A stretch of 64,000 nucleotides of DNA from Amphiscolops sp. MND2022 (taxonomy: Eukaryota): contig OZ076409.1 of the NCBI GenBank assembly GCA_964187785.1, positions 62,932,001 to 62,996,000 on the forward strand. The letters are read 5' to 3'. Of the stretch, positions 1-64,000 are shown in pieces (the first letter of the stretch is position 1; each line of letters starts with the position of its first letter). The position numbers were made by a program, and so were the translations under genes. The notes beneath the pieces are model-generated. The model was not told the DNA's origin, did no database searches, and saw only the letters and a list, made by a program, of their open reading frames with translations.

Positions 1-2832
1 AGAGAAGCAGGTTTCAAAATGAGAGCTGAGAAATGTCATTTCATGCGCACCGAAACCAAATACCTCGGAAGAGTAGTTTCGGCCGAAGGCATAAAGCCAG
101 ACCGGCAGCGGTCAGCAAGATCCAAGACTGGATGCCCAAGAGAAGTAAAGAGGAGCTGCAGAGGCTAACTACTACCAACACTTCATTCTCTTTCACGCTG
201 CTAAGGTACAACCTATGCAGGAACTGTTGAGGAAAAACCAACACTTCTACTGGAACGAGAAGCATCAAGAAGCGTTTGTTCCAGTGGAACAGGCATTAGC
301 CGATGCCACAGTTTTGACAGCGCTAAACGCAAGAGGACGTTGTGTTTTGGACACGGATGCCAGTGCAGTTGCAATAGCCGGAATCCAAGAACAGGAAAAC
401 AATGCTACGGCTATTCTTCCTCCTATCGTTTATGGAAGCAAATCACTGACTCGAACACAACTGATTTATGGCGCCTCGAAATCGGAGATGTATGCAGTGT
501 TCTAATTCATTGAGAAATACCATTCATACCTTGCATGTCGAGAATTCACGCTGCGTGTGGATAACCAGCCTCTCTTGTGTCTGAAAACATACTCAATGGA
601 TCAGGCCATCATTGGACGCTGGATTGCGAGCATCGATCAACCACTTCAAGACGGTTCACAGACCACGCACGCAACATTGAAATGCAGACGGTCTCAGCAA
701 AGGGACCAACAATTTTGTGCATAGGAAAAAAATTGTGGAGACTCTCCCAGAAGTGAGCAAGGGGTTCAGTTTCATGTCCCAAGATGATTATGAAAGTCTC
801 CCCACCATGCCATACATTGATAAACACGGGTAATTCATTTCGAATCACCCAGAACTGCCAGCAGAAGCTCGAGCACAACTCTGTGTGCTGTACCTCTTGA
901 AGAAGAAGCGACCAAAAGAGGAACCAATCTCAGATCAGTCTTTGAAATCCATACCATGGTACCCAGAGTAACAATGGGAAACAACTCCGACATCACCCAA
1001 AAATGATAGACCAATATGTATCCTCAGTGTAACCACCAAAGTGCTGACGGCACGTCTTGATACTACCAAACGCGAACCAGTGTTAAGTTTGATTGCCTAC
1101 TCAGTGTCAAGAACAAACTGATGTCCTTAGGCTAGTTGGAACTGAGCTGCACAAGCATCAATCGACAATGCCAGGATTGAAAGGTCTTCATCTATCTCAA
1201 TACAGGGACGTATACCTTCTAGCGCTGAAGAAACTAATGAAGAACGAGCCATTGGATGACATCTTGTTCCCCGAAGACGTGCAAGACTTTGCCAAATGAT
1301 ACTATCATCAAAAGAAAGTCTTACTGTTCCTGAACGCGGACGACATTTTGTGTGTAAATTACATTCCCCAGCAACGCACGAGGCATGGACGACTATGTAT
1401 GATCGTCATGCCCCAGATGTACCAACATCAACTCTTGTATAGAGCGCATGATGAATCAGGACACCAAGGTGTTGGCAAATTGGTGGCGAGAATACAGGAG
1501 CGCCACACTTGGCCAGGCACCAAGCGTGGTGTAGTCAACCACATTAGGCGCTGTTTAACGTGTCAATAGAAAAAACATCCCGCTGGGAATCCCTGCTATC
1601 CGTTGCAAAGCACGAACAGCAGCAATTTCAATGATCTGGTGCAGTTTGATCACTTGAAGATTTGCAAGATCACGTTAAGAAACAACGGACTACTAGTCAT
1701 CATTGACCACTTTACCAAGTTCGCAGAGGCAATTCCATGTGCACATGACAAGTACGATGCTCAGACCACAGCAAAGATCATCCTGAACAAATGATTTGCT
1801 AAACACGGCACTCCCGCTTAAAGGCAGTCTGACAATGCCACAAATTTCCCCGCAGAAATTGCACAAGAACTCATGAAAGCCTCGCAAGTAACCATGGTAA
1901 CGTCTACTTCAGCTCACCCTAGAGGCAATGGTCTAGTTGAACGCCAGAATTGAACATTTCGAAGATTGCTTACATTGCTCCACGTTTACACTTCTCGCAG
2001 GATGCTAGGTTGGGATGAGCACATAGATGGAGTCTGGGTGCCAACAAATCAACCAGACACGCAACAACTTGATTTACGCTCTCGTTTAAATATCCAGAAG
2101 TCGGAGCGCGAGAGTTCGAGTCTAAACAAGAATTCGTAGAGCACTTACTTACTTGCTAGACAGCAAGAGATTCACGGGCTTGTTTGCAGGAACACACTTC
2201 AGGCGCAAGTGCGACAAAAACAGAAGTTTGACAGGCATTTGAAAGCAAAGGCTCACGCTGTAGGTGACGCCGTTTGGGTTTTCTGTCACATAATTCCGAA
2301 GGGTGGTACCCGCAAAGTTCTTCGTGCCTGGGGTGGACCTCACAAGGTCACTGATGTACTACAAGATGGAAGACTATATGTGTTATACACAGGTCAAAAA
2401 GTGCACTTTGAACGCCTGAAGAAGCATGTGTCTGCACCCTGGGATTGGGCCGCACTCCAACCCTTTGGGTTGGACCAGAATGTGGCCATCATTGCTGATC
2501 CATATGAGGAAGAACGTGATGAGGAGATAACATCGGACATACCACGTGACACATTCCTTCCAGAACAACTGCCGGAGGCATCATTCGAAATGGAACCAAC
2601 CGTGCCTGTCCCGCCCCGCACGATTCAAACACGCACCCAGAGAGCGTTAGAACATCGAATCCCACATAGACGCTTCAGCCACTTCGGATACCCATCTGAA
2701 TCTGATGCTGACCAAGAACTAATTACACAAACCATGCAGGAAGAAACACAGCAACCAGTTGTTTTCCCTGACATTGAGGACCTAGAACCGTTGTTCTCAG
2801 ATCAAGAAAAAATCGTGCCTGAACCAGCCTGA
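1..2832 (+). pseudogene. pol: pol fragments of element A: RT C-terminus, RNase H, integrase
   Basis: RNase H VLDTDAS...YGSKSL...EMYAV; integrase zinc finger AHDESGHQGV...RRCLTC; core QFDHLK/VIIDHFTKFAEAIP; WGGPHKV (GPY-like); many stops and frameshifts. Confidence 0.92.
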
Positions 2833-3506
2833 TACCTTCACCATCAGGAATATCCGCACCAATGCGGTCGAAGCCAGCCTTGACAAACACACTTAATAAC
2901 TTCCCATTGTTCAGTTCACGTGCTGGAAGCTCAGAAGGACTAGAACCAACTGATGAAAATGAACCTCAGGAAGGAACTGACAGGGAAGTCCAAGCGCCAG
3001 GTCAAAGCCTAGCGACATTGCTCACACCAGATAGAACTCTTCGTGGAAGAGGTGGACCAAGAGGCAGAACTCGTGTTCGTAGAAGAAGAAGTACAACTTC
3101 ATCGAGCAGAGCAGTGGCAAGAGCGAGCAGACAATACACTCGATCAAGAGGTAGAGTAAGAACTAGAGCTCATTCGAGAACCTTAGACCGGGCATGACAT
3201 TATCGGACAAAGCGGAAAATATGTCACTAGATCAGCGGGATGCTGAGCAAACATCTCCTTCAGAGGCTCCGCCTTATTAGCTACGACGTAATAGAGCACC
3301 ACGATATAGGTGTGGAACATGTGGTTCCCGTAACTGCAGTTACGTCAACCTAGTTGAAGTGACGACACCAGGGTGAGTGATTGTCCCGGGGAGCGAATGC
3401 TCCTCCTCGGGATTGAGTTGACAAAGAAAAATAAGACGACTATTCACAACACAAAGTTCTTGCTATTCAAGCCAACCACCAGGAGATCCCATCGGTACAT
3501 CATATA

Positions 3507-4676
3507 GTGATAACGATAGAGAAGACTTACTCTAGCATTGGACCAAGTGTGGTTCCACCATTGGAAACCACACTAAAGGCCATGCAAGAAACATCACCCA
3601 CAAACTGTCTTATATACCATTTCAAAGAATGGACGTGGCACGACGAGAGTGGATTAGAATTTACATTAGCCGCCGTTATTCCCTCACTTCCACTATCAAA
3701 GGTGTTTGGAAAAATAGAGCCAGAGGACACGAAAGTAGCAAGGGTACGCTGCATTATCGCGCACCAGCTTGGCAACAAAACGGCGTGACTTCCCCTCCTG
3801 AAGATGTATATCTCCCAACCGCTATTTGGTGGCTACTAGTCACCTCCTTAGACGAAGTATCACCAGTGAATCCCGGAACTCTTTGATTTGCCTAGAGATT
3901 TTACGCACACTCGTGGAATTCGATGACACACTTTGTTTCCATTTAGCAGATATATATCGCGGAAATATTTTTAGTCAACATTGGTTACAGCTCCTAGCTA
4001 TCATTTTCTGTCTTAAAGCCAAAATAGGCTTGTTGGACAAAAACACTTTTACGTTCGAGAACCCCGTGACCGTGTTTACAGCACTCTCCGTAGTCCACGA
4101 TTGGTCCTGCACGCACATGGGAAACAAACCATCACGTAGAACAGTGTGGCAGGATCGCAAGGCCATACTGGAACAAATAGCACCAAGTCAGGACAACCAA
4201 AGCACCTTCACGGGAAACCTGTTAACAACGAACCCAAAAATCAAGCTGAACTATCTACCATGGATAACCTATGATGAAACCGATATTCTGTGGTAGAATG
4301 CTGTCCGGCGAATCTGATCTCGTACTCAGCAGTGGGGCGTTACGTCATTCGGGAATATGGACAAGAGGACAATTTTAGACTACGACCGGTCGTAGGAAAA
4401 GCAGTACACCCAGTCAAGTCACCAAATGCGCCATGGAACAATGATGTTTATCTATGTTTCACCAGAGCCTCCAACAAGCAACCCATACTACATGAGGTGT
4501 TACATTCGTGTCTGATAGATCTAGTAAAGAAGCTCACACAAGCTCACTTCACACAAGTTCGCTTTTTTATCTATGATCCTGAAAGGTTGATCAACATACG
4601 ACCAGCTTGACATCCAAGGTTGAGAGATCATATTTTTGAATCAAATATTGATATAGTTCTCAATGATGGGGTATAA
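3507..4676 (+). pseudogene. Post-integrase extension with two degenerate macrodomain-like (TARG1/OARD1 type) units
   Basis: Unit 2 ITYDETDILW..VECCPAN..VIREYG..VYLCFTRASNKQPILHEVLHSCLIDL..HIFESNIDIVL follows the TARG1 pattern (ITYVKGDLF..AHCISED..FKKKFG..IYYLITK..PTYENLQKSL..VFEATDIKITVY); unit 1 WWLLVTSLDEVSPVNPGTLLICLEIL..WLQLLAIIF follows the same pattern; aligned by eye only. Confidence 0.6.
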
Positions 4677-5325
4677 GTGTCAATTGCATCAGTTAACGCA
4701 TACGGTAGCAAAATAAAGGACAAGTTAGATTGAGCACCAGTAGCACTTAGAAATAGCCATTCAAGAGGCCACTCGCCTTCTCTTAAGAGTATTTGTCGTT
4801 TTAACTATTTGTTGGAACTTTTTAAAGGCAGATTGTCAAAAATGTTTTATTAGTTGTCGCCTCAGCGTTTGATTGTTTTGTTTGCGTTCATTCAAAAAAT
4901 GTTTTAGTCCACAACCGCTGCCTGTTTTCAGTTGTGTCCTATTTTGCTGTGTCTGCGCGTTATTAGATCACCATCCTAATTACACCCTCGCAGCATCCTC
5001 AGATTATACCCCAGGTGCTACCTATTAACGCAGTTTGCTTTCATTTCTTGTTTGTACACAGTGCATTATTTTTTCACTTTGTTGAGAGATTGACCATTCA
5101 GCAATTCGAGCAAAGTAGATCCAACTGACAACGACAAAAAATCGATATAATAGTCTTTTGATCACCGTCGACTATCTGCTGTTATCATTTAAGGAATGGT
5201 GAAATAGTACATGACAAGAGACGGTTATGAATCATAGTAGTATTCAAAAAACCACCCAATATACGATTGACAGCGCCTGTGTTTTCTATGAAACTTTGCA
5301 ATGAATGAACTTTCTAAGCGCATAG

Positions 5326-5720
5326 CGCATTCCAGTGTTTGTCGTGACTGATATCACACGTTCCAGCACACGGTCGTCGGCTTTTGAAATGTTTGTTCTG
5401 CCTGACAGTTGAATGCAAGATGAATGAAGTTCCAGAAACCAAGAACAACACAGTGAATGAAAAGGACACCCCATTCACACGTCGGAGCACAATGGACTGA
5501 ATGGACTCTCCTTTGTGATTTGTTTCGATGTTTTATGTATCTTGTTTCCATATTAGTGCTATTCATTTTGCAGTTAATTTTGACAGGCATTGCAATGCTC
5601 TTCCAAGATCAAAACTTGTGCTATACTCCATTCAAGTGCTATTGTGAATTTCGTAACTACTTTGTAGGTAGGTCCCAGCTTGGTGCCTGCCTGCTTAAAA
5701 CGGAAAAAAAGTGCAATTGA
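5326..5720 (+). pseudogene. Small Cys-rich ORF with a hydrophobic segment between pol and the 3' LTR of element A
   Basis: ORF 5457-5720 has hydrophobic YLVSILVLFILQLILTGIAMLF then CYTPFKCYCEFRNY..QLGACLL; the same motif (CNNPFKCFCAFRNY..QLGACLL) is readable in element C at about 31670-31770. Confidence 0.5.
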
Positions 5721-6033
5721 AATTTCGCATCGAAATTTTCCTAGCTTTGCTGGTTAAGTTTCGCCAAAGTGTAACTATCCCTAAAAAGAAGTTTTAACCA
5801 GATTGAAACGAATGGAAAGTGTTTTCTAGAGAAATTGGTTCATATTTTGCGGAATCGTTGAGAAGTGCTAATTTGAAGAGATCAAAAACGGTGCTAAAAT
5901 TGAAAACGTGTTACCAAAATGATGCAGAGTTTTTGAGAAGTAAGATCGAAGAGAAAATTGGAAATAACGTTGCTAAGACCCAGTTGATATGCAATTTTGT
6001 ATCCTCTCTTGTTTGCCGAGGACGACAAACTAC

Positions 6034-6046
6034 GGGCCGGGGAGGA
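6034..6046 (+). promoter_or_regulatory. Polypurine tract of element A
   Basis: GGGCCGGGGAGGA directly before the TGTAACGT LTR start; counterpart at 31367-31380 in element C. Confidence 0.75.
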
Positions 6047-6758
6047 TGTAACGTCGACCAGTCGACGACCAAAATTTCGATGAAGGAGACCAAAAATGTG
6101 CGCATAAAAATGGCCGACCTGGCAGATACTTGAAATCATAGAGAAGCCGAAAATGCACAAAAAAGGACCCCCGACCCATCACCCTCAACGCAGAACGTGA
6201 CTGACAGCCACCTTATCATAAAACATGCCAGGAAACCCGGAATTGTGACATTTGTCTGTGTATTTTCAAGGTTTCTACAGAAGAGTGCCTCGAAATCGAG
6301 AAGTCACCTGTTTGTGGATGATGAAGAAAACTCCAAAACCTGCTTGAACGAACTAGAAGAGCTACTTTTGATCAATTCTAGTGTTATTGATGTTTATTTG
6401 CAGGTTTATGGTGATGCCGGATCTGGTTGATCCTTGTATTTGCATTTTTAGACGTTATTCATCTAATAGAATGCACTTTAGCTAAACCCATGTTTTTGAC
6501 CTCTGGAGTATGTAGGACAGCAGGAACTTTTAGGAACGTTTTTACGTGCTTGTGGGACGTTTCCGGTCTTTGTGTGGGCCGGCACGTCGCCACGGAGATC
6601 TAATTTGAGGAGTCTCCTTAGACCAGTGGAAAAGTCCCCATGGAGACCTTTTCGGGACTAAAAACTAATGTCTAGGTTGTTGTAAGACCCTGGTCTCCTG
6701 CTAAAGCAATCTAGGCATTGTCCTAGCACTAGAATGTAGCTGTTAGCTTGACGTTACA
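6047..6758 (+). repeat. 3' LTR of element A (712 bp)
   Basis: TGTAACGT...ACGTTACA perfect 8-bp terminal inverted repeat; homologous to the LTRs at 30657-31366 and 43259-43959. Confidence 0.9.
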
Positions 6759-7639
6759 AAATGACAATTAAACGAAAAACAAATACAGGAGATCGAAGAA
6801 ATAAAATTCAAAGTCTAAAGAATGTATCAGAAGATGTTGAAGCCGTAATCTTAGCAACGAAAATGGACTTCGATTGAACGTATGGACATATCAAGCAGGA
6901 CGGATAAACAGGAAGTCCAAGTTTCCGGTTATGTGAGGAATTTTACTGGATAATAGCTTTTCTTGAAAAACTTCTACGGTTAGACCGCTACACCCACAAA
7001 TTCTTTGAATCTGAGCAATAAAATAGATCGTTAGAATCCAAGATTCTTATCAACAGTTGCAAGAGTTTTTACACAGGGATGTTAGAATTTGAAGTACAAT
7101 AGACAATGATAGAATTTGCAAAGGCAAGACATTAAAGAAGTAAAGTTTTTGATCCAAAAATATTGATCGAATGGGTGGATATAAAAGTAACCAAACAACA
7201 AATAGACAACTCCAAAAAAGCTGAATGCAGTCTCAGAAAAGAATGCTGAAACAAAAGTGAAATCATTCAAGGGTCAATACGTTATTTGTTAAATGACATC
7301 AAAAAAATAACCACACACACCAGCAGTTCGGAACATGTTCTGAAAGATCAAATGAATGGATTTTGACAGAAGAGCATATATGGCAATTGAAACAGTCATT
7401 CCCTTCAAGCAGAAAAAGTTCAAGGCTAAAAAATTTTCTTTTCTGTTTGAAATTGATCCGATACAGTTAGATGCAATTCCAGTGAGCATTGAATCAGAGC
7501 TGTTCAAGAAGAATTTTTTTGTGCGATGTTTAAGATCCGAAATAAAAATAGGTGGTTTTGAGCTTTGTATCTATTTCAATGCTTTATGTTCACGGCCATG
7601 GAAACTTCTCAATTTGCAGCAGAATTTTTGTCTGCATAG

Positions 7640-7760
7640 TGATGTAAATCTTGCAAGATATGACTTTTCTGTCAGATTCTTGCAAGATTTGCTTTTTCTG
7701 CCAGAATCTTTCAAGATTTACATTTTTCATGATTGTCTTGCAAGATTCTTGCAAGACATG
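7640..7760. repeat. Cluster of palindromic TCTTGCAAGA motifs, probably a short interspersed repeat or MITE fragment
   Basis: Four TCTTGCAAGA copies plus one variant within about 120 bp. Confidence 0.45.
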
Positions 7761-8137
7761 CTTTTTTTCTCGCCAAGGGTACCGCAGCATTCAACAGTCT
7801 AAATAAACTTTGAACACAAGTTCCCTGTCTAGCATTTTGTTAGTCAAACTGCGAAATTATGTTGACCTTAGAACTCAAAAGATGTTGTGGCAACTTTATG
7901 GCAAAAATCAAGGGGGAAAGTTAAAGCTGATCGGATTCGCCAGCGAATTGTTTTCGATTACGGAAAAGAAGTTTGCCGCAAACAACCTGAAACTACTCGC
8001 GATGGTCTATTGACAGGAAAATTTTCGCATAGATATCAACTGAAGATGAAGACCGCTGGAACTACTTACTGATCTTATTAAAAAAACAATCAGCGAAAAC
8101 TAATCAGATGATTGCTTTAATAGTATAATAAAGCATA

Positions 8138-8270
8138 CCCGGGTTGACCCTCTTACTAGCATCTTGGCTGTCTTGGCAAGATCTTGCCGAATTCTTACTA
8201 CATCTTGGCAACCATGGATCCCATGGCAAGATCTTACTAAGATAAACTTACTCCAAGATCATATCTTATC
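8138..8270 (+). repeat. Short interspersed repeat, copy 1
   Basis: CCCGGGTTGACCCTCTTACTAGCATCTTGGCTG...CCAAGATC aligns with the reverse complement of 48278-48425. Confidence 0.7.
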
Positions 8271-9222
8271 ACGATGGACAAAATTTTAAGATTATAAAAA
8301 AACACTATACTTTCGGTACAAGCAGCCGAGACTCAATCTAAAGGCTCATTTCACCCCCACAACGACTATTTCTACTCGTTTTCATAATCAAAATGCCTAA
8401 ACCTGCTGAAAAGATTTTGCATGCAAAAATGCGTGATATATTGCGGATAAACACTTTGGACTGTCGGAGCAGAAATCTATTATCTAAACCAGTACCAATC
8501 AAAAACCAATACGAAGAATACGTTATAAGTTGCATATGAGTTGGTTGAGTTCAGTTATGTTATTTTCGGTCACATGAACGAATCGAGAAAACCACTAACA
8601 CGAACGGACCAAATGAACACTTTAAACAAACAATTATACAATGAGCAAGCAGAAACATAAAGAATCTGAAAAGGAACGCCATTATTTAACAAGCGCAGTC
8701 CGGTGCATCAAACCAATACAATGTCCACGAGGAGGTCTCAACAACATTGCCGAACACGGAAGATGATTATAGGAAGAATTGAAAATATCAGAAGAGAAAA
8801 CTCATCAACAGAGAAAATTGCACTAACAACACAATGAAAAAAAACGTTAGAATCAAAAAAATCTTTTTGATTTTCTAACGGAATATGGAATATCACCCAA
8901 ATCGACCAGGCGCCCAGGAAAATCGATTTAAAATGTAGCTATGGCAAAAGAGAAACCAGTTATTGTGAAGCAGGATAGAGAGAAGCAACCAAGAATTGGA
9001 ATAATTGGAACGAAAAAGCAAGTTCCATCGAGTCATCGAAAGCATAAGCAATTTGCAGAAACAAACCGATCAACAAAGCACAAACAGAAGAACAACGCAA
9101 ACAGACGGACGTCGAGAGACTGGTACCGGATACAGAAGAATGTTATCTATGTCAACCAGTTCTGGAGAGATGGTTGATAAACCGGCCAATTATGTCAAAT
9201 TATACTTTGGTGCAACTATTGT

Positions 9223-12200
9223 TGTGGTAGTATTGCATTAAAACACTAAAAGAGCAGTTAGTCAAAGTTGACTAAACTACCTGCCACTGCTAGATCGGAA
9301 ACCCGATATGAACATAAAAGCAACAAAGCTAAAAGATCTGTTGGAAGAATGCAACGATGCCTTACAGAAAAAAAGAAATAGACTAATGGACCGACACAAA
9401 TTTTTAAATAGAAAACAAAAAGATGATGAAAGTTTGGAGCAGTTCTAGCACGCCTTAAACGGACTCGCTGCAAATTGCGACTTTGGCACCCAAACCACCG
9501 GGATAGTGTACGACATTTTTGTATCGAACATGAAAAACGCAGTGGTACAAGAAAGACTCTTCACAGAGCCAAAAGATAACCCGGAGGAAGCCCTAAAAAA
9601 TGCAGTAGCTTTTGAACAAGTCAAACAAAAAAACCCTTCTATGCACTCATCGATACCGAGTAACCCATCACTATTTTCACGAAAGCACATGTGGATAAGA
9701 AGTTCTAGAAGAAATACATTTTGCAACCACTGGATGACAACGAGAAATATATCGATTACAGTAGTAAGCAAGTCGAATATCTCCGAGCGATCATTGGACA
9801 AGATGAAGCAGGATGGAAAAAATTAGACAAGGTCAGAGCCCTGGTAGCAGAAAATGGAGCAAGAACAGTGATAGGCCGAGATTGGCTGAGGGGTTTGGGA
9901 GTGAAACTACAGACAGAAAGTGGTAAGTGCGAAGTTGATTGCGTAAACGAACCAGTGAACAAATTGTTCAAAGAATTTGAGGAATTGGTTTCAAGTGCTT
10001 AGGAGAACTACTAATGCAGAAACGCGAGAAAAATGATTGGGAATTACTATCATGCGCATCAAGATACTTTTCAGATTACGAAACAAGATACTCCACGAAC
10101 GAACTAGAATGACTTGCCATTGTTTGGGCAGTGGAACATTTCCGAAACCACGTTTACGGAGTAAGATTTGAAGTAATTTCCGATCATAAAGCTCTAGGAA
10201 CCGCATTGAAAAGTAACCACGGAAATAAAACTTACTCTAGCATGCTCACAAGATGGATTGATAGACTTTTACACTTTGATATGGAAGTAGTCCACCAACC
10301 AGGAAGAACAATGGGATTAGCGGCCTATTTAGCAAGACATCCGAAAGACTATAATAAAAAAGAGTGCTCAAAAAGCGCGGAAAAACTTTCGGAAAGCTGG
10401 TTTGTAGTTATTTCATTAGAAGAAGTTAACAAAATTTACTACAGGCAGCTATCTGCCAATCAGAGATTGAACAGATTGTTCAATCAAACAATGAGAGCAC
10501 AGAACGCGGAAAGGGGAAAAGAGAAAGTTGAAAGCGCAGACCGTCTTGTGTGTCAAAATAAACAAATTAAAAGTCGCTTTCAAAATAGTCGCGAAAGAAA
10601 CGCAACACGCAGTTTATTTAGACAATCGAAAATTCCAATACCCGAACAAATTGTTCAATCAAATAACACTCAAGAACCAAAAACATCCCCACTTCAGTCA
10701 ATCGTGTCATCAGTCGAAGAATCCTCATCGGCAACACAGATAACTCCTGAGATAAATTTCTTAAAGGTTAAAACGTGTAAAGAAATAACTGATGGATTGC
10801 TTATGGCTAATTATCCAGCTGATCGAGGCCTACAAAATGTGCGAGATGCCGTTTTGAGACGTGACATAAATTTATTTCGTAGAGAAAACAAATTGTTTCG
10901 ACACGTATTCAAAGACTTACGAGTAGATCGTGAACTTGTTTCCTACGAATATCGTTTTAGTTGTACCAATTGATATGCGACAAGCAATATTAAATAGCAT
11001 TCATAGTGGACATAGACGCCATGACAGAGACGCCATGTTGGGAGCAGTAGATGAAATTTGATGGCCCCAGATAAATTGACAAATTGTAGCATGCGCAAAA
11101 ACATGCGGAAATTGCCAAAAAGCAGGTGAGAACATACGAACAACAAAAAGAAAAAAGAGTTTTGAATCATTCAAAAACCAAAGCAAGTAAATGAAGAAAT
11201 TGCATAGGATTTCATGGGACTGTTTTCAGGGCCCCCGAAAACAGAAAATACCTACTAGTAACAATCGATCAATTTTCAGCGTATCCTACACTACACTTTG
11301 TAAAAAGTACTGACATGAAAAGGATCGAAAAATTTTCGCGAACATACATATGTGATAACAGAATTCCCCAAATAATGAGAATTTACCAAGCAACCGTTTT
11401 TATGGGAAATGAATTCAAAAACTTTAGAGAAGAGTTTGTAATTCGGCATATAGTTTTCACAGTTTACGATCATAAACGAAATGGAAAAGTCGAAAGACTT
11501 ATAAGAACGGTGAACGAGGGATTAACAGCAAGTTCCGAAATGCTAGCCGAAAAGCAGAACAAATATTTTTATCAGCTAGAAAATGCACTAAGGACTAGTA
11601 AAGGGAAAGATGGAAAATCGCCGTTCGAGAGGCATACTAGTCGAAAACCAAATACAGTAACATCAATAATAGTTAAATTATTTGAAGAACTGAATGATTT
11701 AGACTACGATAAATCAGTGGAATCGGACTGACTAGAAGGCTCCCCTCGTGATAACGACAGTACGATTTTTGCCAGAGAACGCCAAAGAAAAGGGAACCTG
11801 GCTGGACTCTTCAAGTAAAAGAAGGGAAGAGTGACAAACGAAACACTTCACACGGTACAATTTGTTCCTGACAGAAAAACTGAAGTGGCACTGTCAAAAA
11901 GAGAAATAGCACGCCCCCCAAAGACAGAACGTAAACAAAAGACCCCAAAAAGAGCAAAGCAATACGCACTGAAGGACATCTAAAAGAAGAGAGTAGAGGA
12001 GACAGCACAGGTGTTTGCAGACCTGGAACAAGAAAAAAGTACCACCGATAGAGAGCACGAGGGGAAAGAAGTACCTGCAGGAATGAGCAGAAATAGAAGA
12101 GCCCCAGACCGTTACGGTCTACCAGTTTACATATGCGGGGTCGAGAAGAAAACCAGCATGAAATAAAAACTCGGTAAACTTTGAAACTTGAGATATTTTT

Positions 12201-12358
12201 CATTTATTGCCCAACCGTACCTAACCTGTACTATTGTGTTCGTATTATATTGTCTTGTACTCAAATTCCCAACCGTCAATTGCCGTCGGGAGAATGTGGT
12301 AGTATTGCATTAAAACACTAAAAGAGCAGTTAGTCAAAGTTGACTAAAGTACCTGCCA
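9223..12358 (+). mobile_element. Internally deleted Gypsy element D with 64-bp terminal direct repeats
   Basis: TGTGGTAG...CCTGCCA at 9223-9286 and 12295-12358 (1 mismatch); flanks ATTGT/ATTGA; GGGAGAA before the 3' repeat; gag remnant, protease end VIGRDWL, RNase H EHFRNHVYG..SDHKAL, integrase NGKVERLIRT; RT core not found. Confidence 0.85.
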
Positions 12359-13865
12359 ATTGAACAAAATCTTCGCATAGAATAAGACAGACCACCATTG
12401 GGGTCTGAGAAAATACTAAATACAGTTGTTGTTCTCACATTATTTTTTACCAAGCCGTTAGCTGTAACAATTGTGATGTACATGTCTATGCCGAGAGTCA
12501 ACCACTTTCATGTTAATTACAAATGTGACCTGGAAAAGATCATCAGATACGAATCTAAAGATTACAGCAACAGAGACGACAATTAACCAGAGTCTATTTT
12601 AGGATAATATAATAGAGACACAAAAGCTGCTCAGAAACACTGTAAAAACATTTGCCACAAAAGCCGCCACTGCTATGGATAGAATGTCAGCTGCCTCAAA
12701 ACCATTCTGGTGACGTCAAATGTCATGCAAGGCCGAAGTCCACCAATTACCAAAGACCGAGAACAACAGATTAGCACTCAAAGAAATACCAAACAAAGTA
12801 TCCTACTCGAATTACGTCGATTCAATCAAGTTTCAGCACCGAAGATTTCCCATTACCTATTTCAATCGACTGCTGTAGCGGACGGCCTCCCGCATGCATC
12901 TGCGAAGCCACAGTAGGACAAACGGTAAAAAGCGTTTAAATTTTAGACCTTTTTGAGCAGAATGCCACAGACAATAAGGACCACTAGAAAGTCACCAAGT
13001 ATCTAAAATGATTTCAGAACTTTTGGGACACAAAACAAACAACAACTGCATGTTTGGAACATCATACAGCAATCTGACTAGTAGAATCAAGTTCAGAACG
13101 CTGAATGAGAACGAGGCACGAATCCATTCATTGATGGGAAGGAGTAGAACGGTCCATTCGAAAATGAAAGAAACTATTTTCAACCAACTCTACGGCAGGA
13201 AACAACGAAGGTGAAGATGTAGCTATTTGGACTTATCAACGGTAATAAGCCAAATTTTTGTATCGGCCAAGCCAGAAACGTTGCAGGTGTATGCCTTCAA
13301 AAACGGAGCCTGCAAAACCAATGAGAGCAACAAGCAGAAGAAAGGCTGATCCTTGTAGCGATATTTGACATATTTTTGGAACGAAAACAAATGCGAAACA
13401 TGTCGAAAGTGTATATGATTCAAAAACGCGAAAAAGAATAACGTGCCCAAAACAAGTTATAACAACGAATACGAACAAAGCGATTCACCAAAAATAAGAG
13501 AGGAAACCGATAACCAACGTTTTTTGAAGCCACTATGCAGGCGGGGTGAAGCCCGCAATACCGGATAACATGGGAGGTGGAACCATTTGACGAGCTTGCA
13601 CAATTGGGCGATGAATAACAAGGATAAACAGTAAACACAGCTGCTCGAAGAACATTTGCTCGAAAGCAGCTTCGATTTCTCTCACCTTCACTCATCCTAT
13701 GAAGGAACGAAGAAAGCTTATAAGAAACGGGTGAAAACAAATACGCCTGACGATAACAACTTACGAAAAACCTTGAAAATATGGATGTGGCCCACCTTGA
13801 TGATGCGCATTAACAGCAAAGAAGACAACTCCAAATACCTGTGGTCGACCAAAAATATACCCAAC

Positions 13866-16145
13866 TGTCACGACCCGCTCCCGGTCGTGTATTCACCTGT
13901 TGCAGTAGCATCCCAGGATTTGGTAGAGGCCGGGGACAAGGCCGAGGTAACTATCATTGAACTTAGAAACTTTGATAAACTAACCTAAACTCTCTTTGCA
14001 GTACAGCTGAATTAATTGCAAGTAATTCCCCAAATGCGAAAATCCAACGTAAGCGTTAGGGAATATTTTATAGAAATGATTCTAGACTAGCTAAAACTTC
14101 CGGTCAAATATTTTCACGCGTAATGCTACTCTCATTTCCGGTATTGTCTTCTGAATTTAGCCATACTAATCTAAACATTAAGACAGAAACATTCTCTAAT
14201 CGGGATCATTTTTCTTCTGTTCCTCACTAAAATGAAAACATCAAAAATAATATTCAACTCCGAGATCCCAACAGAGTACATACGATCTAAAATGAAAGAA
14301 CATACAGACAGAATACTGGAAGTGTTTTCCGGCGGTTAAATGGTTGTCAATATTCACTTAAGAATGCAATAAAGCAACATTAGAGAATGTTTACAACGCC
14401 TTGACTGCGTCACTCAACTAAGCTGGTATTAGGTGTTTCTATTTTTACGGACCAATAGCGTCGCTCCTTTAGTTGGATTATTTGAGCTCGAGCTAATAGA
14501 AACCATGCTTGGTTGCCCCTAGCAACGCCAATTAGCTAAAAGAAAGAATGAATTGGCCTACGCTCTCCGCTTTAACTCCGTCAGCCACCTCTGCTTGGCT
14601 ATAGCTAATCCTAATACGTACAGAGCAGCTACGGAACGGATTGTAAAATGGTATTCCGCCGGTCAGCTGTAGTTGATCTCAATAAGTACGGAGCACCTAC
14701 GGAGCAATTCGTAAAATAGTAGCGATGAAGAATTAGTTCAAACGGAAATCAAATAAGGTTTTTTCTGAATCGACGTACTTAAAGGATTCTGGAAATAAGT
14801 CCTCATGTAAAAGGTTGTACCGTAAAGAGAAGTTAAAACTATGATTGAAGGGTAACGATGCTGTGCTATTACAATAATCTCCTAAATCAGCTTTATCTTA
14901 CGTTACATTAAGAGTTTTTATGTATTCAGTAATTAGTGGCTTATCGCTAAAATATTTCACAGAACGTAACGTAAGGTTAACGTCAAATCCAAACCAAGTG
15001 CTATTCTTGCAGGATCACTTTTTTATTTATTCATATACGATGTTCATTCGGTTGCAAAGTAATTGTTGTCTGCGGTTGTATTTTTTCCTACCTATTTGTA
15101 CTTCGTAGTTTGTACTTGTTACGTTATGGCCACGTATAGGTCAAGTTTGAGTTTACTGTAGATGCAGTTGTTCGGTTTACACAAACTAATTGTTGGTCAT
15201 CATTATATTTTTCTTAGCATTGCTTGTTCCTCAATAATACCCAAATATCCGCGTTCTCAAATTCCTTTTGCTCCGTTTCAGTTCCGCTACAATTTTTGCG
15301 AGTGATTCTTTTGCTTCGAATCTCAACTTTCTTGAGTTAGGAATTGACTAATCGATCACGATGGCGTGCCTACGCCGATGAAAATTTAAGTTAGACTTTC
15401 ATTTTGCCGCAGTTTTAAGGCTTAAACAGGAAATGGATCGCCTGAACAAAAATGATTTCAACGGAGTTTTACGGAATACTGACGCAACTAGGAATTTTGA
15501 TACGTGATTTCATGACGCGGAAGTGAAATAATTTGAATCATTAGCGCTTTTTGATGAACAAACCCGATTTTATGATACCTAGGAATTTTTAGGTGGGGAA
15601 CAAATGATGCTAAGAAGGTATAATTACTTAGACAAGACATGTAAAGTTAGTTAGTTAACTGTGTAAGTTGTAATAAACTTAAACTGTTCCGTTGCTCTAA
15701 CGCTAAACAAAAATCTTCTTCGAAGAATTCACCTCTTGCCGAAGACCCTACTTTTGAACGATAAAAATGACAACTAGAAGTCAGAAAAGGAAAGCTGTAG
15801 CTGAGTTAGTTTCTGGAGATTTTGAAACCTCTGTAACCGAAAACTCTCCGTCTAAAAACCTCATAGCTAGCTCTAGCAAAGTTCCTAGAATAGAACCTGA
15901 GAGTCTGATTGAGATAAAAACGTCTCTAAGGAGAGAAATCATGTCTGATCTAACTAAAATACTTGCAGAAAACCAAAAGGAAATGCTTAAACTGATAGCA
16001 CCTTTAAACAAGAAACAAACTGTCCACATGAATGTTCAAGACTCTGACTCTGAACCTGAGAATGTCTCCGTAACATGGAGGTCTACCCCCGTCAAAATTC
16101 ATACTGCGACTAACTCTAAAACAACACCGGTAAATAGTCGTAACA
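13866..16145 (+). repeat. 5' LTR of element B (2280 bp)
   Basis: TGTCACGAC...GTCGTAACA termini; collinear, highly similar copy at 28050-30330; AATAAA at 15672-15677. Confidence 0.96.
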
Positions 16146-17176
16146 TGGTGACAGGAGTCCTCAATGACTCCACCAACCAACCCACAAAAAAACCGAAACA
16201 ACAACGTGCATCCAGTGAGCAAACAAAAGACCGTCCTTCAACATCTAAAAAACTGTTCGCGCCACAATTGCAGACAATTCCATCTACCAATCTACTTCCG
16301 ATGCCGAAAGAACTCACTGCTTTGCTTCCAGTCTTCGATGGTAAGTCCGAAAAGTTTGAACCTTTTGAGGACCTATTCCAAACTAACATCAAAATGTACC
16401 CTCATTCAACCGAGATACGAAAGATCAACTACTTCCATTCACTCCTACGAGGAAACGCGCTACAAGCGTATTGCAATCTAGACGACACTAAAAAAGACAA
16501 TCTAGAGGAAGTCATAACGGCATTCAAACGTCGTTTTGGCGATTTTCAATCATCTGCTAAGGCAAGATGCGAGTGGTATGCGCTACATTTTGACCCCACT
16601 AAACAGAAACTCCATGAGTTCCTTGACACCCTGCAAAAAACTGCGAAAGAAGTGTTCGATTCTGAAGCGCAAAAATTCATTGATAAGGCAATATACGCCA
16701 AAATGCCGGATCACGTCAAAAAGATCCTCATCAGGGCATTTTTGGAAGATAAGCCCTACAGCGACATAGTTTTGCATCTTGAGAGGGAGATGAGATTAAA
16801 CGGACTAGATGCGCCTGATGAAACAACCCTAGTCCCACTCAACACAGTGGACGCTGTAGTGACGGACGATAAAAAAGACCAATAGCAACGAGGTCATTGC
16901 TTTCACTGTGGCAAATATGGTCCCTATAAAGCATAGTATCGCAAACTCCAACGAGAACGTTACAATATCGCCAAAACAACCACAAAAGACCCAGCCCAAA
17001 ACGAACCACCCAAACCCAAGTGTGATACATGTGGAAAGATGCACAAAACTGAGAACTGTTGGAACGGAGCTAATGCGGCAAATGACCCCAGAAGGAAGAA
17101 ACGAGAATTCACCATTCCAACCAACAAAATTGGTGAACAACCCGTACCCACATCGTCCTCCCAGCCAAAAAACTGA
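15767..17176 (+). pseudogene. gag: gag of element B (starts inside the 5' LTR; in-frame stops in this copy)
   Basis: LPVFDGKSEKF capsid-like motif; knuckles CFHCGKYG.. (degenerate) and CDTCGKMHKTENC; the frame continues past the stop at 16883 to TGA at 17174-17176. Confidence 0.9.
16146..16158 (+). promoter_or_regulatory. Primer-binding site of element B (tRNA-Leu-like)
   Basis: TGGTGACAGGAGT directly after the LTR end; resembles the TGGTGTCAGGAGT Leu-type PBS. Confidence 0.7.
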
Positions 17177-17197
17177 AATCGCCGCGCCTACGATTTG
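17167..17197 (+). promoter_or_regulatory. Putative -1 ribosomal frameshift signal between gag and pol
   Basis: A AAA AAC heptamer right before the gag TGA; the -1 frame is open into ORF 17218-17499; downstream AAATCG...CGATTT stem. Confidence 0.7.
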
Positions 17198-20100
17198 GGG
17201 GAAAAGTAGACTCGAGGGTGTACACGATAGAGGACCCCCCAAACAGTTATGAGGAAGATTTTTTAACCGAATGCAATGAAGAACCAACTCAAGACTGGCA
17301 ACGCCGTTGGAACGTAGGCATGATACTCAGGCATAACGCCAGACACCCAGAAGATCCAACACCACTACCCCAGTGGATAACGGTGTCGCCCGATATCTAT
17401 GCGACACTCAAAAGACCGTTGCCGGAATCAAAAACAGAACGAATTTACATATATGACAGAAACTACAGATGTGACCCCTGGGATGAACCAACTATCTAAG
17501 ATACAAATAAACTATCCTTCAAAATCCAAGTCTCAAACCCTCAAGCCCAATTTACGGGGATCACAAACTTACCATCACCGCCGTCACCGATCCTGAAAAG
17601 AACAACACCATCCCCAACAGTACCCGTCACCATCACGTCCACACCGATAGACGCAGAGAACATCATATGCATTGAAGATAAAACAATATGGGCACATCAA
17701 GAAAGAGGAAAACGAGAGAATGCCGACCCTCCAGTAACACCCCCAAAAACCGCGCCCGTCACAGCACTGACAAACGACGACGTAGAAATCACGGAATGTC
17801 CCTCAAAACTGCCTGAAGATTTAGATGCCATCAAGGAATTCATCCAACACGACAAAGATGACGACTACATTCCGTTAATGTCCGCCATCGCACTCAAGAA
17901 GAAAAAAACGAATGCTTTTCCTACCAGTCGAATTCAACACAGTCAAAATCGACGCCCTAAGTTACTCAGGTGCGTACATTAACGCTATTAGTGAAAGAGA
18001 CGCTGAAAAACTCCGCCAGCACACTAGTCAATGCATTGTCAATAAAGCACCCTCATCCCCTTTCAAAGTACAGTACGCTAATGCCGAATTAGAACAACCA
18101 CTCGCCACGTACACCCTACGTTTCAAAATAGGGGACTACACCTTTGAAGAAACATTCATCATCATGAATCAAACGTCATTCCCCATAATCGGATTAGCGT
18201 TCCTACGTAAACAGGCCGCAATTCTCGACACTGCACAAGGAACCATCGACTTCCCTAAGATCCAAATCACGATGGCACTCACAGATGAAAGACAAAAGTG
18301 CAATCCCAAGTCCATCACAATAAAGACCGAAGCCAAGCACACAATCCCAGCGCACTCTACCCGGATCATCTACGCAACAATCCCTGTGAGTACCGAACAT
18401 TCAATAACTGGCACAATACAACCCTTGCCACAATTTGACGAATGCGCGAAAGTAATAGTAGCCCCAGCAATTACCACAGCCAGAGATAAAAAGGTACCAA
18501 ATAAAATCGCCAATACCACGGATTTCCCATACACAATAGCTACTGACACCAAAATAGCCGAACTACAAATCCTGAAACCCGAAGAAACGAAGATGATCCG
18601 TCCAGTCGACATAGCCGCCCTGAATCTTCTCACCGAACATGACGATGTGGTCACGTACATTATTGCACTAATGCAAGTAGAGCGGCCCGAAGATAATGAA
18701 GAGAAATTCTGGTTCCCAACTCCAGAACACCCAGGCAATGAACAAGAACATTCGCCCATACAAAAGCGAATCTTGAAAGAACTGCGAGACCTTGCCGAAC
18801 TAGAAAAACTTGACCCAACCGAAAATGAAGAATCCTGAAACAAATTTTTATCCATGTTCAAATGGACAGATTCACTGATTACGGGCAAAGACCGTGAAAA
18901 CCTTGAAGACACCATTGTCGAATTCAACGACATCTTCGCTCGACACCGGCTAGACATCGGGATGAACACGCAATTCAAAGTCAACTTAACCCCACAAGAC
19001 GACAAACCAGTGTACACACAAAGCCTACCAGTTCCCATCAACCTCAAAGAAAATCTGACGGTGGAACTGGCCCTCATGCATCGATCGATCTGGCATCTTT
19101 ACGACACTCCCCTTCTCCAAGTACGCCAGTCCCATATTTGCGCAACGCGAGCCCAACGGCAAGCTGAGACTACTGGTAGATCTGCGCAAAATCAACGCAC
19201 TCATAGCAGATGACTACATCAACAACAACCACACCCTGTCAGCACCCTCTCAGATGCGGCACAACACCTAGCAGGGAAAAAACTATTTTGCAAGCTTGAC
19301 TGCTCCCAGGCGTACCACTGCCTTCAAATTGCAGATCAAAGGTCAATAGAATTACTTGCTTTCAATTTTGCTAGTAGGACGTTCGCCTACCGTCGCCTGG
19401 CACAAGGACTAAGCAGAGCTCTATCAGCCTTTTCGAGCTTTATGCGTGAGTATTTGGATTCAGTCATCAAAGCAGACCTATGTGCACAATATGTAGATGA
19501 CATTGGCATTGCCGCAAATACAACGGAACAACTCATAAAGAACGTCAGAGCTGTCTTCAAGTGTATTAGAGAGGCAGGAATAAAACTAACCTTTGGAGTA
19601 ACCCAAATCGAATTTCTTGGCCGAACCATCACCCCTGACGGAGTAGCTCCGCAAGACCAAAAAGTCAAAAATTTCTTTTCCAAAGTTCGCTTCCCCAAAT
19701 CCAAAAAGCAGGTTCAAAGATACATCGGCTTTGTCAACTATTACCGTAATTACATACCGTGTTGTCAGAAAAACTCATTCGCATGTACGAATTTCTCAAA
19801 GCAGACTCTAAAATCAGAATCTCAGAGGAACTTGCAGATAACTTTAAAAAAATTAACGCCAGTTTAGCAGAAGCTTGTGGACTCGCACTCATACAGCCCA
19901 TAGCAGGAAAACAGTACGTTCTAATGACGGATGCAAGCTTTCGTGCATCAGGCTACGCCCTCATGATCGAAGAGAACGATGAACGCAAAATACTCTCTGA
20001 ACGGAAAACTTTCGCACCAGTAGCGTTTGGATCACGAGTTTTCTCACCTGCACAACTGAAAATGTCCATCTACTGCAAGGAATTCTTAGCAATCTACCAT

Positions 20101-22076
20101 GCCTTCCTTGAATACAGCCATATACTATGGGAAACAACAATTCCAACGCTGGTCTTGACAGACAACCGCTCAGTGACCAGATTCTTCCAGACGAAAACAA
20201 CACCTCCTGCACTCTGGAATGCCTGTGACTATGTACTACAATTCAAGTTCCGAATCATGCACGTGGCTGGCTCCCAAAACACGGCAGCAGATTTTCTCTC
20301 AAGACTTAAACTCACACCGAAAGAAAAGGTACAACTTAAACTACGAGACGACATCCTAACGTCCCCAATTGAGGTTAATCTACAATCATCAGATGTAGCT
20401 GACGAAGAAAAACTTTTCTTCCTACCAGACGAAGAAGATAAATCTGAACAAAAAATCTTTGCCCGAAAAGCACTCAGCAAGCGACGTGCTATAGACGAAC
20501 ATGAGAAAGAACTATCAACAAAAGTACCCGAAGTCATCAAGATACCACTCAACTCCGCAGTGTACTCCTTCGGCGCAATTAAAGAAAATGCACGGATCAG
20601 AAACGAACAAGATGTAGATCCTCTTCTCAAAGCACTAAAACAACGGATCTCACACGAAGAATATGACAAACACCTTCTCGAAACTGAACCACGAGGACGA
20701 AATCTTTTACGCCACGAAGAAAGAATCATAATGAAAGATGGATTTCTAATGCGGAAGTACTATGGAGAAGACGGATCAGTTACACACAACCAAATCATAA
20801 TCCCAAAACATCTAGTCCCAGAACTCTCGTCCACTCTGCATGGGAAAACAGATAAACACCCAGGAATTACCAAAATGATACAGGAGTGTAGAGCGAAATA
20901 CTACTTCCCGGGTCTTGCACGCAAAATCTGAGCTTGGGTAACCAGTTGTCCGGATTGCATTGCCAACAAAAGGATTGACACGAGACAGATACGTCTCAAA
21001 ATGCTAAGCCACACTGAATTCACAATAGGACCAGATAACTGCCTAGAAGTAAACATCTTACCGAATCTACCTTCCTCAAATGGATACCAACACATCATAA
21101 CAATGATGGATGTCTTCTCGCGTTACCTTTTCGCATACCCGACTCAGGACATGACAGCAAAAACAGTGGCACGATGTATAATTGATGTCATGACAAGGCA
21201 TTGCTAGCTACCAACCGTCATACTAACGGATAAAGGATCACAGTTCAGATCGGAGGTAGTCAATCAAATAGCTCAAACGCTTGACATACAGATAAACCAT
21301 GCATAAACGAAACATGCCCAAACGATTGGTATACATGCCCAAACGAACACATGCCTCATTGCAAACTTCACTAAAAATATCTACGGGAGAACGACGTTCC
21401 ATGTGGCACAAGTACGTCCAGATCGCAGTCATGAACTACAATACGAGCTACCATGAAAGCCTAGGCTGCGAGCCCACGACAGTGTTTCACGGACACATTA
21501 CGTACAACATTCTGGACATAAAACTCGGATTGAAACCTAACTGAGATAAAGATAGCAACGAAGAATTAACGGATCAACTACAGAAACAAATAGCCGAAAT
21601 ACACCAAGCCGCCAAAGAAAATCTAATGCAGTCCTACCTCAAATACAAACAGTACTATGACAAGAAAGCAACGGCTACACCGCTCAAAGTCAACGACTAC
21701 TGCTACGTCCTTAATCCGAAGGCAGACAACCAGTCGATGAAATTCGCTTTCAAAGATTGCATTTGGACTGGTCCCTACATAGTAGTCAAAGTACTCTCGA
21801 ACAACAACTACGTCGTACGTCGCACGGGAACTAGGTATACTCAAACCCTCAAAAGAATTCGCCTAAGGCTATATGCGCCTAATCAGCGAGTACCTGACGT
21901 AACAGTCAGAAAGGAAGATTACCTTCCAGACCCAGAGGTTAAAACAACCCACAATAATTGGTACGCGCAAGCTTGGGAAACTGAATTCGGAGAAGTTCTG
22001 TTCGGAAACACTACGGAAAACGCCGCCGAAGAAGATACAGTTACAGAAATCGCAGACACAACAGGAAACGGCGAAA

Positions 22077-22202
22077 TTACAGCGGAAAATGACGTGGTAA
22101 AAACAGCCACAAGCGAAGTTACAACGGAAAATGACGTGGTTAAAACAGCCACAAGCGAAGCTACAACGGAAAATGACGTGGTTCAAACAGCCACAAACGA
22201 AA
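22077..22202 (+). repeat. Three 42-bp in-frame tandem repeats in the pol tail
   Basis: TAENDVVKTATSEV / TTENDVVKTATSEA / TTENDVVQTAT. Confidence 0.9.
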
Positions 22203-22614
22203 ACACTGAAGGGGATAGAACACCTTCCGACAACGTTACGTCATTTAACCTAGATGTCAGCGATAACCCATATATTTTAACCCCACCGCCGATACAAAGC
22301 CCCCCGAAACTCCTGAACTACCGCCTATTGTTGTTGGATATAATCCTAGAAAAGTGGGATGATATAACTTGCAACCTAATCCGCGACCTAATGTCAATCC
22401 TGACTTTAGAATGCTCGACTCAGTCACTACGGAAGAATCACGTCCAACTCAAGACCAAACGAAAAGACTAGTAAACCAAACCGGACCGGAATGGCTACGT
22501 CAATTTTTTTCTCGGGATTCTCTAAAACTATGTACACAAAGACTGATACAATGGAAATCAGTGGACAACAAAAGGAAAATATATCTACATCAAAGTCTAC
22601 AAGAAATCATATTA

Positions 22615-25600
22615 TCAGCAGTTTTTGGATAGTTTCTTAGGCTTCGGGTGGGTACCAGAGCCATCATCATCAGCATCTTGCCCAGTTTTCTTTCTTCCTT
22701 TAGATGAACCAGCCCCACCACCCGAGTTACCACCGACGTTTTTCTGCTGCTTCCCTTTAGACGAAACAGTGGCAGGCTTAGACCCCGACTTCGTTCCGCA
22801 ATCACTTGACTTACTGCCACCAGATTTCACAGAAATACCACTTGGAGGACCTGTATCTTGCCTCCTCCGCTAAATCATAGAACTCAGGGAACCACTAGAA
22901 CCAGCTGTATCGCCACTATCAGATAACCGGGACATCCGATTTGCATTATTGTACTCCACATAACGAGCATCGAAGCTCTTCTGGCGCTCCGCGAGGAAAG
23001 TAGTAAATACTGCACTATACTTCACAACAAAGGTATCTTCATCCTCCCCGCAAAACTCTGTCCACATGCTGAAGTTAGACAATCCAAAGAATCAAACAGC
23101 ATCTGCGATGGCCTTTTTCACAACTTTAAGAGTCTGATCACTGCAGAACGACTGATGCGAATACCCATCGCTCAATATATACGACTGCACCAGTTGCACA
23201 CAGCTCTGAAAGTACTCAACACTCAATTCAAATTCAGATAAATCCAAAGACAGGGCAGGATATTGCAAAGCAGACACCCCCGAGACGAGACAACATAGCT
23301 TGAATACACAGAGCAAATGATGACGTGATAAAAATCCAACATCACGGAGCAGGTACGGCACCACATTCACAATGTCACCAGCAGACTGCCCTGACATGGA
23401 ATGATACCCCCGTTTTTCCACAATGAAACTCGCATGTTCCTCCAAAGCTGCACTACTCTCGTCCACACTTAGAGCATCACAAGATACAAGAATACGGCAC
23501 AAATCCGCAAACAGGCTGAAAACGGCCACATCATCACCTTCCAACATCAACTCGGGGCAGAAACTACACATCCCTTTGGCAATAACGGAACGTGCATATG
23601 TGCTTTCCAGTAAAATGATGATCAGACGATCAACAAACGGCCGACAATGAAGTCGGAAAGCCACATACTCTTTCGTCTTGCCTGCGGATAACTGCTTGCC
23701 CAAGTCATGACTGGCGAGAAAGGAATCGCACGGAACAACAGCGAAATCTAGGATCTTCACGATATCCATGTAGGACTCACAAGCGTGAATTTCAGAAAGA
23801 CCACTAGTGCTACGAGTCTTCAAGAGCAGGCAATACACAAAATTGCAAAACTCGCCATAAGCACGGAAAGCATAATCTGCCTGACCCTGTCGCAACTTGG
23901 GGCAATTGTTGTGGACTAAAACACAAACCATGTTCGTATACAACAGAAGACCAGTTCTACCACAATACTAAAAAAAAAAACAAAATGAAGGAGCAGCCAA
24001 TGATACGAACAAATAGACAGTCAACAACAATCAAGAAACAAGCCATCAACTCAAAAAGAAAACACTCACAAGTATCAAGGATCACTTTCAGCAGACCAAA
24101 CCGATAGGTTATCATATTATCGGCAGTTAGTAACCAATCAATCCCCTGCAGCTAAAATATACACAACAGGCTACGATAAAACGTAACACTGAAACTACAA
24201 AGGACGAAGCTATCACGCCAAACACCAATGAAAACAAATTTTCACTCACCCGTTCAGCTTTGTCCTTAGCCTCAGGATTACCAGTGCATCGAACAAACGG
24301 ACGTATCGAAGACCATAACTCGATCAAATCTGACAGTACATCCCGCAGATCAGCGAATTACACGTGGCCCTGCCGAACAATCTTGCACAGTATGGTTCTC
24401 TCCTCCATCCAGTCCTCGTAAATGGCAGTTTTTAAGCGTAACACAGTATAATCCACCAGGGAAGTCACCTCCACCATACTGAACACGTCCTGGTAGGCTT
24501 GCCGGATACAACGAATCAACATCTCACTAGTGAAAGGCTGGTAAGAAACAAAGACACGACCGTCAACTCGAGTGTCACTCAAGACACGGACTAAGGACGG
24601 ACTTCCGCCAACTATAGCCAAGGGCAACTCCCCAGACGGCAGACTACAAACGACTTGTGCCAAGGGCAGCAACTCTGGTTTTGGCACACTCTGCAGCAGC
24701 GACTCACAACCGACACATACCTTTTTCAAATAGTTGTCTTTCCAGAAGAGAACGAAACAACGTTCCACCTCCGTATCCTTTTCGTATTGCAGAGCATACT
24801 CCCGAAATTGCCCAATATTCTTGAACATCACGCGCAGCACTCGGGGAACAAGGCCTTGACACAACACTGACTAAAACAAACGCTCATAGAAAAAAAAGAA
24901 GGAAGAGAAAACAAAAAACAACGGAGAGTGAAATTACACCACAGTAAACATTTATGGCCACCTAGAAGCTTACAATAAAAGGATCAAAAAAAACACAACA
25001 GAACATCAGTTACCAGACGAACTTACTACACAAAAGTACCAACCACAGTCTCTGAACGGCTCCACTGTAAGGTGAATTCCGGCTCCTGACCGCCCAGTGA
25101 CGCAAGGAAGTAACCCCACAGGCGACGAACCAACGTAAAATCTCCGCCACTCCGCAACACATCATTCAAACTCGAAACGAGAGTCATCAGTGGCACCTTC
25201 GAAGAAGCTTTCGAATGTTTGGGCAACATGTCCTCAGGGAAGGGAAACTCCCCGCCCAAATCCACGGAAGGCCGCGAAAAGAAGTCGTCCCTCTGCCGAG
25301 CACTCAACTCCATGGGCTCCATTAGCTTGTTGTATACAGGGAGACCCATGTGCACACGATACGTGACGTCCTGCTCCCAATGCTTCTTCGACTCAAAATG
25401 ACGAATAATCTCAGCCGCCCCTTTTGAGCCCATCTTTACGTCTCTCCTACAAATGCGACAATAGAAGAGCTTTGCACTTCCACACTCCGAACCCGTCACG
25501 AAATCAGCAAACAACGGATTCAGAGCTAACATTTGACGATGCAACAATTTCTGACTGCTATATGTTTTCGTCTTCGGGCGTTCAAGGTGACTCTCCACTT

Positions 25601-26672
25601 TCTCAACAAGCTCGCTAAAGCCTATAATACACACAAAACTAATCAGGCAAACGAAACACCCAAACTAAACGTCACCGCAACGTACTACACACCATCACCA
25701 GAAGGCCAATAACAAACAATCAACAATCCTGTCTGTATCTGCCGAGCCGTACGCTCTTCTACCGTCGAAGCCAACTGACGGCCCAACTGCATCATTTCGG
25801 GTGACACAGGAGTTGCCGAAAATGACACGTCTTCTGCTCCACTCCAACCATTCAATGTAGCATCAAGCTCTGGGACCCGTGTTGTCCTTTTTAAATTTGG
25901 AGAAGACTCCATGAACTTCACGCTCGTCTTCCGGAACGGAAACACCTTCGAACCTACAACACAATCGCGATAAGAACTGGAAAATAGAGCCCAATAAGTT
26001 GGCCGATAAATAAACATGAAAAAACAAATAAAACAACAACAACAAAAAAGAAAACAAACATGCGTAACAACAAGCACACAACTTACAGCTTGGCAAATTC
26101 TCCTCTCCTATAGTATTTTCGTCTCCCGTGGAGGTGGTAGCAGCCTCACCTCCATGAGGCTCCACACTGACATAAAAATTGCCCGGGACTACCTCGGACA
26201 AATCAGGAGGAACAGCAGAGGAAACATCAATGCCCGGAACAACTGAAGACTCAGTAGTAGGACAAGCGGGAAGCAACGCTGTTAAAGCATCATTGATGGA
26301 CTGCTCAGGAACCAGCACTGAAGTCACTGGAGGCAGCTTCGAAGAAGAACCCAGCGAAGATAGCCCCACGGGGGTAGCAGAGGTCCCACCCGTGGTGGTA
26401 GCGGAAACAACAGCCAAGGAAGTTCTAGGTTGGGTTACTGAAAATCAAGATCTGGTTCAGACGCGTCAGAGTTACGGGTAAGACTATAAAAGGCTGATCA
26501 CCAAAATAACAATAGTCCTAATGCCCAGGAAGTCAGAAAGATTCTACCAACCTGAAGACGTAACTACAACTTCCGCTTCCGAGGGTCAAGCGTCGTCTTC
26601 AGTGAAGCAGAAGTTAGTCTCATGCCCCCTGAGGAAGCCAGAGATACCAGGAGGAACAGCGTCTTCACTCAT
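22615..26672 (-). pseudogene. Antisense multi-exon gene inside element B; BED-type zinc finger protein, probably derived from a hAT transposase (about 1,150 codons, with stops and frameshifts in this copy)
   Basis: Predicted introns on the - strand: 26484-26551, 26003-26086 (acceptor CAG>CGG), 25622-25692, 24871-25043, 24152-24249, 23968-24069, with GT donors and T-rich acceptors; FYCRICRRDVKMGSKGAAEIIRHFESKKH zinc finger; ORFs 23092-23943, 22870-23082 and 22615-22830 share one frame. Confidence 0.8.
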
Positions 26673-26849
26673 GACCAAAAGTGACCACAGCGATCGTCAA
26701 CGCAATCTAAAAAGGGAAAAAAATCAACAAAGAGGAAATCACGTCGAGTGAAAGTAAATACCCTAAAAGAAAATTAACAACGTCATCCTTACGTAATTGG
26801 AAAAATCATCTAATCTTCAACTTCAGTGAAAGCCTATTATGGCATTGAT

Positions 26850-27298
26850 GGAAACAAAACGTCTCCAAATTATCCTACAGGTGGATAAAAATCACCAAGA
26901 ATTTCTGAAGAAAAGATATCATTTTAAAAAAAATTACGGAATATGAACGCAGAATATTCGAGAAGAAATCAATAACGTCATTACGTCAATAACCGAGAAA
27001 GAAACGGAAGATAAAATTAGAAACTTTTCCTACAAGTTTCAGCCAATCATAGCGCAGTTGGAAAGACTTTCCTTTTCTTAAATCAAGACGCATCGAAACG
27101 GAAACGGAAAAACCAACCAATAGAATTTCAATGAAAATCACGAAGGAAAGAATTTGAAACGTTCACTTGTCGTCCAATTTTCACAGAAGCTTGACCAGCT
27201 TATAATTTTCTGAACTTTCTGAAGGATTATAAGAAATCTTTGCTAACAAACGGCCTGCAATCTCTCCAAATTAGTTCTCAGCAGTTTCTCCCACTAAA
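26850..27298. promoter_or_regulatory. Candidate internal bidirectional promoter of element B
   Basis: Lies between two divergent ORFs; two ACGTCA CRE-like half sites (26975, 26983), CCAAT boxes (about 27043 and 27117), CGGAA motifs. Confidence 0.45.
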
Positions 27299-28144
27299 AT
27301 GAACGGCTATTCGTTAGTTATCAACATCTCGTCAGATGAGGAAATCAATAAAAAAAGCACGCCGCTAAAAACTCTGCCTCTTAACATGGTGGGATATATA
27401 AGTGATTCCTCCGTCGAAGTTTATCGCGGAAGCGATGCGGAACTAAACTCCACTTTCGAGTCACCTGAAAAAGCGGCACCGACGCCTAAGAAGAAAAGAA
27501 GAACAGGAAAAGTCACTTTCAACCTACCAACAGCGGACTCTGACACGGATTATTAGGAGGAGCCAGACTCCCCGCAATGCCTGCCTTCCCCAATAAGACG
27601 CACACCTGTTCTAAAGGAGGCAGAAAATATCCTTGTTCTGGGAAATGAAAGAGCTCCAAACGCAGTCAAACTGAACGACTTAAATGAGCCTTCATTGGTA
27701 GAATTGGAAGCTCTATACAGCTTAGGCTTAGAAGACCGATGCTATCTCGCATCCTTAGGCCGCGGGCGTGGACGACACACAATGAATATAAAGCAGCCAC
27801 ATCTAAAAGAAAATCTTCATCCTGACGGCATAGCTGGACCACCCGAGTGCTGTCCGGAGGAAATAGAACGGCTGGAGAAAGAAGTCCGTGAGTTGGACGA
27901 GGAAGAAAGAAAAATTAGGGACATGAAGGCGGGAAGAGGACGTGGCCCCCTACAGTCAAGAAAATACAATGGTCGCCCCCCTGTAATAATAAGGAAAGAA
28001 ATCCCGCACTGCTACGCTTTACCCTTGTCACTCGCATCAAGAGGGGCCCTGGCACGACCCGCTCCCGGTCGTAATTTCACCTGTTGCAGTAGCATCACAG
28101 TATTTGGTAGAGGCCGGGGACAAGGCCGAGGTAACTATCATTGA
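27299..28144 (+). pseudogene. Accessory sense ORF of element B with NLS-like and RGRGRG motifs, running into the 3' LTR (one internal stop)
   Basis: ORFs 27299-27556 and 27695-28144 are in the same frame and separated by a single TAG; PKKKRR, GRGRGR, short coiled-coil EEIERLEKEVRELDEEERKIR. Confidence 0.65.
28039..28049 (+). promoter_or_regulatory. Polypurine tract of element B
   Basis: AAGAGGGGCCC immediately before the 3' LTR. Confidence 0.65.
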
Positions 28145-30330
28145 ACTTAGAAACTTTGATAAACTAACCTAAACTCTCTTTGCAGTACAGCTGAATTAAA
28201 TGCAAAAAATTCCCCAAATGCGAAAACCCAACGTAAGCGTTACGGAATTTTTTTCAGAAATGATTCTAGACTAGCTAAAACTTCCGGTCAAATATTTTCA
28301 CGCGTAATGCTACTCTCATTTCCAGTATTGTCTTCTGAATTTAGCCATACTAATCTAAACATTAAGACAGAAACATTCTCTAATCGGGATCATTTTTCTT
28401 CTGTTCCACACTAAAATGAAAACATCGAAAATAATATTCAACTCCGAGATCCCAACGGAGTACATACGATCTAAAGTGAAAGAACATACAAACAGAATAG
28501 TGGAAGTGTTTTCCGGCGGTTAAATGGTTGTTAATATTCACTTAAGAATGCAATAAAGCAATTTAAGAGAATGTTTACAACATCTTGACTGCGTCACTCA
28601 ACTAAGCTGGTAATAGGTGTTTCTATTTTTACGGACCAATAGCGTCGCTCCTTTAGTTGGATTATTTGAGCTCGAGCTAATAGAAACCATGCTTGGTTGC
28701 CCCTAGCAACGCCAATTAGCTAATAGAAAGAATGAATTCGCCTACGCTCTCCGCTCTAACTCCGTCAGCCACCTCTGCTTGGCTATAGCTAATCTTAATA
28801 CGTACAGAGCAGCTACGGAACGGATTGTAAAATGGTATTCCGCCGGTCAGCTATAGTTGATCTCAATACGTACGGAGCACCTACGGAGCAATTCGTAAAA
28901 TAGTAGCGATGAAGCATTAGTTCAAACGGAAATCAAATAAGGTTTTTTCTGAATCGACGCACTTAAAGGATTCTGGAAATAAGTCCTCATGTAAAAGAAT
29001 GTACCGTTAAGAGGAGTTAAAACTATGATTGAAGGGTAACGATGCTGTGCTATTACAATAATCTCCTAAATCACGTTTATTTTACGTTACATTAAGAGTT
29101 TTTATGTATTTAGTAATTAGTGGCTTATCGCTAAAATATTTCACAGAACGTAACGTAAGGTTAACGTCAAATCCAATCCCAGTGCTATTCTTGCAGGATA
29201 ACTGTTTTATTTATTCATATACGATGTTCATTCGGATGCAAAGTAATTGTTGTCTGCGGGTGTATTTTTTCCTACCAATTTGTACTTCGTAGTTTGTACT
29301 TGTTACGTTATGGCCACGTATAGGTCAAGTTTGAGTTTACTGTAGATGCAGTTGTTTGGTTTACACAAATTAATTGTTGGTCATCATTATATTTTTCTTA
29401 GCATTGCTTGTTCCTCAAAAATATCCAAATATCCGCGTTCTCAAATTCCCTTTGCTCCGTTTCAGTTCCGCTACAATTTTTGCGAGTAATTCTTTTGCTT
29501 CGAATCTCAACTTTCTTGAGTTAGGAAATGTCTAATCGATCACGCCGGCGTGCCTACGCCGATGAAAGTTTAAGTTATACTTTCATTTTAATGGCAATTT
29601 TAAGGCTTAAACAGGAAATGGATCGCCTGAACAAAATTGATTTCAACGGAGTTTTACGGAATACTGACGCAACTAGGAATTTTGATACCTGATTTCATGA
29701 CGCGGGAGTGAAATAATTTGAATCATTAGCGCTTTTTGATGAACAAACCCGATTTAATGATACCTAGGAAATTTTAGGTGAGGAACAAATGATGCTAAGA
29801 AGGTATAAATGCTTAGACAAGACATGTAAAGTTAGTTAGTTAACTTTGTAAGTTGTAATAAACTTAAATTGTTCCGTTGCTCTAACGCTAAACAAAAATC
29901 TCCTTCGAAGAATTCACCTCTTGCCGAAGACCTTACTTTTCAACGATAAAAATGACAACTAGAAGTCAGAAAAGGAAAGCTGTAGCTGAGTTAGTTTCTG
30001 GAGATTTTGAAACCTCTGTAACCGAAAACTCTCCCTCTGAAAACCTCATAGCTAGCTCTAGTAAAGTTCCTAGAATAGAACCTGAGAGTCTGATTGAGAT
30101 AAAAACGTCTCTAAGGAAAGAAATCATGTCTGATCTAACTAAAATACTTGCAGAAAACCAAAAGGAAATGCTTAAACTGATAGCACCTTTAAACAAGAAA
30201 CAAACTGTCCACATGAATGTTCAAGACTCTGACTCTGAACCTGAGAATGCCTCCGTAACAAGGACGTCTACACCCGTCAAAATTCATACTGCGACTAACT
30301 CTAAAACAACACTGGTAAATAGTCGTAACA
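28050..30330 (+). repeat. 3' LTR of element B (2281 bp), including a duplicate of the gag N-terminus (29952-30330)
   Basis: Direct repeat of 13866-16145 with scattered substitutions; followed by TSD CCAAC. Confidence 0.96.
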
Positions 30331-30656
30331 CCAACGGAAACCTAGAACAAATAACGACAAGAAACCTGGTACGAATAAGATCAAATAACCCTGTAGTAAG
30401 GTACGGTAATCCGTTATTTTATTTGTTACATGTAACACCGGACAACTGCTAAGTAAAATGATGGTCCAGAGTACAGATTGAAAAAATCATAGCAGGAGAA
30501 ATACGGTGTATTTACCGAACATCAAAAACGTTTACATCTGATAGGGAGCTATGGTATTTGGCGGTTGACACCTGTAGCTTGAAGAAACTACGTACTCATA
30601 TTAATGCTAGTTTTGCGTATTTGTACATTACATCATCATTGGAAAAAAGGTAATGT

Positions 30657-31366
30657 TGTAACGTCAAGCTAGCAGCCACATCTTAGAGACGGGACGATGC
30701 CTAGATTGCCTGAACAGGAGAACGTTGCCTTAACACAACCTAGACACTAGTTTTCAGTCCCAAAGCGGTCTCCTAGGAGACTTCTCCAAACGTCTTAGGA
30801 GACTCCTCATATGAGAGCTCCGTGGCAACGTGCCGGCGCACTCAATGTCCGGACACGTCCTACAAGCATGTAAAAACATTCCTCAAGCTTTCTGCGAGTT
30901 CCTACATACTTCCGAGGTCCAAAAAGGGTATCTAGCTGAAATACATTGTATTTGGGAATAAGGACTAAAATCAAGACCTAGCAGGTCAAGCATCACCCAA
31001 ATACCTGCATACGGCAACAAATAGATAGAAATCATCTCAATTAACATTACAGTTCGAATTTGATCTGTTCCTGGCATCGGGCATCATTCTGCATCTTCGG
31101 TGCAAAATGGTTTATTTTGGCATTTCTCGGGTGGAAATGGCACATCACTGGGTATTGCTCTGTCGCTGCTTCCGGATATCTTCGAACGTCTGCTTCTACA
31201 GGTTTTTCAAACTCTTCGGGAGGGTTGGTGGTCTCGTGTGTGTTTTTTGTCACTTCTCTATGATTTCAAGGTTCTGCAAGTTCGGCTATTTTGACTCGCA
31301 CGTTTTTTGCCTCTTCATCAAATTTTTGGAGTCATCGAACTTTTGGATCGGATGCCTGACGTTACA
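30657..31366 (-). repeat. 3' LTR of element C
   Basis: TGTAACGT...ACGTTACA; direct repeat of 43259-43959. Confidence 0.93.
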
Positions 31367-32559
31367 TCCTCCGGGCCGTAGTTTCTCGTCCTCGGCAAAC
31401 GAGAAAGGGTGACAGCACTGACCCAGCGGGTCTTTAGCAACATTTTTCCAATTTATAGTACGATCTAATTATTCAAAGATTCAGCATCATTTTGGCATCA
31501 TTTTTGTAGCACTCGTTTTTCGGACAATCAAGAAGGTAAAAACCATGTTTCTGTAAAAACTCATTCGTTCAATTTTTAGTTTGAGTAAGTTCTTTTGAAG
31601 GGAGGTTACAGTTGGCGACACTCAAAAGGGAAATCGAGGAGAATTCTAATGTAAACTTATATATACTTTTTCACTTTGCAAGTAAGCAGGCACCAAGCTG
31701 GCACTTAAATACTTGGTAGTTACGAAATGCACAAAAGCACTTGAAGGGATTATTGCAGAAGTAATGATCTTTAAAGAGCGGTCGAAATTAACAGCAAAAT
31801 AAATAGCACCAATATGGACACACATAAAACATCGAAACAAATCACAAACGAGAGTCCATTTAGGCCATTGTGCTCCGAGGAGTGATTGGGGATCCATTTC
31901 AGTCACTGTGTTCATCTTATCTTTCGGGAATTATTCCATCGTCCATTCAAGTGTTGGAATGTCAGGTAGAACAAGCATTTCAGAAGCCGACGACCGTGGT
32001 ACTGGGACATATGACATCAGCCAGACAACAAACACGGGAATGCGCTTGCTCTATTGGAAACTTTCACGGTTATCACAGGCTGTGTCAATCGTTAGGAGGA
32101 CGGTGGTTTGAACACCACTAAGATTGAATTCATATCCGTCTCCTGTCACCTACGGTTTCACTATTGTGCTGCTGCTGACAGTAATTAGTTTCAAGCGATC
32201 TGAAGATAATATCTTGATTTCTTGTTTCATAAGTTAGATCCACATTGCTCAGAATATTGAAATGTAAAATTCGCAACGAAGAGAAAATTGATTGCACTAT
32301 GTACAGGCCATAGATATTACTATACTGCATCCACAGGTAGCATCTTTACTTCATGATATGAAGATATTGGAGATCGATTGGAGAGCCGCGCAAGGGCAAT
32401 GAAACAAGACATGGATGAAAACAAGTTGCATTCGTAGAATAAAACACTTTTACAAAAGGACACTTGAACAAAACCTAAATAAAACCAGAACTATGTAATT
32501 AAAAGACTGATTCGGCTAGGATAAAAACAACACTTTCTGGGTCATGTATTGGCAAGTTT

Positions 32560-35500
32560 AATGATTTGGCGATATCCATCGGGAGCGTATCAGCTAAATC
32601 AAGTAGACACAGATGAAGAATATGATGTAACAGTGGTTATTTGCTGGAAGCTCTAGTCTACAAGAAAGGAAAGTCATTTTCACAAGGCGCGTTCAAAAAT
32701 CGAGGCAAATGTAAACTTTTCCTACTGCATATCGTCGTCTGAAAATTGCTTTATGTAAAATTATAGCTAGTAGCTGTAACCAATGTTGAATATGGAGTTT
32801 TCCGCGAAATATATCAGTTAAGTGGAAACAAAAAGTGTTGTCAAACTCTACAAGTGTACGTAAATTCTCCAAACAAATTAATAGAGTTCCCGGAGACACT
32901 AGTGATGTTTCATCTAGGGAGATGACTAATAGCCACCAAGAAAGGTAGGGTGATACACATCTCCAGGAGGGGTAGTCACGCCATATTGTTCCCACAGCTG
33001 ATGTGCGGTGTTACAGCGTACCATTGCTACGTTTGAGTCTTCAGAATCTACGTTCCCAAACACCATCATTGATGGGAGTGGGCGAATTAGAGCCGCTAAC
33101 GTGAACTCTAATCCAATCTTTTCATGCCGCGTCCATTACTTGAAGCGATAGTCAGGTCAATCTGTAGATTATGTTTCATGCATTGCCTTCAAAGTACTTT
33201 TTAGTGGGGGAACCACACCTTGTCCAATGATAGAGTAAGTTTTTTCTACAGTTATCACTATACTATGTACTAATGGAACGTCTTGGTTTTTGACCTGAAT
33301 TGTAAAAATGTCTTGTTGTAGATGGTCCAATGCGTTCATGTCAACTAATTCATGGAAGGGAACATCGGCTCCCCGGGCCTATCTCTTGCCCGGTATTCTT
33401 ACTTCAACTAGGTTGACACAACTACAGGCGGATCCCGCGAAGCCGGTGGTTGTTCAGCATCCTGTTGATCTAGTGACATACATTTCGGTAAATTTGGCAA
33501 TGTCATTGCACGTTCTAAAGTTCTAGACTGAGCAAGTTCCTACTGAACAAAGTTCCTACTCTGTTTTTTGAGCCTCTCTGTGATCGAATGTATGGCCTGG
33601 TAGTTCTTCTAGTTGCTCTATTTGAAGCTGTACTTCCTCGTCTTCAAACAAGAGGTCTGCCTCTTGGACGACTTCTTTGTCTGGTAGTTCTATCTGATGT
33701 AAGCGGCGTTGCTAAGCTTTGACCTGGCGCTTGGTCTTCCCTGTCAGTTCCTTCCTCGGGAGGTTCTAGTCCTACTGAGCTGTCAGCTCGTGAATTACTG
33801 AATAGTGGGAAGCTGCGTAGTGTGTCTGTCAATGCTAGGTTCGACAACAATGGTGCCGAGGTACCCGTTGGAGAAGGTAAGAGACTGTTCGTTGGTTCAA
33901 GAAAAACCTCCACTTGATCTAAAAATAACGGTTCAGAGTCATCCAGTTCGGGGAAAACCACTGGTTGCTGCGTTTTCTCCACAGGTTGTTCATTTGGTTT
34001 ATGATCTGATTCGGAATCGGGCTGGTGGCCAAAGTGGCTGAACCGCCAACGAGGGATTCCTTGCTCCAATGCTGTCTGAGTGCGCGTTTGAATCGTTCGT
34101 GGTGGAACTGGTCTAGTCGGCTCTGCTTCGAATGATGCCTCTGGCAACTCTTCTGGAAGGAAGGAGTCGCGCGATATGTCTGATGCTCTGTTCATTGCTG
34201 TCTTCGACATATAGATCTGCGATAATGGCCACGTTCTGGTCTAACCCAAAGGGTTGATGAGATGCCTAATCCCATGGTGCGGGGACATGTTTCTTCAGGC
34301 GCTCAAAGTAACCTTCTGGCCTACAGCGTGAGCTTTTGCCTTCTAGTGTCTGTCAAACTTCCGTTTCTGTCGTATTTGCGCCTGGTGCGTGTTCCTTCGA
34401 ACAAGTTCATGAATTTCCTGCTGTCTAGCTAATAGGTGCTCCACAAATTGTTCCTTAGACTCGAACTCTCGCGCTGCGATTTCGGGGTAGAAGATAAGAG
34501 CGGAATGTATTTCTCAGCTCTATGCTGGGCGCATGTACGGCGAAAACCGGTTGTTGCGTGTCTAGTGGAAATCTAGGCACCCAAGACACCGTCTATGTGA
34601 TCATCCCAGTCTTGAATCCTACGAGACGTGTAGACTTGGAGCAGAGGAAGCAATTCTCGGTTTCGACGTTCTACTAGACCATTGCCTCTCGGGTTAGCGG
34701 GCGTAGATGTCACCTTGGTTACTCGCGATTGGCAATCCTTTGCTTCCTGATATTGTCTTGCAAAGTTTCAAATGGTCGAATTGTGACAAATCATTATTGT
34801 TGCTGCTATTGATGCATGCTTTGTAAAGGATAGCAAGGATTCCCAGCTGAATGTTTTGTCTGTTGGCACGTTAAGCGTGCCTAATGTGGTTAACTAGATC
34901 TCGCTTGATGCCTGGCCAAGTGTGGCGTTCTTGAATTCTTGCTAATACTTTACCTACGCCTTGGTGTCCTGATTCGTCGTGCGCTTTGTACAGGATTTCG
35001 TGTGGGTACAGCTGGTGCATAACTATCATACACGGTCGTACGTGCATCGCGCGTTGCTGCGGGAGGTAATTCACATAAAGAATGTCATCGGGATTCAGGA
35101 ACAGTAGGTCCTTCTTGTTATGGTAGTATCGTTTTGCAAAGTCCTGCACGTCTTCTGGGAACAATATGTCAACCAACGGCTCGTAGTTTATGAGTTTCTT
35201 CAACGCCAGAATGTGCACATCCCTGTTTTGAGCTAATTGTAGAAACTTCGAGCCACGCACTGTCGATTGATGCTCCTGTAGCTCTGTTCCAACTGGCCTG
35301 AGTACGTCGGCTTGATTCTGACACTGCGTAGGCAATCTACGCAACGCTAGGTAGCGTCTGTTGATGTCTAGACGTACCGATGGCACTTTGGTTGTTACGC
35401 TAAGGATACCTGTCGGCCTATCTTTTTCGGTTGATGTCGGAGTGGTATCCCCTTGTACCTGTGGGTATCATGGTATGGAATTCAAAGGTTGATCTGATGC

Positions 35501-38500
35501 TGGTTCTTCCTCTGGTCGCTTCTTCAAGATGTTAAAGCACAAGGAGGCGTGCTCGAGCTTCCGCTGGAAGCTCAGTGTGATTCGGTATGCAATTTTTGTG
35601 CTTGTCGAATAATGGCACGTTGGGGGGTTTCATAATCTTCCTGAGACATGAAACTAAATCACTTGCTCACTTCCGGTAGGGTCTCCCCAATCTTCTCCCG
35701 ATGCACGTAGTAGTTGGTCCCCTTGCTAAGACCGTCTGCATTTCTATGTTGCGTGCGTGGTCTGTGGAGAGTCTTGAAGTGGTTTTGATCGAGACGCGCT
35801 ATTCACCGTCCAATCATGGCCTGATCCATCGAATACGTCTCCAGCCATGAGAGAGCTTGGTTGTCCACGCGCAGCCTGAATTCTCGACCTGCAAGGTATG
35901 AAGGGAAAGTCTTGTTGAAATAGAATACTGCATACATTTCCAATTTTGGGGCGCCATAATTTAGTTGTGTTCGAGACAGTGACTTGCTATCATAAACGAT
36001 TGGACGAAGAATGGTTTTTCCATTGTATTCCTGCTCTTGGTGTAGGATTGCGACTACTGCAAGTGCACTGGTATCCGTATCCAAAACGAAACGTCCTCCT
36101 TCGTTAGGCGCTGTCAAAACTGTGGCATCAGCTAATGCCTGTTTCATTGAAACAAACGCTTCTTGATGCTTCTCGTTTCGGTAGAAGTGTTGGTTTTTCC
36201 TCAACAGTTCCTGAATCGATTGTACCTTAGCAGCGTGAAAAGGAATGACGTCTCAGTAGTAATTGGCGAATCCGAGGAAGCATCGTAGCTCTTCTTTATT
36301 CTTCGGGGGCATCCGGTCGTGGATCTTGCTGATTGCTGTCGGATCTGGTTTTATGCCTTCGGCTGACACTACACGTCCTAGGTAATTGGTTTTTGTGCGC
36401 ATGACATCACAATTCTCAGCTCGCATCTTGAAACCTGCCTCTAAGACACTCAAACACTTCTCTGAGTCTCATAAAGTGATCCTCGATAGTCTCTGTCGTT
36501 ATGACTATGTCGTCAATGTACGCCTTGACAATACTTCCGTGTCGTTGTTGAACTTTTTTAAAGCTCTGGTAATGGATCGTTGAAAAGTAGCCGATGCATT
36601 GCATAGCCTAAAAGGCATGCGCCGCCATTAGAACAGGACAAGCTCACACGCGAATGCAGTTTTCCTGCGGTCACCCTTTTTCAATGGAATCTGCCGAAAG
36701 GCCCACGCCATATCAATGCTAGTGATGATTGTTGCGTTCCCTACTCTCGAAAGATTCTCATCTATTCTAGGCAATAGAAATGCATCCTTCACTGTAACAT
36801 CCTTCAGCAGGCGGAAGTCACAGCAGAAGCGAAGATGGTCGGATTTCTTTTTTACCATGACTATCCCACTAGCCCACATCGAGTAGGAGGGTTGTATCAG
36901 ACCAAGATCACCAGGTTTTGCACTTCCTGATTGGCTTTTGGCGTTTTATCAGGGGACATTGGCCTAGCTTCTTCTCGGGGTGGTACAGTTCCGCATTTTT
37001 ATATTTTCAAATGTCGGATTTGTTTTTCATGAAAAGGTCTTCGTGCTCATTTCAGATACCTTCCAGTTTATCCTTTGCCTCTTTCCCCCAAGACGAAAGC
37101 TCGGAGGAGAGATCAGGGCCTTGGATTGGCTTCAGCAATTGTGTCTCTGTTCTTTTGCGTTTCTCATTTTCCGATAATTCAATTTCTGACAACTCGGTTG
37201 AAAACAAAAGGTTCTCTGCAAAAAAACTACATTCTCAACTTGTGTCCTTATCGAACTTCCTGTGTACTTGATTTATAAATTAAGCTGGAAGCTTCGAAGC
37301 ACCATTTTTGTCTTGAGTGAGAATAGAGTTTAACACAAAATTGGTGAGCACCGCTATTCCAATAACAGTTTGTTCCCTGATTCTTACCCTTTTTTGGCAG
37401 TTTGGTTTTTTAGGGCTAAGAAAACTACACCGTCTCCTTCCATGGAAGCTAGTGTATCTTCTGAAACGAATGATGAGCTGGACTTGAAGTTACATGGGTG
37501 CACCATTACATTACGAGAATGAAACTCATTTTGGTGCTGACTTATGATCTTCGCACGAACGATTTTCCGCTCGAAAGGCCCTAAAGTCACTTCCTCGGTA
37601 GAAATTACAAACGATGCTTCTTGGTCGCTAACCTCATGAACTGCTTCGAAGATACTAGGAGATTTAGGGTCTAGAATTGTCACTTTTAGGCAGTCAGGTC
37701 CACAAGCACGTTGTACGTACGCAAAAAGTTTCGACCCAGGAGAAACTCCTCTGAACCATTGTGATCAGCAATGACGACAAAATTGGTTTTCAGTGTATGT
37801 CCGCCTAGCTGGAAGCTTACGTCCTCGACAATGCCGAGAGCGATAATGCTCTTGCCGTTAGCGGCATATAGTTCAACGTGAAATTGCAAGACTCAGCTCA
37901 TGCGTGGATGCAATCTTCTTGTATGTAGTCAGTTAAAGAATGGAGACTCCTTAACCGGTGTCTATAATGCCGAAAAGTGGTATCGGCTTCTGTAGATGAT
38001 TGCCGAATGCTACAACCAGTGAGGCTCTCTCGTCAATCGGTGCCTCTCCTTGTGCATCCTGCACCCCAATGTTATAGTAGCGCAATTCATGCCTGCCTAA
38101 GTACAAGCCTCGCAGAAAGTGTCCTTCCAGGACAATAATCGCATCGAATCTCATATCGAAACCATCGACCATGATTGCTATGGGGACCGGCACGATTGGT
38201 TTGACCTTTTGTACCTGAGCTAGCATAGTCTCATCTTTTCTAGTGAAATGTGGCAATGGATTCGAGGCTATAGTCAGATTAGTGTTACGAAAAAGTTCCT
38301 GTGAGGCTACTAATGTAAGGTCCTAGTAGGACGCGCTTTTTGCTCTGCTGACAGCAGCGAAAGAATTGAGATCAAAGTCTCGGTGCAGTCAGGTGCCTGG
38401 GTTTCGAGCGTCCTGAGGATCTGTTTCTCACCGCATATCACGACTACGGGACGCGAAGACCTCCTTCCTCCGATGTCGAGATCACCCTCACTCGATTGTC

Positions 38501-38590
38501 TGAATCGGTGCATTCCTCGGGGATAATGACCGGAGCGTACAACGCCGCTTTCTAATATTCTTCCGTCGTTGCATTCTCGGGCATCAAACA
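32560..38590 (-). pseudogene. pol: pol of element C including macrodomain-like remnants (32560-33200)
   Basis: GIIDTG protease, LLGRNFL, RFCCDFR, AYIDDIVI, FVLDTDTS, HDESGHQG; WWLLVISLDETSLVSPGTLLICLENL homologous to A. Confidence 0.92.
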
Positions 38591-41440
38591 CTAAGATGCC
38601 GCGTGGCCCGTACGACCGCAATTAATGCAAAATGTTACCGTTCCATGCACTGGTAGTGCCGCAGGCACAATGTCTTTGTTCACGTCGTAAGGGTTCGATG
38701 GACAATTCCATTCACCGACTGGGTTCGTTCGACATAAAATAATTAGTTTTTGCATAGGTTTTTGGGCGCGATCCTTCAGAGGGCAATCGGCTACAAAATG
38801 CGACGGGTCGCTACAACTGAGACACGCTCTAGGCCGTTGTTGTCGATAAGCCACCAGCTGCGGGGGTACCTGCTGCGCATTATGTACCGGCGGAGAAAAG
38901 GTCTGATGTTGAACTGGATTCGGTTGATTTTGCGGAGGAGCTGGTTGTTGCGGAGCTGCCTGGTAATGATCAGTGCGAACAGACCCACGCATACGCAGGT
39001 TTTGCTGCACCGTGATTATCAGCTTTTCCAGCGTGGGTGGTTCCTCAACGTAATTCTCTTGCGCATACATCAAAGCTAAGTTGCGTTTCAGTTCAAAGTT
39101 ACGAACTCCGTCAATGAATTTTTGCTCTTTTTCATAGCGTCGCACCGCTACTTCTTCAATCGGGAAGTCTTGGCTGCGCAAGCCCTCAAGGGCATCGAGG
39201 TATTGCATGTAGTCCTCATCACTAGTCTGGTTGCGTGTACGGATTAGTTGTTGTGTGTGTATCTTACTAGATCCTGTTCCAAACCGGCCCGCTAGCAGCG
39301 CGAAGGTTTTCTCGTCAGTGTCTCGCTCAGCCCCAGACTTATTCGTGATGTAAACTCTTGCTTCATTTTCTAAAAACTCAACTATAGTCCATGCTCTGTC
39401 TAAAGGAGTGTCTTTCGCGTGCACCTTCTCTAAGTAGCGCTTCAATAGCATCATCCAACCGTCAATGATGCCATCACACGTAACTCGATACTTGGTTGGC
39501 TTGTTCTTTGTTTCTTTTGCCGCCGACAGCTGTTTCAAACTTTTAGAAATTGCGGTGGTAATTGCTTCGGCAAGTGATGTCCATTATTTCTTTTTGGAAC
39601 GTCGTAATTTCGCACTTCCTCTCTTGTTTCCAGATTTACACTTTTTCGAGGTTGGCTTCCTTTGCGTGCTCGAGGCCAGTAGCCTTGAGGGGTTTTCTCC
39701 AAAGGAAAGCAACAGGTGCTTCGAGGTAGGATTTCACGAGGCTGCAGAATGATATTCGGTTCCTTCCGTCGCTGTACGATACTCCATGTCACTGGTCGTT
39801 CGGCCGCAGGCCACAGAGTATTAGTCTCTAGTCGTCGAATCCCCTCTGGCAAAAGGGTCGAAAAATGGCGATCCAGACACCTCGCAAAATCTTAAGTCGG
39901 TTTGAATAGCTCACGGGATTTGGCTATTCGCTGGCTTTTTTGTACATTGCAGGTGGTTGTAGCTTGGGTTGCATTGTTTGCTCGGACGGAGACTGATAGG
40001 TGGGCTGCTGTGTTGGGAACGCACTGGTAGAGGGTACATTCGCTGAGTTAAATACCACTTGCACTTGTGGAGTACGACTAGGTATCGCTGCGGTTTGCGT
40101 TACTACGGTTCTTTCCTTTTGTTAAGCCTTGCCTTGTAGTCATTAGGTCCACCATTTCTCATCAACATCTGTGTCTCGGCGATGCATCAAAACGGACATG
40201 AGCTTCCAGCGATCGTCAGCTTGCCGATCCCTTTCTGTCATGATTGCTGCCATTTCTGACATGCGCTTTTCAGTTACACCTTCTCGCTGTTTGAACAGGT
40301 CATTGATCGAGGCGATTGAAGACTCGAGTTTGCCTTGACTGATAGGTCCCTCCATCTGCATTTCTACCAAACCTTTTCGCATCTCATCCATTTCCTTCAT
40401 CAAGACTTCAGCTCGCTGAGCATGGTCGTTGTTCTCTTGCATCAGCTTAGCAAGCACTTGTTTCAACTGTGCTAAACTTTTTCCGAAGTCTTCTTTTATG
40501 GCTTCTGTCTCCTGGATGCTTCTGGTAATCGAACTTGGGGAAGCAACACCAACCAATCCTTATTGTTGGCTAGTTACCATGCGTTCTAGTTGTAGTGTGC
40601 TAGGATCTTACAGTGGTGGTGTGGCGACGGTATCGTTCTGGGGTTCACCTGTTTTTTGTTTTTCGCTTTCCCAGCTGATTTCCAGAAAACGTAACAGCAG
40701 TGCCTACAAAGTTGTTATCGTTAGCACTAAACACTGGAACTCCGGAACCCTTCTACCTGAAGTTTAGGTAGACCTACCTAAGGTTGGGTTCTACCTTCAT
40801 TAGGTCCACCTTTTCTTATCAACATCTGTGTCTCGGCGATGCATCAAAACGGACATGAGCCTCCAGCGATCGTCAGCTTGCCGATCCCTTTCTGTCATGA
40901 TTGCTGCCATTTCTGACATACGCTTTTCAGTTACACCTTCTCGCTGTTTGAACAGGTCATTGATCGAGGCGATTGAAGACACGAGTTTGCCTTGACTGAT
41001 GCGTCCCTCCATCTGCATTTCTACCAAACCCTTTCGCACCTCATCCATTTCCTTCATCAAGACTTCAGCTCGCTGAGCATGGTCGTTGTTCTCTTGCATC
41101 AGCTTAGCAAGCACTTGTTTCAACTGTGCTAAACTTTTTCCGAAGTCTTCTTTTATGGCTTCTGTCTCCTGGATCCTGGATGCTTCTGGTAATCGAACTT
41201 GGGGACGCGACACCAACCAATCCTTATTGTTGGCTAGTTACCATGCGTTCTAGTCGTAGTGTGCTAGGATCTTTCAGTGGTGGTGTGGCGACGGTATCGT
41301 TCTGGGGTTCACCTCTTTTTTGTTTTTCGCTTTCCCAGCTGATTTCCAGAAAACGTAATAGCAGTGCCTACAAAGTTGTTATCGTTAGCACTAAACACTG
41401 GAACTCCGGAACCCTTCTAGACGTCCTAGCTACCTGAAGT
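38591..41440 (-). pseudogene. gag: gag region of element C with a duplicated N-terminal coiled-coil segment
   Basis: ORF 38591-39538 with knuckles CLSCSDPSHFVADC and CINCGRTGH; upstream coiled-coil ORFs 40143-40556 and 40800-41216. Confidence 0.85.
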
Positions 41441-41442
41441 TT
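40141..41442. repeat. Tandem duplication of about 630-645 bp (40141-40765 and 40798-41442)
   Basis: Both copies begin CATTAGGTCCACC, end CTACCTGAAGTTT and are near-identical. Confidence 0.92.
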
Positions 41443-43222
41443 TGTATGCGAGCGTGAGATATACCCACGAAACAGAAAAACAAAACGGTTGGGTGACCGT
41501 GGCTATTTTCAATAACCCGAATTGGCAAAATTATGATGTACCCTCAATGTCACTTTTTTGGGTCTAAATTCACAAAAAAGAAAATTTCTCTACGATGGAC
41601 AGTAGCAAGCTGCTCAAAATGCACAAATAGTCGGAATCTAATGCCGTACGTACGAAAATGCAAGAATTTCAGCGCGGGGTACCTTCAAGGTATTGCACTT
41701 TGCTCAACTAAAATTCGATTTTTTTCGACATTTTCGTACGATTGTTGAGCAAAACTGCGGCTAAGATTTCTCAACCTCTAGTAATGCTAGCACTACAATA
41801 ATTACACCACCAACGTAACTTTTTGTGGTCTACACGATGGTGCACTCTATTCGGAGATGCTCTTAAAAGTAGAGAATTCGACCTGTCTCAGAGACGGTAT
41901 TCCAGTGTTCCGAAAGTGTCGCAAGAATAACACGTTTCTCGGCAACCACTGATCAGAATTACTCGCGGTTTTCTGCCTAAGCAACGTTCTGCTCTGTATT
42001 AATAGAAAAAAGGCAAGCAACACTTGGCAGAATCCAAATAAGGTCTCTCAAAAATTTCCCAAGTTGTACTTTTTACCCTCTTGGAACAGTATTGAAAATA
42101 CGTATTTTCACCAAGAATTTTTATTTTTTTTTGATCCCAGGCGTTCTGAATGGATTTAACAGCAGTGTAAGAAAGTGTAAAAACTTCATTCAGGGGACTG
42201 GGGTGGCTTCAATCAATTAATAGTTTTGTTTTTATACCGCTCAGGTCTATGGGGTCCTCTATTAAGGTATATGTATAACAAAAGAAAAGCAAGGGTTAAT
42301 GTTTGAGAGAAAGAAGCTGTTGAATTATCAATTTATATTGGGGAAGGCTGAAAAATGTCTTGGCAGTAGTGTTTTGTGCTAGCAAGCTCGGGAACAAGGT
42401 TTTGGGCGGCTCTAAAAGCTTGGGAACAAACGCCCAAAGCTTCGCACTCACCAAATTTTGTCTTTTAGGCCACATTTGATGTTTTTTTTATAACACAAAT
42501 CGCTGAATTTTTCAATGTTATCACAATTCGGCCAAGTAAAGTTGTCTGTTCCTGACCTGTTAGGTCTAATGGAACGTTTTTATCAAATTATCATTGGCCG
42601 TACCGTTTTCTACAAAATTTTGACCTCCAAACTCGATAAAATTGACTTTTGCGCTATATAGGGAAGTATAATCAAAGATATCGCGCTCAAATTTTGTAAC
42701 AATCGGTCTCAATACCCGCCGGGTATTTTTCCTAGTTCGTTTACGTGGAAATAGACCTGGGAGTACGCTTTTTGCGCCAGACAACACGATAGGAAGCGAT
42801 AGAACCAAATGGAGGTGGTGATACTGCATTCAATGGGGGATGGGAGGTGTGATCGTCGCGTCTTCGCGCCAGCTAGCGGGAACCTTCCGTACACGCCCGT
42901 CGTCTCGGTCTCCATACATTGCAATTATGGTGAAATAGAGCTACAGAACCCTTTAAAACCAGTTCCGGATGAGCAGGATTAACTTTTTCAACAGGTATGG
43001 TAGAGGCAAAACGGTACACTGTCTGAAACCGTCTATTTCTTGCTCCAGACCTCGGAAACATGCAGGAAATGCAGCAAACACTCTAGTTCAAAGCCTAAAG
43101 GGCTAGAAAAAAAGCAATAAAGACAATCTAGGACTCTCCAAAAAGTTTTTCCTAGATCCGGACCTCAGAACAGGGCCGGAAATTAAGAAACACTCCAAGT
43201 ATGACACAAAAATGGAAAAAAT

Positions 43223-43242
43223 GTCCCTCTTGTGGGGCGCCA
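43223..43242 (-). promoter_or_regulatory. Possible primer-binding site of element C (tRNA-Lys-like)
   Basis: - strand TGGCGCCCCACAAGAGGGAC resembles TGGCGCCCGAACAGGGAC, but lies 16 nt from the LTR edge. Confidence 0.45.
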
Positions 43243-43258
43243 TAAAAACTCTTCCAGA

Positions 43259-43959
43259 TTTAATGTCAAGCTAGCAGCTTCATCATAGAGACGGAACGAT
43301 GCCTACAGGAGACCGTTGCCTTAACACAACCTAGACACTAGTTTTTGGTCCCAAAGCGTTCTCCTAGGAGACTTTTCCAAACGTCTTAGGAGACTCCTCA
43401 TATGAGAGCTCCGTGGCGACGTGCCGGCGCACTCAAAGTCCGGACACGTCCCACAAGCCTGTAAAAACATTCCTCAATCTTTCTGCGAGTTCCTACATAC
43501 TTCCGAGATCCAAAAAGGGTATGTAGCTGAAATACATTGTATTTGGGGAATAAGGACTAAAATCAAGACCTAGCAGGTCACACATCGTCCAAATACCTGC
43601 AAACGGCAACAAAAACATAGAGATGAGCTCAATTAACATTACAGTTCGAGTTTGATCAGTTCCTGGCATCGGGCATCATTCTACATCTTCGGGGTAAAAT
43701 GGTCTATTTTGGCATTTCTCTGGTGCAAATGCACACCAGTGGGTATTGCTCTGTCGCTGTTTCCAGATATTTTCGAACGTCTGCTTCTACAGGTTTTTCA
43801 GTCTCTTCGGGGAGGGTTGAGGGGTCTCGTGTGTGTTTTTTGTCACTTCTCTGTGATTTGAGGGACCTGCCAGGTCGGTCCTTTTGACTCGCATGTTTTT
43901 TGCCTCTACATCGAAATTTTGGGGTCATCAAAATTTTGGATTGGATGCCTAACGTTACA
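43259..43959 (-). repeat. 5' LTR of element C
   Basis: Direct repeat of 30657-31366; ends ACGTTACA at 43959. Confidence 0.92.
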
Positions 43960-44650
43960 TGTGACAGGTGTCACTTATTTACCTTTTTCCCGCGTTGAGT
44001 TAAGCATAACAGGTGTTAAGTGAATCCTCAGTGCTTTCGTTCCAAAGTTTCAGCCTATCATTGGTCACCAAACTAAAAGTGCTTAACAATCAGCATACGA
44101 GTGAGTTAGCAAATAAGATTCACGAACGACGTTTTCAAATTTAACAAATGCTGACCAAAGAATGCTATATGTACACAACATCGTATGTGGCGTTCGCTTA
44201 CACTTTCATTCAAGGTACCATTTCGTTCACAATAGTCGAGATTTGCTGCAAGCTAATCAATTTTTTTATGTTCAATTTCATTTGTTTCATTTAACGCGGA
44301 AACTGTGTATACTTCAACATAGAAGTAACTGCCCGATCTATTCTACAACTGTATAGTTGTATTTAGAGTCACTTAGATCCGAATTCAATTACGGTACAGA
44401 ATCAAGTTTTGTGCTTAAAATTACGTTCTCACAGGTTACCAAAGTAGAAAATCGACAATTGTTGGCGTATTTCTTTACCTCTGACTTTTCGTTTCTCAAG
44501 AAAACAAAAGGCAGTTTTCTCGTTTTGGATGATAGGCTAAAAAAATAACTTTGTCTTCGAACGCTGTGACCCGCCACCATTTCGAACCTACGTTTCGTAT
44601 TCTACGAACCTAATTTCGTAGCCCTTGAATTCGGTGGAGGAACCTGTAAA
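43960..44650 (+). repeat. Probable 3' LTR of host element E
   Basis: Starts TGTGACAGG and ends CCTGTAAA (imperfect inverted termini); joins to the purine tract at 30641-30653 when C is removed; no partner LTR found. Confidence 0.35.
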
Positions 44651-44661
44651 TTTCATATATA

Positions 44662-45442
44662 CAGTACTGTGATTAACAAAACGTCCTGCGGGACGATTTT
44701 AGGCTCGATTTTCTCAAAATTGGTTGAGAATTTTTCAAAACATCAGAAATAAAAGTTTCTTAGAATTTAATATAGTTTACATTAGTGTTTTTAAATTTTT
44801 CTGGGGTGAAAATTGAGAAAGTTACATATATGCATATATGTACATATATGCATGGAAACGGCATGAAGTTATCGTATGGAACCATATGGTTCCATGCATG
44901 AAATCGCTTGGAAGACTTAAGAATTTGGATCCGGGTATAGATGATTTTGAGCAAATTTGGGACTTTTTTCCGTTTTTCCAATTTTTGACCGTTTTATCCA
45001 CAGCTTGTTTGGCAAGTTTTATGCTCAAATAACTCGCACAGATCTACTGAATCTATGGATATTTTTCGATTTCAAAAATTATCAACCGTATTCGCAATTT
45101 CATGCTCGAAAGGTAAAATTTCGTCGATTTACATGTATTAAGATAAGAAATGAACGTTTCGCGGCGAAAACCTGTGATAATTTTTTCATTTAGAATGTTT
45201 TTTGGAACAAAAAATATATCAGTGATTTCTATACGATCTGCAGAATTCGATGAATTAAAAATTTTCAAAGAAGTATTTCAAAAACCTGCCGAAAACTGGG
45301 AAAATAGCAGAAGTGTTCTTTCTGCGGCTGAGATTTCACTTGATGCGGCAATCAGAATTGAAAATGAGAGCAAATAAGCAATTCTAGTTGGTTGATAACG
45401 ACGTTCAGCGCATAGGGGGACGATTTTTTAATCACTGGACTG
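44662..45442. mobile_element. Non-autonomous Tc1/mariner-type element (MITE)
   Basis: Imperfect TIRs CAGTACTGTGATTAACAAAACGTCC / CAGTCCAGTGATTAAAAAATCGTCC with TA on both flanks; no transposase. Confidence 0.8.
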
Positions 45443-46075
45443 TACTTTTGGATCATAACTAAATGAAGGAAAAATGCAAGTACGTTTTAGCTTTGTTGTA
45501 TTCCTTGATAATATCTCAATAAAAGAATGTTAAGCTGAATGTTCTATTCCGTATTGTAGTATAATAAAGTTCATGTGAATAGGTCAGCTTCTAGATGTTT
45601 AGTTTGTAGCTATTGGCAGGTATTAAAGTGTCATTAGCTAAATGTAATTTAAGTGGCAGTAAGTGCATGATTGACATCATGTCACAAGCTTTGTCCTCGT
45701 TTGGTGAAGAATTGATTTTGATTTTAAAGTTTTCTCTTTGTTTTCGAATGATTTGAAGCATCCCTTGCGGCAAATATGCTTTTCGAATCTGTTGAAAAAC
45801 GTTACTCATAATTTTCAAATTTGGAGAAGCACTCTTTGGCGCAATGTTTTCATGTAATCCTAGTTGATCACGTTCGAGTTGCTGTTCAACTTGGTGACCG
45901 CAATAGATGCAATTCTACAAAACTATTTCAAAAATTGAAGAAAGATTTTCTCATACACTATGGTAGCAAAAAGCGACGTACAGCTGAAAATTAAATCTTA
46001 TTCAGTTTGTGAAGAACTTTTTTCATTCTCAACCGGAAGTGAAATCAATCACTCTTGAATTAAACATTGTTGAAA

Positions 46076-47576
46076 ATGGTCAAACCTTTGGATTCATACG
46101 TTGTTTGCAAAATCGTTACACTTCGCGAAATGGGTTTATCATACAAAGAAATTAAAGAAAAGTTGGGTCTTAAATCTCGATCGACAGCTCAAACAGCTTA
46201 TCAGCGTTTTTTGAGAACGAACTCTTATGTGGCGAAAAAACCTCCAGGCCGGCCAGAAAAGCTCAGCGAAAAAGAGCGAAGACTAATAGTTCGAAGAGTG
46301 GAAAAAGACCCAAAAACAACATTAGAACGAGTAAGAGTACTGCAAAACTCTTTTTCAACGTCAAAGACAGTTTCTAAATGCACTATTCGAAGAATCCTGA
46401 AGAAGTACGGAATTGTTTCTAGAAAAGCCGCAAAAAAGTTTAACTTGAACAAAAAACAAAGGCTGGTCAGAAAACGCTGGTGCTCGAGGATGTTGAAAAA
46501 GCCCCTTGGTTTTTATCCAGCGTCAATTTTCACCGAAAATGGGAAAAAGTTATGGAATTTTTTTGAAAGAAAAAATATTTGAGAAAAATCTCAAAGTGCC
46601 GAAACAACCAAAACGAAATAAAAAATTTTATCAAATCAAACACTTTGGTAGAGTGAACTAATAGCGCTTTTGATGGTGCTGTCATAGATACAAGACGAGA
46701 ACATCTAAATTCGGCGCTAAACCTAAGGCTCAAAAAGCGCAAAGTGTAGAAACTCTGCTCAGAACTTTTATGAAAAGACAAAAAACCTCAAAACACCAAA
46801 ATATCAAAGTTTGAAAGGGGACCCTTTAGTCTCGTTCGGTTTCGTATGTTACGTTAAAAAAGAGAAAATGAGAGGGGGGACCTTCTGCACTTCCTTAGAT
46901 GCATATTCGCTGGCCAGATTTGGGTGTTATTGTAAGCTTGAAGAAGGTTGTTTTTGTTTCACTCGAACTGTTGCATTTTTGTTCTGAAATTCGGCTGGAT
47001 GGAAACTAGGCTTCTGGGAAAACGTCGTATTCTCAGACGAAACCCGTGTGCGCTTGAATAGTGATGGCGTTGTGCGGGTGTTCAGGAAAACTGGTCGTCG
47101 CTTTTGCCCGAAAAACACAGGGAATACGCACAGACAAAAGATCTATGATGTTTTGGGGGGCCATCAGATCAGATGGTAGGAAAATGCTAATTAAATGTCC
47201 CGCAACACTCAACAGTTACGGATATTTGGAGATTTTAAAGCAATACGATCGACATTTGAATATACCGGATTTGGTGTTCCAGCAAGACAACGCCCCAGTA
47301 CACAAAAGTGAAGTTGTTCGCAATTTTCTGGCCCAAGAGCAATGGGAGGTGCTGGATTGGCCAGCTTACAGTCCTGACCTGAATCCTATTGAAAATATTT
47401 GGGCCATTTTTAAAAAAAGCTTGCGAGGTCAGATTGTTACCTGGGAGAATTTAGAAGAAAAGGTTATGGAAGTGTGGAACAACATAAACCCTGATGTTGT
47501 TCGCAACTTGTACTCATCGTATGAGAATCGCCTGGTTAAGGTAATCAAAAACCATGGTAGTTTGACGGGATATTGA
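46076..47576 (+). pseudogene. Tc1 DD34E transposase, interrupted by an insertion and a frameshift
   Basis: Paired HTH with GRPEKL, VVFSDE, FQQDNAPVH, WPAYSPDLNPIE; 34 residues between D and E. Confidence 0.95.
46509..47006. mobile_element. About 500-bp MITE inserted in the Tc1 transposase
   Basis: Imperfect TIR GTTTTTATCCAGC / GTTTCCATCCAGC; removing it restores KPLGFWENVVFSDE; flanks TTG/TAG. Confidence 0.75.
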
Positions 47577-48277
47577 TTTATTATTTGTTTCAACAGTTGT
47601 TTCAAATTTTACTGTCTGAGTTTTTTAAAAAAATGTTGGTGTACGTAGCTTTTTGATACCATAGTGTATTACCTAGAGCCCAAGTTTTTGCATTTTGTGA
47701 CCTTTCATACATTCAAAAGTCTTTAGGCCAACTGAGATTTCACTATAGTTTTCGTTTCTAAAGTTATTGTTCACTAATGATATGCCTACTTCAAAACGTA
47801 CTTATAGGCTTTGTTGTGAAGAGCATCAAAAGGGCCCAAAGGGTCCACTTTGATTTTTACGTTGATAATTAAGTTGCAGAACTGCATGAGACAATAAAAT
47901 TAATGTTTCACCAAAGGCTCGTTCTGATTTCAAATGTTTCGACTGGGGAAGAAGCTTCTTCGTGTTTGGCTTTTACTATTCTAAAAAATTCTCTCCGAAA
48001 AGGCTTCTTCCTTATTCAAAAGATTTTGCGCTCGTCGATGACTTGAGCAATGTTTTCTGTTTTCTTTGGCAGAATTTTTTATCACGGTTGGCAAAAAAGC
48101 TGTTTCAACTGTGGTTTTCGTGGTCAAATTTTTTTCAGGCAACTTTGAGAACGCCAATGCATTTTGACAAAATCTTTCGGGAGTTTGCGAATGCAGTTAG
48201 TGGTGTTCGTATGTGCGGGTTGTTCGTGAGCGTGCTTGTACTTTATATCACTGTGGGTAACGAGTATGAAGCTTCGT

Positions 48278-48425
48278 AGTAAGATTCGATCTTGGGATAA
48301 TGATAAAACTCAAGTAGGATTTAGTAAGAATCTTGCCATAGAATCCATTGTTGCCAGGTTGTAGTAATAACTTGGCAAGTTCTTGTCATGGCAGCCAGGA
48401 TACTAGAAAGAGGGCCAACATGGGT
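48278..48425 (-). repeat. Short interspersed repeat, copy 2 (same family as 8138-8270)
   Basis: Reverse-complement similarity to 8138-8270. Confidence 0.7.
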
Positions 48426-51400
48426 TCCCATGCAAAACTGCTCGAAATCTACATTGCTTCGAAGTCAACGACTATGCATGAAGAAAAACTTCAATGCAAG
48501 AAACGCTCATCTACGGTTTCCTTCAGTTACACTAGTGAAGAGGTGAAAATATTTTCCAAGAAATACGTGCGTCACTTCCTTCTTTAAAAATATCTCATGG
48601 TTATATGCATTTTATTACAATTTCAAGATTTTTTTGCACTTTTTAAACATCTATCAGTGAAATTTTCCGCTTTTCTGACCTGTCGCCATTCCGGCGACAA
48701 ATAATTGCATTGGTGCCTTTAAATATCTCCTTCCCTGCATTTTTGCAGACTTGCGTATGTGTATTTATAGCTTTTCTTGTTTATCTTAGAGTGCCGCTTT
48801 ACTTCCACATGCTCCGTTAATCAGGTTTTTCTGCGAAGGTAGTGTGGCATGTAAAAGTGAGAACATGTCTCATTTAATTTGATTAAAAGTGCTCCGAACA
48901 AGTTGTAAGAACTGCCTCCTGTCGTGCAAATACGTCCCAAAGAGGATGTAGGGTATATAAAGTAGGCTTGGAAGTGTTAAAAACAAGGACATGGGAATAG
49001 CGCAATGCTTGACGCTGCAAGTGTACGCATTTTGATATATTCTGTCAATAGATTTCAACGCGCACGCCATTGTCCTTGAGTTCTACAGACCAAATACCAC
49101 TCCTGGTTGATCAATGGTAGAACGAGCACGTTCTCAAGCCGCTATTTCAACATATCTTTCCCTATTTCAACACCTCAAAGCATCATCTTTTGGCGGCAAT
49201 TTCCCAAAACGGCAGTAATGCAGGTACACACCTTTCTATTTACGGGTCATTGCGTTAGTTTATTAGAAGCCGCTTTTGACAGAATGAGGCTTAATTGAGG
49301 TAACAGAAGTACATCTGTACCATATGGTCTTAGAAGTAATGACGGCTAATTGCGCCCAAAATTACCATTGACTGTCAATATAACAAGCACAGCGTCAGGA
49401 AAAAAGATTAGTATTTTGTTGCTAATAAGCATAGACGGTCCGTGCACTTTATAATACCACGTATACTCAATCTAAAAACTGAAATCAAGAATGTAAAAAA
49501 AGATATAGTACAAATTAATTTTCGTCTTCAGCGCCGAAATACAATTGGCTCAAAATTTGCTTTATTTTTGCCGTCGTCGTAAACGCGTCTTTTGAAAAAT
49601 TGTATAAAAATTTGCTCGGCTGGGAAGTAAGCGCGGTTTGACAGCGAGTAAAAATAGAGCGAAGCCGACAGAATGAAAAAAGTGGAAATATAGAGCCGCG
49701 TGGTTGGGATGATTTGAGTTGATTCGATTTGCGGAGACGTGAAAAAAGTGAAAGAGGGACCGATTTCTGATAAAGCGCCGACTGGGAAAACAAGCAAGAA
49801 ACAAGCTGAGTACGAGGAAAAGAAAGAAATTATAAAAACAAACTGCTTGTATCAAATGTTGGTATTAAATGTGAAAATTAACCTCACTTGATAACTCAAA
49901 TTTTTGCCTAATAATTCCCTTTTCCTTACCGGCCGCCGCCGCGTAACTTTTCAAGTATAGTAACCTAAATCCACTCTCGCCTAACAATTGTCTGAGTTCT
50001 CAAAGGATAGACTTGCCATCTGATTACTATCGACCGGGCCTTTGAACGCGCAATTTGCAACCAAATTCGATGGATTGTTGTTGCATCTTGTTTTAATCTA
50101 CTCGGTCATTTGACGCCTTGCGACTTTATCTACCACTACATTTGTTTTTTTTATAAACTATTCAGAAAGTTTTCTTCTAATGGACTATTAAAGAGATGTC
50201 CCCTGAACTACAAAAGTTGCCCCCAAATATTACAAAAAACTGGCATGACAGACAACATTACAATAGTTATGGAAATCGCCGGGTTTTAGCCAGTCACAGA
50301 ATTTGAAAAGACAGTTTCCATGAACGCCTGGCCAGCTTCAGTTTTGGAAAAATTGTTTTTCCTGGTTCAACTGTTGCCACTATGCTGTTTTTATTCCCAA
50401 AAGGAATCTTTTCAAGCCAGTTATTTCTCGTTAGCGATTTAATTCCCGGCGCATCACAGTTACTTTTCCTTTCTTGCGTTGATTGAATTTGCACCATTAA
50501 ATTGTGTTAGACGCTTCATTTTGCAAACACACATTTATTTCGGCCAAAATTTACCTCTCGATGGTTGTGAATTTTACCTGGCGGATTGCGACACAGAGAG
50601 TACAGTATTCCCTGGTCGTATCCTGGATTGCGCAATTTTAGAGTTCACTCGACCGATATAAAGAATTCCACCTCCCAAGATAATCAAGTCAACTCCTAGC
50701 CATCCTTTGTTGCTTCCCGCACCCTATAATTCTATCTTTTACCACAACCAACATCCAAAAAATAACTCTTCCTCGACCACTTTACCTCACTTTTCACTAG
50801 CATCAACTTATTTATTGAGTCAACGTCAAAATGCCGGCTTTTCCTTTACTTTTCAAAAAACTTTACTTTTCAAAAAATTTTGTATTCAAGCATCACGGTC
50901 GTTAAATTAGAATTGTATTATTTAAAATTTCCACCAATTTCACAGAATTTGTGAAACTTTTTTGCTTTATGGATTCCTCAATTGAAGGACTGCCCGCCAC
51001 GGCCTTAGTTTTAATCACGACAGTTCTCTCCTGTACTCAATGGGTTCATGCTGCTTTCTCAACAGGTAATTACAACAATTTAGTAATAGTTCAGCAATTT
51101 ATAAGTTATAACTTAATTTGAGAATTTGAGTTAACACCAAGGTTTGCTGAGTTTTGTTTCAACCTCGTTTGAAATTAACTTTTGGTGACCAAATTTATTT
51201 CATGTTTTCAATGAACATTTCTTTTAAAGAAATAGGATTGTAGAAGACCTATATACTTTGCAGCGCAACAATTATATTCAGATTGACTTTGAATAATCCT
51301 TCGATTGTTTTTCGAACTGAGGATTGAAAATCATTTTGAGGATTCGTTAGAACGTCTAGATTTCAAAATTATATAAAAAATACAATTACAATGTCTTTTT

Positions 51401-51849
51401 GGGTATAGAGACTATTTTTTTAACAAATCAAACTTTGATTCATTGATTTACCACGATGGTACCAAATCTTTGCAGTATAGTATCGTGTCAAAGTCAAGAT
51501 TAATATCCTGACATCAAAATGCAATCCATTGAGGTCGTGCCCAGAAGTATGCCCAGAAGTCCATCAAAATGCTAATTATGTTGGCATGCTTCTATCAAGT
51601 CTCCAAATACTTGGAGCATTCAATAGAGTCAATCTAAAATTTGGGTCGAAATGATAAAAACAAAGTAAATGGAAAACACGCGTAAAAATAGATCAAAATT
51701 TCAAATGATTTTATAAAAAGTTTATGCAAACAGCAGCAATCAACTTTTGGGTTTTGTTTAAATGACTATATGGCTACTTATTCACAAATGTTTCGTGTTT
51801 ATCGGCCAAGGCAATTGCCTAAAGTTGTAAAAAAGAAAAATAGCTTCGG

Positions 51850-52090
51850 TATCATTGAAGAAGCCTTTCAAATTTCCAATCAAGTATTATTTGAATGAAG
51901 GCCAATTTCCAGATGTTTTTTTAAAAGCAGAATTTATATCCATTTCCCAAAGTGGAGTTCTTGAAGATTCAGTAGAAATGGAAACTAATTTCGATTAAAC
52001 GTACAAAGGAAAACTTCTGTAAAAATCGAAAAAGAGTACTAAGTTACCTAAAAGAAATTTTAATAGATATGTGTCAGTTCGCTGGTCCTA
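51850..52090 (+). pseudogene. Remnant of a non-LTR retrotransposon (CR1/L2/Jockey-like) reverse transcriptase N-terminus
   Basis: Frameshifted YLNEGQFPDVF.KAEFISISQSG...LISI...KRVLSYLKEILIDMCQF resembles the G.FP..K.A.V.PI.K.G..NYRPIS...L...QFGF motif. Confidence 0.55.
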
Positions 52091-54762
52091 AGAAATTGAA
52101 ATTCAGATATGGCGCAATATTTTCGAGCCTAATCCAAATCCTTAGTAGAACCCAATCTTGTCCGGATATAACGTCAAAATCGGATATAGCGTACTGGGCC
52201 ACGGCGGCCGCAGCAGTGTGGCGGAGATTGTAAAAGTGAATCTTTCAGTGTGAGCTTGCCATCTGACAAAAAACTAGCGACTGTAATAGTCGGAGGCATT
52301 TTCTGCTAAAAGGCGCCGACTAAGAACAATAAAAAGTTTCTGATCAGTCTGCTTTTTCTTCCTTCGAATTCGCTTAATACTTCTCAAACTATCGATAAAC
52401 GCTGATACTTAGTTTGATAAGATAACAATGCCGAAAATGTAGAAGGGACTTTTTTAACATCTATTTTTTGCAAAATATCAATAAAATTGAAGGGGGATAT
52501 CCCTTTGAAGACATAAAAAATTATCGCAAAAAAGTTCACAAAGCCGAAACTAATCGTCAGGGGACCCCTTCTTCTCGTCAAGTTTTGTGTGTTACGTTAA
52601 ACAGGGAAGAATAAAAGGTGGATCCTTTCAACTAACTTAGATGGGTTTCCGAGGTATTCGTTTAGTTGAACAAGCTGAACAAAAATTTCGTTGCATTCGC
52701 GCTGGTCTTAAAGAAAAACAAAAAGGAAAAAACAGTGACTGTACCGTCGTGCTCTTCCATAAAAAACTCTTCTAAAAACGCCGACTAAAATGAATGTTCG
52801 GAGCTCTGAGGAAACTAGAGTTTACTATAGACCGGAAATTTGTTGAGCATCACTATGCTTCTGAAATGTTGAGATCACGCATCATTTGTAGTTGTTACTC
52901 TATGTCACTTCCTACTATTTCAAAGTGTAAAACTGGATAGAAAGAAGCCGAAATGGGCTCAAACTAACGTCCCGCTTTGTGAACGAAATCCAGGTTTACA
53001 GGTCATGACTTGCCATGCATGATTCATCCATGATGCGCGTCGGTTCGTCATGCCGAATATCATTCCATGATCATGGAAAAATATCCATGATTCATGGATG
53101 AAAGCCATGATGCCTTGGAGGTTCATGGGCGGGCGACAATTCATAAATTGAATAATGAAAAGACTTTTGTGTAATCTTTGCAATGGTGATGCTCTTGAAC
53201 AATAAGAAAATTGGTAAAATGAAATCAGTAGTTCCACGCCTATAGATAAATAGTATGACAATACTTACCCAGTTTTCTTTTATATGACAACAACATTATG
53301 AATCTGATTCAAAAAATAATTTCGAGTTGCACAGTGCCGAGAATAATCCATCCATAGGATAAATCAAGTAAAAGAAAGATTATTATTTTTAATTTTTTAA
53401 ACGAGATTCAGCTCATAAATTGAGTTATTTTCTACAAAGTCAATACAGCAAGAGACAAGTAAAGTGTGTCTGGAAAATCTCCAAATTTCCAGCGTTCAGT
53501 TTAGCATTGAGAATCAATCAGAGAACAGCTAACGTCAAGTCGGTGCGAAACTTTGGACACTAATGAGATTCGAACTTCGTTTTCTTGTTTAGGAAGCTAA
53601 CGATCTCACTGTGCCAACTGGCATTTGATGGCCAACATTCATATCAGCAAAAATCTTACCTGTTTCCGTCGCATTCATGTCTGTCTGGAATAAAAAAAAA
53701 GAAGTGACTGTATTAGTCGGGCGATTTTAGTCCTAATTAAAATAAAGGCGAAAGTGAAGAAACGCTGCGAAACATGAACGTGCTGGTGTTTTAAGAAGTG
53801 GGAATAGAATTGTACCATCAAGTTTCGCGAAGACGAATAATTTTTTGGCTCGAGATTACTTTTAATAGTGGATTTCAAGAAAATTAAGAAAAACGCATTT
53901 GTGTTGATGGTTCCTCGTCTGCTTTCTAATTCTATTCAGCTCGAAGATACTAAAGAAGTCATTAGGAGTTTTGCAAACGAAAGATCTGAAGGGACCAAAA
54001 GGCTTCAATGGGGCCGCTCTTTCATTTATGGTTTATTCATTTTTATGCGAATTACAAAGCGATTTGTGAATTTGATTAGCTCCTTGCTACTTTTATTGAT
54101 TTTTTTGTTTATTAGAATAGTTACAGCTTTGATGATGTCTACAATGTTTTCATAGGAAAAACCTGGTTAAGTCTTTCGAAAAGTGTTCCAATTTCATCTC
54201 GAGATTGTGATATTTTTAATTTTTCGACTTGAGCAGCTCTTAAACCATTCGAAAATGTTTTGCGTTTTTTTGAGTCTTGAGCAGGGCGCAGCTCCTAGTT
54301 TGCCCGCTGCAAAGAACTGTACATGCTTCGCGTCGGTCTGGTAGACTCACCATTTTTCCGCTCGTGATTAAAGATTTCCATGATGCTTCTGAATGTGTTC
54401 TTTTGAATACTCATTTTTAGTCGGTGCTTTTTGTAGAAAAACGCAGATTATAGTAGTGATTTTTCTTTTTTTATTATTTGAAAAAATTTTAAGACCAACG
54501 AAGTGACGGATTTAATAAGTTTTATAAGCTGGCTTTCACTAACTGCCACACTAATGTAGTTTCTTCTGCTTCTGATTTGGAGGATTTTTTGAGGTCTGCT
54601 AAGCAGAAGTACGTGGATTCGAGTCTCGCCCTTGAACAAAAATTTTTTGTGCAGGTTATTTCGGCTTTGTGATAATTTTTTTCCGAATTTTTTAATGTCT
54701 CAAAAGGGTCCCCGTTCATGGCTTTTCATGATATCAAAAATGGATAAAATTATTGAGACCAA

Positions 54763-55211
54763 TTGAACAAAATGCAATGGCGATCATTTATCAAAAAATA
54801 CAATTTGTTCCGAATACAGAGCTAACTCACTTATTCACTGACTGACTGACTGACTGACTGACTGACTGACTGACTGACTGACTGACTGACTGACTGACTG
54901 ACTGACTGACTGACTGACTGACTGACTGACTGACTGACTGACTGACTGACTGACTGACTGACTGACTGACTGACTGACTGACTGACTGACTGACTCACTG
55001 ACTGACTGACTGACTCACTCACTCACTCACTCACTCACTCACTCACTCATTCACTCATTCACTCACCCACATCCCCAGTGAGTGAGTGAGTGAGTGAGTG
55101 AGTGAGTCAGTGAGTCAGTGAGTGAGTGAATAAGTTCGTTAGCTCTGTATTCGGGGAACAAATTGTAATTTTTATTATTTTATTTAATGATGGCCATCGC
55201 ATTTTGTTCAA
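54763..55211. mobile_element. Foldback/palindromic element whose arms contain (ACTG)n/(ACTC)n microsatellites
   Basis: Left arm TTGAACAAAATGCAATGG..GAATACAGAGCTAAC..TTATTCACT matches the reverse complement of 55076-55211. Confidence 0.8.
54837..55065. repeat. (ACTG)n then (ACTC)n tetranucleotide microsatellite
   Basis: Directly visible. Confidence 0.97.
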
Positions 55212-55224
55212 CCCCACTCACTCA

Positions 55225-55800
<576 letters not shown>

Positions 55801-57791
55801 CTGTCTTATATCATTAAAAAAAAGCTCATCAGATGTTTTTCGACCTACAAATTGGCGTGGGAAAGACATCAATATGATTCGAAGATTGATCGTTGAACTT
55901 CCGACAAAATGAACTTCCGACAAAAAACTCTTTATTTACTTTTTAGTCCTCGGTAAGTTTGGACGTAAATTTTGGTTACCAATACTGTACTTACGTCGAG
56001 ATTTTTAGTGTTTTGAAATTTAGCAAGAGCCAAAACCGCAGTCAACATTCGTTGGGTTCATTCGAAGATCTTGATGAAAACTGTCGCTCAAAAATTTCTA
56101 TGATTCTGACACCTTGAACAGCTCATTTCCTTGAATTGTTTTCGAGCACGCATTGATTGGATAATTTTTACAAATTGATTGCATTTCACTTGTGTGTCAG
56201 ACGGGAAATGTCTCGAGCCACTTAAAAATACCAACCTGATGCATACCAATTTTAATTGTCTATTTCCCTCACCATACTTTATTGATTTTCCTTTTTTTGC
56301 ACAGTGTTTCCAGCATGTTTCAAGAATTGAAGAGGTTCATAAATTCCGTCAAAATCCCAAGTGTACAGTGCCCTGTTTTTCCACAGTCAGCGAAAGGTTT
56401 ATCTCAAATTGCACCCCTTAATTGGGATACGTGGGAAGATTTCGGCTCCTTTTTTAAAAAAATGATTCGCTGATTTTTTTCCTACATTTTACTAAATACG
56501 TTACGTTCGGTGTCATTACAAAACGGTGAAGACAATTTCTAATAATAAGTCTTTCTTTTTCAACGGCAACAAATTTCTTACTTTGTACAACTAGCAAAAA
56601 GCAAAATGCATCCGTTTTTGCATCTTTTGTACATGCAGCATACATTTTGTTGCTGATTGAGGGAAGTTGTTTTTTCGTGGAAGTACAAATGTTGAAAACA
56701 TTTATTACCAACACCTTTTCCCGTCCGTTGCACGCGGGTGCAGAAGTGTTAACAAGATTGCGCAGCAGAATTTCCGGGGAAGGACTTTCAAAGAAGATAC
56801 GGAGGGAATAAATTACATGCGCGCGGCAGGGCAGAATAGGTCTCGATGATAATGTGTGAAAATTCTTCAGGTTGAATTACACAAAATTTGAGACGCGTGA
56901 AAAAATACTGGCGCTCATCCGCGGGCTCAACTTTCGCCGGTACATTATAGAGAGCATGGTATAAAGTACAGTATAGAAATGTAATGTTTTTATGCCTATA
57001 TAAAGAGTACTCAGATACGGTGACAGTCTCGGTAAACAAAATACGTGAATCCAAGTAATATTCGGTTGATTTTTGTATTCTTGCGTGTGTGTATTTGAGA
57101 AGCAGGGTGATATAAAACAGTTCTGATGAATTTGCTGCAAAAAAGAGGGGAAAATTAAGACCCGAGGGTTGTTGAAATCAATTTCGAGACAGTTACCTGT
57201 CTAAAAAGCAATAATAATAGCTTAATTAGGCTTCGCTATTCATTCCCCACTGGATTGCGGCTCAGACTCCGATAGACTGATTTATGACACAGCCCATTGT
57301 CTATGGGCTACAGGGTGGGGGGTTGCGGTGTATCGATTTGTGTTTTTATTGAAGCACTCACAGATTTTACCTGGTCCGTCGTCAGTCGGGGTCCAGTTTT
57401 TGTTCATCCGTGGAGCATGGTGGTGACTTGGGTTGTCCCCGGGCGCATTTCACAATGGAAAAAGAATGCATAATCCTTGCTTCCACATTCAAGTCCATAG
57501 ATGTGCATCGGAGCTACCTGGTTTCATACCATTGACACATTTACGCATGTGGTTACAAGGATTATTATGGCACATGGCATATGAATCGATAAATGACGTC
57601 ATTAGGAAGTCAAATTGTAGCCCTCTGGCGACAGAAAGTAAACAAGAGAGAAACTTGAATTACAAGTTCATTCAAATGACAACAAACAGCAAAGGTCAGA
57701 AATATGCATCAGGGGCATTGGAAATGGATGGATTCTGCATCAACAGGTAAAATTTAAGTGCATTAACGCAAATATATAATTTGAGGGCATA

Positions 57792-57885
57792 GCGACAACT
57801 CATATCAAGCGACAGCTCATATCAAGCGACCACTCATATCAAATTGAGAAAGCGACAACTCATATCAAGCGATAAGTCATATCAA
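57792..57885. repeat. Five copies of a 17-bp unit GCGACAACTCATATCAA
   Basis: Three adjacent copies, a 9-bp spacer, then two adjacent copies. Confidence 0.9.
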
Positions 57886-59139
57886 TTAGGAAAATGTAAT
57901 AACTCATCAGGTTTGTCTATAGGGGACAAATACTTAAATTGTGGTAATATCTAATTGTAATAATTTTTTAAACTTGACTACAATTAGAAATTGGGAATTC
58001 TTCTCCATTTTATGCGCCACCCTGGTTGGAACTGCTTGAACTTTTTACAAGTTTTTGTAGGCTACCAAGCTAATTTTTCATGATTTTATAAAAGTCTCAA
58101 GGAAACGTCCATGCATTAAAACGTCACTGATGCAATTTAAATTTATCAACCTGGCTATAAGATGCATCCTGAATTTGGCGGCAATTGAGATCCAAGTCCT
58201 CAAGGAGACTGATAATCATTTTTTATACACAGAAACAATCTTTTCACGCCGCTTGACACAGCTCTACTACAGTAATGTTTCAAAAATCCTAAGAATATAG
58301 TAAAAAATATCACATCACACACATTTTGAAAAGTTCAGAAAGAAAGCTTGCGAAATGTCAAAATTCTCTTTGGCACTATATGATAGTTCGTTTTGCGCAC
58401 TACATATATAAGCAGTTTGATTCAATGTGGAATAGATTTTCATCAATCTAAGCATTTTTGGGTTGAATGTTTTTCTTTTTCAATAATTAAGTTGAGAGAG
58501 TCACAAAATTTCGTTTTTTCATTAGAAAAGAAATCAAAGTGGAATCTGTTTGTTTTGTTTTTTCCTTCAGCAATTAAACAAGTTTTTCTATTTATGGTCA
58601 TGAATTCCTTAAACTCAATTCATACTTTTTTCTGATTGCGAATTTCTCGTTCTTGGTTGCCCTTGGCAAAATTATTTGACAAATTTTTCAACGTTTCCCC
58701 AATAAGCTGAAGTGTATAAATTAGCTCTACGGCGGCTAACGTAAAGTGCTGAAGGTGACACTTTAGTGTTCATTTTGAGCACAAAATTGCCACAGAACAG
58801 ATTTAATAACGTGCCAAATTGCGTCATAGATGAAGATTATGTCATTAAAACTAATGATGTCAAAGATTGAGAAAGAAGAATAGACAATGACGTAAGTTTC
58901 ATCGGAGAAAGTTCTTCGCCTGTTTTTTTCCTATTGAAATTACGTGAAGATTCCAATAATTAGAACGTAAATGTCAACCTACAGAAACCCAAAATAGCCC
59001 ACATATTTTCAAAATCACTTCTTTGTTTTTTTCTGCTTCGGGTTTTCCGTCAATTGGAGAAGCTATTTAGCTTAATCATAATCATTAAGGCGATTCTGTT
59101 TTCCTAATAACGAAAACGTCGAATTCTTTGTATCATAAT

Positions 59140-60207
59140 TAGGATCTGCAATTTTTGGCGGCGCCAATTCCCGCCAAATCGCCAATTTCAGACATATTGG
59201 CGCCAAATTTAACAATGATTTGTTTGTTTAATCTAAGTGCTATTTTGATAATTTCAGGTTAGTTTTGTGTTTAAAATGTCAAGTGAACATCGCACATCCC
59301 TTGCAACTTTACGAAGTCGAGTTTCCAACCATAATTTTCTTACAATTCTGAAATGTGATGACGCTTCCATTCAAGTTTTATGCACCTATTGCGGAAAATC
59401 GTTTACAGCAACAAGAACGAATCATGTTGATAGCCATTTATCTGGATCAGCTCATGAGAAAGCGGTCAGACTCATAGCTCCGAAAATGCATTTTTAGTCA
59501 CATAGCTCCGAAAATGCATTTTTAGTCTTATAGCTCCAAAAATACCTTTTTAGTATCATAATTCCGAAAATGAATTTTTAGTCTCATAGCTCCGAAAATG
59601 CATTTTTAGTCTCATAGTTCCGAAAATGCATTTTTAGTCTCATAGTTCCGAAAATGCATTTTTAGTCTCATAGTCTCACGATGGGTGTACAATTACTCGG
59701 GTAGGGTTCATTGCAGCTGTCTCATTCTTGACTCAGAAGGTAGTAGCTTCTGAGGCTTCAGATTTTACAGCAGCAAAAGCTGGGACACAGATTTCAGAAA
59801 TAACAGCATTTTTGATTGATTTATCCGAAACAGGAAATGAGGTTGCCGTTTATCTATCTACAAAGTGGCAATATCTAATCGAGAAAAACCAGGGACTGAT
59901 AAAGACTATTGCCCTGTGTAGGGGGGAAGGTGTAGAAGAGCCCTCAGAAATTTCGATTTTTGCATTTGCACCCTGCACGTCTGTCGAAATTGAACGTTTC
60001 TTTTCGGTCGTGAAATCGTTTTTGACCGACCGAAACAATATTCTTGAAGAAACGGTGCTAAAACTATTGTTCATTCAATACAATAAAGCAAGATTTGAAT
60101 AAATTTTCTTTCCGCCAAATATTGTTTTAATTTCGCCATTTTGAGACATTTCCCGCCGAATTTGGCGGCCGAAAACGGGCAAATCCCGCCACTTTTTGCG
60201 GATCGTA
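59140..60207 (+). mobile_element. Internally deleted hAT DNA transposon
   Basis: TIR TAGGATCTGCA / TACGATCCGCA; perfect 8-bp TSD ATCATAAT (59132-59139, 60208-60215); subterminal GGCGG/CGCCA motifs; N-terminal zinc finger CTYCGKSF..H..H (59276-59497) and C-terminal APCTSVEIERFFS (59728-60102). Confidence 0.93.
59471..59666. repeat. Seven 28-bp tandem repeats inside the hAT element
   Basis: Unit CTCATAGCTCCGAAAATGCATTTTTAGT. Confidence 0.95.
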
Positions 60208-63200
60208 ATCATAATTGGCAAAAGCATCATTGGCAGCTAATTTTTGTAACTATTGATGGATCAAATATTGATATTAAAGGTCAACAAAAAGATTCATTAG
60301 AACTTCTGTAACTTTTGGTATATAATTTGAGACTCAAAATAAGGATGCCACTATAAATACAAGCTTCTAGCGAGAACAATAATTTCAGCAACAATTTCTG
60401 TGCCATAAGGCATTTCAGCGAGTTTTGAGTTTATCGCGCAGCGTGATACCCACGAAAATACATAAAAATAGCTTGAAGCTCTCTCCTTGCCCTGCAATGT
60501 TAATTGAGAAAATGTAACCTATTTTGTGGGAAGAAAAAGTGATTCGAGTTCGTTGGTTTGTGGATTGAAAAAACCGAGATCTCAGAATGATTTTACATGG
60601 CGTCATTGCTTCATAACTAAAGATTCAAAAAGTTCTATAAAATGTTGAAAATGTTTTCTTTCCAATTGGCTTCATTGTTGCAGGTTTTTTAAACATCAAT
60701 TTCCGAGCAGCTTAACTTAGTTCGCACTTCTTGATTTCATTTGTAACTTGCGCGAAGACTTTTGGATTTGGATATCATTTCACAAATGTTTTTTTTTTAG
60801 CCCGTATTTTCTTAATGGAAAGAAAAATTACCAGTTGAGCTTCATTTTGCCATGCACCAGTTTTATACCCAAATGACAGAGGATTTTCCACAGAATTTAA
60901 TTCTCATAACATCAGTTTCGTGGAATGTTTTTGTAGATTTTTCGAACTTTTTTTGGAAATACTACCTTAAGAAAAAGATGCTCCAAAATGATCACAACAA
61001 AATAGCCGAAAGTTTCCAATTTTTGCAAATATTGACCATGCGTTGCAGTTTTGCAGTTTTTGAATGTTTGCCAAGATTGAACATCCACAGAGTTCAACGA
61101 CGACGAAACATCTAGCTATCTCGTACTTTTTTGGAAAAAAAACAATTTTTTGATCAAAAATGCCTACAACGAATTTCTACCCAAATCGGCCTTTTGAGAA
61201 TTTGCGTGCCAAATTCGAACATTTTGGTGGTTATCCACAGAGTTCAAAGACAACAGTTATTTTTTTAACAAACTGTTCAGTAGAAAATTTATTCGTCTTT
61301 GAAATCGCCAAAAAGGAGCAGAAATGCCAAAAGTTGCCATTTTTTGACCGTTTTCTGCTATTTGTATACATTTTTGCATGTTTTCGTGGGTACGTACATC
61401 CACAGTGCTTACCACTGAAAATTGTTGCTTATAATCAATCTTTCTTGAAGGTTTTTTTTCATATTTTTTGAGATTTTTGAGAATTGAACAGACTGTTTTA
61501 TGCAATTTTCCACTCTAGATGTTTTATTGGTTTTTATAATCCGGCCAAAATGCTCAACTGCTAATAGAAGTTTTAGAAGAAAAATCTGTTTTCATGAATT
61601 CCTACGTTTTTGCGGTTTCGGTACAATTTCCGTGGGTGTGAAGATCCAAAGTGGTTGTAAAACAATACAATTACAGTAGCGTTCTAAAATACCGCAATAC
61701 ATTGCTCAAAATTCAAAATTTCAAATCCAAATATCTTGAAAACTGTCACAATTACAAAAATTGTCAGCTAGGAAAGTTTCTTAGAAGTTTATATTGTTTA
61801 CAAAAATGTTTGTTTGAGAAAATTTTCAGTCAATCGTTGGCCCCCAAGTCTCCCGAGGATGCTTATAAAGTTTGATTGGAAAACTTTTTCAATTTCAAAT
61901 AAATATCGTCATTTTTCTAAACACAATTTTTATAGCCTATCTTAATACATGTACTTCAGTACTCATGAAAACAAAATATAGTGCATTTTTTCTGATTCGA
62001 AACCAATTCTCGATCAAAACAGTTCAGTAGGTTCGGGAGATTATAGGGAGTGTCCAAACGAAAAAATCCAAAAATTTCAATCCTACACTACAGTTGTGAA
62101 AAAAAGTTTTCGTAGAATTTGCAAATGACATCAATAAAAATCGTTATAAGTTTTTATCGGGCGTTTGAAAAAAAATTTAAACAGAGACTAATAAGAACTG
62201 GTTCCACCACCAGCTATAATGACAGATTCTTTACGTTTCGGCAACAAGGCAAAAAGCCTCTTTATAAATTGTGCATCAATTCGATCCCACACTTCTTTCG
62301 TCACGGCAATCATTTCCTGTGTTGTTGTTGGGTTTCTATTGTATATGCGATCTTTCTACAACTTCCATACGTTCTCAATAATTGATAAATCAGGACTCTG
62401 ACCCGGGTAGTTCAGTAGTCGTCTCATTTATAGTTGGATCTGTACATTTTGATCGCTAGGTCTCGAATTGCTTGAACAATTCGAGGCAAATCAAAGTTGT
62501 ATAAATTGATTGGATATTAAAATTAGTGCGTCTAAATTAGAGATTATCTTTTGAATCAAAAGTGTTTTTCAATGTTATGAAAAAATATTCATACGGAAGT
62601 TGTAGCGGAAATAAAATTCTGACTGATATTAAAATTGTGAAAAGTCTGTTCATTCACTACGAATTCTTTTTCCATGACTGTACTCAATTTTCAAAAAAGT
62701 CAAACTTCAATTAAATTTTTCTAAATTTTCCAATTTGCAACTTCGGAGTAGAAAGGGGAGTTGTAAGGGTCGTAAAAAGTTCAAACAAAGTTTTTTTGTA
62801 AACTAGATAAAATTCCAAGAAACTTTTCTAGCTTGCAAACTTCTGCATTTGAGACGACCTTTACGAGATATTCGGTTTTGAAATTTGCCATTTTAAGCAA
62901 TGAGGTTGCGATATTTTAGAACGCTACCCTAGCTGCTTAGATTTGTCTTCATACTTTTGTTGGAAATGTTCAGGTTTGTCAAAAAACGTCATTTTTCTCG
63001 ACTGTTTCAATTTAGATTTTGTTCAGGTTTTGGTTGTTTTTGTGGCTGAGTTTTCAGTAATCAAACAACAAAATAATCAGTTACATGCTATACTTTTAAA
63101 AAGTGGATTTCAGTTTTTTTTCTATAAGTAGTTCAAACGATGTCGAATTTCTCAAAATTTGAAAAAGATGTTTGCAAGTTCGTCGCTTATTGTTCACGCT

Positions 63201-64000
63201 GGAACCCTAATTTATGTCGTTGCAAAACAGTTGGGGGCGGAACTGCAAAATAGTTCGGAAATAATGTATTCTGCAGCTCAGCGGGTGCTCTGTTTCAGAA
63301 TTTCCCAGCAATTATACCCAATTATCGAAAGTACCCAAAAAAGCGAAAATGTCATATTAGATTACCGTGCTTCCCTTTTTTACGGCACGCTCCGAATGAA
63401 AGACAAGCTTTCAATCCATTTTCACATTCGTCTCATGAGCTGATCCGTTTTTTTTTAAAAAAAAAACAGCCGAACAGTCTATTTTTGATTTTCAAGAAAC
63501 AGCTTATGTGGTCAAATTCAATGTAACCAACTGTGAAAGGTTTTGCTCAAACAAAAAGTATGATTCTACCCACTCGAAAAAACCACGATGGCACTTTAAT
63601 ATAAAAATGAAATTTGAAAGACATATGTAGAGAGGTCTGAAAGTAAAGAAAGGAAATACCACGATTGGAAGATGTTTTAGTTTGTCATTCATTTACTTAG
63701 AAACACGCAGGTTTTCCATCAAAAATGGGCGTCATTAGCTATTCTTTCACAATAACTTTGTGTTTTCAATGAATTCAAGATTTAAAAATCCAGAAAAATT
63801 TTATTGATCCAGAAAAAATGTTGATCGAGAAATATTTCAAGCACCTCTTAAGTCGATAGTCCCTTCAAATGATATTTTGTCACAATTTTAAAAAAAACTA
63901 TTTTTCAACGAGTACTTTTTGGAGGAAAAATTCATCGATTTTAGGTCTATCATCTTAAGAGAAGCATAAAATGTTTCTAGATCAACTTTTCCTAAAAATT

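What the first reader, a model, noticed from the sequence alone, without database searches (positions are those of the whole stretch)
3507..4676. Gypsy pol extended by tandem TARG1/OARD1-like macrodomains
Seen: after integrase, element A continues through an RGR-rich stretch and a CGTC motif into two consecutive alpha/beta-patterned units. Homologous sequence survives in element C (32560-33200), so it belongs to the family and is not a one-off insertion. Established: TARG1-class macrodomains bind or remove ADP-ribose, and viruses use macrodomains to counter PARP defence. Inference: this family carries a tandem macrodomain module for countering ADP-ribosylation or for chromatin targeting, in the position chromodomains occupy in chromoviruses. 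The catalytic Lys/Asp of TARG1 are not obviously retained.
Basis: partly seen in the sequence, partly recalled or inferred. Interest (0 to 1): 0.75.

Follow-up and report, generated by a model that had tools for sequence, protein, structure and literature searches.

The report
Gypsy integrase with twin pseudo-macrodomains
A family of gypsy-type jumping genes carries, on the tail of its integrase, two copies of a fold that normally handles ADP-ribose tags; the binding pocket has been rebuilt, so the pair probably serves as a docking module rather than a tag-removing enzyme.

Summary
Confirmed. Window 3498-4733 is a decayed copy of a module that intact natural relatives carry in one frame with gag, protease, RT, RNase H and integrase (2,974 and 3,178 aa ORFs). 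Each unit folds as a TARG1-class macrodomain: best match human TARG1, Z 12.1 and 11.2. A family profile hits only TARG1 in the PDB (E 0.11-0.19). Pfam sees no macrodomain. The module is under purifying selection (dN/dS about 0.2) and follows the integrase tree. The ADP-ribose machinery is not kept: no Lys84 or Asp125 equivalent in either unit. Unit 2 has Glu at TARG1 Gly123 (103 of 106), the change published to abolish ADP-ribose binding. A canonical eraser is therefore unlikely. Best reading: a non-catalytic tether on the integrase tail (AT-hook-like RGRP motifs, a four-cysteine motif, two pseudo-macrodomains) that binds chromatin or a host factor (0.45). Rivals: an RNA-phase role like coronavirus SUD (0.25), or a rebuilt nucleotide pocket (0.2). 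Macrodomains in retroelements have precedent in fish endogenous retroviruses. This scan also noted a different gypsy macrodomain on other DNA (between gag and protease). I found no description of this tandem post-integrase form. New variant; interest 0.62.

The parts
1..2450 (+). Decayed pol of element A: end of RT, RNase H, integrase core and GPY/F-like C-terminal region (the element runs off the window start)
   Evidence: tblastn of P0008/P0123, 64-97% identity; Pfam RVT_1, RT_RNaseH, Integrase_H2C2, rve on the relatives
2451..3041 (+). Acidic, Pro/Ser-rich linker after integrase
   Evidence: 35% identity between the most distant subfamilies
3042..3180 (+). Arg-rich stretch; relatives carry RGRP (AT-hook-like) motifs here, decayed in copy A
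   Evidence: At least one RGRP within 200 aa before the Cys motif in 70 of 74 proteins counted; 23-28 Arg+Lys in the 130 aa before the Cys motif in 5 of 5 long relatives; Pfam AT_hook only weak, E 0.2, 2 of 27 members
3311..3343 (+). CxxCxxxxCxC motif, putative zinc site (last Cys lost in copy A)
   Evidence: 102 of 106 proteins; position; zinc binding is inference
3498..3701 (+). Conserved N-terminal extension of the module (helix plus beta-hairpin, RFKEWT motif); no fold assigned
   Evidence: 17 of 75 positions shared by five subfamily groups; pLDDT 48-87 by ten-residue block; not searched alone
3702..4041 (+). Unit 1: TARG1-class macrodomain fold with a short first helix and no ligand-loop glycines (frame changes near 3770-3785 and 3884)
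   Evidence: AlphaFold2 of natural relative P0058, mean pLDDT 80, 87-96 over residues 81-150; TARG1 Z 12.1, rmsd 3.1, 118 aligned; Foldseek top hit TARG1, E 7e-4
4042..4260 (+). Inter-domain segment (two predicted helices, conserved Trp residues)
4261..4667 (+). Unit 2: TARG1-class macrodomain fold with a rebuilt pocket (frame change near 4290; stops at 4294 and 4608)
   Evidence: TARG1 Z 11.2, rmsd 3.5, 126 aligned; Foldseek top hit TARG1, E 3e-4; profile search hits only TARG1, E 0.11-0.19
4668..4733 (+). Conserved C-terminal tail (RVYVSI motif in relatives) and the family stop
   Evidence: 7 of 11 positions shared by five groups
6034..6758 (+). Polypurine tract and 3' LTR of element A (LTR 6047-6758)
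32520..33430 (-). Same module in element C: unit 1 whole but decayed, internal deletion, second half of unit 2
30657..43959 (-). Element C, full-length decayed member of the same family, LTRs 89% identical

Best explanation
A Ty3/Gypsy lineage captured one TARG1-class macrodomain at the end of pol, duplicated it, and rebuilt the ligand cleft. The element makes a single gag-pol polyprotein whose integrase ends in a tail: linker, RGRP (AT-hook-like) basic stretch, four-cysteine motif, two pseudo-macrodomains. The tail most likely works as a non-catalytic tether. The basic motifs grip DNA, and the macrodomain pair docks on a host chromatin or nuclear protein through new conserved surfaces. This would steer or stabilise the integration complex, in the functional slot of the chromovirus chromodomain. 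SHOWN: fold (by prediction), in-frame position, purifying selection, co-inheritance with integrase, loss of TARG1 ligand and catalytic residues. INFERRED: duplication inside the element, loss of ADP-ribose binding, that the tail stays on integrase after protease cleavage, and the tethering role.
For: Fold: TARG1 is the top match for both units (Z 12.1 and 11.2), followed by BT Q8A8B0, DarG and Poa1p. Frame: 24 of 37 held proteins with the integrase core carry both units in the same ORF, four of them from gag onward; P0232 is a 25th by global alignment. Selection: A versus C dN/dS 0.21 over 172 codons of extension plus unit 1, against 0.18 for integrase. Trees of the integrase C-terminal region and of the module split 14 proteins into the same two main clades, each with the same outlier, and pairwise identities correlate (rho 0.82). 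Duplication: unit 1 versus unit 2 profile score 27.0, P 7e-4, above 40 of 40 column shuffles (best 20.3), with a shared derived D-x-(Y/E)-R loop. Pocket, in the register of the ungapped TARG1 alignment with counts. Unit 2: Lys84 is Arg in 108 of 111 and Lys in 0; Asp125 is Ser/Pro and Asp in 0 of 106; Gly121 is Asp in 106 of 107; Gly123 is Glu in 103 of 106. Unit 1 (register through): Lys84 is Ser/Ala and Lys in 0 of 119; Gly123 is Tyr/His/Phe in 119 of 119. TARG1 G123E loses ADP-ribose binding and catalysis (PMC5928194). A tandem macrodomain pair that does not bind ADP-ribose but binds nucleic acid and a host protein has precedent in SARS-CoV SUD (PMC2674928; PMC8167360). Readers fused C-terminal to gypsy integrase target chromatin (bioRxiv 2021.11.30.470311 section 10).
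Against: No binding partner, localisation or insertion preference was measured. Unit 2 keeps a cluster of nearly invariant polar residues at or near the canonical cleft: Asp281 115 of 119, Arg347 108 of 111, His379 106 of 107, Asp384, Glu386, and Arg387 106 of 106. That could be a rebuilt ligand site. SCO6735 lacks both Lys84 and Asp125 and is still an active hydrolase (PMC9411070). The AT-hook assignment is weak (E 0.2). The 295-residue linker could be cut by the protease, freeing the module. The unit 2 model is only moderately confident (blocks 44-79 pLDDT, whole model 42). The register for unit 1 is indirect. The 119 counted proteins are related (76 in one 60% group), so the counts are not independent events.
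Confidence: 0.45

Rival explanations
1. RNA-phase accessory factor, like coronavirus SUD (Mac2-Mac3). After protease cleavage the basic stretch, Cys motif and pseudo-macrodomain pair bind the element's RNA or a host translation or silencing protein, helping packaging, translation or escape from small-RNA silencing.
For: SUD is two ADP-ribose-blind macrodomains that bind G-quadruplexes and Paip1. TARG1 and its G123E mutant both bind RNA outside the pocket (PMC5928194). The long linker allows release. Gag and pol share one frame in P0123 and P0129, so the module may be made at capsid levels (inference).
Against: The macrodomain units are neutral to acidic (median net charge -1 to -6 and -1 to -8 by group), unlike lysine-patch RNA binders. 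The position on the integrase tail next to RGRP motifs points to DNA or chromatin.
Confidence: 0.25
2. Unit 2 has a rebuilt but working pocket that binds or removes ADP-ribose (or a related adenine nucleotide) on protein, DNA or RNA, shielding the element from PARP-type defence or guiding it to ADP-ribosylated chromatin. Unit 1 is a structural partner.
For: The closest folds are all ALC1-like hydrolases: TARG1, DarG, Poa1p, BT Q8A8B0. Unit 2 keeps an Asp after its first strand (115 of 119), at the place of the adenine-contacting Asp (that role is recalled, not from a call). It has Arg at the Lys84 position and an invariant D-P-E-R loop. The class tolerates mechanistic change: SCO6735 uses Gln85 (PMC9411070; PMC7050489).
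Against: Glu at Gly123, Asp at Gly121 and Pro at Cys122; no conserved glycine in the loop before helix 1 (at most 1 of 118-119 per column listed). Loss of the glycine loop explains loss of binding in SUD and IBV X domain (PMC2674928). Unit 1 also lacks the first-strand Asp.
Confidence: 0.2
3. The units are macro-like folds by analogy (as in leucine aminopeptidase N-terminal domains) or a purely structural cap of the polyprotein, with no specific ligand.
For: Identity to TARG1 is 9-14% in structural alignments, and aminopeptidase domains score Z 7.9-9.1. No Pfam macro hit.
Against: TARG1 leads the aminopeptidases by 2-4 Z units for both domains, and an independent sequence profile picks only TARG1 from 177,635 PDB sequences. 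Conserved polar residues sit at or near the cleft.
Confidence: 0.07
4. Neutral passenger: a captured host fragment carried without function.
For: Both window copies are broken, and C has lost part of unit 2. 12 of 37 integrase-bearing proteins end before the module is complete (not counting P0232).
Against: dN/dS about 0.2. The module is kept in frame across groups only 36-60% identical and in clusters of 178, 45 and 1,094 member sequences whose representatives are full-length.
Confidence: 0.03

Closest known systems
Human TARG1/OARD1/C6orf130 (PDB 2LGR, 2L8R, 4J5S); ALC1-like macrodomain class with DarG, SCO6735, Poa1p
   Same: Minimal macrodomain fold in both units (Z 12.1 and 11.2); the sequence profile aligns without gaps over TARG1 76-149.
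   Different: Tandem, fused to a retroelement integrase; no Lys84/Asp125; Gly121 and Gly123 replaced by Asp and Glu or Tyr; unit 1 has a shortened first helix; 9-14% identity.
SARS-CoV SUD (Mac2-Mac3 of nsp3)
   Same: Tandem macrodomain folds in a viral-type polyprotein that have lost the glycine loop (PMC2674928); structural Z 5.9-8.0.
   Different: Closer to TARG1 than to SUD in fold; net acidic rather than lysine-rich; on a retrotransposon integrase. A functional analogue only.
Chromoviruses (Ty3/Gypsy with a chromodomain C-terminal to integrase, e.g. MAGGY)
   Same: A reader-type domain appended after integrase in the same ORF.
   Different: No chromodomain hit on the intact relatives; different fold; about 420 residues after the GPY/F region; targeting not shown.
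Fish epsilon-like endogenous retroviruses with macro domain ORFs (Basta et al. 2009, as cited in PMC4977317)
   Same: A retroelement that captured a macrodomain (passage).
   Different: Described as additional ORFs in retroviruses. The primary paper was not held, so class, position and pocket state could not be compared.

Membership tests
Ty3/Gypsy LTR retrotransposon | gag-PR-RT-RNase H-integrase order | tested here: met
   Pfam order on P0123: zf-CCHC 792, Asp_protease_2 1079, RVT_1 1460, RT_RNaseH 1714, Integrase_H2C2 2074, rve 2151; same order in A and C
Ty3/Gypsy LTR retrotransposon | LTRs starting TG and ending CA, polypurine tract before the 3' LTR | tested here: met
   A 3' LTR 6047-6758; C LTRs 89% identical over 711 columns
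Macrodomain fold (ALC1-like/TARG1 class) | Minimal alpha/beta/alpha macro fold | tested here: met
   Predicted models: Z 12.1 (unit 1) and 11.2 (unit 2) to TARG1, top rank in VIA and Foldseek
Macrodomain fold (ALC1-like/TARG1 class) | Sequence-level match to a curated macro family | tested here: inconclusive
   No Pfam or NCBIfam macro hit; profile-to-PDB E 0.11-0.19, TARG1 only; Atlas row at 0.89 with Macro in 11% of members
TARG1-type hydrolase | Catalytic Lys84 and Asp125 (PMC9411070) | tested here: not met
   Unit 2: Lys in 0 of 111, Asp in 0 of 106; unit 1: Lys in 0 of 119, Gly at the Asp125 place in 119 of 119
ADP-ribose-binding macrodomain | Glycine-containing diphosphate loops (TARG1 Gly43, Gly123) | tested here: not met
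   Gly123 position: Glu 103, Gly 2, Lys 1 of 106 in unit 2; Tyr/His/Phe 119 of 119 in unit 1; no conserved Gly before helix 1. The exact register at Gly43 was not given by any tool.
ADP-ribose-binding macrodomain | Binds or hydrolyses ADP-ribose | not testable with these tools
   Needs a bench assay
Chromovirus | Chromodomain after integrase | tested here: not met
   No Chromo family on P0008, P0026, P0123 or P0232
AT-hook | RGRP core with basic flanks | tested here: inconclusive
   RGRP in 70 of 74; Pfam AT_hook E 0.2 in 2 of 27

The most novel reading that the evidence does not exclude
A retrotransposon has turned an ADP-ribose hydrolase fold into a new integration-targeting reader. The twin macrodomains on the integrase tail recognise a specific chromatin mark or host protein (possibly ADP-ribosylated chromatin at DNA breaks, through the rebuilt cleft of unit 2) and direct insertion. 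This would be a targeting mode parallel to chromodomains that profile searches cannot see.
Probability: 0.2. Interest if true: 0.85.

Novelty: new variant of a known kind. Interest (0 to 1): 0.62.

Why it matters
What steers most animal-type Gypsy integrases to their sites, and what their extra domains do against host silencing, is largely open. This family gives a compact, expressible module with a sharp prediction: a natural equivalent of TARG1 G123E that should not bind ADP-ribose, yet has been conserved across subfamilies only about 40% alike. It would be a second case, after coronavirus SUD, of a mobile element duplicating a macrodomain and giving it a new job. It also shows that such accessory domains escape Pfam, so they may be undercounted in transposon catalogues.

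Tried and rejected
Pfam on six window ORF pieces, on five intact relatives and on 27 aligned members: no macro family. PHROGs and NCBIfam: single-member weak hits only, best phrog_335 'phosphatase' E 0.0066 in 1 of 27; not used. phmmer of the window's unit 2 piece and the close-relative profile against the PDB: 0 hits; only the deeper profiles reached TARG1. ESM Atlas: no usable hit for the window piece; phage hypothetical clusters at 0.90 for intact unit 2, a lead only. Foldseek on viral models: mixed phage and insect RNA virus proteins, best E 2e-5; no conclusion on the donor. No whole genome is held, so copy number, insertion sites and host PARP genes could not be examined. JGI metagenomes and IMG/VR: 154 and 20 pattern matches, none confirmed. 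Sequencing runs: none was listed. Complex prediction of unit 1 with unit 2: no verdict, alignments not used. Literature on precedent: seven searches listed no paper on macrodomains after a Gypsy integrase, judged from listings and a few passages; 'macro' was absent from PMC13524379 and PMC6431247 and irrelevant in PMC8672886. Two papers were not held. The library lacks most subscription journals and Repbase, and the supplementary table of transposon-chromatin fusions of bioRxiv 2021.11.30.470311 was not seen. From recall, and from no call, Poa1p/TARG1-like domains are annotated in some arthropod gypsy polyproteins, so the capture itself is probably not new. tblastx of the conserved 3' untranslated region showed no shared long ORF. 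The host organism was not identified.

Full report
Observation. The window starts inside the pol gene of a decayed Ty3/Gypsy element (A, + strand), which ends in a polypurine tract and a 3' LTR at 6047-6758. After integrase come an acidic linker, an Arg-rich stretch (3042-3161), a Cys motif (3311-3343) and about 1.2 kb of further coding sequence (3498-4733). Copy A is broken: the frame changes near 3770-3785, 3884 and 4290, and stops lie at 4294, 4608 and 4674 among others. The finding's end at 4676 is a premature stop; homology continues to 4733. Element C (30657-43959, - strand, LTRs 89% identical) keeps the first unit at 74% nucleotide identity and the second half of the second unit (tblastn E 1e-9), with about 360 nt missing between them.

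Intact relatives. A search with the last unit returned 39 proteins from 72 candidates, 45-71% identical, all labelled ENA. Cluster look-ups and profile searches added more. P0123 (3,178 aa) and P0129 (2,974 aa) run in one frame from gag through protease, RT, RNase H and integrase to the module. Of 241 held proteins, 37 cover the integrase core and 24 of those also cover both units. P0232 does too by global alignment. The other 12 end early. These proteins were found largely through the module, so the ratio is not an unbiased prevalence. The module occurs in groups only 36-60% identical to each other, in clusters of up to 1,094 member sequences. The near-length profile search found 462 proteins, of which I saw the best 120, all ENA-labelled, so the taxonomic range is unknown. 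The host was not identified and no genome is held.

Fold. The whole module (P0009, 29-row alignment) gave a weak model overall (mean pLDDT 42), with two ordered alpha/beta units. Residues 300-441 matched human TARG1 best: Z 11.2, rmsd 3.5, 126 aligned; then DarG 10.9, BT Q8A8B0 10.3. Foldseek's top hit was TARG1 with ADP-ribose, E 3e-4. Unit 1 was folded alone from the natural protein P0058 with 73 rows (mean pLDDT 80) and again matched TARG1 best: Z 12.1, rmsd 3.1, 118 aligned; BT Q8A8B0 11.8, DarG 11.0, Poa1p 10.7; aminopeptidase domains 7.9 or less. Independently of folding, family profiles hit only TARG1 chains among 177,635 PDB sequences (5 of 5 hits, E 0.11-0.19; 4 of 4 at E 1.1-1.2). 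These E-values are not significant alone but agree with the fold. Pfam finds no macrodomain. The two units are alike at profile level (score 27.0, P 7e-4; best of 40 shuffles 20.3), which suggests a duplication. The 65-residue extension before unit 1 has no assigned fold.

Selection and inheritance. Between copies A and C, dN/dS is 0.21 for the extension plus unit 1 (172 codons), 0.18 for integrase (176), 0.29 for RT/RNase H (217) and 0.23 for the linker (214). For the 49 shared codons of unit 2, synonymous sites are saturated (pS 0.78, pN 0.33). Codons were kept only where local identity to a relative was at least 40%, which lowers pN; decay after insertion raises it. Between distant subfamilies the units keep 42% identity against 66% for integrase and 35% for the linker. 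Trees of the integrase C-terminal region and of the module for 14 of 20 candidate proteins (6 dropped for short coverage) give the same main split and outliers, and the module evolves about three times faster. This fits one capture followed by vertical inheritance.

Pocket. The profile aligns to TARG1 without gaps across the catalytic region (numbering read from chain 2L8R, taken to start at residue 2). TARG1 uses Lys84 and Asp125 (PMC9411070, passages). Among 119 proteins covering 300 or more residues of the module (of 223 with a hit), unit 2 has Arg at 84 (108 of 111, Lys 0), Asp at Gly121 (106 of 107), Pro at Cys122, Glu at Gly123 (103 of 106), Arg at Leu124 (106 of 106) and Ser or Pro at 125 (Asp 0 of 106). 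Unit 1, placed through the unit 1-unit 2 alignment, has Ser or Ala at 84, Asp at 121 (119 of 119), an aromatic residue at 123 and Gly at 125. Neither unit has a conserved glycine in the loop before the first helix. In TARG1, G123E, G43E and I44E lose ADP-ribose binding and catalysis, while G123E still binds RNA (PMC5928194, passages). Against over-reading this: SCO6735 lacks both catalytic residues and is active, and unit 2 keeps several nearly invariant polar residues around the cleft, so the site is rebuilt and not simply decayed. The units are neutral to acidic, whereas the 130 residues before the Cys motif hold 23-28 Arg+Lys. RGRP occurs in 70 of 74 proteins and the full four-cysteine motif in 102 of 106.

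Mechanism. The most likely reading (0.45) is a non-catalytic tether on the integrase tail: basic AT-hook-like motifs for DNA, a zinc site, and a pseudo-macrodomain pair for a host chromatin or nuclear protein. Position and companions favour it; chromodomain and PHD fusions to retrotransposons are the precedent (bioRxiv 2021.11.30.470311, section 10 read whole). [quoted passage not shown] A rebuilt ADP-ribose or nucleotide site in unit 2 is the second (0.2). Nothing here measures binding.

Known and new. Retroelements with macrodomains are known from fish epsilon-like endogenous retroviruses (PMC4977317, passage citing Basta et al. 2009; the primary paper was not held). An unchecked note of this scan describes a gypsy family in another genome with a bacterial-type macrodomain between gag and protease (e1-7470572). 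It differs in position and number, and I did not test it. Seven paper searches listed no description of tandem macrodomains after a Gypsy integrase. Term look-ups in PMC13524379, PMC8672886, PMC6431247, PMC8003356 and PMC8120803 (passages only) added none. The library is incomplete, and supplements that may bear on this (the fusion table of the bioRxiv paper) were not seen.

Verdict. A real, selected, family-wide feature. It is a member of Ty3/Gypsy and has the TARG1-class fold twice. It is not a TARG1-type hydrolase by its defining residues. New variant of a known kind; interest 0.62.

Noticed in passing
window 40140-40755 and 40797-41419: Tandem duplication of about 620 nt (96% identical) inside the gag region of element C.
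   Followed up: no
window 5053-6146 and 32305-31253: The 1.3-kb 3' untranslated region is about 70% identical between A and C, as much as coding DNA, without a shared long ORF in tblastx.
   Followed up: partly
window about 43200-43235, - strand: A primer-binding-site-like sequence starting TGGCGCCC lies about 16 nt inside the end of C's 5' LTR and not directly next to it; the tRNA-Lys likeness is recalled, not tested.
   Followed up: no
P0123 810-1075, 1167-1440 and 1839-2066: The family has long unannotated inserts: between the zinc knuckle and protease, after the protease, and a 228-aa spacer between RNase H and integrase; no Pfam hit.
   Followed up: no
window 13865-22471 and 28049-30330: A second, unrelated Gypsy-like element (RT about 29% identical) with a 2.28-kb direct repeat at 96% identity; its integrase tail showed no match to the module.
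   Followed up: partly
window 23092-26444, - strand: Several ORFs of 140-291 aa; the three scanned had no Pfam hit; possibly another element or a host gene.
   Followed up: no
window 46064-47576 and 59674-60102: Tc1/mariner-type transposase pieces and a hAT dimerisation fragment.
   Followed up: no
window 54750-55900 and 59440-59700: A long pyrimidine-rich simple repeat and a 28-nt tandem repeat.
   Followed up: no
P0010 1350-1510: The nearest ESM Atlas clusters to unit 2 are unnamed phage proteins of 150-170 aa (0.90), perhaps stand-alone diverged macrodomains.
   Followed up: no

What the first reader, a model, noticed from the sequence alone, without database searches (positions are those of the whole stretch)
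22615..26850. Intron-containing antisense gene, apparently a captured hAT transposase derivative, carried by an LTR retrotransposon
Seen: on the - strand, six short T-rich introns (68-173 nt) link exons, several in correct phase (SGD-G-FSELV; SETV-SVLCQG; KAER-LQGIDW). Two further intron-like segments lie in the leader (about 26708-26792). The product of about 1,150 aa has a Ser/Thr-rich N-terminus, a CxxC..H..H BED-type finger, a long helical body and a basic Gly/Ser tail. No TIRs or 8-bp TSD were seen around it. Established: introns survive retrotransposition only when antisense to the genomic RNA; BED fingers head hAT transposases. Inference: the C-terminal pattern (FRLHCRPF..IAKGMCSFCP..F..L...L..LLCVFKLCCLVS) resembles hAT transposases but lacks the S.ER.FS catalytic Glu motif. 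That suggests a DNA-transposase domesticated by a retrotransposon as a DNA-binding regulator, anti-silencing factor or integration-targeting factor.
Basis: partly seen in the sequence, partly recalled or inferred. Interest (0 to 1): 0.92.

Follow-up and report, generated by a model that had tools for sequence, protein, structure and literature searches.

The report
Retrotransposon with spliced antisense accessory gene
A large family of jumping genes that copy themselves through RNA carries, on its opposite strand, a conserved gene with several introns, possibly a disarmed enzyme taken from an unrelated DNA-type jumping gene, that evidently helps the element spread; its exact job is not yet known.

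Summary
Window 13866-30330 is one Ty3/Gypsy element (2.28-kb LTRs, 5-bp TSD). Between integrase and the 3' LTR lies an antisense gene with six coding introns. The spliced frame is open from ATG to stop in 16 of 30 close copies (1,092-1,126 aa); core dN/dS is about 0.16; splice dinucleotides are kept in 29-30 of 30 copies. Introns 4-6 sit at the same places in 14 divergent loci. A sister clade lacking introns 4-6 reads the same protein in one frame and is also antisense to a Gypsy integrase. The window copy is broken (four stops). It is an old, built-in, swappable accessory gene, not a nested DNA transposon. The hAT origin is plausible but not shown: profile and fold tests were not significant; only weak leads point to hAT. 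No DDE triad is conserved at the expected places. No RNA data. Best reading: a catalytically dead, hAT-like zinc-finger DNA-binding factor made by integrated copies that promotes the element's expression or escape from silencing. Antisense accessory ORFs are known in plant LTR elements; a multi-intron, transposase-like one was not found in my searches.

The parts
13861..13865 (+). target-site duplication, left copy (CCAAC)
13866..16145 (+). 5' LTR (TG...CA, about 2,280 bp); holds the gag start codon at 15767
   Evidence: 96% identical to the 3' LTR; many genomic matches end at the same query base; boundaries
16146..16160 (+). putative primer-binding site (begins TGG)
   Evidence: tRNA partner not identified
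15767..16885 (+). gag (5' part), broken further downstream in this copy
   Evidence: Pfam DUF1759 E 1.4e-7, Retrotrans_gag E 8e-4
17879..22471 (+). pol: protease, RT, RNase H, integrase (Ty3/Gypsy order), split over several frames in this copy
22615..23915 (-). antisense gene exon 7 (helical domain, hATC-like position, basic Gly/Ser tail, stop); premature stops at 23094 and 22872 in this copy
23916..24069 (-). intron 6 (154 nt, phase 1)
   Evidence: GT 30 of 30, AG 29 of 30; same place in divergent loci
24070..24151 (-). exon 6 (82 nt)
   Evidence: length identical in 30 of 30 copies, dN/dS 0.16
24152..24249 (-). intron 5 (98 nt, phase 0)
   Evidence: GT 30 of 30, AG 30 of 30
24250..24870 (-). 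exon 5 (predicted helix, three-stranded sheet, helix, strand, helix, strand, helices: RNase H-like order); premature stop at 24360 in this copy
   Evidence: dN/dS 0.17; model pLDDT 46
24871..25043 (-). intron 4 (173 nt, phase 0)
   Evidence: GT 29 of 30, AG 30 of 30; donor GT 14 of 14 and acceptor AG 13 of 14 divergent loci; absent from the sister clade
25044..25621 (-). exon 4: C-x2-C-x16-H-x5-H zinc finger and a conserved helical segment; most conserved part
   Evidence: dN/dS 0.11; Cys 24 of 25 and His 25 of 25 rows
25622..25728 (-). intron 3 (107 nt, phase 1); donor non-canonical in this copy; a second donor at 25692 is in frame in 7 of 30 copies
25729..25953 (-). exon 3
   Evidence: dN/dS 0.16
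25954..26086 (-). intron 2 (133 nt; 19 distinct lengths, 90-133 nt, among 30 copies)
   Evidence: GT 30 of 30, AG 30 of 30
26087..26437 (-). exon 2, Ser/Thr/Pro-rich, with a 51-nt in-frame repeat of variable copy number
   Evidence: dN/dS 0.52
26438..26551 (-). intron 1 (114 nt, phase 1), CTGAC 32 nt before the acceptor
26552..26672 (-). exon 1 coding part (ATG at 26672); premature stop at 26588 in this copy
   Evidence: dN/dS 0.35
26707..26792 (-). leader intron (86 nt)
   Evidence: GT 30 of 30, AG 30 of 30
26793..27298 (.). non-coding spacer between the divergent antisense gene and ORF3; inferred internal promoter region
   Evidence: indel-rich, no codon periodicity; promoter is inference
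27299..28144 (+). ORF3, a second conserved accessory ORF (about 290-330 aa, acidic/Ser-rich, basic stretch), running into the 3' LTR; broken in this copy
   Evidence: open frames of 304-386 aa in 24 of 30 copies; dN/dS about 0.2-0.4; no Pfam family
28037..28049 (+). putative polypurine tract
28050..30330 (+). 3' LTR
30331..30335 (+). target-site duplication, right copy (CCAAC)

Best explanation
The gene is an ancient accessory gene of a Ty3/Gypsy clade. Shown: it is fixed antisense and tail-to-tail with integrase, has six coding introns, is under purifying selection during element propagation, and moves between pol backbones as a module. Inferred from the life cycle: the introns survive because the genomic RNA carries them in antisense; the gene is transcribed and spliced only from integrated copies, from an internal promoter in the spacer it shares with ORF3. 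Inferred (about 0.7): the protein descends from a hAT-type transposase, keeping zinc finger, dimerisation/DNA-binding helices and RNase H-like scaffold but not the DDE triad. Inferred (about 0.6 given the rest): it is a nuclear DNA/chromatin-binding factor that raises transcription of the element or shields it from histone- or small-RNA-based silencing, so copies of lineages that encode it leave more descendants.
For: Frame open in 16 of 30 copies, splice sites kept, core dN 0.020/dS 0.119 over all 435 pairs. Shared frame-breaking indels: 16 in 779 intron bases against 2 in 3,279 exon bases. Changes private to the window copy are 13.5 synonymous to 31.5 non-synonymous, near neutral, so selection acts through replication, not on the inserted copy. 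Same introns in 14 loci at 41-74% identity. P0073, one 890-aa frame, matches exon 4, 5 and 7 profiles in order (E 8e-36, 2e-27, 1e-37 on a one-sequence search); its clade is in this genome and antisense to an integrase only 47% identical to that of L032. Zinc ligands nearly invariant; exon 4 most conserved. Module swapping: L031 and L032 have integrase pS 0.02-0.09 but exon 5 at 53% identity with saturated pS 0.81. hAT leads. Precedent for nuclear antisense ORFs with their own promoter (PMC7264820, sections read) and for element-encoded anti-silencing proteins (PMC5735166, abstract).
Confidence: 0.45

Rival explanations
1. Same gene, but the protein acts at nuclear entry or integration: it binds element cDNA or integrase and tethers it to preferred chromatin, or favours tandem insertion.
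For: A transposase-like scaffold is built to hold element ends and target DNA (established for hAT; PMC10368747 abstract start seen). Tandem elements with a period of 13.6-15.8 kb recur. Plant reviews propose this role for antisense ORFs (PMC7264820).
Against: The gene pairs freely with near-identical integrases and LTRs, so there is no sign of co-evolution with them; no insertion-site analysis was possible.
Confidence: 0.2
2. The protein is a self-restraint or competition factor: it represses its own or rival lineages (copy-number control, exclusion), and the many old alleles are kept by frequency-dependent selection.
For: Many deeply diverged alleles coexist on one recombining pol pool. Catalytically dead transposases acting as repressors are known (recalled: P-element repressors).
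Against: Purifying selection across replication cycles is easier to explain by a benefit to the carrier; no direct test.
Confidence: 0.15
3. The gene is a real accessory gene but not of hAT origin: a captured host or viral zinc-finger gene whose likeness to hAT is superficial.
For: All significance tests for hAT failed; finger scores weakly as U1-like, not BED; intron-rich structure suits a host gene.
Against: No host-gene homologue appeared among the 150 listed of 476 hits or the 28 and 78 hits, none of which carries a name or Pfam domain; named Atlas neighbours are hAT-clan; domain order and exon-5 secondary structure fit hAT.
Confidence: 0.25
4. A still-active or recently nested DNA transposon riding in the retrotransposon.
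For: Nested insertions are common; the genome holds many true hATs (150 of 150 scored matches over the Pfam cut-off).
Against: No TIR pair; same position and orientation across pol lineages 47% identical; no conserved acid at the inferred catalytic sites.
Confidence: 0.03

Closest known systems
Antisense additional ORFs of plant Ty3/Gypsy elements (maize Grande gene23, rice RIRE2, Retand TRP28/PF04195, PvRetro13; fungal Boty) - PMC7264820 (parts 1-2 of 3 read), PMC11963269 (passages)
   Same: Antisense, between pol and 3' LTR, present in most copies, conserved, own upstream promoter (Grande), predicted nuclear DNA-binding role
   Different: The passages read describe no introns in them (0 occurrences of 'intron' in PMC11963269) and state that their origin is unknown and unlike other TEs; here six conserved coding introns, about 1,100 aa, a zinc finger, a possible hAT scaffold, and no PF04195 match
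hAT transposases (Hermes; Ac-type hATs of this genome L045-L047) and their domesticated forms (ZBED, FAM200/GTF2IRD2)
   Same: N-terminal C2H2 finger, helical segment, predicted beta-beta-beta-alpha-beta-alpha-beta core, long helical region; hAT-clan families are the named Atlas neighbours
   Different: No significant sequence or fold match; no conserved DDE, CxxH or RW motif at the inferred places; no TIRs; carried by a retrotransposon, not by a DNA transposon or the host
Plant mobile domain (PMD) proteins - PMC5418596 (passages)
   Same: A chromatin-acting domain shared between Gypsy elements and DNA transposons; anti-silencing use proposed
   Different: PMD is not a transposase; MULEs took it from host genes; no sequence match here
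VANC of VANDAL transposons - PMC5735166 (abstract and outline)
   Same: Element-encoded, fast-diversifying accessory protein that benefits its own family
   Different: DNA transposon; removes DNA methylation at tandem-repeat targets; here little sign of CpG methylation and no clear target array
Captured ORF3s of bdelloid LTR retrotransposons (GDSL, DEDDy) - PMC5408684 (passages); orchid Gypsy AlkB - PMC9289625 (passages)
   Same: Extra genes fixed in Gypsy-like elements and shared between element types
   Different: Enzymes with intact catalytic residues, not described as intron-bearing antisense genes in the passages seen
HTLV-1 HBZ (recalled; antisense genes of HTLV mentioned in PMC7264820 and PMC11963269)
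   Same: Spliced antisense accessory gene of an LTR element encoding a nuclear regulator
   Different: Short bZIP protein, promoter in the 3' LTR, retrovirus; unrelated sequence

Membership tests
Ty3/Gypsy LTR retrotransposon (carrier) | LTRs with TG...CA, 4-6 bp TSD, PBS and PPT | tested here: met
Ty3/Gypsy LTR retrotransposon (carrier) | gag, then protease-RT-RNase H-integrase in that order | tested here: met
   intact pol frame of 1,149 aa in L032
Antisense additional ORF between pol and 3' LTR (aORF-3R) | [quoted passage not shown] | tested here: met
Antisense additional ORF between pol and 3' LTR (aORF-3R) | transcribed from its own promoter | not testable with these tools
   no RNA holder listed
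Retand-type TRP28 aORF | Transposase_28 (PF04195) domain | tested here: not met
   no such hit
hAT transposase lineage (ancestry) | N-terminal BED-type zinc finger | tested here: inconclusive
   C-x2-C-x16-H-x5-H nearly invariant; zf-BED not hit, weak U1-like hits; hhalign lays it on the BED finger without significance
hAT transposase lineage (ancestry) | RNase H-like core with helical insertion | tested here: inconclusive
hAT transposase lineage (ancestry) | hATC/Dimer_Tnp_hAT (PF05699) or other profile match | tested here: inconclusive
   no match while the control L047 finds Hermes at E 1e-26; only Ac-type templates were on hand; Atlas lead 0.79-0.82
Active hAT transposase | conserved DDE triad, CxxH and RW motifs | tested here: not met
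   at the inferred first-Asp place E in 10 of 25 rows, at the second G in 21 of 25, no S.ER.FS and no CxxH; the mapping of places is my inference
hAT transposon (element) | TIRs and 8-bp TSD around the gene | tested here: not met
   alignment of 30 copies shows continuous flanks
VANC-like anti-silencing system | binding to arrays of short motifs in the element and loss of silencing marks | not testable with these tools
   ACGGA is enriched in LTR and spacer but also across the whole element: weak

The most novel reading that the evidence does not exclude
A class I element has domesticated a class II transposase: a Gypsy clade captured an intron-bearing hAT gene in antisense, disarmed it, and has kept it since before its main lineages split, as a family of swappable DNA-binding alleles used in conflict with host silencing; one lineage later lost the three 3' introns in a pattern suggesting the element's own reverse transcriptase copied the spliced antisense mRNA back into the element.
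Probability: 0.4. Interest if true: 0.9.

Novelty: new variant of a known kind. Interest (0 to 1): 0.78.

Why it matters
The origin and role of antisense accessory ORFs in LTR retrotransposons is an open question (PMC7264820). This family gives a case with an unusually legible anatomy: conserved introns, hundreds of copies, many old alleles, natural intron-poor versions that can be folded whole. If the hAT origin holds, it is transposase domestication by another transposon class instead of by the host. It also offers a natural test of RT-mediated intron loss inside a retroelement, and warns that repeat annotation misses spliced genes on the minus strand of LTR elements.

Tried and rejected
RNA evidence: no RNA holder listed, so no reads were laid. 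Homologue search with exon 7 among longer proteins: 0 of 3,847 candidates. Atlas with exon 7: one unnamed cluster at 0.76. Pfam on exons, on 10 hits and on 21 full-length members: nothing under E 0.02. PDB profile searches with A1, A2, A5, A6: nothing under E 0.1. Fold searches on two low-confidence single-exon models: no significant match; absence is not evidence of a new fold. Profile comparisons with Ac-type hATs: not above shuffled controls. DUF4371 search of the genome: 0 of 7 candidates, control also silent. Relatives in JGI metagenomes, IMG/VR and phages: none. Homodimer prediction: no answer. Earlier scan findings: none. ACGGA as a binding-site array: about 6 per kb in the LTR, 3 per kb in the element body, 1 per kb elsewhere, not conserved in place in other families; left as weak. 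Rejected: the 68-nt intron 1, two leader introns, the acceptors at 25977 (AG in 6 of 30) and 23968 (5 of 30); a plus-strand frame as the source of the codon signal (no plus-strand frame of 110 aa or more within 22615-26672 except low-complexity ones). Not in print: nine literature searches listed no LTR retrotransposon with a multi-intron antisense or hAT-derived gene; the library lacks most subscription journals, Repbase reports were not searchable, and no supplements were read.
Full report
The carrier. The window holds one complete Ty3/Gypsy element at 13866-30330. Two repeats of about 2,280 bp are 96% identical, begin TG, end CA, and are flanked by CCAAC on both sides; a TGG-starting primer site follows the 5' repeat and a purine run precedes the 3' repeat. 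Most of 51 genomic matches to the repeat end at the same base, so the LTR is that long and includes the first 126 codons of gag. Pfam finds gag, protease, RT, RNase H and integrase in Gypsy order. The host genome is 1.07 Gb in 1,929 contigs; I did not establish the organism.

The gene is real. A DNA search with 22500-27000 returned 36 matches from 33 scored of 1,295 candidates; I analysed the 30 loci cut out, which are the closest copies and so a biased sample. All 30 carry the region in the same place. A seven-exon model (ATG 26672; introns 26551-26438, 26086-25954, 25728-25622, 25043-24871, 24249-24152, 24069-23916; stop 22617) is open end to end in 16 of 30 copies, 1,092-1,126 aa; GT is kept in 29-30 and AG in 29-30 of 30 at every intron, while intron 2 takes 19 lengths. 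dN/dS is 0.11-0.21 for exons 3-6 and the core of exon 7, 0.35-0.52 for the low-complexity ends, and 0.75-5.95 in the shifted frames of the core exons (120 sampled pairs); over all 435 pairs the core gives dN 0.020, dS 0.119. Shared frame-breaking indels number 16 in 779 intron bases and 2 in 3,279 exon bases. The window copy is decayed: four private stops, a non-canonical intron-3 donor, and private changes at a near-neutral 13.5:31.5 ratio.

The gene is old and built in. Protein searches of the genome list families at 51-75% identity (125-150 scored of 6,037-7,965 candidates, which are not copy numbers). In 14 divergent loci fetched, the donors of introns 4, 5 and 6 are GT at the homologous place in 14 of 14; acceptors are AG in 13 of 14 (intron 4), 12 of 14 exactly plus 2 shifted by one base (intron 5) and 12 of 13 readable (intron 6). 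The 3 loci fetched with enough flank all show integrase tail-to-tail on the other strand. A profile of exon 4 against 1.84 billion proteins gave 476 hits, 150 listed. One, P0073, is a single 890-aa frame matching exons 4, 5 and 7 in order, which confirms the spliced product without RNA. It has 27 further relatives of 526-887 aa; P0159 is in this genome at 100%, antisense to an integrase 47% identical to L032 pol, and still shows intron-like segments upstream, read by eye. In a tree of 52 rows (3 dropped as too short) the 28 rows without intron 4 form one side of a 100/99 branch, next to three successive intron-bearing groups (midpoint root; intron status of protein-only rows inferred from where they leave the profile). 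One loss of the three 3' introns is the simplest reading; 3'-biased loss is the expected mark of reverse transcription (inference). P0108 has no close match here (best 33% of 142 scored), so the family probably extends to other species.

It moves as a module. L031 and L032 have integrase C-termini 100% identical (pS 0.02) next to exon-5 sequences 53% identical (pS 0.81); L005 and L009 show the reverse (pS 0.32 against 0.09). LTR pairs 92-95% identical to the window's enclose antisense genes of 51-75% identity (C12:39.50-39.52 Mb, C3:46.23-46.25 Mb). ORF3, a second accessory frame on the sense strand, also has its own history (dS 1.15 against 0.09 for L003).

How it most likely works. Genomic RNA runs LTR to LTR and carries the introns in antisense, where they cannot be spliced (established). 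The gene can be expressed only from integrated DNA, from a promoter inferred in 26793-27298 or beyond. Selection operates across replication cycles, so the product must help copies of its lineage. A zinc finger, helical dimer-like segment and basic tail suggest a nuclear DNA-binding protein. I favour activation or protection from silencing (0.45), then integration tethering (0.2) and self-restraint or competition (0.15). Free pairing with LTRs and integrases argues that the target is conserved, lies inside the cassette, or is a host factor. CpG shows no depletion and little excess mutation, so any silencing opposed is probably not DNA methylation.

Known systems and novelty. Antisense ORFs between pol and the 3' LTR are known in plant and fungal Gypsy elements, with unknown origin and a proposed regulatory role (PMC7264820, parts 1-2 of 3 read; PMC11963269, passages). 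Captured enzymes are known in rotifer and orchid elements (PMC5408684, PMC9289625, passages), PMD is shared by Gypsy and MULE elements (PMC5418596, passages), and VANC is an element-encoded anti-silencer (PMC5735166, abstract and outline). PMC6431247 and PMC13317346 (passages) describe no such case. Nine searches listed no multi-intron or hAT-derived antisense gene in an LTR element; supplements were not read. Verdict: new variant of a known kind, interest 0.78; 0.9 if transposase domestication by a retrotransposon is proven.

Noticed in passing
window 27299-28144 (+); L005:352-1224 (-): ORF3, a second conserved accessory frame divergent from the antisense gene and running into the 3' LTR. It starts with L-V-I-D-I-S-S-D-E, also in L031 and L033, which looks like a SUMO-interacting motif (recalled), and has a KKKK stretch; no Pfam family. 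A candidate anti-silencing factor in its own right.
   Followed up: partly
window 15767-16145: The gag start and about 126 codons lie inside the LTR, so the 3' LTR also carries a gag 5' fragment.
   Followed up: partly
L028/L029 (C1:94.13-94.15 Mb); C9:54.62-54.66 Mb; C10:2.57-2.60 Mb; C8:18.26-18.28 Mb; C5:49.41-49.43 Mb: Copies recur at periods of 13.6-15.8 kb on one strand, as expected for tandem elements sharing an LTR.
   Followed up: no
L061; P0073/P0159 clade: The sister clade lacks introns 4-6 but appears to keep the upstream introns, including the CTGACGCGTC branch-point-like stretch of intron 1 and one extra intron.
   Followed up: partly
L031:7621-7941: A fragment of another family's exon 7 interrupts the RT region of this copy.
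   Followed up: no
window 14447-15692, 26936-27108, 28631-29877: ACGGA is the top 5-mer in both LTRs (11 and 13 against about 2.5 expected) and occurs 4 times in the spacer, but is also raised across the element body.
   Followed up: partly
window 26231 region (exon 2): A 51-nt in-frame repeat varies from one to three units among copies.
   Followed up: no
window 30659-43960 and 3-6146: A second LTR element (about 700-bp repeats, 89% identical) starts about 330 bp after the 3' LTR, with an inverted relative at the window start; RT-like match at 35920-36885; no antisense-gene homologue there.
   Followed up: partly
window 54754-55900 and 59440-59700: An 8-bp-period simple repeat array and a 28-bp tandem repeat of about 9 units.
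   Followed up: no
L045-L047: Three intact-looking Ac-type hAT transposase frames (610-697 aa) with DDE, CxxH and RW motifs in the same genome.
   Followed up: partly
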